Origin: Nemertoderma westbladi
Lineage: Eukaryota; Animalia; Xenacoelomorpha
Length of the DNA: 64,000 nt
Reading direction: 5' to 3'
NCBI GenBank assembly: GCA_032718475.1
Contig: JAUCBJ010006757.1
Location: 1 to 64,000 of the forward strand
Shown here: piece by piece, positions 1 to 64,000 of the stretch
Position numbering within the stretch: position 1 is the stretch's first letter
Layout: every line of letters begins with the position of its first letter
Position numbers and translations under genes: made by a program
The notes under the pieces: generated by a model
Database searches by the model: none
The model's input: only the letters and a program-made list of their open reading frames with translations
Told to the model about the DNA's origin: nothing

Positions 1-190
1 GGTTGGACTTTATCTGACTCAGGCCTGCTAGGATTTGAATTACTTCTTACCTGGGCTGCTTCCTTTAACCGTAGGTTACTAAGCATGTCCGTTATAGGTT
101 GGATGTGCGGCGATATAGCTTGCGCTAAACTAGCACTCAACTCATCCCTCGTAATAAATTCCTGGCTAGGATTCTGTTGTATAGTCTGCT

Positions 191-2026
191 CTATCTGAGT
201 AATCCGCTGTCTCTCATATGATCCCTCTTCTGGTTTAACCCGGAAGTTCTCCATCGAACTGGGTCGGCGCTCCGTCCGCGTATTCCAAACCCGCGGGTTC
301 GGCTCGCCCAATACTCGGCCCGTTGGAGTTTCTCCTCTAAACTCTTCGTTCTCGCGTTCGGTATGTAGTGGTGGGGTATTCTGATGACGTGGATTCTGCG
401 CGATGGGTGAAGCACTAATACCGACTGGCGTACGATATGTAGAGAACGGTTTTGCGATCCAAGTACTCGTAATAGCTGGCCGGGTATAGGAATTCTGGTC
501 GTCGTCGACTCGCGTATGGTCGGAGTTCTCGCTTCATGTTCGGCCTTCTGCAGTGCAAACAGTTCTCGCAACTCAGTCCCTACACTCGCCCCACATTCTT
601 AGATCATTCGCATCCCCTTCTCGGAAGATTTCATTCGCCTTCCTGGTCCGTTCTTCGCTCTCTAAATTTAATCTCGCACTTTCCAACTGCGCCAGTTTAC
701 GTTCTTCTTCTTCCTTCGCTCGTCTCGCTGCGCTCTCTTCTTCCACACGTGCCTTCTCTTCATACAACGCCCGTCGCTCATTCTCGCGCTCGAGTTCGCA
801 TTCCTTCTGTTCGCGTTCAAGTTGGAGTTCGTGTTCCTTCTGTTCGTGTTCAAGTTGGAGTTCGCGTTCCTTGCGTTCGCGTTCCGCTCGCTCATGCTTA
901 CCTTTATCTTCCAACTCTCGCAACTTCTTGTCTAACTTACGTGTGCGCTCCCGTTCCTGCTCGGCTTCCTTCCGTGCTTCCAATGCACGCAAAACTTCCG
1001 CCTGTTCTTCGTCCAGTCGGCGTCTTCTCTCCTCCGCCGAGTTGTGAGAAACAAGGGATCTAGCACATATAACTTTACCTCGCGCGTGACTAACCTGGGA
1101 ATCGCCACTGTCTCTAGATGCATCGTCGGGTGGAGTTAACGTCCTCTGTTGGATGTTGTCCGTTGTTGGTAGCACCTGGCCTGGTACCACCACTCCACTC
1201 TGCATCAGCCAGCCGGTAACTTCCCGTTGATACCTGCGTTCCTCCTTATCTTGCGTTTCTTCCCGCTCCACTAAATCTCTCGACTCTGCGTCACTCACCT
1301 GAGTCGCCTGCGCTTGTGATGCCCATAGCAGCCAGTTCTCCATCCTAACTCGTTGAAATCGCTCCGATAACGCGCGGTGCTCCAACAAGGCTGCTAAAAC
1401 CCTGTCGTAAATCCTCGTCGCCACGTCGCTCGACTGAGACTCTACTGCCTTCTTTGCCAGGACAGCAAGCTCCTCCGCCTGCTTGAATAACGCTGAGTTG
1501 TATCCCTTTCTAATCTCTACTAACCCTTCCCTTCCGATGTTCGCTGATTCGGCTAACATCTTCCTTACCTTGTCCGCCGTCCGGGTTATATGTCCGGCAT
1601 GCGCGCAAAGTTTCTTCTTTATCGCGATGTCAAGTTCTCTTTCGCTTACCTGACTCACACTTGGTGGACTTGAAGGATTATTTCGGGAACTACGGGTACT
1701 CCTTATAGCCGCTGGGACCACGGCACTTACCATACCCACAGGTCTGGGAACCGGGCTCTCACTTCTGCTACACTACCCTCCCTATCACTCACCTCTGGCC
1801 GGGTTGCTGTACAATCCTTCCTTACAGTAGCGGTAGGGGATCCTAATACTATTACCTCTGCTTGCTCTTCCTCACTAGTTACTGTCTCATCCTCCTGTTC
1901 ACTTACGTCAGCGTCACTCGCTGCGTCGGCATTGTCGTCAACAGTAATATCAACGCTATCGTCAGTCGGCGGTCCTGCCGCCGTCTCATAGCTGTCCTCT
2001 AGTGCCTCCTTCTCTGAGACATTCAT
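191..2026 (-). pseudogene. Degenerate gag N-terminal region of a second LTR retrotransposon (element D, probably BEL/Pao), running off the left edge
   Basis: Consecutive broken ORFs 2026-1727, 1739-573 and 571-191 on the minus strand. They give an acidic N-terminus, a KKKLCAHAGHITR motif resembling the basic N-terminal helix of BEL/Pao Gag, and a long E/R/L coiled coil (ERELQLEHEQKEHELQLEREQKE). A long AT-rich repetitive leader precedes them, as in elements A-C. No diagnostic catalytic motif lies in the window. Confidence 0.5.
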
Positions 2027-2859
2027 AGTCTAAATAGTATTTGCCTTCCGGCAAAAATCTCGCAAAAAATTCGAGATATATATATATAATTTAATTGAAA
2101 ATACGATTAAATTATTTGTCAAATAATTAATTTGTCCAAAATGTCAAAATAAATTTGCAATGCAATATTGTGAATTTAATAGGATCTAATTTTAGCAAAT
2201 ACCAGTACAATATTTAAACAAAATATTATTCTATAGCTATTATATAGTATTTAAATACCGGTATGACACAAATAATTTTTTGAATCTAATACAAAATATT
2301 CAAAATAAACTTGCCACCCGAATATTTCTAAATTTACATATATAACTCTAATCAACGCAATTTTAATTTCAAATATTATATGTATCCACTAGCGCGTGGC
2401 TACATCTTCGGGTTACGACTCTCTCTCTCTCTCTCTCTCTCTAATTCGAGCGATTCAAAAACCCATGGTCGGCTAAACCTAACTATCCTAACTAATAAAT
2501 TGAGTTCAGCTTCGCAGTTAAACAACCGATAATTTTTTACTGCTTCCACAAACACAATGGTGCCAACAGAACAACTAACCTTGTTTGCTGTGAGATTCCA
2601 CGTCCGCGTCCAAAGCTTTTCGCTGATTGCAAACCGAACCCGCAGACCCACACGAACCCCAAACTCAGAAGCTCTGTCTTGCCATGTATCTCCAGATGGT
2701 ATAAAATAACTAAGCGGTTATCTAACATACCGGTACAAAACTCTAGATTTTATTACTAAATAATTTTGACCAAAACTGAATTCTCACAAATCTAGCTAAA
2801 ATTTTCAAAAAACTAACTTACAGCTTGCCCTAACGGTCTAATGAACTGCTGTATTTGCG

Positions 2860-3515
2860 ATTAGTAAACGCACTACTGTACATCCACTGTACGCAATACA
2901 GTAAGTAAAACAGTACACCAACCTAACAGCCTAATGAATACTGTGTGCGGTACAGCACAGCAAAACAAATGTCTTTTCTACTGTACGCAGTAACAGCAAA
3001 TCAGCCTAATGTACTACTGTACTATTGTACGCGACCAGTGAATACAGTAATCTAAACTAACAGCCTAATGATACACTCTATACTGTTACAAGCAACAGCG
3101 AATCACGTGCCTTCACTGTATGCTGTACAGTGATCCTACCTAACAGCCTAAAGAATATACTCGTCACTGTAAGCAGTAGGCCTACAGCAGACAATATACG
3201 TGCTTTACTGTTACGAAGTAACAGTAAATAATACAGTAATCTAGTTTAACAGCTTAAAAGAATAAACTCTCTGTCTTACCGTACGCAGTACAGTACCTAA
3301 TACAGTAATCTTAATCGTACTTTACTGTACGCAGTACAGCAAAACAAAACGTGCTTTACTGTTACGAAGTAACAGTAAATAATACAGTAATCTAATTTAA
3401 CAGCTTAAAAGAATATACTCTCTGTCTTACCGTACACAGTACAGTACCTAATACAGTAATCTTAATCGTACTTTACTGTACGCAGTACAGCAAAACAAAA
3501 CGTGCTTTACTGTTA
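2860..3515. repeat. Array of ~60-bp degenerate units (hairpin plus AACAGCCTAA), including a ~153-bp near-exact tandem duplication, in the presumed leader of element D
   Basis: Recurrent cagcctaa/cagcttaa, tttactgttacgaagtaacagtaaa twice, ctgtacgcagtacag repeated; 3198-3350 is duplicated at 3351-3512. Confidence 0.8.
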
Positions 3516-5161
3516 AACAAACTACCCCAGCCTAACCAATAAAGACACAAAACTGCTCTATTTATTAGACAGGGCAATCAGGAGCGTATTATTGCTAATG
3601 TAGGTCTGCTAAATACAAAACCGCTACTCACCGTTAGATGGCGCTAACCTGCCGTCCGCTAATATATTTTACTAACTTTCTACGGCTCCTGCTAATTTCT
3701 TGTTCCTTTCTCTACCGATTACTCGATAGAGAGCTAACTGTTCGAATATATGAGCCACGCTGGAATAACCAAAACAATAACCCGAATCGGCTCCCTAAGC
3801 TGACTTAAAACGAGTGTGAGAGACTTTACACTCAGAGTATATTCTTACGGCCTAATCTAGCTGCTAAAATGCATTAACAATTACGTCCTTTCTAATCTAA
3901 TCTAATCGCATCTAATCGCAAAGACTGGGGTTCCCTAACGGAATGTGTGAATGTGAGAATATTTAAATAATCAAAAATCGGTACAGTGTTTATTTCGGGA
4001 CTCAAACTTACCTGCAGCTGGCTTTAGACCAGCAATTTACTGATGCGCGCTATATACTGTATACTACGATGTGAATTATTGTCCGCTAATTCAAATAACC
4101 GCCCAGCGTGAATAGTGTACGGTTCTCTAAATTATTACCTTAACTACCCTCCTCTATGCTGCGTACAAATTCTTAATTTTACTAAATAATTACAGTCACA
4201 AATATGTAACGGCGTACTAATTACTAAGTATTCCAGAGTGCGTAATTCTAATTTATTACGCAACGGGTCACACTAGCAACAGCCTAAATTACCGTATTAT
4301 TTTCGACCTAATCAGTAATTAATTACATTAAACTAAGAAATAGAAATCAATCAAAGGGAAAAGAGCGCCTATCGAAGCATTCGTGATTTATTAGGCACAC
4401 TTTAGTAACACACCAATCAGCGTAACAATCTATATGTCATAAATTGTAATCGGAATTTGAGTAAGCTTCATTGGCAATATCCGTTTTTATTATGTATGTG
4501 CAATTTATCATGTGTATCATTATTTATCATGTTTATTGTTTCAATAATTAGTTAAAGGCAAACAATTCCGGTGTTCAGTACAATTTATGAGATACAGTAC
4601 AATTTGATGTAACACAAAGTCAGGCGATAAATACAGTATATCAGCAGTGCTATTCAGCTTAATGTTATGTAGAAATTTTAGTTTGAGAAAACCCGGAATT
4701 GTGAGCTCAGTCTTCAATATTGGCACAGACTCACGGTTGTGAGTACTGTGAGTAATTTGTGCAGAAAGATATACTTGTATTTTAGGATATTTATTATATT
4801 ATTTATTATACTATACGTAATATATTATGGTGATTATTGGAGACAACAATATTTCTTTCGACAATGTGAGGGTTTCAGTCAACAATGTCACAAATTGCAT
4901 GATTCCTTCATGACACTATAGTTTATACTTACCAATTTTAGTTCTTAACGTACAATTCACAATCAACAGTCAGATAGCAATCGCAACGTAAAGCACGCAG
5001 GTCTCTCCCGGCTACATCTAGGCTTCCTAACTAACCCAAGTCCTGTCCCCCTAATACTACAAAATAGAGACAAAATCTGGATCATCAGCCCCTAATTACT
5101 GCACCGGCGCACCTGACCAGTCTACGCCGCAAACTTGCACCCGCAATAGTACTCCCACCAA

Positions 5162-5887
5162 TGTTGCTCGCCTTTGAATCCTCCGCGCCCCCTTCATCGC
5201 TAACCCCCCAATGCGCCCGCCGCGCTTACCGGTAACCTAGCCCTCCATCAGAATGAATAGCTACCGTAGCGGCACATGCAAATCTCAAAGTCTGACAGTC
5301 TAAGAAATCCCGTAGGATTATTGTCGAAAGGAATCACATAGAACCATTTACTAAAGGGTAGAAATCATAGTTCCAATTTGTAATTAACAGTAATCGTTGG
5401 GATTGATTGAGAAACACAAACAAGAATCAATCAGAAATTGCAAATTAGCGAATCATTGCAAGAAAATCAAAAGGGCAGTAATTTACACAAAAAACTAAGC
5501 ATCAAATAATAGTTGAACATGAAGGGTAACTGAAGTGAGGGTGTGGTGTGGGTATAAGGTAACTGAAGGTACAGACACACCGGCAAAACGCCAATTTATA
5601 GGTGATTTGAGAAGGATGATGCAATCGATCTCTCATTGGCTCCCCAATCCGAGCTATCATTAGACCAACCTGGAAGCAGTTAGGCCAATAAGAGAGCCGG
5701 ATTGTGAACCTATTGCTCCCTGAAATCGCAAATCGTTACCATAAAAGGTAATTTTCCCGATGCTTAATTTGGCGGTACTAATAATATCATGCACAAATGT
5801 TAATTTAGCGCAATTATAGAGAAAATTAAAACCAGTAGCTAGCCCCATCAAGACTAATAACAGCAAGCCCATATCCAGGGTCCAACA
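5162..5887 (-). promoter_or_regulatory. Candidate LTR / Pol II promoter facing left (inner boundary uncertain)
   Basis: The minus strand starts TGTTGGAC at 5887 and has CCAAT (~5635-5639), TATAAA (~5595-5600) and TCAGTT initiator-like motifs (~5561-5566, ~5528-5533) at textbook spacing. TGTTG at 5162 pairs with CAACA at 5883-5887 and is followed on the minus strand by T-TGGTGGGAG. There is no second copy in the window to confirm it. Confidence 0.35.
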
Positions 5888-6049
5888 AGAACTTGCTACC
5901 CTGGAACTATCTACTTATATCCTATTACAAAATTACATAGGTAGGGCTACCTACTACAAAATGGATGAGTTCAAAATATATGGGCGTTTCGATTTCCTTA
6001 TCTAAATGTCATTGAGCGTTATGCCTTATCTAAATAATTATATTGCATC

Positions 6050-6140
6050 ACGGACTAATATATGATACTATATAATGGACTAATATATTATACTGTATGA
6101 TGGACTAATATATGTACAGTATAACGGACTAATATATTAC
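6050..6140. repeat. Short ~25-bp tandem repeat (ggactaatatat...) x4
   Basis: ggactaatatat recurs at about 6052, 6077, 6102 and 6126. Confidence 0.7.
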
Positions 6141-6782
6141 ATAATGTAGGTACAGCTCCATATACCGTAACAGACTCCTTACCAGAAATAATAACATTTA
6201 TTTCAAATATTGTCAAAACCCATTATAAGGGTATATATATATTATAAATCAACTCAAACCGATTTATAAAATAGTAGGCCTGTCATACATCAATTAGGTC
6301 TTAATATCAGTTGGACTACTGCTTAATAACAGTAATAAAGTAAAGAAAAGTAATCCTAAAATTCAGAAATTCAGTTATTATAAAATAATTGACATACCGG
6401 TATTTAAGATAGGCTTATTATATTTATTTCTATAAATTTATGCTGAAATTATATACCGGTATTCTGTCATTAATTCTAGTCTATAATTATACTTATATAT
6501 ACTATAAGTGTAAGCTGTATACCGGTATTCACGGTAGGCTTATTATATATTTATATATATTTGTGCTGAAATTATATACCGGTATTCTGTGACAAACCCT
6601 AGTCTGTGATAATAATTATATATATACTATAAGTGTATACCGGTATTCTAATATATTGTATATAACACATTACACTGAGTAACGGTATCGGTAATTAATT
6701 ACTAGGCTTATAGTTGATACTGAATTACTAGACTTGCTTTAACTGTAGTTATAGTAGTAGACATTCAACTGTACAAACAAAC

Positions 6783-9700
6783 ATGGCTGACACAAAGCAA
6801 AATCTGTCAGATAGTCTCCTAAAAACAACAGTCTGCGATCCAGATAGGAGTGCGGAACGTTTGAGACCGAAGTTCAAGTCCCCTCCTACTGTAAGAAAGG
6901 TCATCCCTCCAGTAGTAGTATCCGACTCTAGGCTAGTAAAGTACCGTAGGTCTATCATAGGCACTCGGGCTCAAGTCAAGCGGGACCAAGAGGCAGCTGT
7001 TAAACAGCAGCAACATTCGAACCGAGAACTTATTTCTCAGCGGCCCGATAGCTCCAGTAGTTCAGATACTGTAGAGTTGCCACCCGAGCGCGGAGCAAAG
7101 ATGGCAGATGCAGTTTATTCGGATCCACTTCTCATTCTTCCTGAAGCCGTACTCACTAGAGTATTGATTGCGGTGGAGGAACATCAAATTGATTGGGCGA
7201 GAAGTAAGCGATCGACCAAGGACAGTTATGCGGGATACACGAAGGAGGAACTGGAGTCTATTGTCGAGACGCAATGGAACTTCCCCGGACCCGGACTCCC
7301 GTTTAACTTATCGGAAGCTGCCTGGGAGGACTTATACAGGATGGGAGTGGTAAAGGACACTAGAGATCCAGCTGTGTGGAAGAGGTCGGCAGCCAGATAT
7401 GTACAGGGATTCTTCAGCTCTTTGGAGCGATTAGAGGAACAACTGTTTCAACAACCCCTAGGACCTCAAGAGCAGGGAGAGCTGCTATATCAAGTTCGAG
7501 AACGAATCCTAAGAATTAGACTAATCCTTTCGGCCTTTGAGGAAGCCTCGAAGAGAAGTCAAGACACGTCGTTGCAAGTTGCCATAAAGAATTGGTTCCA
7601 ATGGATGAGTCTTAAAGTCCAAGGAACATCCCAATGGAAAATTCAGCTAACTGAGCGCTCAACCCACGGAGAATCAACAGACGCTACCTTTTCTCAAGTG
7701 GAAAGCGAAGCGACATTGGAGAAACCTCAGAAGAAGGACGCTATTGACATCTATCTGTCGGACTATCAACGATTTATAGGTGACAAAGAGTTGATGAGAC
7801 GGCTGGCTGGACGTCGCCCTACTAGTGAAGGAGCCAAGTTTGTGTTGGACGCATTAGATGCGGAAATGTTAGCTGCGAACCAAGCTAAATTTGATGAAAG
7901 CATACGCATCGCTAGGGTCCAAGAAGAACAGGTAAAGAAAAAACGTATAGAAGACCGAAAGGCGGCAGCAGTGGCAGCGGCAGAAGTTGAAAGAAAAGCG
8001 GCAGTGGCAGCGGCAGCGGCAGCGGCAGAGGCTGAAACAAAAGCGGCAGAGGCAGAGGCAGAGGCTGAAAGAAAAGCGGCAGAGGCAGAGGCTGAAAGAA
8101 AAGCGGCAGAGGCAGAGGCTGAAAGAAAGGTAGCAGCGGCAGAAGCAGAAAGAAAAGCGGCAGAGGCAGTGGCAGAAGCAGAACGGAGGGCATCTGAAGA
8201 GACAACCCAACTAGAGTTGGAAAATCTTCAAGAGAAGCAAGACTACATAGATAAACAGAGAACAGCTAGTCAGTGGCAGATGATAAGTCGATCTACTCCC
8301 AAGAGACAGGGATTTACATCATCTGATGAAGGCGATACAACAGATCCTGAAGGTGGAGGAAATAGATCTCGTCCCAGCAAGCGTAGAAGAACGCCCTACC
8401 GCCAGAAATTGCCTAATTTGCCCCCAGCTGTGAGACAATTAACAGACCAAATTATTAGAGTAGAAAGACTCCCTACTATAGTAGATGAGCCTGAAATAAT
8501 TAGGCCTGTTCTCGAAGCCACCCCTTCGGTGATAGAAACACCTGTACTCCCAGAACCTACCTCTAAATTCCCTTTGCACAGTACTAAACTACCTGTGCCC
8601 AGTAGAACAGCCCCTGAGACAATTCCTGTCCTGGACACCGAGCGAGACATCAACGATTTATCGCCCGTCGTCCCACGTCTGCCCGCTACTATGTTGGCGG
8701 CTCCCGCTTTGGCGGTCGAGTGGGTGGATGAGGGACGGCGGGGGTTGGATCTCCTGCTCGGGCAGATGCAGGAGACTGTTCAACAGTTCAAGGGAACAGT
8801 AAGGGAAGGTAGGTTAGAGTTGCAAGAAGTGCAGCAGAGTATCGCGTTAGAACGCGATAAATTAGTAAATATACAAAGGGGTATACCACCACCCCATGTA
8901 ACAATGTGTCAACCTGTTAGGTCTGAAGTATTTCATGCGCAAGGTGTGGAGCCTACACGCATCTATACTGCTAGTGAGGTAGAAACTCCTATAGTAAACC
9001 CTATTAAGGGTAATTATAAACCTGTTGACAATGATATTCCATATAGACCTGATCCTAATCCGAGAAATTTATATACCGATAACTCGATCTTAAATAACAC
9101 GATGGCCCAAGAAAGTTTTACGCGTCAAATGGCTAGAACCGAAGCCCGTCAAGCGGTAAAAGTGGGAGAGATCGTCAAATTCAATGGAGATGAGATGAAA
9201 TGGTTACCTTTTAATGAATATTACAAAGATAACATACAGAACTCTGTACTATCTAACGGAGAGAAACTTAGATTCCTCATCGAGTGTTTGGAAGGACCTC
9301 CCAAGTTAATGGCGTTAAAGTTTATTGGACATCCAGATGGATTAAGACAAGTTTGGGATACACTAAACATCAGGTATGGTAATAGGACAAACATAGCTAG
9401 GTATTTGTATGCGAAATTAGTAGCGCCCTGAAAGTTCCTTAGCAGCGGGATTATAGAGTTTTCCGATGAGATTCAGGAGATCTGTAGACAATTAGACTGG
9501 TTGGGTAAGTCTCATGAATACCAGAATTCCATGGTTGTAGGAGCCTTAGCATCAGCTTTGCCAAACGGTGAAGTAGGTACTCGCTGGGACAAAAAGGTTC
9601 TCTATTTGATGGACCAACAACATAGAGATCCAACCATGACGGACCTTCTGTCATTCTTAAACCGAGAGGTAAGATTACAACTCCTAAAACAGTCTAGAGA

Positions 9701-11744
9701 GAAGACTCCTGAAAGTGAGGTAAGTGAAAAACCCGTTTCTAGGAGAAAGGTATAACACCAGTGTGTTATACAGACGACGGTGAAAGCCAAACCTCCCACG
9801 AGGAGAATAGCGGGAAAGACACCGAAAGATCTTACTTTGTCAACAAAGCACCTAAAGACGTAAGTAAATCTAAGTCTCGAACCAGTGACAGAAGAGAACA
9901 GGTAACAACTCCTCCCACGTCTCCTAAGATAATTCATGGAAATGAGCCCGAGGAAAGAACAAGTGTGCACCACACAGCACAGGTTAAAGTAGGTAACATC
10001 AAGCCCAAATGTGTATTGTGTGACGGGCCCCATCGCTTGAGTGGGTGTGATGAATTCTTAAAGAAATCCCTAAAGGATAGACGTGATGTCATGTGGGATA
10101 AGCAGTTGTGTTATAATTGTCTCAGACGAGGACACCAACGGCGGACCTGTTACTCAGATGCTAGGTGTGCTAAGTGCGGCGCGAAACATCATATCTTGCT
10201 GCACACAGAATTTGAAAGAACCCGCACGAGTCAGGTAAGTGAGCCCGAACTACATGTCCAATTCAGTGACGTGAACGACACTGACCACAGCTCTGAGATG
10301 GAAGGATTCTACACAGATGAATTCTCCGATGAAAATGAATCCTGTTATATGACAAACACCGCGGTGTATCGAGCGCTTAGGTATTAGACTGAAACCGATA
10401 ACGAAGTGCACCCGGTTATTCCTGACCGACAACCATCTTGGAAAGCGCCAACTTCCAACGTCGGAATCCGGGAATTCCCCGTAGTTCAGCTAAGAGTCCA
10501 TGATCAAGTAAGAGTTTTATAGTCAACGCACTCCTGGACTCCGGCAGCACAGGAACATTCATCGATAAAGAACTAGCCGAAGACATCTTTGCTGGACAAC
10601 CCAAGTTCCGAACTAAGTTGAACCTTTCAGGAATTAGGCAGGTTTGGAAATCTACAGTAGCTACAGACTACTATGTAGGAGCGTTGTCCACTCCCCAGGA
10701 CGAACTAGGAGAACATAGCATAAGGTCAGTAAAAATGGTGGCGATAAAGAACTTTACCAAGTGGAACCTTACAACTGGGATGAAGACGATTTTACCCAGC
10801 AGCATGATATTCCTAGATTCAACACCGACTACCCAGGAGTACAGATACTCATCGGCCAAAATGCGCATGAGGCGCTTGAGACATTAGAGAAACGGCCTGC
10901 TCGACCGCAACCATTGCAAACATATGCGGGAAGAACGAGAGAAGGTTGGTACTTCACTGGACCTTCCCATAGAACACTCATGGAAAGATTACCTAACGAC
11001 CAATTCCATCAGGTGAGTAAATGGGAAGAAGAAATCAGTGAGGGAGAGACCACAACTGAGGGAACACCATACTCCTCAGATAATGACGGTATTAACTCTA
11101 ATGTATATCAATGGAGACATTGCCCTGGGACGATTAATCCCGCCGACATCGCTTCCAGAGGAGCAACCCCTCAAGAACTGATAGATACTCCGGACTGGTT
11201 AGGTGGACCCGACTTCCTAAGTAAAGAAGAAGATGAATGGCCTCCCCATCTTACCACGGCTGAGATTAGACAAGCCAAGGGAGCGGAGAAAGTCAAACCT
11301 AAAACCCGGACGAGTAAATCAAGGTTATTTAAACCCGTGATTGATCTGTCTGTACTACACATTTCAGGGGACAATGCTGTGCATCTAAACTCCCCCGCCA
11401 CAAATAAATCTGTCATGGAAATTAGAGAAAGGGACTGGAAATCTGGAACACCATACATCTCGCAGGGACTCTCACCTCTCCTGCAGAGAGTGATAAATCA
11501 CCATGGCTCCTGGAATCGGCTTTGTAAGGCCGTCGTGTATTTGAAGCGATGTTTCCATCGTCACTATTCCAGGACGAAGAGGAAACCTGGAATTGTATTC
11601 CAAACGCAGCAACTCAATCGCCCAGTTGGTCGTTTATGTTTACTGGAAAGAGACAGAGAACTGTCCGGAAACTATGGAAGGCAAGATACTCTTCCCACGA
11701 CCACCTCCCTAATCCAACAAACATCTAGGGACTCCCCAACGTAA
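6783..11744 (+). pseudogene. gag-protease polyprotein of copy A with nonsense and frameshift lesions; RT, most of RNase H and integrase deleted
   Basis: ORF pieces 6783-9431, 9501-9755, 9761-10387 and 10761-11744 align to the B polyprotein (IVKFNGDEMKWLPF, CVLCDGPH, CYNCLRRGH, CAKCGAKHH, ALLDSGS at ~10530, NPADIASRG). TGA at 9429 replaces the CGA seen in B. Confidence 0.93.
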
Positions 11745-13453
11745 CAGCGTCTGGAGTGGGTGTGTGAGCATATTATTTTATATTCGTTTTTTATTATTTT
11801 TATATTTTGGTATGTATTATTATGTAATTTTATTATAATCGTTTTCTTTAATTTTTATTTAGTAGAATGTTATTTTAGCGATTATTTAGTAGAATTAGTG
11901 CCATATATATTCGCGTTTATTACTTAATTACTTATATTATATATATTTAGTGCAACGGCGAGAAATAATTCTTTCCTCTTTCCTTACTGTCCGTATCATA
12001 TTATAAATACGTGACTACAGTAAGATGAAATGTCCGTACTTATTAAAGTACAATAAAGCTCCTACTATACTCAAGTATTATTGGTAAGTAGAGTATTAGG
12101 AATGCAAAGTTCAGATCCTCGTGTCTCGGCTAAACCAAGCTCTGGGTAGACCTTGGAAACGACTTGCCTCTTCTCACTGACATTGCTTCTTGCAATATTG
12201 CTCTCATACCGTATATTAAATAATACATATAGTAGTGTGATGTCCCTTTAACAGTAGCGTACAACGCAAAATAAATCTGTTAAACCCTTTGACCATCTGT
12301 AATTCTAGTCGATTAAGATATTGCGGCACCCACCGATATACTTGAAAGACAAAATTCTAGAATCAATGGTTAACGTCCCCAGACATGTTCTGGAATAAAC
12401 CGGTGCCCATCTTAAATATTAACTATTAATATTTATAAAATCTGTCAAACAAATACAATAGAGTAAATACTTACAAGTTAACTCTAGAAAATCTATAAAT
12501 TAAAATCTGTTAAATTTTAGATCCTTTAAAATTCTAGTCGATTAAGATATCGTAGCACTTACCGATACTCTTAAAAGGACAAATTTCCTAGAATTAAGGA
12601 TCCTAGTCCCCAGACATGCTCTGGAATAAAATTATGTCTGTTTTAATGATAAATAATAAAATTTACGGGAATAAATTTAAATTCATCTCTTTTAATGAAT
12701 TTGATAAATTGTCATCTTTATACAATTTATAACATTCCCAAAATTCCATTAATTAATAGATCATGGGAGCGGAGATTGACCCTATTAAGTATATTAGTGT
12801 GCGAGAATCTCCAATATATAGTCAATAGCTGATAAAATTCATAAAATCATGTATAAAGAGGAATATTGACAATTAAAGAATTACTATTAAATAGCATCCC
12901 AGATCTGTATGCATGAGAATTAACCTAATTCTACTGCTAGCTTTCCATAATGTCACCATAGCAACAACCAAGCTAGAATTAGAAGCGAGTTAAAAGAGCA
13001 ATAGAAAGCTTGCCCCATTGAATAGCATACGGAATAAATAGCACACCGCTAGTATCCAGGGATACATAATAATAACGTGGCATTCTGGAAGGCACTTGAC
13101 TAACGGACAAATGGCCCGAATGTGTGCGGTTTGTGACAGTTGTGTGGAATTTGTGCGTTTATAGGTGAATGTTACTACTAAAGTGTGTTTACAGTAGCGA
13201 GTCGCAGTTGTGAAAGTAACCCTACCTCTGCAGTAAGAACCTGAAGTAAATCTAAGCCCTTGGGACAGACAGTGGAGGGACTCGCGCTGGTTGTTGTTGT
13301 TGTTGTGCAGCTACTACGTTGGCGATAGACACAGCGGCGATAGTACATCAGCGCTGAGGATCTTGCGCTATCCGGGGGCATTGAGGGGTAGGCAGCAACG
13401 ACCGCTAGCCTAATTATAATTAATTATAATATCGATAAACTCATATAGCAGCT

Positions 13454-15000
13454 ATAACTGAGTTGATAGAAGATGATCTTGGTATCAGGGAGCGATATAC
13501 CCTACCATTGCAAGCGTTTGTTGATAGTTTAATACGCGGCGACGTTAGTCAACCCACTACGGAGGACGATGGCCGTTATATCGAACCGCCAATGTCACAG
13601 GAACAGCTCACACGTGAATTGGACTATAGAAAATCTCGCTATACGCATCGTAATGGTACGCATATGGACTTCTTAACTACTGGTCATCCTATCGATTTAC
13701 ACGATATGGACGATGTCGACACCGAAAGGGAAATGGTCCTATTTAAATATCATACTCATCGGAGTCGGAACGATAAACTGAGAATCGAACACGAAAATTC
13801 TATTCGAAACCAACTCGAAAGAGAAGACGTTAAAGAACCGGATAAACGCAGTGACTTCAACGTATATTTGGAATTCTTGAGAGAGACATTGTAAAACTTG
13901 AGAAAGATCACCCGCGTTTCCCCTACAAGACGTGCGTCTTTGGTATTATTACGATGAATGCCCTAGACCCAACCAACACACGGAAAGACATAAACATCCG
14001 CGGAGACGTTGCGCTAAACACAGCTTTGCTCGCTATATTTACGGGAGTTTCGAGCGAAACTTGTTCGACGTATCACCTACGCTCGCTCGAATCAAACGAT
14101 CCTTAAATAAACCCATGATCAGAGTTCCAGAATACTCGGTCAGGCCTCCTCATTCCCTGGTGAAACCTCAGACTCTTGATCCTAATAGTATGACAGATCC
14201 TCCTGAACTGTACTCATTGTTCAAAGATCTAGTGTTACCCGAACAATTAGTCGGTGGCACTCCGGTTGTGGGCTCCCTAGATATTCGCCCATCCTACCTA
14301 GCCGGATTGGGACGCGGACATTTAATATCGCCGTTCAACCTGTATAATCGTCCCGGTTTAACCCCGATACAACCTGTCACCGAGGTGGAGGAGAGAGTTG
14401 TACGCAACACGTTAGACACTATTCGACAAAAGATTGGAAAAGGAACCTACGATTGTTTAGAGAAACGTAAATTGCAGCAGCAAGTCCAAGCGGTAAACGA
14501 ATTAGCTTTATCTCAGTTCGATCGGGAAATCCAGAATCTCTAAGAAGATATCGAACTTGGACGACCCTACTCTCTGAAAGAGTTTTGGACGAATGCTTCC
14601 AACGACAAGCGGAGGAAAATCAGCTCGAGGAGAAGCATATCGATTTCAACAGAGCCCGAGAACGCGAGTCGGAAAGAACATCAAACCGAGGAAATTTCTC
14701 ACTACACACGGTCCACCTACCGCTCAAGTGCAAACGACCCGTCAGGGACCAGTAAGAGCTGCTGTCTTGAAACGCGCTCTGAAGGTTGTTCGACCTCGTT
14801 CCACTGAGGTTGATACCGATCAACCGAGTACCTCGACCGGCGGATACACCGACCGTCATCCTAAACCTTCCAATGCAATTGTATTGCACCCTTCACCCAG
14901 GAGTTATAGCCCTCCTAGTAAAGTGGCTCACCCCAAAGAGAAAAGTACTCTTGCTAGCCTCAAAAAACTACGTAAACGCTGTTCGGGTAAGAAGGACCAA
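13454..15000 (+). pseudogene. Extra 3' ORF (ORF2) of copy A, unknown function, fragmented
   Basis: Pieces 13463-13894, 13932-14543 and 14593-15000 are homologous to the ORF2 regions of B and C. The start ATG is mutated to ATA at 13454. Confidence 0.75.
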
Positions 15001-15068
15001 CTGTTTAGAGTATTTTTATATTTTAGAAACTGTGATTTTTTATATTTTATAGAATTAAATCCCATTTT

Positions 15069-15078
15069 CTGGGAGCGG
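15069..15078 (+). other. Polypurine tract of copy A
   Basis: ctGGGAGCGG lies immediately 5' of the LTR start TGTAAAAGC and is identical in B and C. Confidence 0.75.
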
Positions 15079-16346
15079 TGTAAAAGCTTTTGCGGATATA
15101 ACAAGCCATTTTTCTCCGCAATATACTGTGTAGGTGTTTTAGCGGACATAACAAGCCATTTTTACCCACTATGTCTGCATGTGTGCTTTAGCGGACATAA
15201 CAAGCCATTTTCTCCGCAATGCACTTAATACTCTAAAAGATGACTCAGATGACGCAATCTGTCAGCTGATTTACTGCCAACGCCATCTTCTCAACGCCAA
15301 CTTATCTTTGTTCTTTGTTCGGCTCAGCCAATCAGAGCGATTTTCACTTTGTGTTGGACAGTGCCTACAGAAACCCACGCAATTCAGTCAGTGTGTATCT
15401 TTTCTAAGCCCAGAACACCGGCTTAGGATTCTTCTGTACTTCTGTGGAAGTTTCAGACTTTGAACTAAACATCAGAAACATCAGATGGCTTTGATTACAA
15501 GAACGTAAAACTATTAACGATTCAACTACTGAATCATTGCTGAATCATACTTCATATCTGAATCACTGAAACATCGCCACACCGCAGCACTACGCAACGC
15601 GATTCAACTACCGCATCACACCGCAATTCATGCATTGCTGCACATGGAACACTGCATAAGTAACACATACTGACTGTTCACCGCATTATTTGATTCTGTT
15701 ATTACTTGGTGTTTATGTTGGTGTATATTGCTGATATATTTGGAGAATACCGATGAATAATCATAAAACCCTCAATCTTCTTGATTACTAAAGGTTAGAG
15801 GAACAGGTTTACCGGTAGCAACTGCGACTTACATCATAGTGGTTTTTGTGTGAATTGAATGCTATTTCATAATCCCTACATGTGTCAGTTGCGATCCTCC
15901 TTATATATGATCAAATTCAGTGACGGTCGGCAGATCAGTGCGCAGTAGTGTGAACTAGTGTGAAGTCGTGTGAAGTAGTGTTAAAGTTAATAAAGCATCT
16001 CCTAAAGAATGCGCTTTTTACGAAACTCAGTAGCCATCCAGTTGTGATTAGTATAAGTCATAACTCTGTTTTATACTTAAAGCGCCACGTCCTAAAGGAA
16101 CTGTTAATATTTCCCCGAAAGTGAATAATATTGTCAGAGATTATATATTGATGATCAATCGAATAACAGTAGGTCTACACTGCAATCACTATCAAAGCAT
16201 CCGAATCCAGTCTCCCTTAACTGTGGTTGAATGGTCGCGCACAGGCTGGCTTCGGCTGATGTAACTTCAGTACATTAAATAATCGATATATAAAAAGACA
16301 ATTAAAATTGGCAGGTTAAACTGCTAAAGGTCTAAAAGCGCGAACA
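15079..16346 (+). repeat. 3' LTR of copy A (1268 bp)
   Basis: TGTAAAAGCTT...GCGCGAACA termini match those of B and C. It has a CCAAT box (gccaatcagagcg, ~15327) and three ~55-bp U3 repeats (gcggacataacaagccatttt). Confidence 0.92.
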
Positions 16347-17974
16347 CTTTTGTTGGGTTATAACTTTTGCGTAGAGGTATAGCCTACAAAGAGGCTACAT
16401 GTAGGTATGTGTAGCCTACTTGTAGATGCACGTGTAGGGTGAATGTATGTAGGTGTAGGTAGATCTTTAAAAACAACCATGATGAATGAATAGGCCTACA
16501 CGGGGTACCCGGACCGGAACTTCCTCGATGAGATGCGAATGCGGCGAACGGGGGTGGTACCCGGAACAACCACGAAGAGATGCGCATATGGCGGGCGGTG
16601 GTACCCGAAACAACCAGGAGGAGATGCGAATACGTCAAATGGGGGTCCCCTGAATACCCACGAGACGGAGCCTATCAATACTACAGTACTGACAAAGGAA
16701 AAAACGACTGAACGATATACTGATACATACTGTAGATCTTATGATCCTGCGGGTTCAGGCATGGAGGCTAATGACTTTGAATCGAACCTGATGTTTCCAG
16801 TCAAGGAGGAATCTACTAACGGTTAGGGTTAGAGGTCGTCGTCGGTGTCCATGAGGGTCTGAGGATGAGTGGGTGATTCAACAAAACGCTAACAATGATA
16901 CCGGACTGACTGATTGAACCAGAGTGGCGATGGTAGTCGCTGATGTATATATATTATATCATGTATTGATTGTTAGTAGATATTTTTTTATAATATTTGT
17001 TTATTAAATTGTCTTTAATGTCTATATTGATAATATTGTGTGCTGATTTTACTTATTTTCCATTTTATAAATCTTGCTGTGGCCGTTTTAATCTAGGCCT
17101 ACTACAAACTGCCGTTTTAATGGATATGCAATTTAACTTCTTCTTTCTATTAACTTTGAATGCAATCCAATATAACTGTAAAGCTATTGACTTTCATGTT
17201 ATTGTTTTGCTGTTACTTCGAGATGGGATTTGAATCCCATGGGAATACTTTATAATGAAACAGTGTGGTGGTCCGCGGGATAGTGGGAAGGGATGGGACT
17301 GTTGCTGGTTGGTGGAATGTGACTGCCTGAAAAATTAAAACAAACAAAACTTCCAGACTTCTATATTTTTACTTTCAAAACAAAATGTCCAAAACATTTC
17401 AATGCTGAAGTACTGTTCAAGTCCCATGGATGTATGGTTGATAAACAGATAAAGAGGGGCAGAGGGGGGTCAGGGTTTCTGGTAGACTATAGTCCCCACG
17501 ATGATGGCTGTTTGTTTAGGTTACTCTTACTCAATAAACATATAAATCAGAACGAGTTAATCTAATGGAACGATGCCTTTCGTGGCGTTAGCATACTCAA
17601 ATTTATTAGGGCCTAATATTTATGACGAGTAAGGGACTTTAGTATAATCAGAACGCGATGTTTGATATTTATACAGTACTGCAGTAAAACCTGTTGTCTG
17701 ACAGCAGACATGTCTGCAGGTTGATGTACCGTATTGTACAGTGGAGATCAGAGATTATTGCCATACATCCTGCGCGCGAGCTGGGGGAAGATCTTCTCTG
17801 TGCTGGGGGTAAGACCGCGTAAGAAAAGGGGGAAGAGGGGGAAAGAAAAGGGGTATGGATCTATAAATAGCATCCAATGGGATGCCTCTACTTTACGACC
17901 GTTCTATACTGTAAACATACAGCTGTCTACCTTATTGAGAAGTGGTAATACTATTTAATAGTTGCTAAACTTAC

Positions 17975-19930
17975 CCCCACCCACCCACCTATCATTACAC
18001 ACCTACTGTACTTAACCATACATACCCATTCCTACATAGCTACTTACACGTACCCTCCCACCCACCTAAGCACGTCGACTTAACTGCACCCACCCACCCA
18101 CCTAAGCACACCTACTTAACCGCACCCACCCAAGCACGTCTACTTAACCGCACCCACCCACCCACCTAAGCACGTACACTTACCCGCACCCACCCACCTA
18201 CATAAGCACACCTAGTTAACCGCACCCACCTAAGCACGTCTACTTAACCGAACCTACCCAAGCACGCCTACTTAAACGCACGTCTACTTACCCGCTCCCA
18301 CCCACACACCTAAGCACATCTACTTACCCGCACCCACCCACCCACCTAAGCACGTATACTTACCCGCAACCACCTACCTACCTAAGCATACCTAGTTAAC
18401 CGCACCCACCTAAGCACACCTACTTAACCGCACCCACCCTCCTAAGCACGTCTACTTAACCGCACCCACCCAAGCACGTCTACTTAACCGCACCCACCCA
18501 TCTAAGCACGTCTACTTACACGCACCCACCCACCTAATTAAGCACGTCTACTTACCCGCTCCCACCCACACACCTAAGCACGGCTACTTACCCGCACCCA
18601 CCCACCCACCCACCTAAGCACGTTTACTTACCCGCAACCACCTACCTACCTAAGCATACCTAGTTAACCGCACCCACCTAAGCATACCTACTTAACCGCA
18701 CCCACCCACCCACCCTCCTAAGCACGTCTACTTAACCGCACCCACCCAAGCACGTCTACTTAACCGCACCCACCCACCTCAGCACGTCTACTTACACGCA
18801 CCCACCCACCTACTTAAGCACGTATACTTACCCGCACCTACCTCCTACCTAAGCACACCTAGTTAACCGCACCCACCTAAGCACATCGACTTAACCGCAC
18901 CCACCCACCCACATAAGCACGTGTACTTAACCACACCTACCCACCCACCCACCTAAGCACGTATACTTACCCGCACCCACCTCCTACCTAAGCACACCTA
19001 GTTAACCGCACCCACCTAAGCACATCGACTTAACTGCACCCACCCACCCACATAAGCACGTGTACTTAACCACACCAACCCACCCACCCACCTAAGCACG
19101 TATACTTACCCGCACCCACCTCCTACCTAAGCACACATAGTTAACCGCACCCACCTAAGCACGTATACTTAACCACACCCACCCACCCACCTAAGCACGT
19201 TTACTTAACCACACCCACCCACCCACCTAAGCACATCGACTTAACGGCACCCACCCACCCACCTAAGCACCCCTACTTAACCGCACGTGTACTTAACCGC
19301 AAACAATCAACCAACTCACCTAAGCACGTCTACTTAACCGCAAAGCACACCTACTTAACCGCACCCACCCACCTACATAAGAACGTCTACTTAACCGCAC
19401 CCACCAACCCACCTAAGCACACCTACTTACCCGCACCAACCCACCTACATAAGCACGTCTACTTAACCACACCCACCCACCCTCCTAAGCACGTCTACTT
19501 AACCGCACCCACCCATCTACCTAAGCACAACTACTTAACTGCACCCACCCACCCACCTAAGCACATCGACTTAGCCGCACCCACCCACCCATCTAAGCAC
19601 ACCTACTTAACCGCACCCGGCCACCCACCCTCCTAAGCACATCGACTTAACCGCACCCACCCACCCACCTAAGCACACCTACTTAACTGCACCCACCCAC
19701 CCACCTAAGCACACCTACTTAACTGCACCCACCCACCAACCTAAGCAAGTCTACTTAACCGCATCCACACACCAAACTAAGCAAGCACGTCTACTTAACC
19801 ACACCCAACCTCCCCTACCCCTACACACCTAATTACCCGCACTCACCTACCCCTACCCACCCCCCCTCCCTCCCACACCCTATTTACCCGCACCGATCGC
19901 CCGAACCTAACAAACACACCCACCCCTACT
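17975..19930. repeat. C/A-rich minisatellite, unit ~28-40 bp: (CACC)n-TAAGCACGTCTACTTAACCG
   Basis: Directly visible tandem array of ~2 kb with a variable number of CACC per unit. Confidence 0.95.
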
Positions 19931-20446
19931 TTATCCTACCTTATTCAGACTCCACGGCAAACATTCTCGGAGCAATCGTGCCGTACCAGAAATTTGCAAA
20001 AACGTAAAGCAGGGACAGTTTTCGCCAAAACCTTTTTTACAAGAACCTTTTTTTATAATCGTTTCCTATAAAATAATGCTAAGTTTTTACATCCTAGAAC
20101 ATTCGATAACTATTGTAAATTATTGTAATTAATTAATAGGTTGGTTGCTTTTTTTACCATATATTATTAAATAAATGTGAGATAGTTAGTGCAGTTAGTT
20201 TAATTATAATATCGTAAACATCACTGCACAAAAACGCGTTTTACACACCAGATCTTTAAAACATTACCTTTATTCGCATGCGAAAATAAGGGTTATGCCA
20301 GAGCCAGCCTAGAGGCCAAGCAAGGTACCGGTAGCCGTAGCAATGCTAGAAGCTAGAAGCTTCCTATTGGGTGCTATTTTTAGATCCTTCCCCCTTTTCT
20401 TACCCCCTCATCCGTGCCACCGCTGATTCAGCCAAACAACCCAGGC

Positions 20447-20650
20447 AGCTCCGTAGCCCATCATTGTTCCAATTCTTCCGGTAGGCTATCATTACGGCTC
20501 TCCTAATTTGTTTCAAATTTGTTTCACTGGCATACTTAACATTGTTCCAATTTGTTGAGCTCCGTAGCCCATCATTGTTCCAATTCTCCGGTAGACTATC
20601 TTTACGGCCCTCCTAATTTGTTTCAAATTTGTTTCACTGGCATACATAGC
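20447..20650. repeat. ~110-bp tandem duplication
   Basis: gctccgtagcccatcattgttccaattc...tttcactggcatac occurs twice, with a degenerate third copy to ~20715. Confidence 0.8.
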
Positions 20651-21095
20651 ATTGCAGGTAGGACACCATTACGTGGCTCCTAATATGTTTCAATTATGTT
20701 CCAATTTTGTTTCAATTAACAGAGACATACTAGTGGCAGTACGCGCGCAAAAGATATACCCCTTTTGTTGTCCTTTTAATGACTTTTTATGGATGTATTT
20801 CTTCAAACTGTCAGACTGCTGATTTCTGGACTGTCAGACAGTTGTTTTCAACATGCCTATGCCAAAACATTCAAAATTTGTTGATTTCTGGTCTGTCGGA
20901 CAGTTGGTTTCACTATGCCTGTGCCAAAACATTCCATGATTCCATGATTTATAGACTATGAGATAGAATTCCATATGCGCCTGTGGTAAAAGACTCTAAA
21001 TTTAATAGTTTGTGGTTGTTGTAGATAATCGATTACCACATGACGTAGCAAAACACTCATTTTATAGCCAAAAACAATTACCAATTGATGGAAAG

Positions 21096-21960
21096 GCCGG
21101 ATTTTCTAACCAAAACAATAAACAGTCACTTTACCAAATCAGGGAAAGGAGCAGGTTACAGAGGCGGGATTTTCTAACCAAAACAATAAACGATCATTTA
21201 ACTAATTGAGGGAAAGGAGCAGGTTACAGAGGCGGGATTTTCTAACCAAAACAATAAACGATAACATTACCAATTGAGAGAAAGGAGCAGGTTACAGAGG
21301 CGGGATTTTTTAACCAAAACAATAAACAGTCACTTTACCAAATCAGGGAAAGGAGCAGGTTACAGAGATGGGATTTTCTAACCAAAACAATAAACGATAA
21401 CATTACCAATTGAGAGAGAGGAGCAGGTTACAGAGGCGGGATTTTCTAACTAAAACAATAAACAGTCACTTTACCAAATCAGGGAAAGGAGCAGGTTACA
21501 GAGACGGGATTTTCTAACCAAAACAATAAACGATAACATTACCAATTGAGAGAAAGGAGCAGGTTACAGAGGCGGGATTTCCTAACCAAAACAATAAACG
21601 ATCACTTAACTAATTGAGGGAAAGGAGCAGGTTACAGAGGCGGGAGTTTCTAACCAAAACAATAAACAGTCACTTTACCAAATCAGGGAAAGGAGCAGGT
21701 TATAGAGACGGGATTTTCTAACCAAAACAATAAACGATAACATTACCAATTGAGAGAAAGGAGCAGGTTACAGAGGCGGGATTTCCTAACCAAAACAATA
21801 AACGATCACTTAACTAATTGAGGGAAAGGAGCAGGCTACAGAGGCGGGATTTTCTAACCAAAACAATAAACGATCATTTAACTAATTGAGGGAAAGGGGT
21901 AGGTTACAGAGGCGGGGAAAAGGAGCAGGTTACAGAGGCGGGATTTTCTAACCAAAACAA
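21096..21960. repeat. 68-bp minisatellite, ~12-13 copies, three subunit variants
   Basis: aaaggagcaggttacagaggcgggattttctaaccaaaacaataaac recurs with a period of 68 (21145, 21213, 21281...). Confidence 0.95.
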
Positions 21961-22518
21961 CCGGTCAGCCGTTAGGCCTACCAGTACCGTATTTAAATGG
22001 TAGGCTACACAGTAGGCCTACAGCAGTACCGGTGCCGGTACCGGTACTAAAATACAGAAATACCTGCTTTATACCTACATCTGTACATACAATACAGCAA
22101 AATAGTGCTATATATACTAATACCGGTACTGATAGCCTGAGAGAACAGCAGTAGAGAAACCGGTAGCATGGAACCTAACATTAGATTTTTGGAGGACATA
22201 AAAAATTAAAAAAAAGGACAAAAAAAGGATTTAAACGGACAATAAAAATTATTGCGTTAGTGAAATATGAAATATTGCGGAAACAACCTATTTTACAGTA
22301 CGTACCGGTACCAGTACTTCAACTTCTAGGTATTTCAGTGCCCCATATTTTCACCTTATAATTATTGTACCAAAGTGAGAAGTTCTCGAGTTTCACGAAT
22401 TTTTAGATTCAGACATTTCTCCCTCTTTAAGGAATAACAAAAGACTTTAAGTGTTGGAATGACTTACAATTTGAACAGGTCACTACCGGTACTGTATATA
22501 TATATACTGTATCATTAT

Positions 22519-23560
22519 ACATTTGTTGTCACAGTAACACTGATGGTGGGTGATACCTTTGAAGTTTTATGGGGAGACCTCCAAGGTGACACACTTGCAA
22601 CATTCTTATTCATAATTATTGTGGTTGACTACTGTATATCCTACGCATGTCCTTCGAACATCATAATGAAGATGGGGTGTTGATCACACCCCCTAATATG
22701 GCTACAGAAGTCGAGTAAATCCAGCCAAGCGCCTAAATGATCTAGACTATGCTAGAGTAGGAGTAGGCCTACAGGTACCTCAGAATCACAAAGAGGGTGC
22801 CCAACGACTTCAAACTTTATTTACCAATACATTTGAAGTTTTTCGTGCTATTTAGTCGTACTGTAGCTGTAACTTAGGCCTACTGTACAACAAAACGGTG
22901 TGAGATAAAGTGCTATATTAGCCTACTTCATACCTGCGGATGGAGGGAGTAAAATAATATTAACAGATCAAACATGTAAAGAATTATCGAATATAATTGC
23001 AGTTTCGGGGTGTTTACCGCTTGTGTTCCCAATTCCAAGGTGGAACAGCCCTTGCTCTATTACCATACTATGCAAAACCATGTGGTGAGGAATTCGCAAA
23101 GGGAAAGCTTGATCTGCCATACACAAGCTATCCAGGGTCTGGAAGAGTTGTGATATCTCATGCTCTTTTAAAGGCACGCCTTTTCCGTGCAGAAGTGAAG
23201 CCTCTATGGCAGCCCATGCTGGGCTCTAACAGCTGAGAGATACCCGGTCTCTGTATGGTACATATAGGATGTGGGGCAGGGTGCACTGGTGCACAACATT
23301 GCCCATGATGTACACATAAGCAAGCAATTATGTGTTTTACAAAGATGGCAACATCTTATTGTCAAGACCCAGCATTACCCTGCAGAGACGCCACCTGAAG
23401 CTTGCTCGGAGCTTTGGCCGGCAGGATCAACCTTTAGACTACATTGTGCTATGGCAGCCTGCTGGTGAGAATAGGCGAAGTGGACAGCCAATGGCTTACC
23501 TAAAACGGCTGCTCAAGGGCACCGGACTTTAGAATAGGGATGAACTGGTAAAGTGTAAGC
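22519..23560 (+). mobile_element. Highly degenerate 5'-truncated non-LTR retrotransposon (RTE-type RT, 3' half)
   Basis: FEVLWGDLQGDTLATFLFIIIVVDY and later VLWQP motifs; colinear with the better-preserved copy at 52207-53248. Confidence 0.75.
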
Positions 23561-23561
23561 C

Positions 23562-24060
23562 TATGGCTGATTGTGAGATCTGGGGGCGCTATGTTGCTGT
23601 GATCCGCCGACACTGTATATGGCTGACTGTGAGATCTGGGGACGCTATGTTGCTGGGTCCGCCGACACTGTGCAGTATATGGCTGGCTGTGAGATCTGGG
23701 GCGCTATGTTGCTGGGTCTGCCGACACTGTATATGGCTGATTGTGAGATCTGGGGGCGCTATGTTGCTGTGATCCGCCGACACTGTATATGGCTGACTGT
23801 GAGATCTGGGGACGCTATGTTGCTGGGTCCGCCGACACTGTATATGGCTGGCTGTGAGATCTGGGGCGCTATGTTGCTGGGTCTGCCGACACTGTATATG
23901 GCTGGCTGTGAGATCTGGGGCGCTATGTTGCTGGGTCCGCCTGCACAGTATATGGCTGACTGTGAGATCTGGGGGCGCTATTTTGCTATGGGTCCGCCGA
24001 CACTGTATATGGCTGACTTTGAGATCTGGGGGCGCTATGTTGCCGTTTTCCGCTGACACT
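23562..24060. repeat. ~55-bp minisatellite, ~9 copies, at the 3' end of the LINE remnant
   Basis: Unit tatggctgactgtgagatctgggggcgctatgttgctgggtccgccgacactgta. Confidence 0.95.
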
Positions 24061-24349
24061 GCTGCACCTTAGTGCAAGCCAATCATAATCAACATGAAAA
24101 AGCAGCCCACACTTACGCCTATGCTTTTATTAGGAGCGAGTAACACAATATGGCAGTAGTAATCACACCATATGTGCATACTTTGGACTTTAGATAGATG
24201 GAGCTTTATGACGTAGAGTACAGTACTGTAGGTTGTACAAAAGGGCTATTGTAGGTAACATAGTAACCATTTCATTGTGTACTCTGCGCAATGTACTGTA
24301 CATACCTAATACATTATATAAGTAGTTACGTTAGTGTAGCACGTACACC

Positions 24350-24350
<1 letters not shown>

Positions 24351-24380
<30 letters not shown>
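24351..24380. repeat. C30 homopolymer
   Basis: Seen directly. Confidence 0.9.
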
Positions 24381-26013
24381 TACCATGCCGCCATGTGTAA
24401 TTCAAAATAATGTACATTCAATAGTGCATTATTCATAGGTCTAGGGATACAATTACCTACGCCATTGTACTGTGTAAGGACTACAATATATTATTTTATG
24501 CTACAGTGTTCTTACTGTACTTCAATGGTATCAAGGGGGGTGAAGGCCATGGAGCGCAAATAACTTTAAATTATTGAATAACGTAAAGTGTATCCAAAAG
24601 AAAAATTGCATAAAATGAGAATGATATCCCAGGTACGAATCTTTACAATTTACATAATTAACATAAAGAAATTGTATTAAATTTAAATTTAATTTCATTA
24701 TATATTTTGTTGTACAGTATATAAATTTACAATTATAGCTCAGTTTCCAATGCTAAATGTTTCTGAGAGAGAGTGGTGTGGGTGTAATGACAGTGGAGGT
24801 GGAAAAGGAGCCTCGGATTGCATCCTATGTTATTTATTTTTTCACGTACACTAGGCCTACGTTTACACTTATGCGTTACACTTACGTTTACTTTTACTCT
24901 ACTTATAGTGATAATAATTTTAAATAAATTCAAAAAATAAAATGATGAGGTAGGCCTGAATCAAAAAATTGTCTACGGCTTCTATTTAGAGATATACAGT
25001 ATACAGTTTATAGCAATTAATGCGAACAAGGCCAGTACAAAAAGTTAATTAATTCCCCATTGAATGACAAAAATTATCACAGAACACTTAATTCACTTTT
25101 GAAGAATGGCATTAATTAGACCGTTTAATCAATCGGCAATCAATGCAATCAGAGCATCCAATTAATATACGAGACCTAATTACAGTAAGAATACAGTATA
25201 AATATATACTGTATTATAATTCTCGTTGGGACCAGCTTAGCAAATACGGCAATGATATTCAGGTGGGATCGAACTGGTGACCTTCAGATTAGAGTTACCG
25301 GAAACACTAACTGATATTTTGTGTCCCCAATTAACGTCATCTTGTCAATACCAATCACCTGCTGTCCGCCCACCCAATAATAATTATTATACAGTATCTC
25401 TGCCGCGCTCATCTCGATGCTGTAGACAATTTCATTTATTGTTGTTTATTAATTGTCAATCGCATCAATCACGGGCAACCTGCTGCGTGCAGTGATTACT
25501 TTGGGGGTAGGCCTACTGTAGTAGCAAGTCTCTCCCAAGGACAGGGACAGAATGTCAAACCACCCCCCTCCCCCCCCCCCCCCCCTCATTAAATGTAAAC
25601 TAAAGAGTTAAATATGGAAAACAAATTTTGCTAAGGTGTGTATAACCGTGCAATAAATATATAAATGTGGCATTTACAAATACTGCTACTCACAACAAAA
25701 TACTGTAAGGTTGTGAATTTTGATTTGTGGTGAAGGTGAAAATAATTTATTTTAAGACCTCAAACGTTTATTGACAATTAAACAACAATTACCTAAAAAC
25801 AAAAGATTTAGAAAAAAAGGACATGAAAACGCCATGTGAAGAATACCAGGGTTTCACTTTTAGTCGAAATTACATTGGAATTTTAAAATGTATCATCGCA
25901 GTATTAATTGTGAAAATTATTGTGCGAATTTATTAAAAGTGAAAATATAACAACATAAAATCTGGTATAGGCCTACTTCACATGGCAGTATGGGCCCATA
26001 AAAACTCACTGCC

Positions 26014-27187
26014 TGTTTGCGCTTTTAAGACCTTTGACAGTTTAACCTGCCAAAATTAGAATGTCTTTTGGATGATAGATAGTCTTTAGCCTATGACGAG
26101 TATTTGATACACTACATTAGCCGAAGCCAGTCTATGCGCAATCATTCACCCGTTGGATATACCCGGGAGACTGAGTTCGGGGCTTAATGATTGATGGTGT
26201 AAGCCTACTGTATTATTCGACTGATCGTAATATATAATCTCTGACAAATATTATTCACTTTCGGGAAATATTAACAGTTCCTTTAGGACGTGGCGCTCTA
26301 AATATATAAACAGAGTTATGACTTAAACTAGACACAACGAAAAGGCTATAGATTCACGTATATGGCACATTCTTTAGGAGATGTTTTGTTATCAGTTACA
26401 CTCATACACAATGCTGCACAATACTGCACACTAATCTGCCGACCTTCACTAAATTTGGTCACGTATAAAGAGAGCAACAGACAATTTATGTTGGGCATAT
26501 GAAATAGCATTAGATTCACTTCAAACCACTCAACATAGGTCGCAATCGTTTATCTGTAACCGGTCTCTCTAACCTTTAGTATATCAAGAAGGTGGGGTGT
26601 CTGACTATTGATCAGTATTCCGATATAATATTTCATCAACCAATATAATGAATAACCGACAGTAAAAGCAGTAATATTAATGTATAAATGATTATTAAGT
26701 GAATGAGTTAACTTGTGTAACTCGTGAGTAGTTAAGATAACAGATATACGTTCTATAATTGAGCCTACTAATGTAAGACTAAAGACTGAAACACGGAGGT
26801 GCCAAAAGCCGGTTCTTAGGCTCTGGGCAAAAACATAACACTGAACTACTGAGTTCTGTATACACCTCCAACACAGAGACAAAAAACGCTCTGATTGGTC
26901 AACCGAACAACGAGAGAACAAAGAAACAAAGAAACGTCGACGTGGCAATATCAGCTGTTAGCCGTCGTCATGGTAGCGACACTGTTTTCAAGAGTATCCA
27001 GCTTATCGCGTCACGAGATTGCGGATTATGTCCTCTAAAGTACAAATACAGTACAAATACAGAAGAAATGACTTTTATGTCCTCTAAAACACCAGTACAG
27101 CAAGGACACGGCCTTTTTATGCCTGGCAAACCAACTACAGAGTACTTTAAGGGAAAATAACCGGTTAATGACGCAAAAGCTTTTACA
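26014..27187 (-). repeat. 3' LTR of copy B (1174 bp)
   Basis: Direct repeat of 40906-42074, differing by about 14 substitutions and 3 small indels by eye. Confidence 0.97.
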
Positions 27188-27197
27188 CCGCTCCCAG
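27188..27197 (-). other. Polypurine tract of copy B
   Basis: Minus-strand ctGGGAGCGG abuts the 3' LTR. Confidence 0.75.
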
Positions 27198-27265
27198 AAA
27201 ATGGGATTTAAGTCTATAAAATATAACAAATCACAGTTTCTAAAATATAAAAATACTCTAAACAG

Positions 27266-28784
27266 TTAGTCTTTCTTACGCAGACGGCGTTTACGCAGTT
27301 TTTTGAGGCTAGCAAGAGTCCTTTTCTCTTTGGGGCGAGCCACTTTACTAGGAGGGCTATAAATCCTGGGTGAAGGGTGCAATATGATTGCATCAGAAGG
27401 TGTAGGATTATGGTCGGGGTATCCGCCGTTTCGATATGCTTCTCCTCGAGCTGATTTTCCTCCGCTCGTAGCTGGATACGTTCATCCAAAAACTCTCGCA
27501 GAGAATGGGGTTGTCTAAGTTCGATATCTTCTTAGAGATTCTGGATTTCACAATCGAACTGAGATAAAGACAATTCGTTTATCGCTTGGACTTGCTGTTA
27601 CAACTTACGTTTATCTGAACAAACGCAGGTTTCCTTTCTGATCTTTGTAGAATAGCGTTTAACTCGTTTGGTACAACGTTCTCCGCCACTTTGGTGACAG
27701 GTTATATCGTGTTAAGCCGGGACGATGGTAAGGGTTAAACGGCGATATTAAATGTCCGCGTCCCAATCCGGCTAGGTAGGATGGGCTAATATCTAGGAAG
27801 CCCACAACTGGGGTGCCACCGACTAATTGTTCAGGTAACACTAGATCTTTGAGCAGTGAGTACAGCTCGGGAGGATCCGTCATACTAATAGGATCAAGAA
27901 TCTGAAGTCTCACTAGGGAATGAGGAGTTCTGATCGAGTATTCCGAAACTCTGATCATAGGTTTATTTAAGGATCGTCTGAGTCGAACGAGCGTAGGGGA
28001 TACATCAAACAAGTTTCGCTCGAAACTCCCGTAAGTATAGCGAGTAAAACCGTGTTTAAAGCAACGTCTCCGCGGATGTTTATGTCTTTCCGTTTGTTGG
28101 TTGGGTCTTGGGCATTCATCGCAATAATACCAAAACGCACGTCTTGTAGGGGAAACGCGAGTGATCTTTCTCCAGCTTACAATATTCCTCCATCCGTTCG
28201 AAGCTATCCGGTACAACAGGTAGCGATCGATCGGCGGTAAGATACATCATAGTGGAATAGAGCCGTTTGAGTCCTACCATGCGGTCATGATGTATACCTT
28301 GAGGATATCGAGTTTCTAGATTCTGTTGACTGGTAATATCGAGATAGGTTTCTCTCAAGAATTCCAGGTATTTGGTGAAGTCGCTGCGTTTATCCGGCTC
28401 TTCGACATCTGCACTTTCGAGTCGGTTTCGAATAGAATTTTCGTGTTCGAGTCTCAGTTCGTCGTTCCGCTTCCGCTGGGTATGATATTTAAATAAACCA
28501 TTTCCCTTTGGTGTCTATATCGTTCGTATCGTGTAGGTCGATAGGATGACCAGTAGTTAAGAAGTCCATATACATACCATTACGATGCGTATAGCGAGCG
28601 GTAAATTTTCTACAGTCCAACCCACGCGCAAGTTGCTCCCGGGAGATTGGCGGTTAGATATAACGACATCGTCCTCCGTAGTAGTTGGACCAGCGTCGCC
28701 GCGTATCAAGCTATCAACAAACGCTTGTAAAGGTAGAGTATATCGCTCCCTGATACCAAGATCATCTTCTATCAACTCAATCAT
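27266..28784 (-). pseudogene. Extra 3' ORF (ORF2) of copy B, frameshifted, with a deletion of roughly 180 bp near the C-terminus
   Basis: Pieces 28784-28557, 28358-28116, 28216-27659 and 27489-27266 are homologous to A (MIELIEDDLGIRERYTLPLQAFVDSLIRG; WYYCDECPRPNQQTERHKHPRRRC; basic KKLRKRR tail). Confidence 0.75.
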
Positions 28785-30426
28785 ATCTGCTATATAAGTT
28801 TATCCATATTATAATGAGTTCATATTTAGGCGAGCGGGCGTCGCTGCCTACCCCTCTCTGCCCCCGGACAGTGCGAGATCCTCAGCGCTGGTGTACTTTC
28901 GCCGATGTGCCTATCGCCAACGTCGTAGCTGCACAACGACCACAACAACCAGCACGAGCCACTCCACCGTCCGTCCCAAAGGCTTAGATATACTTCAGGT
29001 TCTTACTGGAGAGTTAGGGTTACTTTCACAATTGCGACTCGCTACTGTAAACACACCTTAGTAGTAACATTCACCTACAAACGCACAAATTCCACGTAAC
29101 AGTCACAAATGGTACACATTCTATCACACATTCGGGTCATTTGTCCGTTAGTCAAGTGCCTTCCAGAATGTCACGTTGTTATTATGTATCCTTGGATACT
29201 AGCGGTGTGCTATTTATTCCGTATGTTATTCAATACGCAAGCCCTTTATTGTTCTTTTAACTCACTTCTAATTCTAGCGTGGTTGTTGCCATGGTGACAT
29301 TATGGAAAGCTAGCGGTAGAATTAGGGTAATTCTCATGCATACAGATCTGGGATGCTATTTAATAGTAATTCTTTAATGGTCAATATCCCTTTTATACAT
29401 GATTCTATGAATTTTATCGGCTATTGACTATACATTGGAGATTCTCGCACACAAATACACTTAATAGAGTGAATCTCCGCTCCCATGATCTATTAATTAA
29501 TGGAATTTTGGGAATGTTATAAATTGTATAAAATGACAATTTATTAATTCATTGAAATATATGAATTTAAATTTATTCCCGGAAATTTTATTATTTAATG
29601 TTAAATAGACACAATTTGATTCCAGAGCAGGTCTGGGGACATAGGATCCTTAATTCTAGGAATTTTGTCCTTTTAAGAGTATCGGTAAGTGCTACGATAT
29701 CTTAATCGACTAGAATTTTAAAGGATCTGATATTTGACAGAATTTTGTAAATATTAATAATTAATATTTATGATGGGCACCAGTTTATTCCAGAACTTGT
29801 CTGGGGACGTTAACCATTGATTCTAGAAATTTGTCTTTCAAGTATATCGGTGGGTGCCGCGATATCTTAATCGACTAGAATTACAGATGGTCAAAGGGTT
29901 TAACAGATTTATTTTGCGTTATACGCTACTGTTAAAGGGACATCACGCTACTATATGTATTATTTAATATACGGTATGAGAGCAATATCGCACGAAGCAA
30001 TGTCAGTGTGAAGAGGCAAGTCGTTTCCAAGGTCTACCCAGAGCTTGGTTTAGCCGAGACACGAGGATCTGAACTTTGCATTCCTAATACTCTGCCTACC
30101 AATAATACTTGAATATAGTAGTGGCTTTATTGTACTTTAATAAGTACGGACATTTCATCTTACTGTAGTTACGTATTTATAATATAATACGGACAGTAAG
30201 GAAAGAGAAAAACACTTGTTTCTCACCGTCACACTAAATATAATATAAGTAATTACGTACGCAATAAACACGAATATATTGCACTATTCTACTCAATAAT
30301 CGCTAAATAATATTCTACTAAATTAAATAAAACGATTATAATAAAATTACATAGTAATACATACATAAATATAAAAATAATAAAATAATATAAAATAATA
30401 GAGTCACACGCCCACTCCGAACGATA

Positions 30427-33400
30427 TTAAGTTGGGGAGTCCCTAGATGTGGGTTGGATTAGGGAAGTGGTCGTGGGAAGAGTTTCTTGCCTTCCATAGT
30501 TTCCGGAGAGCTCTCTGTCTCTTTCCAGTAAACATAAACGACCCACTGGGCGGTTGATCTGTTGAGTCTCAAAGACTATCCCTGGTTTCTTAAAGTTACG
30601 CCGCATGACGACGAGTTCTACTGATCGCACCAAACCATCGCTCGAGATATGAGTCTCGATGATACGTCCTGTTTGCCATCGCTTACGTGGGAGATTGGGG
30701 TCCACAATAAGCACCATGTCTCCAGCGCTGACGTTTTCTTGCTGCGCAAACCACTTAGTTCGAAGTTGTAGAGTGGGCAGGTAATGTTTCTCGAAATGGT
30801 CAGCGAAACGACGGGATAGCAACTGCATAAGTTGCCAGGTTCGACGGCAGTACTCGTCTCCGTCTGTGATCTCCGATCGTGGGAGCATGGCTACGGGTTT
30901 CTTCAGTAGAAAGTGCGCGGGTGTTAGCGCTTCCTGGGAATCAGGACTTGAAGAGACTGGCATAAGCGGTCTTTCGTTGAGATAGGCGGCGATTTCCTCC
31001 ATTAACGTCCGCAATAGTTCGTCGGTGAGATAAGCGCGACAAGGTACAATAAAGTGGAACGCAGTCTTCACGCTCCTAATCAATCTCTCCCAACTTCCTC
31101 CCCACCAAGGGGCGTCGGCGGCGTTGAAGGTCCAGCTAGACGCTGTTATCTTTAGCTGATCGTCCACCTGTCTTTTGTTCCAGTCCTTTACGTAAGCTTG
31201 AATTGCGTTGTTGGCGCCAATGAAGTTCGTTCCCTTATCCGATCTCATTGTGTTACTGGTTCCGAAACGAGCGATCTGTCGTCGTAAACTCAACACGAAG
31301 CTGTTGGTGGATAGATCGTTTACCATATCGAGATGGATAGCTCTACAAGTCATACAAACGAAGATGACACACCATCTCTTGACTATAGTCCGGGCACGAT
31401 ATACTTCAATAGGGCCAAATAAATCCACACCGGTATTAGTAAAGGGTGGTTCGTAGAAGCTTACTCTTTCCCTAGGTAATTCTGCCTCTCGCTGTGTCAA
31501 AGGCCTACTGAATGCTTTCCTACAAGGTATGCAGTTCCTAAGGACTTGGTTCAGAGCCCTACGGGGTTTATAAAAATAGAAGCGAGTTCGAATTTCGCTC
31601 AGAACTCGTTCTCTTCCAGCATGATACAGTTTGCTATGAACATCTACAATCATCTTGATTTGTATGTCAAGATTTCTAATGAGTATGGGAAATTTAGTGT
31701 CAAAGGATAATGGGGCGTTGGTAAGCCTACCTCCAACACGTATTAACCCATCTATCATGGTACTAGAGAAGCGATCCCTTAAGCGCATCTGCGGATTTCT
31801 TAACAACAGGAAATACTTATCGGAATCCTCATAGCATTGTAGGAGTCTTAGCATCTGTTTGTTGGTTTCATCATGCTCCTGGTAACTGATCTTCTCCTTT
31901 AGAAACCTGTCGGATATCTTGTATTTGGGAAGATCTTTAACAACATGGACTCGTGCAGACGTTGATGGAGCATCATCACTATTGGTCTTTGTCCCGGAGT
32001 AACGATGATGAAAACATCGTTTTAAATAGGTGACGGCTTTACAGAGCCGATTCCAGGAGCTGTAGTGACGTATCGCTCTCTGCAAGAGGGGTGAGAGTCC
32101 TTGCGCGATATCTGGTATTCCAGATTTCCAATCCTTGTCACGGATTTCCAAGACTTCTTTAGTCGTGGCGGTGGGTTTCTGATCCAAAGCATCCTCTCCG
32201 GAAGTAAATAATACAGATAGATCAACCGCAGGTTTAAACAACTTCGATTTACTCGCTCGAGTTTTGGGTTTAACTTTCTCCGCTCCCTTGGCCTGTCTGA
32301 TCTCTGCTGTTGTGAGATGGGGAGGCCATTCTTCTTCTTCTCGGTAGAGAAAGTCGGGTCCACCTAACCATTCGGGAGTGTTTACCAATTCCTTTGGAGT
32401 CGCTCCTCGGGAAGCGATGTCTGCTGGATTAATCGTTCCGGGGCAATGTCTCCATTGGTCCATCGTCGTGCGACTAAGTATGATGGCTACTCTGTTGGTA
32501 ACGAAGACGCTGAACTGACAGACTTCATTGGTTATATACTCTAACACGAGTAAAGCGTCGGTCCAATAGACAGTTTTCTCTAATGGATAGTCAATCTGTT
32601 CTGTTACATTCCGGCCGATGGCTGTAGCGTATAGAGCCGCTTTTAACTCCGCTCGAGGAACTTTCAACTTGTTGTTGATTAATGCCTTAGAAGTAACCAA
32701 GGCGACTTTGATTCCATCCGGAGTTTCCACTCTTAGATAGGCTACTATACCTATTCCCATATCGCTGGCGTCTCCAAACACATGGAGTTGATAGGAATAC
32801 GTAGGGAGAACATGACCAAAATATGAATGGGAAATTATAAAATCCTCGATAGCCGGCAGAGAATCTTCCCATTTCATCCACTTCTTTAATAATTCTCCCT
32901 TAAGTGGATCGTCCCATGAGTGGTTCTCAAGCCACATTTGTTGTACCAAACTACGAGCAATCAATATAACTGGGCTAATAAATCCCAATGGATCGAAATA
33001 AGTGCTCAGTATACTTAAGCAAATCCGTTTGGTTCGAACTGGATTATCTCGCTGTTTTAGCTGGAAAAACAGGATATCTCGCTCTGTGTCCCATTTCAAG
33101 CCGAGTGTCTTGGTTTCTGGCAGATCATCTTTGATCAAATCTAGATCTTTCGCCCCTCGATCTTCCGCAGGGATCGACTCCAGAAACTCACGGGAGTTGC
33201 TGGTGAATTTCGTTAATCGAAACCCACCTCTTTTTAAGCACTCTACCGTTCCTTTAGCGACCTCAATGGCTTCTTCAACTGATGGGAGGGACTTCAGATT
33301 ATCATCCATGTATATGTCCCGCTTGATGTTGTCGATCACTTCCTTAGAGAAGGCCTCTCGGTTGTCCTCTGCAGTGGTACGCACTACCGAACAGGCGTTG

Positions 33401-36400
33401 GAAGGGCTTGAGATTATCCCAAAGGCCTGGATGGTCATCCAGTACTCCACCGGTTTCTGGTTGAGGTCTCCTTCGGGCCACCACAGAAATCGTAGACTAT
33501 CTCGATCCCTATCTAACACCTTGACTTGTAAGAACATGCCTTCTATATCGGAGGCGAAAGCAATCGAATATTGTCTCAATCTTAAAAGAATTCCCAACAA
33601 AGATTGAAGTAAGTTGGGTCCGGGTAACAATTCAGAGTTAAGGGATTGACCCATGTAAAGAGCGGAGCCATCAAACACTACTCTCACTTCATGTGGCTTA
33701 CCGGGTTTAGGGACGTAATGGTGAGTTAAGTAATACGTTCTTTCAGTCACAGGTGTTTCTTCCGGTACTCTCTCCGCGTATCCCTTACTAATAAATTTAT
33801 CCAGCTGTGTTTGATACATTTCTTTAGCTGAAGAATTAGCCGTAAGGCGTCGATGGAGTTGCGCGATTCTTTTTTCCGCCAAGGGTCTGTTATTGATGAA
33901 CTTCGGTTCTCTCTTGCGGAAAGGTAGACCGACTTCATACCTACCTTGATCTTTGAGGAAACGCGTAGTGGTTTCTTGGATCTGCTTGGCCCTTTCCTCT
34001 TCCACCGATAAGGCTTTATCGTAGGAATTGGGCTCTACCGCCTCTTGCGTAAAGAATCGTACGGCATGTTCATCTCGAGTCTTGGCATTACAACGCTCAA
34101 TGACGTCATTTAGCTCGTCGTTATAAGCTTCTTGTTCAGATGGATAAAGAAGTTGACATAAGTTCACTTGGTTTTGCCAAGCCTCATTTTCCTTAAGGAG
34201 ATCGATGGTATTCTCCTCATCAAAAAGCTGGTGAACGTCGTCGTTATCTGAGGAGTATGGGGTTCCCGCAGTTAAATCATCTCCCTCACTAGTATCATCT
34301 TCCCATTCACTCACCTGGCAGACGCGCTCTTGCGGTAGTCTTTCTCTGAGTGTTCTACGGGAAGGGCCAGTGAAGTACCAACCTACTCTAGTTCTTACCG
34401 CATAGGTCTGTAGTGGTTGCGGTTGAGCAGGCCGTTTCTCTAATGTCTCCAGCGCCTCATGCGCGTTTTGGCCGATGAGTATTTGCACTCCAGGATAATC
34501 AGTCTGGAATCGAGGTATGTTAAGATGTTGGATGCTCTCATCCTCGTCCCAATTATAAAGGTCTGCTTGAGTAGTAGCGAAGTTCTTTATAGCCACCATT
34601 TTCACTGACCTTATGCTATGTTCTCCTAGTTCGTCTTGTGGGGTGGACAACGCACCTACATAATAATCAGCTGTTACTGTAGATTTCCAAACTTGCATAA
34701 TGCCGGACATGTTTAGCTTAGTTCGGAACTTGGGTTGTCCAGCAAATATGTCTTCGGCTAGCTCTTTGTCGATGAATGTTCCTGTACTACCGGAGTCAAG
34801 GAGGGCGTTCACTACATAACTCCTCTTAGGTCCGTGAACCCTTACCTGTACCACAGGAAACTCTCGGATCCCTACATTGGAAGATGGCTCTTTCCAAGAT
34901 GGTTGTCTATCAGAAGTAGTTAGAGTGAAGTCGCTGTCTGTATCTTTTTCATATGTGAGTGCTCGATACACTGCGGTATTTATCATGTAACAGGATTCGT
35001 TTTCGTCGGAGAACTCGTCCGTATAGAATCCTTCCATCTCAGATTGATCAGTGTCGTTCACATCACTGAATTGGACATGTAGTTCGGAATCACTTACCTG
35101 ATTCGGACTATTTCGCTCGAATTCAGCGTGCAACAAGATATGATGTTTCGCACCACACTTTGCACACCTTATGTCCGAGTAACAGGTTCGCCGTTGGTGT
35201 CCTTGTCTGAGGCAATTATAACATAACCGCTTATCCCACATGACTTCTCGTCTCTCCGTTAATGATTTCTTCAGGAATTCCTCACACATATTCAAACGGT
35301 GGGTCCCGTCACATAGCGCACATTTCGGTTTGATGTTACTCACCTTAATCTGAGTCACATTGTGTACACTTGCTTTTTCTTCGGGCTTTCTCACCTGAAT
35401 TCTCTTGGGAGACGTAGGAGGAGTTTTTCTGACCTGTTCTCTCCTGTCATTTGTTCGAGACTTGAATTTACTTACCTGATCTTTAGGCATTTTATTTACG
35501 TAATAAGATCTATCAGTGTCTTTCCCGCTATCTTCTCCTTGAGAAGTCTGGCTTTCGCCGTCGTCTGTATAACACACTGGTGTTACCTTTCTCCTAGAGA
35601 CGGGTTTTTCACTTACCTTGTTTTCCGGTGTCTTCTCTCTGGACAGTTTCAGGAGCTGTAATTTCACTTCTCCATCTAGGAATGACATGAGATCAGCCAT
35701 GGTAGGGTCTCGTCGTTGTTGTTCCATCATATATAACACTTTCTTATCCCAGCGTGTACCTACTCCACCCTTCGGTAAAGTAGAAGCCACTGCTCTAATA
35801 ACCATAGCATTCTGATACTCATGAGACTTACCTAGCCAATCTAATTGTCTACAGATCTCCTGAATCTCATCGGAAAACTCTATAATTCCGCTGCTAATAA
35901 ACTTTCGGGGCGCTACCAACTTTGCATACAAATACCCAGCTATGTTATTCCTATTACCATACCTGATGTTTAGTGTATCCCAAACTTGTCTTAATCCGTC
36001 TGGATGTCCAATAAACTTTAACGCCATTAACTTGGGAGATCCTTCCAAGCACTCGATGAGGAATCTAAGTTTCTCTCCATTAGATAGCACAGAGTTCTGT
36101 ATGTTATCTTTGTAATATTCATTAAAAGGTAACCATTTCATCTCATCTCCATTGAACTTGACGATCTCTCCCACCTTTACCGCTTGCCGGGCTTCGGTTC
36201 TAGCCATTTGACGCGTAAAACTTTCTTGGGCCATCGTGTTATTTAATATCGAGTTATCGGTATATAAATTTCTCGGATTATGATCTGGTCTATAGGGAAT
36301 ATCATTATCAACAGGTCTATAATTACCCTTAATAGGGTTCACTATAGGAGTTTCTACTTCGCTAGCAGTATAGATGCGTGTAGGCTCCACACCTTGCGCA

Positions 36401-38595
36401 TGAGATACTTCAGACCTAACAGGTTGACACATTGTTACAAGGGGTGGTGGTATATCCTTTTGTGCATTTACTAATTTATCGCGTTCTAGCGCGATACTTT
36501 GCTGCACTTCTTGCAACTCTAGCCTACTTTCCCTTACTGTGCCTTTGAATTGTTGAACAGTCTCCTGCATCTGTCCGAGCAGGAGATCCATCCCCCGTCG
36601 TCTCTCATCCACCCATTCGACCGCCGAAGCGGGATTCGCCAACGTTGTAGCGGGCGGACGAGGGACAACGGGCGACAAATCTTGAATATTTCGCTCGGAG
36701 TCCAGGGTATGAACTGTCTCACGGACTGTTCTGCTGGGCACAGGTAGCTTAGTGCTGTGCAAAGGGAATTGTGAGGTAGGTTCAGGGAGTACAGGTGTCT
36801 CTACGACCGAAAGAGTAGCTTCGGGAACAGGCCTAATTATTTCAGGCTCATCTACTATAGTAGGGAGTCTCTCTATTGTAATAATTTGGTCTGTGGGTTC
36901 TGTACTCGCTAAGTTGGTGTTATTTAGTTGCCTTCTAACAGCTGGAGGCAAATCAGGCAATTTCCGACGGTGGAATGTTCTTTTACGTCTGCTTAGGCGA
37001 GATCGATTTCCTCCGCCTTCAGTGTCGGTGGTATCGCCTTCCTCAGATGATGTATAACCTTGTCGTTTGGGAGTAGATCGATTCATCATCTGCATATTAC
37101 TAGCTGTTAACTGTTTATTAACGTTGTCTTGTCTCTCTTGAAGATTTTCCAACTCTAGTTGGGTTGTCTCTTCAGATGCCCTCCGTTCTGCTTCTGCCAC
37201 TGCTATTTTTCTTTCCGCTTCGGCCGCCTTTCTTTCCGCTTCTGCTGCTGCCACCTTTCTTTCCGCTTCGGCCGCCTTTCTTTCGGCTTCTACTGCTGCA
37301 GCTGCCGCTTTTGCCTCTGCCGCTGCCGCTTTTGCCTCTGCCGCTGCCTCTGCCGCTTTTCTATCCACTTCTGCCGCTTTTCGTTCCGCTTCTGCCGCTG
37401 CCACTGCCGCTGCTGCTGTCTTTCTATCTTCTATACGTTTTTTCTTTACTTGTTCTTCTTGAACCTTGGCGATGCGGAGTTGTTCATCGAATTTAGCTTG
37501 GTTCGCCGCTAACCTATCCACATCAATTGCATCCAACACACGCTGGGCTCCTTCACTATTAGGACTAAGTCCCGCTAACCTTCTCCTCAACTCTTCATCT
37601 CCCAAAAAACGCTGATAGTCTGACAGATAGATGTCAATGGCATCCCTCTTATGCGGTTTCTCTGCCGTCGCTTCACTTTCCACTTGGGAAAAAGTAGCGT
37701 CCGTTGATTCTCCATGGGTTGAGCGCTCCTCCAGCTGAGCTTTCCACTGAGCTGTTCCTTGAACCTGGCGACTCACCCGTTGAAACCAAGTCTTTACGGC
37801 AACCTGCAACGACGTGTCTTGTCTTCTTTTAGAAGCCTCTTCAAAGGCTGATAATATTAGCCTGATTCGCAGAATTCTTTCTCTAACTTGATAAAGCAGT
37901 TGTCCCTGCTCTTGAGGTCCCTTTGGTTGTTGAAACAGTTGTTTTTCTACTCGCTCCATAGAGCTGAAGAATCCCTGTGCGTATCCGGCTGCGGACCTCT
38001 TCCACACAGCTGGATCGATGGTTTCCTTGGCTACTCCCATCCGGTGTATGTCTTCCCAGGCAGCTTCTGATAAATCAAATGGGAGTCCGGGTCCGGGGAA
38101 GTTCCATTGTGACTCGACCATAGACTTCAGTTCTTCCCTTGTGTATCCCTCATATCGATCTTTAGTTGATCGCTTACTTCTCGCCCAATCGATCTGGTGT
38201 TCTTCCACCGCAATCAATAACCTAGTGAGTACGGCTGCAGGAAGGATGAGAAGGGGATCCGAATAAACCGCATCCGTCATCCTTGCTCCGCGCTCGGGTG
38301 TCAGTTCTACAGTATCTTCACTACTGGAGCTGTCGGGCCGCTGAGAAATAAGTTCTTGGCTCGCGGGTTGTTGCTGTTCCGCTGCTTCTTGGTCCCGCTT
38401 GACCTGAGCTCGAGTGCCTATGATAGACCTACGATGTTGGACCAGCCTAGGTTCTGTTATTACTACTGGAGGGATGACCTTCCTCACAGTGGGAGGTGAA
38501 CTGAACTTAGGACTAGACGGTTCTACACCTCTGTCTGAGTCGCAGATAGTTACATCTAATAAACTGTCTGACAGGTTCTGTTTAGTATCAGACAT
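30427..38595 (-). CDS. BEL/Pao gag-pol polyprotein (~2722 aa): Gag with three zinc knuckles, aspartic protease, RT, RNase H, integrase
   Basis: Uninterrupted ORF with ATG at 38595 (the track starts at an upstream GTG, 38607). Motifs in order: IVKFNGDEMKWLPF, CALCDGTH, CYNCLRQGH, CAKCGAKHH, ALLDSGS, RVVFDGS, DIEGMFLQV, YMDD, LHVFGDAS, YWTDA, NPADIASRG, H-H..CIPC, GVDLFGP, SDKGTNF, WGGSWERLI, WQTGRI..DGLVRSV. These motifs and their order are diagnostic of BEL/Pao. Confidence 0.98.
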   Translation of the reverse strand: MSDTKQNLSDSLLDVTICDSDRGVEPSSPKFSSPPTVRKVIPPVVITEPRLVQHRRSIIGTRAQVKRDQEAAEQQQPASQELISQRPDSSSSEDTVELTPERGARMTDAVYSDPLLILPAAVLTRLLIAVEEHQIDWARSKRSTKDRYEGYTREELKSMVESQWNFPGPGLPFDLSEAAWEDIHRMGVAKETIDPAVWKRSAAGYAQGFFSSMERVEKQLFQQPKGPQEQGQLLYQVRERILRIRLILSAFEEASKRRQDTSLQVAVKTWFQRVSRQVQGTAQWKAQLEERSTHGESTDATFSQVESEATAEKPHKRDAIDIYLSDYQRFLGDEELRRRLAGLSPNSEGAQRVLDAIDVDRLAANQAKFDEQLRIAKVQEEQVKKKRIEDRKTAAAAVAAAEAERKAAEVDRKAAEAAAEAKAAAAEAKAAAAAVEAERKAAEAERKVAAAEAERKAAEAERKIAVAEAERRASEETTQLELENLQERQDNVNKQLTASNMQMMNRSTPKRQGYTSSEEGDTTDTEGGGNRSRLSRRKRTFHRRKLPDLPPAVRRQLNNTNLASTEPTDQIITIERLPTIVDEPEIIRPVPEATLSVVETPVLPEPTSQFPLHSTKLPVPSRTVRETVHTLDSERNIQDLSPVVPRPPATTLANPASAVEWVDERRRGMDLLLGQMQETVQQFKGTVRESRLELQEVQQSIALERDKLVNAQKDIPPPLVTMCQPVRSEVSHAQGVEPTRIYTASEVETPIVNPIKGNYRPVDNDIPYRPDHNPRNLYTDNSILNNTMAQESFTRQMARTEARQAVKVGEIVKFNGDEMKWLPFNEYYKDNIQNSVLSNGEKLRFLIECLEGSPKLMALKFIGHPDGLRQVWDTLNIRYGNRNNIAGYLYAKLVAPRKFISSGIIEFSDEIQEICRQLDWLGKSHEYQNAMVIRAVASTLPKGGVGTRWDKKVLYMMEQQRRDPTMADLMSFLDGEVKLQLLKLSREKTPENKVSEKPVSRRKVTPVCYTDDGESQTSQGEDSGKDTDRSYYVNKMPKDQVSKFKSRTNDRREQVRKTPPTSPKRIQVRKPEEKASVHNVTQIKVSNIKPKCALCDGTHRLNMCEEFLKKSLTERREVMWDKRLCYNCLRQGHQRRTCYSDIRCAKCGAKHHILLHAEFERNSPNQVSDSELHVQFSDVNDTDQSEMEGFYTDEFSDENESCYMINTAVYRALTYEKDTDSDFTLTTSDRQPSWKEPSSNVGIREFPVVQVRVHGPKRSYVVNALLDSGSTGTFIDKELAEDIFAGQPKFRTKLNMSGIMQVWKSTVTADYYVGALSTPQDELGEHSIRSVKMVAIKNFATTQADLYNWDEDESIQHLNIPRFQTDYPGVQILIGQNAHEALETLEKRPAQPQPLQTYAVRTRVGWYFTGPSRRTLRERLPQERVCQVSEWEDDTSEGDDLTAGTPYSSDNDDVHQLFDEENTIDLLKENEAWQNQVNLCQLLYPSEQEAYNDELNDVIERCNAKTRDEHAVRFFTQEAVEPNSYDKALSVEEERAKQIQETTTRFLKDQGRYEVGLPFRKREPKFINNRPLAEKRIAQLHRRLTANSSAKEMYQTQLDKFISKGYAERVPEETPVTERTYYLTHHYVPKPGKPHEVRVVFDGSALYMGQSLNSELLPGPNLLQSLLGILLRLRQYSIAFASDIEGMFLQVKVLDRDRDSLRFLWWPEGDLNQKPVEYWMTIQAFGIISSPSNACSVVRTTAEDNREAFSKEVIDNIKRDIYMDDNLKSLPSVEEAIEVAKGTVECLKRGGFRLTKFTSNSREFLESIPAEDRGAKDLDLIKDDLPETKTLGLKWDTERDILFFQLKQRDNPVRTKRICLSILSTYFDPLGFISPVILIARSLVQQMWLENHSWDDPLKGELLKKWMKWEDSLPAIEDFIISHSYFGHVLPTYSYQLHVFGDASDMGIGIVAYLRVETPDGIKVALVTSKALINNKLKVPRAELKAALYATAIGRNVTEQIDYPLEKTVYWTDALLVLEYITNEVCQFSVFVTNRVAIILSRTTMDQWRHCPGTINPADIASRGATPKELVNTPEWLGGPDFLYREEEEWPPHLTTAEIRQAKGAEKVKPKTRASKSKLFKPAVDLSVLFTSGEDALDQKPTATTKEVLEIRDKDWKSGIPDIAQGLSPLLQRAIRHYSSWNRLCKAVTYLKRCFHHRYSGTKTNSDDAPSTSARVHVVKDLPKYKISDRFLKEKISYQEHDETNKQMLRLLQCYEDSDKYFLLLRNPQMRLRDRFSSTMIDGLIRVGGRLTNAPLSFDTKFPILIRNLDIQIKMIVDVHSKLYHAGRERVLSEIRTRFYFYKPRRALNQVLRNCIPCRKAFSRPLTQREAELPRERVSFYEPPFTNTGVDLFGPIEVYRARTIVKRWCVIFVCMTCRAIHLDMVNDLSTNSFVLSLRRQIARFGTSNTMRSDKGTNFIGANNAIQAYVKDWNKRQVDDQLKITASSWTFNAADAPWWGGSWERLIRSVKTAFHFIVPCRAYLTDELLRTLMEEIAAYLNERPLMPVSSSPDSQEALTPAHFLLKKPVAMLPRSEITDGDEYCRRTWQLMQLLSRRFADHFEKHYLPTLQLRTKWFAQQENVSAGDMVLIVDPNLPRKRWQTGRIIETHISSDGLVRSVELVVMRRNFKKPGIVFETQQINRPVGRLCLLERDRELSGNYGRQETLPTTTSLIQPTSRDSPT

Positions 38596-38719
38596 GTTGG
38601 TTTGCACAGTTGAATGCCTACTGCTATATTACAGTTTAAGCAAGTCTAGTAATTCAGAGTTAACTGCTAGCCTAGTAATTAATTACCGATACTGCTACTC
38701 AGTGTAGCGTGATATATAT

Positions 38720-39120
38720 AATATATTAGAATACCGGTATGCTTATTGCTTATAGTATATATAACTATATAAGTATTATTACAGACTAGGTTTATCACAG
38801 AATACCGGTATAATTTTAGCACAAATATATATAAATATATAATAGGCCTATCGGGAATACCGGTATACAGCTTACAGTTTGTAGTATATATAATTCTGGA
38901 CTAGAATTAATTACAAGTACCGGTATAATTTCAGCCTAAATTTATAGAAATAAAGATAATAGGCCTATCGTAAATACCGGTATGCAGTTTACACTTATAG
39001 TATATATATATAAGTATAATTACAAACTAGAATTAATTACAGAATACCGGTATGATTTCAACCTAAAATTTATAGAAATAAATATAATAAGCCTATTGTA
39101 AATACCGGTATATCAATTAT
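38720..39120. repeat. ~100-bp degenerate AT-rich tandem units (aataccggta / aggcctat) in the leader; also at 6390-6650 and 61735-61990
   Basis: Recurrent ataccggta and tatagtatata in all three copies, with different unit numbers. Confidence 0.75.
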
Positions 39121-40054
39121 TTTAAATAACTGAATTTCTGAATTTTAAGGGTTACTTGGTTACTTTAACTTACTTTATTGCCGTTATTTAAGCAGTAGTC
39201 CAACTGATATTGAGACCTAATTGTTGTATGGCAGGCCTACTATTTATAAATCGTTTGAGTTGATTTATAATATATATATACCCGTTTAATGGGTTTTGTC
39301 AATGTTGAAATAAATGTTATTATTTCTGGGGAGTCACTACACATAAGCAGTGCGCTCTCAGTGGAGTGCTACTTGTTGGACACTAAAACAAATAATTCTA
39401 ATTTAACTAAGTTACTTAATACTACAAATTACGTACAATTCGGGTTGAGATTACAATCTCTAAATAAACACAAAAATTTACAAAAAACACAAAATACGAA
39501 ATTTTAGGGTAATTTTACAAGAAGTCTACAAACCAGCCTGACAAAGGGTTAGAATCTGGTTATTACAACGGACAGGGTACTACGGTATTTGAAAATAATA
39601 AGTAGTAGTAAATACACTGCGTTGTCCAGATAGGAAAATACCACCGCCTGACGACCTATAGCCGTATCGCTATAGGTACTACGTTATGTATCACGGAGTG
39701 TTCCTACCTAGAAGTTAATAGAGCTAATCGAACGTGCCTATCAACCACTTTACAACACAAATATAATGTCTACACTAATTACTTTCGGAAAGCACTGTAC
39801 ACTAAACCCTAAATTAGGTACGAGTACTTGTACAACATATAATCAGTAGTTAAATATACTTGAACAGCTAAAAGAACCACGGCATCTGCTGGAGTGACCA
39901 AAGCACAAAATCTCCAGTCTTTACCTACGCCGAGCAGCCCTGATGTAGTACCGGGGTTAGTTTAACTATAATGGTATGTATAACAAACACAATTACTGTA
40001 GGAATAAACTTGGGGATATGAATGTTGCGAATAATCGCATAAACTCTGAATAAT

Positions 40055-40625
40055 AAATATTACGCTACGCGTACAGACCATTCAAACAAAATGCAGACCA
40101 AATACTGACAGACTACTATCAAGCCTAAACAAACTACGGTATATGCAGACTCCGAAATGATTAAGTAGTATGCGTTCTAACCCAGTAGTACGACTTATTC
40201 TTTAGATGGGGGTTTACCTTACAGCGATGGCTGCCCCTACTTCCTAACCGTTCTTTATCGGACAGATGCTTTGCACACACCGAAATTTCCTCAAACCCAA
40301 CAACAGCCAGACAACTATCCAGCCTACAAATTATCTAAATAAAATTATACGCTACCCGTACAGACTACACAAACAAAGTACAGACTAAACGATGGCAGAC
40401 TACTCTCAAGCCTAAATAAACTACAGGACAGGCAGACTCCGAAATGATTAGGTAGTATGCGTTCTAACCCAGTAGTACGACTTATTCTTTAGTTGGGGGT
40501 TTACCTTACAGCTTTGGCTGCCCCTACTTCCTAACCGTTCTTTATCGGACAGGTGATCTACACACACTGCAATCCGTTCAGACTTAACAGCAATCAGACA
40601 ACAGCCCAGCCTACAAATTGTCTGT
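40055..40625. repeat. ~286-bp tandem duplication in the leader of copy B
   Basis: gcagactccgaaatgatta.gtagtatgcgttctaacccagtagtacgacttattctttag occurs at ~40145 and ~40432; C has a single copy (~63008). Confidence 0.85.
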
Positions 40626-40894
40626 ACAATATGATCAGGCTTACACGCCTTCTGTTCAATACTGGCCTACAAATAAATAAAACTGACAGAAATAGGCCTA
40701 AGTAAAATCCCAATAAAAACCAGGCGTCCCCGATTAATTATTAAGACCTACCGGCATATAATTATCAAAATCGAATAATACTGCTGTACCTATACTGCTG
40801 TAGGTACCGGTCCGGATGATCAGGCAGTCAGGCCTACAGGTTTCCGGTCGACCGGTACTTTCGACTAGATTGCTTACACCGCAATCCAGAAGCA

Positions 40895-40905
40895 ATATCT
40901 GTTAT
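40895..40905 (-). other. Non-tRNA primer-binding site of copy B (ATAACAGATAT), complementary to an LTR-internal 11-mer
   Basis: It abuts the 5' LTR and has no TGG. It is the reverse complement of 26737-26747 (11/11) and 41623-41633 (10/11). Confidence 0.75.
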
Positions 40906-42074
40906 TGTTTGCGCTTTTAAGACCTTTGACAGTTTAACCTGCCAAAATTAGAATGTCTTTTGGATGATAGATAGTCTTTAGCCTATGACGAGTATTTGAT
41001 ACACTACATTAGCCGAAGCCAGTCTTATGCGCAATCATTCACCCGTTGGATATACCCGGGAGACTGAGTTCGGAGCTTAATGATTGATGGTGTAAGCCTA
41101 CTGTATTATTCGACTGATCGTAATATATAATCTCTGACAAATATTATTCACTTTCGGGAAATATTAACAGTTCCTTTAGGACGTGGCGCTCTAAATATGT
41201 AAACAGAGTTATGACTTAAACTAGACGCAACGAAAAGGCTATAGATTCACGTATATGGCGCATTCTTTAGGAGATGCTTTGTTATCAGTTACACTCATAC
41301 ACAATGCTGCACAATACTGCACACTAATCTGCCGACCTTCACTAAATTTGGTCACGTATAAAGAGAGCAACAGACAATTTATGTTGGGCATATGAAATAG
41401 CATTAGATTCACTTCAAACCACTCAACATAGGTCGCAATCGTTTATCTGTAACCGGTCTCTTTAGTATATCAAGAAGGTGGGGTGTCTGACTATTGATCA
41501 GTATTCCGATATAATAATTCATCAGCAAATATAACGAATAACCGACATTAAAAGCAGTAATATTAATGTATAAATGATTATTAAGTGAATGAGTTAACTT
41601 GTGTAACTCGTGAGTAGTTAAGATAACATATATACGTTCTATAATTGAGCCTACTAATGTAAGACTAAAGACTGAAAACACGGAGGTGCCAAAAGCCGGT
41701 TCTTAGGCTCTGGGCAAAAACATAACACTGAACTACTGAGTTCTGTATACACCTCCAACACAGAGACAAAAAACGCTCTGATTGGTCAACCGAACAACGA
41801 GAGAACAAAGAAACAAAGAAACGTCGACGTGGCAATATCAGCTGTTAGCCGTCGTCATGGTAGCGACACTGTTTTCAAGAGTATCCAGGTTATCGCGTAA
41901 CGAGATTGCGGATTATGTCCTCTAAAGTACAAATACAGTACAAATACAGAAGAAATGACTTTTATGTCCTCTAAAACACCAGTACGGCAAGGACACGGCC
42001 TTTTTATGCCTGGCAAACCAACTACAGAGTACTTTAAGGGAAAATAACCGGTTAATGACGCAAAAGCTTTTACA
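40906..42074 (-). repeat. 5' LTR of copy B (1169 bp)
   Basis: Direct repeat of 26014-27187, followed by the TSD. Confidence 0.97.
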
Positions 42075-44239
42075 CTGCCGATGTGAAAGGCCTACTAAAC
42101 CAGTGGAATTTGTGAGCATAAAAAAGGTCCCCCGTGCTCTGACAAATCCCAGTCAAGTTTATAATACTGTAGGCTAGGCTAAGCTGCTAAGCACTGCTAG
42201 CGTTTTGAATCCGTATTCACGAAAGTAGGCATTGTATTACCCAGCAAGGGAGTTACTAGGTGGGTATTCCCTACTGGCAAATAACTCGCCTTAAAGTCGC
42301 CTTAAATTCACGTAAAGCAAACACATGGTAAATACCTCTAACATTCACTAACAAAGGTCTTTGGTAGCGGTGTTTACTACAGGTAATTACTGGACATAGT
42401 AAATTTTGTCTAATGATATTCACAAAATAAAAGTAGATATTACCCTCGTCTTTAGAGGCAGGAAATACCTAAATTTGCTGGAGGAGGGATAGGGATCTAC
42501 CAGCATTTGGTAAACAATTTGGTAAAGCATTTGAATTTTGATCTACAATAACAGAATAAAGAGGCTACAGAAACAATATCAAACACAGTCAAAAATTGCT
42601 TCAGTGACATGGGCACAAAACTTAACAAAAATTGCAGTGGCGAAAGGCGATATAAACAGCTGACAAACACCTTAGTAGTGTTACCATACCAGTCCGTACA
42701 TTGAAATTGAAACATTATTTCTGCAGTTTGCTACCGGTACTGTACCGTGTACCGGTACATTGAAATAGAAACATTATTCGCAGTAGAGCTAGGCCTACCT
42801 TTTATTTGAATTGTACTGTAATTGGCTAACACTAACACTCTCCTATAGCCAAAAGGTGTGCAGGTGTCCCAGGCGAGTCTGCCCCTCCCCACCAAGGAAT
42901 GCCCCCCTCCCCAAAGACTTACCGGTACTATAAGTACAGTATAATAATACTGTAGTAGGCCTAGCGTACCGTACAGCACTTTAACTTGGATTTATTTGTT
43001 TATTTTTTTTTGGTTAGGGTTAGTTTGTACTGTATGGCAGGCCCAAACCCTATTTAAAACAGTCATGTAATTTCGTAAATTACCATATTGGCCCTTCGGG
43101 GCAATGGCAAGGCAGCAAGGGTCCAAAATTCCACAAAATTTATTAAATTAGACCCTCATGCATGACTAGGGTTAGGTTTACATGACAGTTTTAATTAGGG
43201 CTTCGGACCGCCACTGTCGAAATTTGGGGTGAAAATGCCGTGCGGGGGGGGGGCATTTTCGCCTGTGACACCGGTTCGGCCCAAACAGCCAAATGCCCAG
43301 TCACCAGAACCGGTTTCGGTTGGGGAAAAGCTCTTTTCTTGAATGCGTACATTTTACCTACTTTACTACTTAGGTATTAAACAGGTAAATCATAATTATT
43401 TTGTCTAATTCACGAATGTTTGGTGTTATATTATAGTATATGTTACCGCACTCTTTATTGGGATTAATTAATTAACAATAATACTAAATGCCATATACAA
43501 TATACTGTACATAATAGTACATTTCATACTGTTACCGGTACTTGTTTAAATGCTACTGTATGTTACTTTTTACTTTCATTAATTGTTTTTGATAGCTACT
43601 GTAATATGGCTATCCCCCCAAATTCTGCACAGGCGAAAAGTGCTGGCAACCAACTGACAATTGTACTTGTATATGTAAATGGTGCCAAAATAGTGTAGTA
43701 CCGGTACTGTACATACCTGTCCATTATAAACACTGTTCTAAAATACCGAGTTTTTGTTAGTCACTTAAAACTGCATTGTACCTTTACAAGATTTGAAACA
43801 ACCATTAATAATAAGGTGTTTGCCAGCATGCCGTATCCCACCACTGCTAATTTTATCGACTGTGTTTCTTATGTTTCTGTAGCTCCTTTATTCAGTTATT
43901 GTACATCAAAATTCAACCAAATGACATCATTAAGGGATAAATTCAATGTACTAATAATTGATGATTGATGACATAGGCTTAATTATTATACTGGTTACTA
44001 CACTAGAGTACCTGTTTGCCGGTACTACTGTACTGTACTTGTACTGCAGTACTAACAAACTGTAACTTCGGTAGGCCCTAGCTAATTTCTCAAATTGTAG
44101 GCCTATTAAACAATTATTCAATTGTTTATTTACCAAAGGCCTAATAATCTTAGATAGTCCATATAAATTGACGGAACTGGCTCACTGGTATTGATTTGTA
44201 ATCACAGAACTCCAAACTCAGCCCTGTTTCACGTTCACA

Positions 44240-45343
44240 ATGTCTGATATCAAGGAACACAGCTCATTGGCTAACTTCGCCCCGGGGCCGGCCCGTATAT
44301 CCACCGAAGTCCTCGTCAAGGCCCAATCGGAACTGCTCAGTCTGGACCACACAGGGATCAGTCCGTTGGAGATGAGCCACAGATCGGCCCAGTTCGACAA
44401 TATAAACAACGAGGCGGAGGCCAACCTTCGAGAACTCCTAGACATTCCACCCAACTACAAAGTAATCTTCATGCAAGGCGGAGGTCACGGCCAATTCGCG
44501 GCCATTCCTCTCAATCTCCTCCCTACAGGTGGCGAGGCGGATTACATAGTTAGTGGGACTTGGAGTCAGAAAGCCTTTAACGAGGGAAAGAAGTTCGGCA
44601 AGATAAACTTGGCGGCGCAACCGGACCCGTTTACATCGATACCTCCGCAGGAGTCCTGGAAGATCAGCGAGAAATCGTCGTATCTTTACTACTGCGCCAA
44701 CGAAACGATTCACGGGGTTGAATTCTCGTTCGTTCCCCAACACCCCAGCGGCGTCGTTGTTGCCGATGTCTCTTCCAACTTCCTTTCCCAACCCATCGAC
44801 GTCTCCAAGTTCGGGATTCTCTACGCCGGTGCCCAGAAGAACGTCGGACCTTCGGGTTTAACAGTGGTTATAGTTCGGGAGGATTTAATAGGTAATCAGA
44901 AACCGAATTGCCCTGCGATATTGAACTATAAGTTGTTCGCTGACGCGAGAAGTTTGTACAATACGCCGCCGACCTTCAATATTTATTTGGCTAATTTGGT
45001 TTTCCGATGGATTAAAGAGAAGGGAGGTTTGGCGGCTATGCGGGATCTCAGTGTCCGTAAGTCGTCGTTGCTGTACGATATTATCGGGAATTCCGGCGGT
45101 TTCTACCGCTGTCCCGTTGATCCCGCGTGTCGCAGTAAGATGAATGTTGTGTTCCGTGTTGCTGGAGGCGATGTGGGGGTCGAGAAACGGTTTCTTACTG
45201 AGGCAGCCGGTCGAGGGTTGGTTAGTCTGGCAGGGCACCGCTCGGTTGGAGGGATAAGGGCGTCGTTGTATAACTCGGTTACCGTAGAGGACACCGAGAA
45301 GTTGGCCGGGTTTATGAAGGAGTTTATGGAGAAGGAACAGTGA
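44240..45343 (+). CDS. PSAT1: Phosphoserine aminotransferase (class-V PLP enzyme), single coding exon, 367 aa
   Basis: NFAPGPA, LEMSHRS, QGGGHGQF, YCANETIHGVEF, DVSSNFLS, AGAQKNVG (PLP lysine), YNTPP, RSKMNV, GHRSVGGIRASLYN. Full length with animal-type wording. Confidence 0.97.
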   Translation: MSDIKEHSSLANFAPGPARISTEVLVKAQSELLSLDHTGISPLEMSHRSAQFDNINNEAEANLRELLDIPPNYKVIFMQGGGHGQFAAIPLNLLPTGGEADYIVSGTWSQKAFNEGKKFGKINLAAQPDPFTSIPPQESWKISEKSSYLYYCANETIHGVEFSFVPQHPSGVVVADVSSNFLSQPIDVSKFGILYAGAQKNVGPSGLTVVIVREDLIGNQKPNCPAILNYKLFADARSLYNTPPTFNIYLANLVFRWIKEKGGLAAMRDLSVRKSSLLYDIIGNSGGFYRCPVDPACRSKMNVVFRVAGGDVGVEKRFLTEAAGRGLVSLAGHRSVGGIRASLYNSVTVEDTEKLAGFMKEFMEKEQ

Positions 45344-46019
45344 TGTCGCAGTGTGATATGTGATAGGTTGTAGCGGCAGAATGGTGCTGGGTTCTAGTCG
45401 TAGAGTAACTGATTAAATATAGACCACAGGGATAGTGTATTGGTATCTGGAATGCTTAGCTTACAAAAAATGGTCGCAATATTATGGAGTTTATTTTTAC
45501 AATTATTTTTCTTCAGTAATTAATGTGATTGCTTTATTGTGCTATTAATTATTTTTATCAGGTAATTTAATGGCAATAATTTGCGAATTGGTAATTTTAG
45601 TGGCACAAATTGAATGTATTTCTATGTAGTTTAAATATTATAGTTATCTTATAATGACCGCGGTATATTACTATAATATACTGTTTACCAGTTTAGCAGT
45701 TTAAATTGGGGTTAATAATTGATATAATAATTTCTATTTGTTTGTCACAATTGAGTTCTGCTGTTTAATTAATTATAATTTGGTGGAAGTTAGTCAGTTT
45801 CAGTGTTACTGTAAACTTTCGCGTATTCAACTGAAAATAAGTCACATAAATAAATTATTGTCTCCATAAAAACGTCTATAACATATTCTTTGCAACTTAC
45901 ACAATGTAAACGGGCTAGCATTATAGAACTATTGACTCAAAGAAATTAATTGTTGCGCTTTCTTAAAAAACATATAAGTTCATCTTATTTTTAAAATCGA
46001 GCAGATGTCCTAAATGTAT

Positions 46020-49000
46020 AGCCTCCCTCCCTCCCTGACCCAAGGTAAGTTGAGAGCCTCCCTCCCTCCCTGACCCAAAGTAAGTTGAGAGCCTCCCTCC
46101 CTCACTAACCCAAGGTAAGTTGAGAGCCTCCCTCCCTCCCTGACCCAAAGTAAGTTGAGAGCCTCCCTCCCTCCCTAACCCAAAGTAAGTTGAGAGCCTC
46201 CCTCCCTCCCTAACCCAAGTAAGTTGAGAGCCTCCCTCCCTCCCTAACCCAAGGTAAGTTGAGAGCCTCCCTCCCTCCCTAACCCAGGGTAAGTTGAGAG
46301 CCTCCCTCCCCCCCTAACCCAAAGTAGGTTGAGAGCCTCCCTCCCTCCCTAACCCAAAGTAAGTTGAGAGCCTCCCTCCCTCCCTAACCCAAAGTAAGTT
46401 GAGAGCCTCCCTCCCTCCCTGACCCAAAGTAGGTTGAGAGCCTCCCTCCCTCCCTCACCCAAGGTAAGGTGAGAGCCTCCCTCCCTCCCTAACCAAAGTA
46501 AGTTGGGAGCCTCCCTCCCTCCCTAACCCAAAGTAAGTTGAGAGCCTCCCTCCCTCCCTAACCCAGGGTAAGTTGAGAGCCTCCCTCTCTCCCTAACCCA
46601 AGACAAGTTGAGAACCTCCCTCCCCCCCTAACCCAAAGTAGGTTGAGAGCCTCCCTCCCTCCCTAACCCAAAGTAAGTTGAGAGCCTCCCTCCCTCCCTA
46701 ACCCAAAGTAAGTTGAGAGCCTCCCTCCCTCCCTGACCCAAAGTAAGTTGAGAGCCTCCCTCCCTCCCTGACCCAAAGTAAGTTGAGAGCCTCCCTCCCT
46801 CCCTAACCCAAGGTAAGTTGAGAGCCTCCCTCCCTCCCTAACCCAAGGTAAGTTGAGAGCCTCCCTCCCTCCCTAACCCAAGGTAAGTTGAGAGCCTCCC
46901 TCCCTCCCTGACCCAAAGTAAGTTAAGAGCCTTCCTCCCTCCCTAACCCAAGGTAAGTTAAGAGCCTCCCTCCCTCCCTAACCCAAAGTAAGTTGAGAGC
47001 CTCCATCCCTCCCTAACCCAAGTAAGTTGAGAGCCTCCCTCCCTCCCTGACCCAAAGTAAGTTGAGAGCCTCCCTCCCTCCCTAACCCAAATAAGTTGAG
47101 AGCCTCCCTCCCTCCCTAACCAAAGTAAGTTGAGAGCCCCCCTCCCTCCCTAACCAAAGTAAGTTGAGAGCCTCCCTCCCTCCCTGACCCAAAGTAAGTT
47201 GAGAGCCTCCCTCCCTCCCTGACCCAAAGTAAGTTGAGAGCCTCCCTCCCTCCCTCACCCAAGGTAAGGTGAGAGCCTCCCTCCCTCCCTAACCCAAGGT
47301 AAGTTGAGAGCCCCCCCCCCCCCTCCCTAACCCAAGGTAAGTTGAGAGCCTCCGTCCCTCCCTAACCCAAGTAAGTTGAGAGCCGCCCTCCCTCCCTCCC
47401 TAACCCAAAGTAAGTTAAGAGCCTCCCTCCCTCCCTGACCCAAAGTAAGTTGAGAGCCTCCCTCCCTCCCTCCCTAACCCAAAGTAAGTTGAGAGCCTCC
47501 CTCCCTCCCTAACCCAAGTAAGTTGAGAGCCGCCCTCCCTCCCTGACCCAAAGTAAGTTGAGAGCCTCCCTCCCTAACCAAAGTAAGTTGCGAGCCTCCA
47601 TCCCTCCCTGACCCAAAGTAAGTTGAGAGCCTCCCTCCCTCCCTAACCCAAATAAGTTGAGAGCCCCCCTCCCTCCCTAACCCAAGTAAGTTGAGAGCCT
47701 CCCTCCCTCCCTGACCCAAAGTAAGTTGAGAGCCTCCCTCCCTCCCTAACCCAAATAAGTTGAGAGCCTCCCTCCCTCCCTAACCAAAGTAAGTTGAGAG
47801 CCCCCCTCCCTCCCTAACCAAAGTAAGTTGAGAGCCTCCCTCCCTCACTAACCCAAGGTAAGTTGAGAGCCTCCCTCCCTCCCTGACCCAAAGTAAGTTG
47901 AGAGCCTCCCTCCCTCCCTGACCCAAAGTAAGTTGAGAGCCTCCCTCCCTCCCTCCCTAACCCAAAGTAAGTTGAGAGCCTCCCTCCCTCCCTAACCCAA
48001 AGTAAGTTGAGAGCCTCCCTCCCTCCCTAACCAAAGTAAGTTGCGAGCCTCCATCCCTCCCTGACCCAAAGTAAGTTGAGAGCCTCCCTCCCTCCCTAAC
48101 CCAAGGTAAGTTGAGAGCCTCCCTCCCTCACTAACCCAAGTAAGTTGAGAGCCTCCCTCCCTCCCTGACCCAAGGTAAGTTGAGAGCCTCCCTCCCTCCC
48201 TGACCCAAGGTAAGTTGAGAGCCCCCCTCCCTCCCTAACCCAAGGTAAGTTGAGAGCCTCCCTCCCTCCCTCACCCAAGGTAAGGTGAGAGCCTCCCTCC
48301 CTCCCTAACCAAAGTAAGTTGGGAGCCTCCCTCCCTCCCTAACCCAAAGTAAGTTGAGAGCCTCCCTCCCTCCCTAACCCGGGTAAGTTGAGAGCCTCCC
48401 TCCCTCCCTCACCCAAGGTAAGGTGAGAGCCTCCCTCCCTCCCTAACCAAAGTAAGTTGAGAGCCTCCCTCCCTCCCTGACCCAAAGTAAGTTGAGAGCC
48501 TCCCTCCCTCCCTAACCCAAGGTAAGTTGAGAGCCTCCCTCCCTCCCTCACCCAAGGTAAGGTGAGAGCCTCCCTCCCTCCCTAACCAAAGTAAGTTGGG
48601 AGCCTCCCTCCCTCCCTAACCCAAAGTAAGTTGAGAGCCTCCCTCCCTCCCTAACCCAGGGTAAGTTGAGAGCCTCCCTCTCTCCCTAACCCAAGACAAG
48701 TTGAGAACCTCCCTCCCCCCCTAACCCAAAGTAGGTTGAGAGCCTCCCTCCCTCCCTAACCCAAAGTAAGTTGACAGCCTCCCTCCCTCCCTAACCCAAA
48801 GTAAGTTGAGAGCCTCCCTCCCTCCCTGACCCAAAGTAAGTTGAGAGCCTCCCTCCCTCCCTAACCCAAAGTAAGTTGAGAGCCTCCCTCCCTCCCTAAC
48901 CCAAGGTAAGTTGAGAGCCTCCCTCCCTCCCTCACCCAAGGTAAGGTGAGAGCCTCCCTCCCTCCCTAACCCAAGGTAAGTTGAGAGCCTCCCTCCCTCC

Positions 49001-49324
49001 CTCACCCAAGGTAAGGTGAGAGCCTCCCTCCCTCCCTAACCCAAAGTAAGTTGAGAGCCTCCCTCCCTCCCTAACCCAAAGTAAGTTGAGAGCCTCCCTC
49101 CCTAACCCAAGGTAAGTTGAGAGCCTCCCTCCCTCCCTCACCCAAGGTAAGGTGAGAGCCTCCCTCCCTCCCTAACCAAAGTAAGGTGGGAGCCTCCCTC
49201 CCTCCCTAACCCAAGGTAAGTTGAGAGCCTCCCTCACCCAAGGTAAGGTGAGAGCCTCCCTCCCTCCCTAACCAAAGTAAGTTGAGAGCCTCCATCCCTC
49301 CCTGACCCAAAGTAAGTTGAGAGC
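46020..49324. repeat. 35-bp minisatellite, roughly 90-95 copies: CCTCCCTCCCTCCCTAACCCAAAGTAAGTTGAGAG
   Basis: Directly visible; period 35 (e.g. 46151 and 46186). Confidence 0.97.
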
Positions 49325-49574
49325 GGGGGGAAAATGGACGCAATAAAAATTTATCCCTCTCCATGGAAAATTTGACGCAAATAACAGTTGATTACTCTCA
49401 AAAATAAAACTGTATGTAACCTGTTCTGTTGTGTTTAGTTTAATGCCACTGTAACCTGCTCCTTTCCCTAAATTGATAATTTAACATTGAGGCGGGATTT
49501 TAATTCGCGAAGATGGGATTTGCGTCCAGTCCCCCCTCCCCCCTGTGTCTTCTCACTGAGAGATAATTCATAAT

Positions 49575-50135
49575 GTACAGTATGAGAGCGGTTCAGCTAT
49601 AAGTGTGATAGTCGGGTACACAGCAGCGGCTGGCATTTCCTCATGGCCTGGGCTTGTCTGCTTGTTGAATCCGTTGGCAGTCAGTATTATTTCTTGAGGT
49701 GTAATAGTATTGAAGGTGTGTCGTTTTTCGGGGAGTTCTGAATATGGGACCTGTAGTCTAGAGGGATCCGTTCGGTTTTAGTTCATATCTGTTTGTCTAA
49801 TGTAATACCTACAGTTTGATAGTGACTATTGAAACAGTTAGTCATCTCCTTATGGTCTGTGTATGCGATTGTTGTTGATTATCAGTGATGGTGCGGATTG
49901 GTTAGATTGTCTTTAAGGACACCTCTTATGTTTCCATACATTCTTGTTGTCTGAATTTGAAATCCAGTGCTTCACTGTAGAAATCTTTCTTAGCTGTTCG
50001 TAGTATTCTGTCAAGTAAGTTTTCTGTATGTTTTATATTTTAGTAAGGTTCCAGTTGTTGGGTGTTTTGTATAATTTTTCTATGTGCTTTGTATAAAGTG
50101 TCTGTAAACCATGGTCGCACCTGTGGTTCGTTCTC
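49575..50135 (-). mobile_element. Degenerate CR1/L2-like LINE ORF2 fragment (endonuclease-RT linker)
   Basis: Minus-strand translation across frameshifts gives PWFTD, YKTYR..LLDRILRTAKKDFYS, NKNVWK and SPGHEEMP..IAEPLS, the typical PW..Y..YRN..AK..YY..W..SPG pattern. Confidence 0.6.
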
Positions 50136-51889
50136 GAGTGAAGTTGATATCGAATTGTCGTTTATACTGTAGATTCAGTACAGTAAGCCCCTAGTTATAA
50201 ATGCATCATATGCATTTGTCTGCAGAATTCTTAGAGCACATCTCACCTCAGTCCAGTCTGAATCTTCCACATCATTTTGCAACATCATTTATTTTTGTTC
50301 CGGGGGCAAAATTAAAAATACAGACAAACAAGACACCTACACGCCTATATAGAGCCTACACCTAGACGGAAAAGTTATAGCCGTTTTACAGTCTAATTAC
50401 TGCGGTATGTAGTGCTGTACTGCAGTACAGGTCTACCAGTCTACAGCCTAGTTAATTTAATTTAATTGTTTACTTCAGTATTCAATGTATTCAGTAATCC
50501 ATATGTAAAAAAACTATGGTGCACAAATTTAAAATAGGAAAAAATCAAGTAAAATAAATTAAGTAAAAATACAATAAAAATCAGACACAATGGATTATGT
50601 AAGTACAGTACTATACATAGCGGATGTAACACGGCAATTGTTACGTATGAACGAGATTAAATAATTATTAAATTTATTTACACGATTTAGAATTTCAAAA
50701 AATATTTGAAAAAGAGTTTAAAAATTTCAGTAAAAGATCGGATATTAAGATAACGCAGCATTAATGTGGCTCCATTAATTTCTTATGTTTCTCTGTTGTA
50801 CAGCCGAATGTGAACGGATTACAAAGCGGCCTACACATTTAGTTCGATGAGCTACGCTGATTTTATTAATATTTAACTGGAGAAAGTAAATGTCAGACCA
50901 CAGCAAACAACAGTAAATATTTGAAACAAAAAGTATTGAATAATATTACCGTGACACAATCTTACTTAACAATTACCAAATCTCCTACTCAACATGTCAG
51001 GCTCTATCACACTGCAGGTGCCACTTTTATATGGGGAACATAATATATTGTTATTTTTACTTGGCTTGACTGTCTTGGGTTTACTCAATGCAGTGCCGGA
51101 TTAAGCCTCTGGTTGCCCTAGGCACATTTTAGTAATTTCCAAAAATGGCCCGAAAGTTTATATTTTTCCGCAAACCCTTTCAAAAGAAAAAGCTGCTAAA
51201 AACAACTGAAATTGTGAAAATGTTGCGAAGGAAATATAAAGTATTTTCGTTGGATGACTGCGTGCAAATAAGTACTAAGTACTATTTTGTGATGGACAAA
51301 GTGTAGCAGTTACAAAATTGGTTCTAGAAGATCCAAATGGCCATGTTTTACAAACCAATATTCACGATTGAAGCCCTAAAGATTCTAAACATTTTGGTAT
51401 CTGTTTAATGGAAATTGAGTAAAAAATAAAAAAGTAGTAGGGAATTTAGTGATGGAAAAAAGTCAAAATCGACAAACTGATAAAAAGGTTGTTTTATACA
51501 GAGAGGCATAAATATCAGCAATGTTGTTGAAAAGAGCAGTTTTGAGGTCAAAAATAATTCAATGTTGAAAACAGATATCACCTTTTATGAAAGCCCTTCT
51601 ATCAAACTACAAAAAAATTTGTAAATTTTCGAAAATTTCATTTCTGTGGGTGTTATAGTTAGCCCCCTTAAGGCTGACTGCCCCCTGTGAGCATTTAGCA
51701 ATTTTGATCGAATCGTGGGAATGTGTTATTAATTTGCTGTAGGGTAGGTTTTGCAGGGTGCTTATCTTTACAGGACTTGCTGATAAATATAACACACCAA
51801 AAGTGTGGACTTAGTGCAAAGATATAATATTTCTGATCTAGATTTGGACTTGCTGAGAAAGTAATGTTCTTCGATAAGAGAACAGTCTG

Positions 51890-53840
51890 TTTTTCATTTT
51901 GTCTGTCTGTTGGTCTGTTTTTCTGTTTGTCAACAAATTATGGATATAAAAATATACACCACCTAACTAAAATAATTGCTACATGGGTTTTCGTGGTCGC
52001 GGATTTCATTTCCGGGGTCAGTTTTCAAATTTGACGTAATCTAGTTTGTCAGTCTGTTTGTCCGTCTGTCGGTCTGTCTGTCAAAAACATACGTATCACA
52101 CTACGTAAGGTTTTAAGGTCGGTGATTTCATTTATGGTGTTATCTTTCCTGTTTGGAGGAGTCTATTATGCCTTTATATTTGTCTGTCAGTCGATCTGTC
52201 TGTACATACTACTACTACTAGTACTACTAGTATCGGCATGCTGCATTTTTAAGAATGCTGTGCCGGCTTGTCGACAAAATTGCGCCGCCACAACTCCCTA
52301 TCAGATCGTCCGCATCTTCAAGACCAGTGTCCTTTAAGATGCGTCTCAAGAAAGTCATGGGCTGTCCAGTCCACCATGCTTATTCACTCCAGGAGGCTGC
52401 CAAAGTACAAGATTATGCACTGGCTGGTCCTCACGGCGAAAGCAATGTCCTGCAAAGCGGAGGCGATTTTGTTCTAGTGTCAAGCTTGGGGGAACCAATG
52501 AGACACCTCCAATGTTATATAGTGTCTGGTTGGATATGTGTGCATTGTACTTGACACAATGAACCCGGCGTAGCATTCTTGTGAATGTGTCATCCAGAGA
52601 TTTGGTATCCTCAGCAGTTAGAGCCCAGCATGGACTCCCATAGAGGAGTACTGGAACTACTGCTGCTCTAAATAATCGGTCCTTAAGTTTCCGATTAATT
52701 CTCGGTGACTTCCAAATCCTGGAAAGCCTATTCAAGGCTGCCCATGCCTTTCCCTTACGTATTCGAAGGTCCTCACCTGACTTCCGGATCCATGATCCCA
52801 GGTAACAGAAGTCGTCCACATGCTCAAGCATACCATCCTTTGAGCTTATGCTCATCCGATCAGAGACTTGCTGAGAACTTTCAAACTTAACTGTCAAAAT
52901 TTTGGTCTTTCTGGAGTTAATAAAAAGACCAACACTAGAAGCAGCATGTTCTAATGAGCTGAGGAGCCGTTGGGCTCCCTCTAGTGATTCTGAGAGTACT
53001 CCTAAGTCATCAGCAAAGTCTAGATCAGTTAGGTACTTGGCAGGATTTCCTCGACTTCTGGAGCCAGTAGGTGGAGTTATCATCACCCCATCATCCATCA
53101 TCATTATGATGATCTAAGGACATGCTTAGAACATAGTCAACCACAATTATGAACAAGAATGGTGCAAGTGTGTCTCCCTGGAGGACGCCCCATAACACTT
53201 CAAATGGTTCTGTGTCACCATCAACAGTAGACACAAATGTTGTCGAACCACAGACAGATGAACAGACGTACATACAGACAGACTTAAACAGACAGTCTAG
53301 GTTCATGCAATTATTAAAAATGACATGGGAAATGAAATCAGCGACTAGGAAAACCCCCATATCAGAAATTATAGTAAAGTGATGTGTTTACTTATATTTT
53401 ATCTGTGACACCGACAGTAAGTCAGACAGACAGACAAACAGACAGACCGACAGACAGATAGACAGTCCAGATGTCATCAAACATTAAAACATGTATTAGA
53501 AATGAAATCAGAGACTAGGAAAACCCCCATATCGGAAATTTTATTCAGGTGACATGCCTCCTTATATTTTGACTGACAGACAGACAGACATAAAAACAGA
53601 CAAACAGACATTCTAGGTTCAGTCAAATATTAAAATTGACATCGGAAATGGAATCAGACACTAGGAAAACCCCCATATCATAAATTATAGTAAAGTGATG
53701 TGCTTACTTATTTATTTTCTGTGAGATTGACAGTCATACAGACAGACAGACAGAATAACAGACAGAGAGGCAGTTCAGATATCATCAAACATTAAAACAT
53801 ATATCAGAAATAAATTCAGCGACTACGAAAACCCCTAAAT
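51890..53840. repeat. (CAGA)n-containing ~160-bp repeat units in inverted arrangement around the LINE fragment
   Basis: Four tandem units at 53250-53840 (cagacagac...gaaatgaaatcagcgactaggaaaaccccc) and reverse-complement unit(s) at ~51890-52200 (gggttttcgtggtcgcggatttcatttcc...tgtctgtc). Confidence 0.7.
52207..53248 (-). mobile_element. 5'-truncated RTE-type non-LTR retrotransposon (RT 3' half) with (TAG)n tail
   Basis: GVLQGDTLAPFLFIIVVDY, LDFADDL, FCYLGS, PVLLYGS and RLRFAGHC motifs in ORFs 53360-53091 and 53104-52355; (TAG)n-like tail at 52207-52232. Confidence 0.88.
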
Positions 53841-54113
53841 CGTAAATTTTGGTTCGTAAATTTTGGTTGGTAAATTTTCGCTGGAGTAGTTTATTATATT
53901 TTGCGCTTATTTTTGAAATTTCTCGCGTTTTACATAAAATTAGCGGGAAGGTTTGAAAACTTAAAATGCGTTTTTCTCAGCATTTTATTTTTCGTGAAAT
54001 TTCGAAATAAATGTACCTTTTTCTCGAGAACGGCTTGATGGAATAGGCTGAAATTTTCGCAGCAGGTTTTTAGTAGTGAGACACAATTGTGGAACCTCTA
54101 AAAACATAATATG

Positions 54114-55341
54114 TGTTCGCGCTTTTGAAGACCTTTAGCAGTTTAACCTGCCAAAATTTATGTCTTTTAGTTAATTAACACACCTTTAGCATACGACAAT
54201 ATTTTATGCTAATAAACAAAACATTAGCCGAAGCCAGCCCATGCGCGATCATTCACCCGATGGATCTACACCCGGGAGGCTGAATTCGGATGCTTAGATT
54301 TTATTATTGCAGTGTAAGGTTGCAGTGTAAACCTATTGTATTATTCGATAGATCGTTAATATGTAATTTCTGACAGATATTATTAACTTTCGGGAAATAT
54401 TAACAGTTCCTTTAGGACGTGGCGCTCTATCTATTTAAACAGAGCTAGGACTTATACTAAACGCAACGATAAGGCTTATGATTAAAGTATAAGTCGCATT
54501 CTTTAGGAAATGCTTTGTTACCAGTCACATCACACTCACAATCATGCACACTATTCTGCCGACCGTCAGTATATTTGATCACACCTAAAGAGAACAGCAA
54601 TTGACTCAGGTAGTGTCTACTAAATAACATTAGATTCAATACACACCACATTGATATAAATCGCAATTGTTATATATAGCCCGCCTCTCTAACCTGTAGT
54701 GTATCAAGAAAATTGGGAATTTTGGGTGATTTATCCGTATTCTCCAAAGAGCAATATTTCCATCAACAAATAGATACAATTAATAACTGACGGTAAATAG
54801 CAGTACAAACAATATGATTAGTGCAGTTAAATTAAGTGAGGTAACACCGCCGGTAACAGTTATACTTTCTATAATCTAAGCAGTTTTACTAGAGTTCTTA
54901 GAGCCGGTGTTTCTGGCTTAGACAGCAATAACAACAAAGTATCAAGTAAAAGCAGTAAGACTGAACACTCTCCTTATGATCGGCTGAAAAGCTACACGTC
55001 GACAGGAAAAATCGCTCTGATTGGCTCAAGCCAAACAAAGAACTATGCGTCCAATGGATGTTTCCATGTCAGCAACCAGCTGTTAGATGTCGTAATATGA
55101 ATCATCACGGCTAAGCTGTGAAAGGTAGTTGGTGCATTACAGGTTTTTTGCCTTACCATGTCCGCCAAAACACGTATATAGCAGAATGACTTTTATGTCC
55201 GTTAAAACACCTGTAACGGTACCTTGCGGGCGAGGGGAATATATATACAGTTAGAGAACCTTTTTAGAGTATTCCAGCGCCTGGGGGGAAACTGGATTGC
55301 GAAGCAAAAGGGGCCAGTTATATCCCACAGAAGCTTTTACA
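54114..55341 (-). repeat. 3' LTR of copy C (1228 bp); PPT at 55342-55351
   Basis: TGTAAAAGCTT...GCGCGAACA termini on the minus strand; ctGGGAGCGG PPT. Confidence 0.95.
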
Positions 55342-55419
55342 CCGCTCCCAGAAAATGGGATTTGAGTCTATAAATATACAAAAATCACAGTTTCTAATAT
55401 ACGTAAATACTCTAAACAG

Positions 55420-56869
55420 TTAGTCTTTCTTGCGCGGACGGCGTTTACGCAGTTTTTTAAAGCTAGCAAGAGTCCTTTTCTCTTTGGGGCGAGCCACTTT
55501 ACGAGGAGGGCTATAACTCCTGGGTGAAGGGTGCAATATGATTGCATCAGAAGGTATGGGATTGCGATCGGTATATCCGCCGGTCGAAGTACCGGGTTGA
55601 TTGACATCAACGTCCGGGGAGAGGGGTCTAACGGCTTTGAGAGCTCGTTTCAAGACAGCCGCTCTTACGGGTCCTTTACGAGTGGTCTGAACGAGGGCCG
55701 TGGGTGGACCATAGGCAGTTAGAAACTTCCTTGGTTTAATGGTTCTTTCCAACTCGCGTTCGCGGGCTCTGTACTCGTAAGGCCGTCGATATACTTCCTG
55801 TAACTCAGGGTGTGAGTTGACAAATAAGTCTCCATAGGCCGGATCTTGACGGATAAAGTTTATTAAGTTATACGAATTGATGTCACTCGGATTAATGCTC
55901 CTGAGGAATTTGCGTACATATTTGGTTGAAATACATTCTCCAACGCGCTTCAATAGTTCATAACTTGATAGGCGCGATTTCTGCTCGACGGAGGCAAACA
56001 AATATGGATGGAACGCATAAACTCCTTCGTAGGCGCTTCCAGGATAATAGCGATGGCGTGAATCACAATGTAAATCAGCGTTCGCTTCCCAAGCTCTGAT
56101 GTAACGTAGTGTGATCATTTCATCTACGCTTTCCAAATCGTGATTAAAAGGGCAATCGAAACTGGCATGTCTCCTTTAGTTGACAATGGTGACATTGAGT
56201 CATAAATTGAGGGCAAACCGCAAAAATATGCAAATTATTAAATCTGCAATACGCGCAATAAATTTCCATCGCCGGTTGTTCGTGGAAATAGGAACAGCGG
56301 ACGTTTGTGTCCATGGGCGTAACATGGTCTCTCGATGCGCATAACCGACAACGTTGCCGAGAAACATAGTTGGCATGGCGATAATCGTACGCAGTGAGAC
56401 ACTGTGGACTTTGATACCATTCTAGGATGTAATCGTTGTCGCTGTTCCGAGCGCGATAGGCTGAATCTCCTCAGATTCTAGACATATTGGTTCGTCTTCC
56501 CAGTCTGTTACGAATAGAATTTTCGTGATCTATTCTCGGTTTATCGTTACGACGCCGCTGGGTATGATATTTAAATAGAACCATTTCCCTTTCGGTGTCT
56601 ACATCGTCCGTATCATGTAAATCGATAGGATGGCCAGTAGTTAAGAAGTCCATATACGTACCATTACGATTCGTATAGCGAGCGGTGAATTTTCTATAGT
56701 CCAATTCACGCGTAAGTTGTTCCTGGGACATCGGCGGTTCGATATAGCGACCATCGTCCTCCGTAATGGTTGGATCGGTTTCACCGCGTATCAAGCTATC
56801 CACAAACGCTTGTAAAGGTAGAGTATATCGCTCTCTAATACCAAGGTCATCTTCTATCAATTCCGTCAT
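55420..56869 (-). pseudogene. Extra 3' ORF (ORF2) of copy C, ~480 codons with one stop (56471-56473) and one frameshift (~56175); central zinc-knuckle array
   Basis: N- and C-terminal parts match A and B. Manual read-through gives CRLCASRDH, CAYCRFNNLHIFAVC and CHHCQL(RR)HASFDC. Confidence 0.75.
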
Positions 56870-58493
56870 ATCTGCTATCTGAGTTTATTAATATCAGTAT
56901 GAGTTAATATTTAGGCAAGCGGGCGTCGCTGCCTACTAGTCTTTGCCCCCGGACAGTGGGTTTCTCAGCGCCGATGTACCGTCGTCGCGGTGTTTACGCC
57001 AACATGTAGCAACAGCACGACAACGATAACCGGCACAAGTCCCACCACTGTCCGTCCCAAAGGCTTGAATCCACTTAAGGTTATCTCGGTAGAGTTAGGG
57101 CTACTTTACAATTGCGATTAGCTACTGTAAACACACTTTAGTAGTAACATTCACCTATAAACGCACAAATTCCATACAATCATTACTTACTGCACACATG
57201 CAGGCCATTTGTCCGTTAATCAGTGTCTTCCAGAATGTCACGTTATTACTATGTATCCTTGGATACTAATAGTGCGCTATGTATACTCTTATGCTACGCA
57301 ATGGGGCAAGCTTTTTATTGTTCCTTTAACTTGCTTCTAATTCTAGCGTGGGTGTTGCCATGGTGACATTATGGAAAACTAGCGGTAGAATTAGGGTAAT
57401 TCTCATGCATACAGATCTGGGATGCTATTTAATAGTAATTCTTTAATTGTCAATATCCTCTTTATGCATGATTTTATAAATTTTATCGGCTATTGACTAT
57501 ATGTTGGAGATTCTCACACTCTAATACACTCAATATGAATCTCCGCTCCCATGATCTATTAATTACTGGAATTTTGGGAATGTTATAAATTGCACAAAAT
57601 GACAATTTATGAAATTCATTTGAATATGAATTTAAATTTATTCCCGTGAATTTTATTATTTGATGTTAAATTGACACAAATTTTATTCCAGAGCATATCT
57701 GGGGACTTAGGATCCTTAATTCTATAAAATAGTCCTTCTAAGAATATCGGTAAATACTGCGATATCTGAATTGACTAGAAATTTTAAAGGATCGGGATTT
57801 TACAGATTTTAATAAATATTAAATTAATATTTAGGATGGGCACCGATTTATTCCAGAACTTGTCTGGGGACATTAACCACTGATTCTAGAATTTGTCTTT
57901 CAAGTATATCGGTGGGTGCCACGATATCTTAATCGACTGGAATTACAGAAGGTCAAAAGTTTAACAGATTTATTTGCGATTTACGCTACTGTTAGAGGGA
58001 CATCACGCTACTATATGTATTATTTGTTATAAGGTAGAAGAGCAATATCGCACGAAGCAATGTCAGTGTGAAGAGGCAAGTCGTTTCCAAGGTCTACCCA
58101 GAGCTTGGTTTAGCCGAGACACGAGGATCTGAACTTTGCATTCCTAATACTCTGCCTACCAATAATACTTAAATATAGTAGGAGCTTTATTGTACTTTAA
58201 TAAGTACGGACATTTCATCTTACTGTAGTCACGTATTTATAATATGATACGGACAGTAAGGAAAGAGAAAAAATAATTATTTCTCGCCGTCGCACTAAAT
58301 ATATATTATAAATAATTACGTACGTAATAAACACTAATATATTGCACTAATCTACTAAATAATCCCTAAAATAACATTCTACCAAATAAAATTAAAGAAA
58401 ACGATTATAATAATATTACATAATAATACATACATAAATATAAAATAAAAACAAATATAAAATGATATAGTCACACACCCACTCCATATGTTA

Positions 58494-61400
58494 TTACGTT
58501 ATGGAGTCCCTAGATATTTGTCGGATTAGGGAAGTGGTCGTAGGAAGAGTATCTTGCCTTCCATAGTTTCCGGACAGTTTTCGGTCTCTTTCCAGTAAAC
58601 ATAAACGACCAGCTGGGTGATTGGGTTGTCGTGTTACTTTCTCCGCTCCCTTGGCCTGTCTAATCTCAGCCGGGTTAAGGTGGGGAGGCCATTCATCTTC
58701 TTCTTTACTTAGGGAGTCGGGTCCACCTAACCAGCCGGGAGTATCTATCCGTTCTTGAGGAGTCGCTCCTCTGGAAGCGATGTCGGCTAGATTAATCATC
58801 TCGGGGCGATGTCTCCATTGATCTTCATTGGAGTTAATATCGTCATTATCTGAGGAGTATGGTGTTCCCTCAGTTAGTTCGTCCACTTCACTGCTCTCCA
58901 CTTCCCAACCATTTATCTGGCATATTCTTTCTGGTGGTAGTCTCTCTTCGAGAGTTCTGCGGGAAGGGCCAGTAAAGTACCAACCTACTCTAGTTCTTAC
59001 CGCATAGGTTTGTAGTGGCTGCGGTTGAGCAGGTCGTTTTTCCAATGTCTCGAGCGCCTCGTGCGCGTTTTGGCCGATAAGTATTTGCACTCCAGGATAA
59101 TCCGTCTGGAATCGAGGTATCTTAAGATGTTGGATGCTCTCATCCTCGTCCCAATTATAAAGGTCTGCTTGGGTAGTAGCGAAGTTCTTTATAGCCACCA
59201 TTTTTACTGACCTTATACTTTGTGCTCCTAATTTATCCTGGGGGGTGGACAACGCACCTACATAGTAATCTGCCGTTATGGTAGATTTCCAAACCTGTAT
59301 AATTCCTGACATATTCAATTTAGTCCGGAACTTGGGTTGTCCAGCAAAGATATCTTCGGCTAGTTCTTGATCGATGAATGTTCCTGTGCTGCCGGAGTCA
59401 AGTAGGGCGTTCACTATGTAACTCTTGTTGGGACCATGAACTCGAACTTGCACTACAGGAAATTCTCTTATTCCTATGTTGGAAGTTGGAACTTTCCAAG
59501 ATGGTTGTTTGTCAAAAGGAGTTGGAGTAAACTCGTCAGTGTCCTTTTCATCCGTAAGTGCTCGATACACTGTGGTATTTATTAGGTAACAGGATTCGTT
59601 GGCGTCGGAGAATTCGTCCGTATAGAATCCTTCCCACTCAGAACTTTGGTCAGTGTCGTTCACATCACTGAATTGGACATGTGATTTGGGCTCACTTACC
59701 TGACTCGGGCTGTTTCGTTCGAATTCACTTTGTAACAAGATGTGATGCTTCGCACCGCACTTTGCACACTTTATGTCGGAGTAACAGGTTCGCCGCTGGT
59801 GTCCGCGTCTGAGGCAATTATAGCATAACCGCTTGTCCCACACAACTGTACGTCTGTCTACAAGGGATTTCTTTAGGAATTCCGCACACGCACTCAAACG
59901 GTGGGGCCCGTCGCACAGCGCACAGTTGGGTTTAATGTTACTCACCTTATTTTGGGTGACGTTATGCACTCTAGTTCTTTCTTCGGGCTTTCTTCCGAGT
60001 ACTCTGTTAGGAAACTGAAGAGGAGTCTTAGCAACCTGTTCTCTCCTGTCATGGGTTCGAGCTTTAGATTTACTTACGTTCTTTGAGGTCTTGTTAACAT
60101 AGTAAAATTTCTCGGTGTCTTCCTCGCTGTCTTCTTCTTGAGAAGCTTGGCTTTCGCCGTCATCAGTATAACACACCGGTGTTACTCTTCTCCTAGAAAC
60201 GGGTTTCTCACTTACCTTATTTTCCGGTGTTTTCTCTCTGGATTGCTTTAGGAGTTGTAATTTCACTTCGCCATCCAAGAATGACATGAGATCAGCCATG
60301 GTAGGGTCTCGTTGTTGTTGTTCCATCGTATATAACACCTTCTTGTCCCAGCGTGTACCTACTCCACCCTTGGGCAAAGTAGATGCTAAGGCTCCTACAA
60401 CCATAGAATTCTGGTATTCATGAGACTTACCTAACCAATCTAGTTGTCTACAGATCTCCTGAATCTCATCGGAAAACTCTATAATCCCGCTGCTAAGAAA
60501 CTTTCGGGGGGCCATTAATTTCGCATATAAATACCTAGCTATGTTATTCCTATTACCATACCTGATGTTTAGTGTATCCCAAACTTGTCTTAATCCATCT
60601 GGATGTCCAATAAATTTTAACGCCATTGACTTGGGAGGTCCTTCCAAGCACTCGATGAGGAATCTAAGTTTCTCTCCGTTGGATAACACAGAGTTCTGTA
60701 TGTTATCTTTATAATATTCATTAAAAGGTAACCATTTCATCTCATCTCCATTGAACTTGACTATCTCTCCAACCTTTACCGCTTGACGGGCTTCGGTTCT
60801 AGCCATTTGACGCGTAAAACTTTCTTGGGCCATCGTGTTATTGAATATCGAGTTATCGGTATATAAATTTCTCGAATTATTATCAAGTCTATTGGGAATG
60901 TCATTAACAACAGGCGTATAATCACCCTTAATAGGGTTTGCTATAGGAGTTTCTACTTCACTAGCAGTATAGATGCGTGTAGGCTCCACACCTTGCGCAT
61001 GTAATACTTCAGACCTAACAGGCTGACACACTGTTACAGGGGTTATTGGTATTCCCTTTTGTAGGTTGACTAATTTGTCGCATTCTAGTGCGATACTTTG
61101 CTGCACTTTTTGCAACTCTAACCTACTTTCCCTTACTGTTCCCTTGAGCTGCTGAACAGTCTCTTCCATTTCCCTGACCTGCTGAGAGGAGCACAAACAG
61201 TGTTCCCTCAGCTGCTCGAGCAGGAGACCCATCTCCCGTCGTCCCTCAGCTACCCACTCAACCGCCGAAGCGGGAGTCGCCAACGTAGTAGCGGGCGAGC
61301 GAGAGACGACGGGCGATAAATTCTTGATACCTCGCTCGGCGTCCAGGACGGGTTCGGACTCGGGAACAGTCCTACTGGGCACAGGTAGTCTTCTGGTTTG

Positions 61401-61598
61401 TTTCTTCAAGTAATCTTGTTTCGCCTGAAGGTTTTCCAGCTCTAGTTGGATAGTCGCTTCAGACGTCTTCCGTTCTGCTTCTGCCACTGCCTCTGCCGCT
61501 TTTCTGTCTTCTCTCCTTTCAAGACACTGTCCAAGTCGACGACTCATTCTAAAACCCTCTAAGAGACTATCTGACAATGTTTGTGTTGTGTCAGACAT
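58494..61598 (-). CDS. In-frame internally deleted Gag-protease polyprotein (1034 aa) of copy C
   Basis: One open frame from the family ATG to the family stop. It retains the Gag core, three knuckle regions and ALLDSGS, and lacks RT, most of RH, and IN. Confidence 0.9.
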   Translation of the reverse strand: MSDTTQTLSDSLLEGFRMSRRLGQCLERREDRKAAEAVAEAERKTSEATIQLELENLQAKQDYLKKQTRRLPVPSRTVPESEPVLDAERGIKNLSPVVSRSPATTLATPASAVEWVAEGRREMGLLLEQLREHCLCSSQQVREMEETVQQLKGTVRESRLELQKVQQSIALECDKLVNLQKGIPITPVTVCQPVRSEVLHAQGVEPTRIYTASEVETPIANPIKGDYTPVVNDIPNRLDNNSRNLYTDNSIFNNTMAQESFTRQMARTEARQAVKVGEIVKFNGDEMKWLPFNEYYKDNIQNSVLSNGEKLRFLIECLEGPPKSMALKFIGHPDGLRQVWDTLNIRYGNRNNIARYLYAKLMAPRKFLSSGIIEFSDEIQEICRQLDWLGKSHEYQNSMVVGALASTLPKGGVGTRWDKKVLYTMEQQQRDPTMADLMSFLDGEVKLQLLKQSREKTPENKVSEKPVSRRRVTPVCYTDDGESQASQEEDSEEDTEKFYYVNKTSKNVSKSKARTHDRREQVAKTPLQFPNRVLGRKPEERTRVHNVTQNKVSNIKPNCALCDGPHRLSACAEFLKKSLVDRRTVVWDKRLCYNCLRRGHQRRTCYSDIKCAKCGAKHHILLQSEFERNSPSQVSEPKSHVQFSDVNDTDQSSEWEGFYTDEFSDANESCYLINTTVYRALTDEKDTDEFTPTPFDKQPSWKVPTSNIGIREFPVVQVRVHGPNKSYIVNALLDSGSTGTFIDQELAEDIFAGQPKFRTKLNMSGIIQVWKSTITADYYVGALSTPQDKLGAQSIRSVKMVAIKNFATTQADLYNWDEDESIQHLKIPRFQTDYPGVQILIGQNAHEALETLEKRPAQPQPLQTYAVRTRVGWYFTGPSRRTLEERLPPERICQINGWEVESSEVDELTEGTPYSSDNDDINSNEDQWRHRPEMINLADIASRGATPQERIDTPGWLGGPDSLSKEEDEWPPHLNPAEIRQAKGAEKVTRQPNHPAGRLCLLERDRKLSGNYGRQDTLPTTTSLIRQISRDSIT

Positions 61599-63469
61599 TT
61601 CGCTTTATACAGTTGGATGCCTACTGCTATATATACAGTTAAAGCAAGTCTAGTAATTCAGTATCACTGCTAGCCTAATAATTAATTACCGATACTGCTA
61701 CTCAATGTAGCGTGATATATATATATAATATATTAGAATACCGGTATGCTTATAGTATATATAAGTATTATTACAGACGAGATTTGTCACAGAGTACCGG
61801 TATATAAATTTAGCACAAATATATATAAATATATAATAGGCCTATAGTGAATACCGGTATACAGCTTACACTTATAGTATATATAAGTATAATTATGAAC
61901 TAGAATTAATTACAGAGTACCGGTATGATTTCAGCTCAAATTTATAGAAATAAATATAATAAGCCTATGGTAAATACTGGTATGTCAATTATTTTAGAAT
62001 AATTGAATTTCTGAATATTTTAGGGTTACTTGGTTACTTTAACTTACTTTATTACCGTTATTTAAGCAGTAGTCCAACTGATATTGAGACCTAGTTGTTG
62101 TATGGCAGGCCTACTATTTATAAATCGTTTGAGTTGATTTATAATATTTATATACCAGTTTAAAATGGGTTTTTGTCAATATTTGAAATAAATGTTATTA
62201 TTTCTGGGGGAGTCACTACACAGAAGCTGAACGCCTCTCAGTGAAGTGCTATTTATTTGACACTAAAACTGATAATTCTAATTTACCTAAGTTACTTAAT
62301 ACTACAAATTACTTACGATACGGGTGAGATTAATTCTCTAATTAAACACAACAAAATATTACGTACGAAATTTTTAGGGTAATTTTACAGGAAGTCTACA
62401 AACCAGTCCAACAAAGGGTTAGATTTCTGGTTATTACAAAGGACAGGGTACTACGGTATTTAAATAATAAGTAGTAGTAAATATATTGTACTGTCCAGAT
62501 AGGAAAATACCACCGCCTGACGACCTATAACCGTATCGCTATAGGTACTACGTTATGTATCACGGATTGTTCCTACCCAGAAGCTAATAGAGCTAACGAA
62601 TGTGCCTATCAACCACTTTACAACACAAATATAGCCTACTGCCTACACTAATTACTTCGGAAAGCACTGTACACTAAACCCTAAATTAGGTACAAGTACC
62701 GGTATAACAAATAATCAGTAGTTAAATATACTTGAACAGTTAAAAGAACCACGGCATCTGCTGGAGTGACCGAAGCACAAAATCTCCAGTCTTTACCTAC
62801 GCCGAGCAGCCCTGATGTAGTACCGGGGTTAGTTTAACTATAACGGTATGTATAACAAGCACAATTACTGTAGGAATAAACTTGGGGACATGAATGTTGC
62901 GAATAATCGCATAAACTAGTGTATTACGGTACCTGAACAGACCACACAAACAAACACAGGCTAAAACACTGGCAGACTACGATCAAGCCTAAATAAACTA
63001 CAGTATATGCAGATTCTGAAACTGTTAGTTAGTATGCGTTCTAACACGGTAGTACGACTTATTCTTTAAGAGGGGATTGACCTTCAGCATATGGCTGCCC
63101 CAACTTACTAACGGCACTTTATCAGACAAACTCTACACACGCCGTAATCTCTCCAAACCCAACAACAGTCAGACAGCAGCTCAGCCTACAATTATCTGAA
63201 CAATCTGAGCAGGGTCACACGCCTTCTGCTCAATATTAGCCTACTAGTAAATAAAACCGACAGAAATAAGTAAACTATACAAAAGAATGAGGGGTGATCA
63301 ATCCCTATTCCCCTGGCAGCCTACAATATACAATAGATCACAATCGAAATAATACTAAATGTACTTGTACAGCAGTACCGGTACCGGTGATGACAGTTAG
63401 GCCTACAGACCTACAGAAATACCGGTTACTACGGTATTTTGCAACCTTATTGCCTACTGCAATAAGATC

Positions 63470-63480
63470 ATAACTGTTAC
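63470..63480 (-). other. Non-tRNA primer-binding site of copy C (GTAACAGTTAT)
   Basis: It abuts the 5' LTR and is the exact reverse complement of the LTR 11-mer at 54853-54863. Confidence 0.75.
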
Positions 63481-64000
63481 TGTTCGCGCTTTTGAAGACC
63501 TTTAGCAGTTTAACCTGCCAAAATTTATATGTCTTTTAGTTAATTAACACACCTTTAGCATACGACAATATTTTATGCTAATAAACAAAACATTAGCCGA
63601 AGCCAGCCCATGCGCGATCATTCACCCGATGGATCTACACCCGGGAGGCTGAATTCGGATGCTTAGATTTTATTATTGCAGTGTAAGGTTGCAGTGTAAA
63701 CCTATTGTATTATTCGATAGATCGTTAATATGTAATTTCTGACAGATATTATTAACTTTCGGGAAATATTAACAGTTCCTTTAGGACGTGGCGCTCTATC
63801 TATTTAAACAGAGCTAGGACTTATACTAAACGCAACGATAAGGCTTATGATTAAAGTATAAGTCGCATTCTTTAGGAAATGCTTTGTTACCAGTCACATC
63901 ACACTCACAATCATGCACACTATTCTGCCGACCGTCAGTATATTTGATCACACCTAAAGAGAACAGCAATTGACTCAGGTAGTGTCTACTAAATAACATT
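63481..64000 (-). repeat. 5' LTR of copy C (partial, cut by the window end)
   Basis: Repeats 54114 to ~54631 almost exactly. Confidence 0.95.

Follow-up and report, generated by a model that had tools for sequence, protein, structure and literature searches.

A family of BEL/Pao retrotransposons in Nemertoderma westbladi probably primes minus-strand DNA synthesis with an 11-nt segment taken from its own transcript, in place of a tRNA supplied by the host. The putative primer lies within the long terminal repeat (LTR) and is complementary to the 11 nt that directly follow the 5' LTR, at the primer-binding-site (PBS) position. Self-priming had been proposed from the sequence of two copies. That proposal is supported by our analysis and strengthened by ten independent BEL/Pao relatives and by the fixed length of the pairing.

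An 11-nt self-complement in a BEL/Pao family

The window, a stretch of 64,000 nt, contains three related LTR elements: copy A on the plus strand and copies B and C on the minus strand. Copy B (42074-26014, minus strand) measures 16.1 kb overall. Its 5' LTR (40906..42074, 1169 nt) and 3' LTR (26014..27187, 1174 nt) both run TGT...ACA on the minus strand and are equal in 1153 of 1167 aligned columns. They are flanked by a 5-bp target-site duplication, GGCAG, upstream (42075..42079) and downstream (26009..26013). A single gag-pol frame lies between the LTRs (30427..38628, minus strand; 2733 aa from stop to stop), with Pfam matches to DUF1759, an aspartyl protease (weak), Peptidase_A17, the integrase H2C2 domain and DUF5641. 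Motif reading gave the order protease, reverse transcriptase (RT), RNase H and integrase, and an RT YMDD motif and RNase H-like acidic residues were read by eye. A short polypurine-tract-like stretch (27188..27195, minus strand), identical in all three copies, adjoins the 3' LTR.

Peptidase_A17 (PF05380) was present in all 120 homologues listed for copy B, at identities of no more than 45%; those named among them come from sea urchins, corals, amphioxus, mussel, hemichordate, nemertean and fish. Because of the DUF1759, Peptidase_A17 and DUF5641 domains and the occurrence of Peptidase_A17 in every listed homologue, copy B is assigned by its protein sequence to the BEL/Pao lineage. A quick RT-RNase H tree gives it a long branch (1.87), and its placement within BEL/Pao is uncertain.

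Copy C has a 3' LTR of 1228 nt (54114..55341, minus strand), equal to that of B in 834 of 1115 aligned columns, and a 5' LTR truncated by the window end (63481..64000, minus strand). The two C LTRs are equal in 518 of 518 aligned columns. B residues 1472-2056, the RT/RNase H region, had no tblastn match in C. LTRs identical over these 518 columns, together with the missing RT/RNase H region, suggest that C was probably mobilised in trans. For copy A, the 3' LTR is present (15079..16346, plus strand) and the 5' LTR and PBS both lie outside the window; the same RT/RNase H region is absent, and stops and frame changes are present. Public contigs from a single organism contain the LTR in many repeats: 10,381 and 2,324 contigs from two runs aligned to 1.7 kb.

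Several features within and around these elements were recorded in passing. The 2733-aa frame of B compares with about 2000-2100 aa in most homologues, and some 800 aa before the DUF1759 region of its gag (36150-38628) contain alanine/glutamate/lysine-rich repeats. Between the B stop codon and the 3' LTR lie 3.2 kb (27188-30426) that are 85-90% alike among the three copies. Here A and C hold frames of 213-251 aa with no Pfam match and B holds none of at least 200 aa; this region is possibly a decayed extra gene. Tandem duplications occur in the 2.3-kb leader of B at 40045-40623 (287-nt units) and 38766-39112 (128-nt units). Elsewhere in the window are an uninterrupted class-V aminotransferase frame of 382 aa between repeats (44195-45343; PF00266, E 1.7e-43), a fragment of another reverse transcriptase with DUF6451 that probably belongs to a non-LTR element (52355-53113), and an open frame of 399 aa with short repeats and no Pfam match (573-1772, minus strand). 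Tandem arrays occupy 46020-49324, 18040-19783, 21094-21916 and 23562-24043, with units of 35, 36, 68 and 54 nt, respectively.

In copy B, the PBS position comprises the 11 nt directly after the 5' LTR (40895..40905, minus strand; ATAACAGATAT in element sense, 40905-40895). The 3' LTR contains their exact complement (26737..26747, minus strand; ATATCTGTTAT, 26747-26737), and the 5' LTR copy (41623..41633, minus strand) is complementary at 10 of 11 positions, with a mismatch at 41629. In copy C, the corresponding 11 nt (63470..63480, minus strand; GTAACAGTTAT, 63480-63470) carry two changes relative to B, and its LTR 11-mer, known from the 3' LTR alone as the 5' LTR runs past the window end, carries both compensating changes (54853..54863, minus strand; ATAACTGTTAC, 54863-54853). 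On re-reading, the coordinates and strings originally given for all five stretches were correct. Copy A has a homologous 11-mer that differs from those of B and C (15507..15517, plus strand), its partner lying beyond the window.

The exact complement was borne out in C and in the 3' LTR copy of B. The LTR 11-mer lies 734 nt (B) and 750 nt (C) from the LTR end, as had been claimed, and alignment confirmed that the two positions are homologous. Pairing comprises 11 Watson-Crick pairs counted from the first base after the terminal CA of the LTR; C has an extra G-U pair on the 5' side of the primer. The absence of a tRNA-type PBS also held, since neither B nor C has TGG at any of offsets 0-5, and no tRNA genes were found in the window.

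Both differences between B and C, at PBS positions 1 and 8, are compensated on the two partners, as had been described, despite LTRs that are only 75% alike; this within-family covariation comprises two positions from the two PBS copies in the window. Cognate duplexes have predicted energies of -10.5 and -11.7 kcal/mol and are 4-6 kcal/mol stabler than the crossed B/C duplexes (-6.5 and -5.7 kcal/mol). The duplex of the B PBS with B's own 5' LTR copy reaches -4.1 kcal/mol. Since C and A both have the base of the 3' LTR at the place of the 41629 mismatch, this mismatch most likely reflects decay after insertion. An exact complement was found in 13 of 8000 dinucleotide shuffles of the B LTR and in 4 of 8000 for C. 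When every internal position was scanned for an 11-mer with a complement in the LTR, 3 of 13,718 (B) and 4 of 8,139 (C) qualified, position 1 being among them in each element. Judged from the sequence, the 11-nt self-complement is a genuine, non-random feature.

Public contigs gave a view of the junction across the family. Among the 27 longest of 594 pieces matching the C PBS, 17 run through the PBS and end at 63470-63472 (positions 9-11), 7 end at 63477-63481 and 3 extend to 63461. Because most of these listed pieces leave C at PBS positions 9-11 and only three go further, the block common to family copies extends about 11 nt past the LTR, not the 18 nt of a tRNA site. In run X1, the summed depth dropped from about 540,000 where the LTR ends to 96,000 over PBS positions 9-10, 23,000 over positions 11-12 and 1,700 beyond, with the caveat that contig depth does not equal copy number and contig ends blur the profile. 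Of the contig variants across the whole LTR, none of the 40 listed (from 291) fell within the PBS or the 11-mer.

Distant relatives with putative primers split by LTR introns

A scan of prokaryotic genome contigs (GTDB collection) revealed 15 BEL/Pao loci (L001-L015), several complete with both LTRs. These are probably animal host DNA binned into bacterial metagenome-assembled genomes. Protein scans of viral and metagenome contig collections found no relative, and a search of viral and metagenome contigs with the LTR-end pattern gave no match. Ten of the 15 loci, from seven assemblies, had a readable LTR-PBS junction and were counted as relatives (L001, L011, L012, L014 and L015, with unreadable junctions, were excluded). 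All ten contained Peptidase_A17.

None of the ten relatives had TGG at offsets 0-5. At these same offsets, nine had an 11/11 self-complement, which was contiguous in one (L002) and present in the other eight only across a GT-AG intron in the LTR. The tenth, L003, forms 10 of 11 pairs, again across a GT-AG intron. Five relatives (L002, L003, L008, L009 and L010) were bounded by two LTR copies, and four of these five had the perfect self-complement; for L004-L007 and L013, the LTR end was set by eye with knowledge of the match. The offset range of 0-5 was used as a range of 0-3 misses L002. An unanchored scan for splice junctions returned 10 matches, and because 4 of these lay away from any LTR end, we adopted the anchored rule with decoys. 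Decoys, which were positions from each element's own interior treated under the same rule, matched at rates of 0.0010-0.0051 per element.

The LTR introns of L003-L010 and L013 are 137-1022 nt long, and in each the junction is complementary to the PBS. In the eight with a perfect complement, they split the primer as 3+8, 5+6, 6+5 or 7+4, with GTAAGT, GTGAGT, GTATGT or GTATAT as donors. Two primer positions distinguish L008 from L010, and each of these changes is compensated across the splice junction. Nested in the BEL/Pao copy of L009, at 3365-8084, is another LTR element, which has LTRs of 331 nt and no TGG after its 5' LTR.

With one PBS common to L007 and L009, there are nine distinct PBS sequences among the ten relatives and 11 among the twelve elements when B and C are included. 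Such diversity bears on the idea that the 11-bp helix is structural, hiding or presenting the PBS or serving packaging or translation, and that priming is done by some host RNA, for instance an internal fragment of a tRNA. Half-tRNA priming is known for some Ty1/copia lineages, according to the accessible text of a plant survey (PMC6317226), and other conserved helices are found in the LTR end and leader. A primer supplied in trans would keep the PBS constant, whereas each of the 11 PBS sequences is matched by the element's own LTR. Nor is there a structural reason for a fixed length of 11 pairs flush with the LTR end. Watson-Crick pairing ends at 11 positions in all 12 elements, and none of the 24 flanks extends it (one forms a G-U pair). 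With a chance of about 1/4 per flank and about nine independent lineages, we estimate the probability of no extension at roughly 1 in 200 to 1 in 300. A structural helix combined with a host primer is accordingly rated as quite improbable.

A self-derived primer could also act without a 5' fold-back, either in trans from a second RNA or from the 3' repeat near the poly(A) site. Such priming would still be tRNA-independent. By construction, each LTR copy contains the 11-mer. Of the 9 intron-split relatives, 6 have a poly(A) hexamer 0-33 nt beyond the end of the primer, which would place the 3' copy near the RNA end. Set against this, copies A, B and C have no conserved poly(A) hexamer near the 11-mer, and a spliced 3' copy would presumably cost the progeny its intron, yet 9 of 10 relatives retain introns. 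We consider this route unlikely, and favor fold-back within the 5' part of the transcript.

The relatives raise a further question, namely whether the family in the window also splices its primer. A donor after the sixth base of the 11-mer could be joined to an acceptor-like site about 33 nt before the LTR end, giving a 10-pair primer. This site, TTGGCAG/GTTA, lies in the loop of a conserved stem-loop (40924..40947, minus strand), 32-34 nt from the LTR end in all three copies. In B as in C, the junction would pair at offset 1 with 10 Watson-Crick pairs, the 11-mer stands at the donor place of the relatives and the acceptor-like site at their acceptor place, and the latter begins with GTTA, the same as primer positions 7-10. 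The donors would be GTTATC/GTTACC, whereas 8 of 9 relatives use donors of the GTRAGT/GTATGT type, and in copy A the GT is missing from this place. In addition, the unspliced form pairs at 11 positions, and its last base covaries with PBS position 1, which would be unpaired after splicing. Because the donor is poor and absent from A, and because the acceptor-like site is a conserved hairpin loop, we rate splicing here as very improbable and retain the contiguous 11-mer as the candidate primer. The acceptor-like site and the donor-placed 11-mer are possibly a relic of ancestral splicing.

Another conserved motif, AG/GTTAGAG (26567-26575, 54687-54695 and 15792-15800), is donor- or acceptor-like, lies 168-285 nt after the 11-mer and has been lost from the B 5' LTR by a 7-nt deletion. 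As a donor to the acceptor-like site it was rejected, the junction yielding no PBS complement. Run X5, whose RNA nature is a guess, contained two joints; neither is bounded by GT-AG on the strand of the element, and they speak neither for nor against splicing.

In a quick tree of 49 RT-RNase H rows, which contained no tRNA-primed reference, the relatives are spread over several well-supported BEL/Pao subclades. By these sequences, the self-complement is not peculiar to the family in the window. The original prediction that self-priming arose convergently in this family thus found no support, the signature spanning several such subclades.

Transcription start and RNA folding

Transcription had been proposed to begin at the 11-mer itself. 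Promoter motifs did not support this start. What we take to be a CCAAT box (41780..41785, minus strand) lies 151-179 nt upstream of the 11-mer, and TTCAGT (41727..41733, minus strand), presumably an initiator and a rival start, lies 98-124 nt upstream. Both are conserved in A, B and C, and none of the three copies has a TATA box at -30 of the 11-mer. Among the relatives, TCAGT lies approximately 90-100 nt upstream of the primer in L008, L009 and L010, and presumed TATA boxes lie approximately 100-240 nt upstream of the intron-split primers in L005, L006, L008 and L010. Were transcription to start at an intron-split primer, a first exon of 3-7 nt would be needed.

While these motifs point upstream, folding favors the 11-mer in B. 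With an RNA that starts at the 11-mer, the 11-bp helix is part of the lowest-energy fold of both B and C (pair probabilities 0.65-1.0), and the helix as a whole has a predicted probability of 1.0 in B and 0.96 in C. Extra upstream RNA lowers the value for B to 0.52 at 10 bases and to at most 0.01 at 20-120, while C remains at 0.44-0.89. When B is folded with its own 5' LTR mismatch, the predicted probability of the helix drops to about 0.01, so that it is missing from the prediction. On balance, we regard a cap located at the 11-mer as somewhat doubtful. A cap at this place would set the 5' end of the primer without a second cut; if the primer is instead internal, its 5' end would have to be fixed otherwise than in Tf1, the self-priming element of Schizosaccharomyces pombe.

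Tf1 requires two further helices beside the PBS in a three-helix structure, as described in the available text of bioRxiv 10.1101/2022.12.06.519325. Candidates for flanking helices of this topology are present in the window family, although the models suggest them weakly and they are weaker than in the Tf1 model. On the LTR side, a 6-bp helix pairs 41029..41034 with the LTR end at 40909..40914 (both minus strand), ends 3 nt before the PBS and includes one compensated change in B relative to C and A. It forms in the B fold (0.88) and is absent from the lowest-energy fold of C. On the other side, the best LTR partner of the leader that follows the PBS lies about 200-230 nt before the LTR end in each of B and C, with differing letters. 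In B, the LTR arm at 41089..41097 (minus strand) can pair with +26..+34 after the LTR (40880-40872), and C has a different pairing at the homologous place, both weakly supported. This post-PBS helix was equalled by 7 of 60 shuffles in B and 1 of 60 in C, and a local hairpin competes with it.

A search of 40500-42200 against Rfam gave no match at E up to 1. A separate, highly conserved LTR block of about 40 nt (41173-41192 in B, 54409-54428 in C and 16079-16098 in A) coincides with the maximum of contig depth and has no Rfam match; our guess is that it is a packaging or 3' end signal.

A proposed self-priming scheme and its relation to known systems

In the scheme that we propose, the LTR 11-mer of the transcript would fold back onto the PBS. 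By analogy with Tf1, a cut, probably made by the RT/RNase H of the element itself, would then free the 3' end of the 11-mer, and the new 3' OH would be extended into the LTR. The 5' end of the primer would be either the cap, as in Tf1, or the product of another cleavage, within a leader beginning about 100 nt upstream. Plus-strand synthesis would finally copy the still-attached primer back into the PBS. Copy-back of a retained primer is suggested by general retroviral replication and reportedly occurs in Tf1 as well. Because a copied-back primer would make both partners change together, this step would explain the covariation of primer and PBS and the fixed length of 11 nt. As the primer of the window family is contiguous, it could be used without splicing, whereas most relatives would have to build theirs by splicing of an LTR intron.

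We tentatively extend this scheme to the wider lineage. Much of BEL/Pao could have exchanged the tRNA for an internal 11-nt self-primer that is cut at both ends and is mostly assembled by the spliceosome from two LTR exons. The window family would be a splice-independent derivative, with its primer at the ancestral donor and the old acceptor about 33 nt before the LTR end. This broader history is conceivable, and we hold it with less than even confidence.

The closest parallel is found in Tf1/Tf2 of S. pombe (Tf1/sushi), which likewise lack a tRNA site and whose PBS is complementary to 11 nt of the LTR. In the accessible text of PMC7175516, the first 11 bases of Tf1 pair with the PBS and RNase H cleaves between bases 11 and 12. 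Tf1/sushi elements are Ty3/gypsy chromoviruses, whereas the window element is BEL/Pao and has no integrase chromodomain match (E up to 1). By its DNA sequence, the window element likely works like Tf1 without being a member of Tf1/sushi. Unlike in Tf1, a distance of 734-750 nt separates the primer from the LTR end, and the primer may be away from the cap. The primers of most BEL/Pao relatives further differ in being split by an intron, a division not described for Tf1/sushi in the portions of the cited papers available to us.

Other self-priming groups belong to different superfamilies. In its accessible text, the plant survey names only Tf1/sushi, Tcn1 (gypsy) and TAR/Houba/Osr-1 (copia) as self-priming (PMC6317226), and Tj1 is likewise described as self-priming in the text seen of PMC4600332. 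The plant Tcn1 and TAR/Houba/Osr-1 groups were predicted from an LTR complement of at least 10 nt starting 0-5 nt after the 5' LTR (PMC6317226, same text), and B and C both contain such a complement. Tcn1 and TAR/Houba/Osr-1 differ from the window element in superfamily and host.

BEL/Pao elements, by contrast, are described as tRNA-primed. This statement of the original prediction agrees with the ICTV account of the animal-wide Belpaoviridae (PMC8742986), which gives host-tRNA priming from an 18-nt PBS for tRNA-Arg or tRNA-Gly and calls replication poorly understood. The window element resembles Belpaoviridae in its LTRs (up to 1.2 kb in that account), its single gag-pol frame with the order PR-RT-RH-IN and its polypurine tract. 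It departs from the account in overall length, with 16.1 kb for copy B compared to 4.2-10 kb, and in having an 11-nt self-complement instead of the 18-nt tRNA PBS. As the PBS is a described trait rather than a lineage criterion, we file the element as a BEL/Pao lineage that departs from the ICTV description.

The superfamily is divided into the groups BEL, Pao, Tas, Suzu, Sinbad, Dan and Flow in the accessible text of PMC3118150. Full-text searches of a collection made up mainly of open-access papers showed no description of self-priming in BEL/Pao; an earlier remark on single elements, for instance in Repbase or GyDB, is possible. Within the text available for each, the BEL/Pao surveys PMC3118150, PMC554778, PMC2774666 and PMC6238403 contain no discussion of the PBS that we could find, PMC8220671 makes generic mentions only, and PMC3601003 and PMC13524379 hold nothing on the BEL/Pao PBS.

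If the proposal is true, none of the three large superfamilies of LTR retrotransposons is without self-priming, and BEL/Pao adds forms beyond that of Tf1, in which the primer is distant from the LTR end, possibly off the cap and, in relatives, spliced. Splicing of the 5' repeat only would restrict the primer to the correct RNA end. Self-priming would also explain why tRNA-based PBS searches fail on many BEL/Pao elements, and neither the supply of tRNAs nor fragments of them would then control these elements.

Follow-up and report, generated by a model that had tools for sequence, protein, structure and literature searches.

Three related copies (A, B and C) of a retrotransposon in the 64-kb window, that is, in the whole stretch of the Nemertoderma westbladi contig JAUCBJ010006757.1 analyzed here, each carry, in the sense direction and located after pol but before the 3' LTR, the remnant of a second gene, ORF2, which starts about 1.6 kb past pol, has both ends in common among the copies and has a middle that comes in two mutually unalignable forms. 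It is highly probable that a selected two-form gene of this kind exists.

Three copies of a BEL/Pao element

The copies were found by comparing the window with itself, and by the features tested they are copies of one multi-copy BEL/Pao LTR retrotransposon (Table 1). The LTRs of copy B have TG...CA termini and are accompanied by a short target duplication, while its single gag-pol frame has a triple Cys-His motif and the domain order PR-RT-RH-IN, as is characteristic of BEL/Pao; the Pfam domains in this frame are DUF1759, Peptidase_A17, Integrase_H2C2 and DUF5641. A search for BEL-type relatives gave 568 matches at E <= 1e-20, the best of them with 45% identity (RT-RNase H region). The named nearest relatives in this region come mostly from echinoderms, cnidarians and molluscs (39-44% identity), and two come from fish. 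With no more than 45% identity to its nearest relatives in RT-RNase H, and with mostly marine invertebrates among the named ones, this lineage is sparsely represented, and blank searches with ORF2 therefore weigh less. The N-terminal part of gag contains tandem repeats rich in Ala, Glu and Lys (37184-37416 and 7960-8177), which vary in length and are deleted in C.

The LTR pair of copy C is identical across 518 aligned bases, bar one 2-nt gap, which points to a very recent insertion of C as a non-autonomous copy. For copy A no 5' LTR match was found in the window, and inspection by eye of the sequence right after the 5' LTR of B (40780-40905) and C (63355-63480) revealed no canonical TGG primer binding site. 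The LTRs at 15079-16346, 26014-27187 and 54114-55341 are only 70-75% alike over the 3' half, and their 5' halves align barely or not at all, unlike the internal regions of the copies, which are 82-90% alike; this pattern would reflect either LTR swapping or a fast change of U3.

The window also contains an intronless ORF of 367 codons with an aminotransferase class V domain (44240-45343, plus strand; Pfam E 1.7e-43), which resembles phosphoserine aminotransferase and is a host gene or a retrocopy among repeats; an ORF of 399 codons whose charged repeat looks like a coiled coil and which has no Pfam match under E 0.05 (573-1772, minus strand), perhaps the start of the gag of another element; a reverse-transcriptase fragment with DUF6451 (52355-53113, minus strand), probably a remnant of a non-LTR element; and satellite arrays at 18040-19783, 21094-21916, 23562-24043 and 46020-49324 with units of 36, 68, 54 and 35 bp, respectively, the last comprising 95 copies.

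Table 1. Coordinates of the element copies, ORF2 modules and flanking signals in the window.
Feature	Position	Strand	Remarks
Copy B, full length	26014-42074	-	LTRs 26014-27187 and 40906-42074, 98.7% identical; 5-bp target duplication
Copy B gag-pol	30427-38628	-	Open, 2733 codons (8.2 kb); BEL/Pao domains
Copy C gag-protease ORF	58494-61604	-	Deletion of RT, RNase H and integrase; non-autonomous
Copy C 3' LTR	54114-55341	-	Compared with 5' LTR 63481-64000 (cut by window edge)
ORF2, copy C	55420-56869	-	ATG to stop, 1450 nt; stop at 56473-56471; frame break near 56172
ORF2, copy B	27266-28784	-	1519 nt; A/B-type middle 27429-28413; single-base gaps, stops, 192-nt tail deletion
ORF2, copy A	13454-15000	+	1547 nt; middle 13823-14648; shared-start ATG absent; about 164 nt missing relative to B; frame breaks
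Acidic N-terminal module	56498-56869	-	Common to the copies, about 120 codons; copy C coordinates
C-type middle	55773-56497	-	About 240 codons, 725 nt; Cys/His knuckles, then predicted helical part
Three knuckle-like motifs	56150-56350	-	Cx2Cx4Hx9C; Cx2Cx5Hx4C; third split by frame break (Cx2C before, Hx4C after)
Basic Ser/Pro-containing tail	55420-55772	-	Common to the copies, about 115 codons; predicted disordered; terminal Lys/Arg cluster
A/B middle core with Cys/His cluster	13939-14361	+	Copy A; dN/dS 0.31 (A-B)
In-frame TAA common to A and B	14541-14543 (A), 27534-27532 (B)	+ (A)	About 35 codons before tail
Non-coding spacer between pol and ORF2	56870-58493 (C), 28785-30426 (B), 11740-13450 (A)	- (C)	C and B 89% identical
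Candidate branch point and AG splice acceptor just before ORF2 start	56872-56915 (C), 28787-28830 (B), 13409-13451 (A)	- (C), - (B), + (A)	Pattern
Internal second copy of polypurine tract	57543-57551 (C), 29477-29485 (B), 12764-12772 (A)	- (C)	3/3 copies
Terminal polypurine tract, copy C	55342-55350	-	

Layout and motifs of ORF2

A previous sequence-only reading had described a sense ORF2 of 1.6-1.7 kb that follows pol and ends about 80 nt before the LTR. The stop indeed lies 78 nt upstream of the LTR in B and C, and all motifs quoted in that reading were found, while the length had been overestimated (Table 1; A and B each carry a deletion). The gene remnant is real, but as a reading frame it is open in no copy, all three being broken. 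Likewise, the conserved ends of about 120 and 115 codons are common to the copies as had been claimed, whereas the layout as one polypeptide with a swapped middle may hold only for the C form, as A and B have a stop before the tail, which that reading had left out.

The A/B-type middle has about 330 codons (about 990 nt). Pfam gave no zf-CCHC match for the knuckles of the C-type middle; their spacings are variants of Cx2Cx4Hx4C, and the motif nearest to the canonical one is cut by the frame break. At the level of patterns, the Lys/Arg cluster of the tail, which the A/B form may lack, resembles a nuclear localization signal (NLS), and a Cys-rich region is present too.

The claim that ORF2 is not an env gene agrees with the hydropathy of the ORF2 pieces tested. 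No hydrophobic segment was found in them by a simple window method, the best 19-residue value being 1.25 (0.46 for the N-end and less than 0.4 for the tail), and Pfam gave no match of these pieces to viral fusogen families; single-sequence fold models were poor. Judged by the signal peptide and the transmembrane anchor expected of an envelope protein, ORF2 does not appear to be env.

Two unrelated middles

The middles of C and A/B gave no match to each other by blastn or tblastx, and none of the 18 frame pairs scored better than shuffled sequences (best p 0.075), while in the A-B control nine of nine did. When the helical part of the C middle was compared by hhalign with a shallow profile of two sequences, the probability was 0.2% and E 0.32; the knuckle stretch of C did not resemble the Cys/His cluster of B (p 0.23). 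Hence the middles, described earlier as unalignable, are so at the DNA, protein and shallow-profile levels, and the profile match that would have spoken for a common origin was not seen.

Six sequencing runs from four studies contain the ORF2 of C (one is possibly the source of the window, and none is recorded as RNA, though run X4 could be). In four runs labelled as two organisms, 4158, 1355, 42 and 74 contigs, whose depth sums are not copy numbers, were aligned to 55700-56600, and in each of these four runs all 30 bins of the C middle were covered. The two deep runs contain 188-409 aligned contigs with less than 90% identity on the C middle. Diverged contigs thus cover the C middle in 4/4 runs, and it is not peculiar to a single insertion.

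The junction of the C middle with the tail is bridged by a contig at about 83% identity (run X5). At the other junction, contigs depart from the N-end at 56495 in runs X1, X3 and X4, and by eye the loose ends of these contigs correspond to how the A/B middle begins; both middles therefore join the same N-end in three runs, the A/B side being read by eye from these loose ends. In addition, a third arrangement was found in runs X3 and X5, with the C middle preceded from 56508 by unlike upstream sequence, which in one case continues for 255 letters. This arrangement fits a donor from a sister lineage and is consistent with an exchange of the middle.

Selection on the ORF2 modules

The dN/dS ratios were calculated by codon counting in ungapped blocks with no transition correction, and the neutral level is given by a spacer control, not by one: in six spacer frames the ratio was 0.52-1.02. 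The ratios for the N-end were 0.12 (C-A), 0.20 (C-B) and 0.29 (A-B), for the tail 0.16 (C-A) and for the core of the A/B middle 0.31 (A-B), compared with 0.13-0.17 for gag, protease and RNase H. Non-triplet gaps numbered one in 726 aligned bases of the ends (A-C) versus 25 in 1589 bases of the spacer (C versus B). Past selection on the protein, deduced earlier from synonymous third-position differences, is thus supported, as purifying selection, by ratios of 0.12-0.31 in the N-end, the A-C tail and the A/B core, well below the control rather than near one throughout.

For the C middle, 36 of the 40 contig differences listed (ahead of 100 further rows) were scored, those set aside being two from the tail, a single one from the N-end and one with an uncertain frame. 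By codon position they are distributed as 7/3/26, and 23 are synonymous, versus a 21% share of synonymous sites; the 36 differences come largely from one group of diverged contigs and are not independent events, and only three fall within the stretch of the knuckles.

Between A and B, the late part of the middle and the 3' half of the tail have near-neutral ratios (0.86 and 0.91), and amino acids changed faster in the last 60 or so codons before the common TAA and in the 3' half of the tail taken together (34/256 sites) than in the N-end and core (44/596 sites; p 0.005). The A-B tail sample comprises only 54 codons, and in the A-C comparison the tail changed more than the N-end at amino-acid level, but not significantly so (p 0.13). 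Synonymous divergence rises beside the junctions, with dS 1.04 in the 5' half of the tail.

Decay and the common stop

None of the three copies has an intact ORF2, and it is most decayed in B, the sole copy with an intact gag-pol: relative to both A and C, the N-end of B has three single-base gaps, and there are more in the middle. Nearly all aligned contigs differ from C at the 56172 frame break, so this break is peculiar to C. In B gag-pol is intact while ORF2 is heavily broken, and C moved very recently with a broken one, so ORF2 is dispensable in cis. Because of the TAA common to A and B, the A/B product may end before the basic tail; the frame past this TAA is in register with the tail in both copies, which suggests a once-continuous gene.

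Spacer and candidate processing signals

The spacer (about 89% identity, up to 94-95% near 57363-57513) is more conserved than the synonymous sites of ORF2 or gag, which suggests cis-acting signals or homogenization. It contains a duplicated unit of about 130 bp. No strongly scoring RNA structure recurred at one corresponding site across the three copies, and the Rfam search was blank; folding gave scattered windows with z < -3, roughly matching between copies only around the 130-bp unit. The pattern of a branch point and an acceptor before ORF2 occurs in 3/3 copies, with a chance mean of 0.20, but it was derived from these very copies, and an earlier guess at the spacing matched none. The internal polypurine tract, situated about 690 nt upstream of ORF2 in all three copies, is possibly a plus-strand primer.

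Search for relatives and folds

ORF2 appears to be an orphan, with no relative in protein, profile or fold searches. Word-seeded searches gave no relative among 1702 candidates for the 251-aa piece of C (among longer proteins) and none among 175 for the 195-aa piece of B (at near lengths). The sole HMMER match among 1.84 billion representatives, obtained with the N-end and knuckles of C, was a bacterial protein with 24 HYR_4C repeats; it is a sum of weak matches, the best with 30.8 bits and resting on one short motif, and was rejected as chance. No ORF2 piece matched Pfam under E 0.08, and a match to Stc1 at E 0.087 was disregarded. Among PDB sequences the best E-values were 0.96 and 1.9. The ESM Atlas contained nothing usable for the C piece, and the best score for the A middle (0.87) is at lead level only. 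For the N-end of A, pattern matches in metagenomes (129) and viruses (13) included no related locus.

The ORF2 pieces did not match 120 BEL polyproteins, and the knuckles of C did not resemble the element's own gag knuckles (p 0.12); for the Cys/His cluster of B this comparison gave p 0.026, which, as one of three tests, was not taken as homology. Single-sequence fold models (pLDDT 46.5 and 55.3) gave no match (best Z 4.6; best E 0.81) and, at this low confidence, exclude nothing.

Possible role of ORF2 and alternative explanations

We tentatively propose, as a quite possible reading, that the product of ORF2 is a zinc-binding accessory factor of the nucleus which works in trans on RNA of the element, and that template switching between diverged sister lineages swapped its middle. 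The proposed function is based on the analogy with CERV, the accessory protein of the nematode element Cer1. The ORF2 protein would be made from a spliced message via the acceptor before the start and carried to the nucleus by its basic tail; the knuckles or the Cys/His cluster would bind zinc and nucleic acid, most simply the unspliced genomic RNA, and this binding would promote export or stability of the genomic RNA, as CERV and Rev do. Intact copies elsewhere would supply ORF2, so that copies with a dead ORF2 could still move, and the conserved ends would serve as homology for a double crossover of the reverse transcriptase. Mosaic LTR elements are described to arise by template switching (PMC6894440); such copy-choice recombination, the third arrangement and the mosaic LTRs of the window are all in keeping with the exchange step. 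Against the export of RNA as the function, two unrelated middles would be odd if the same RNA target must be bound, and the A/B form appears, from its reading frame, to stop before the basic tail.

The coexistence of two unrelated selected effectors in runs labelled as two organisms could also be explained if ORF2 were an anti-silencing protein, whose two middles would serve as alternative effectors retained through an arms race with silencing by the host. This would agree with an ORF2 dispensable in cis, which would act in trans, with the nuclear appearance of the tail and with the high repetition of the family, and zinc-binding suppressors are common in viruses. However, positive selection was not seen, as dN/dS was below one in every tested module, and the searches revealed no similarity to a known suppressor or chromatin domain; we consider such a counter-defence role rather doubtful. 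The same grade of doubt applies to a more far-reaching reading, by which ORF2 would be a modular nuclear orphan protein, supplied in trans and possibly anti-silencing, with its central zinc-binding effector a polymorphic cassette shuffled among sister lineages, so that the retrotransposon would have an allelic system of effectors.

Alternatively, the two forms may be a by-product of recombination between sister families with different accessory genes, in which case the A/B chimera would have been cut short early at the common stop, its vestigial tail would persist only because it lies near the polypurine tract and the LTR, and no functional exchangeable cassette would exist. The TAA common to A and B, the near-neutral change after the core, the 192 nt lost from the B tail, the third arrangement and the lack of an intact copy in the window all favor this explanation, but the once-continuous frame suggested by the register past the TAA and the selection on the A/B core after the A-B split (dN/dS 0.31) do not, and the faster change of the tail is not significant between A and C and is seen between A and B in few codons; we hold the by-product explanation to be unlikely. 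It is more unlikely still that the middles are one homologous zinc-binding domain diverged past recognition, with ends homogenized by recombination: Cys/His clusters do occur in both, 40-110 codons past the N-end, and synonymous divergence is raised beside the junctions, but the lengths and motif spacings differ, and neither the frame pairs nor the comparison of knuckles with the B cluster nor hhalign detected similarity. It is hardly credible that the C middle arose in this copy alone, through insertion of a host exon or of another element. Its knuckle triplet recalls the nucleocapsids of retroelement Gag or ORF1 proteins, but it matched neither the element's own gag knuckles nor the BEL polyproteins, it replaces the A/B middle rather than interrupting it, and the diverged contigs that cover it in all four runs show an excess of third-position differences.

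Comparison with known systems

Env is the extra gene of BEL/Pao elements as described in PMC3118150 and PMC13524379. The env-bearing members (F-type in roo, chuvirus-like gB type in mosquitoes) also have an extra sense ORF according to these descriptions, while the ORF2 reported here has no signal or membrane segment and no Pfam match to a fusogen family, and it has a basic tail. Extra ORFs other than env are described for elements of rotifers, plants, nematodes and flies (PMC5408684, PMC7264820, PMC10309623, 10.1101/2025.03.14.642691), and a captured MBD is described in arthropod copia elements (PMC6673714). Gypsy and copia elements are those from which non-env accessory genes have been reported, few of them with a known function. 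A literature search, which covered titles and abstract beginnings of mainly open-access papers, found no dimorphic non-env ORF in BEL/Pao.

A close parallel in description is CERV of Cer1, a Ty3/gypsy element of Caenorhabditis elegans, which is reported as a spliced nuclear protein of 517 aa with a KRKK motif and a Cys loop needed for export of genomic RNA (PMC10309623). Like CERV as described there, ORF2 is about 500 aa long, non-env, modular and Cys-rich, has a basic NLS candidate and lacks homologs outside its lineage (PMC10309623). In contrast to ORF2, CERV is described as sharing exons with gag, being essential for genomic RNA export and having a G-protein-like domain (PMC10309623); ORF2 for its part lies downstream of pol, is defective in copies that moved and exists with two different middles. 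The general protein, profile and ESM Atlas searches with the ORF2 pieces yielded no CERV-type match.

The ORF3 of bdelloid rotifer elements (GDSL, DEDDy, transmembrane or coiled coil) is likewise non-env, located after pol and different between related families, and is described as consisting of spliced separate units; there, whole ORFs for recognizable enzymes were gained or exchanged (PMC5408684), whereas the difference here is confined to the middle of a single orphan ORF. Additional ORFs of plant elements, such as gene23 of Grande, are described as orphans between pol and the 3' LTR with gag-pol-like conservation, some of them nuclear, and with unknown function; unlike ORF2, the nuclear examples are antisense and belong to gypsy elements (PMC7264820). 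In MDG1, sORF1 and sORF2 are also non-env accessory ORFs under selection, and sORF1 is nuclear, but they have 70-110 aa, and sORF2 is, unlike the ORF2 described here, a transmembrane fusogen-like protein (10.1101/2025.03.14.642691).

Should the A/B form prove truncated, the present case comes down to the decay of an accessory gene in subfamilies that recombine. An orphan gene under selection that occurs with two natural middles in one family would offer a built-in comparison of different effectors between the same ends, and would allow one to test the roles of accessory genes in retrotransposons without an envelope as well as domain shuffling by template switching within a gene.
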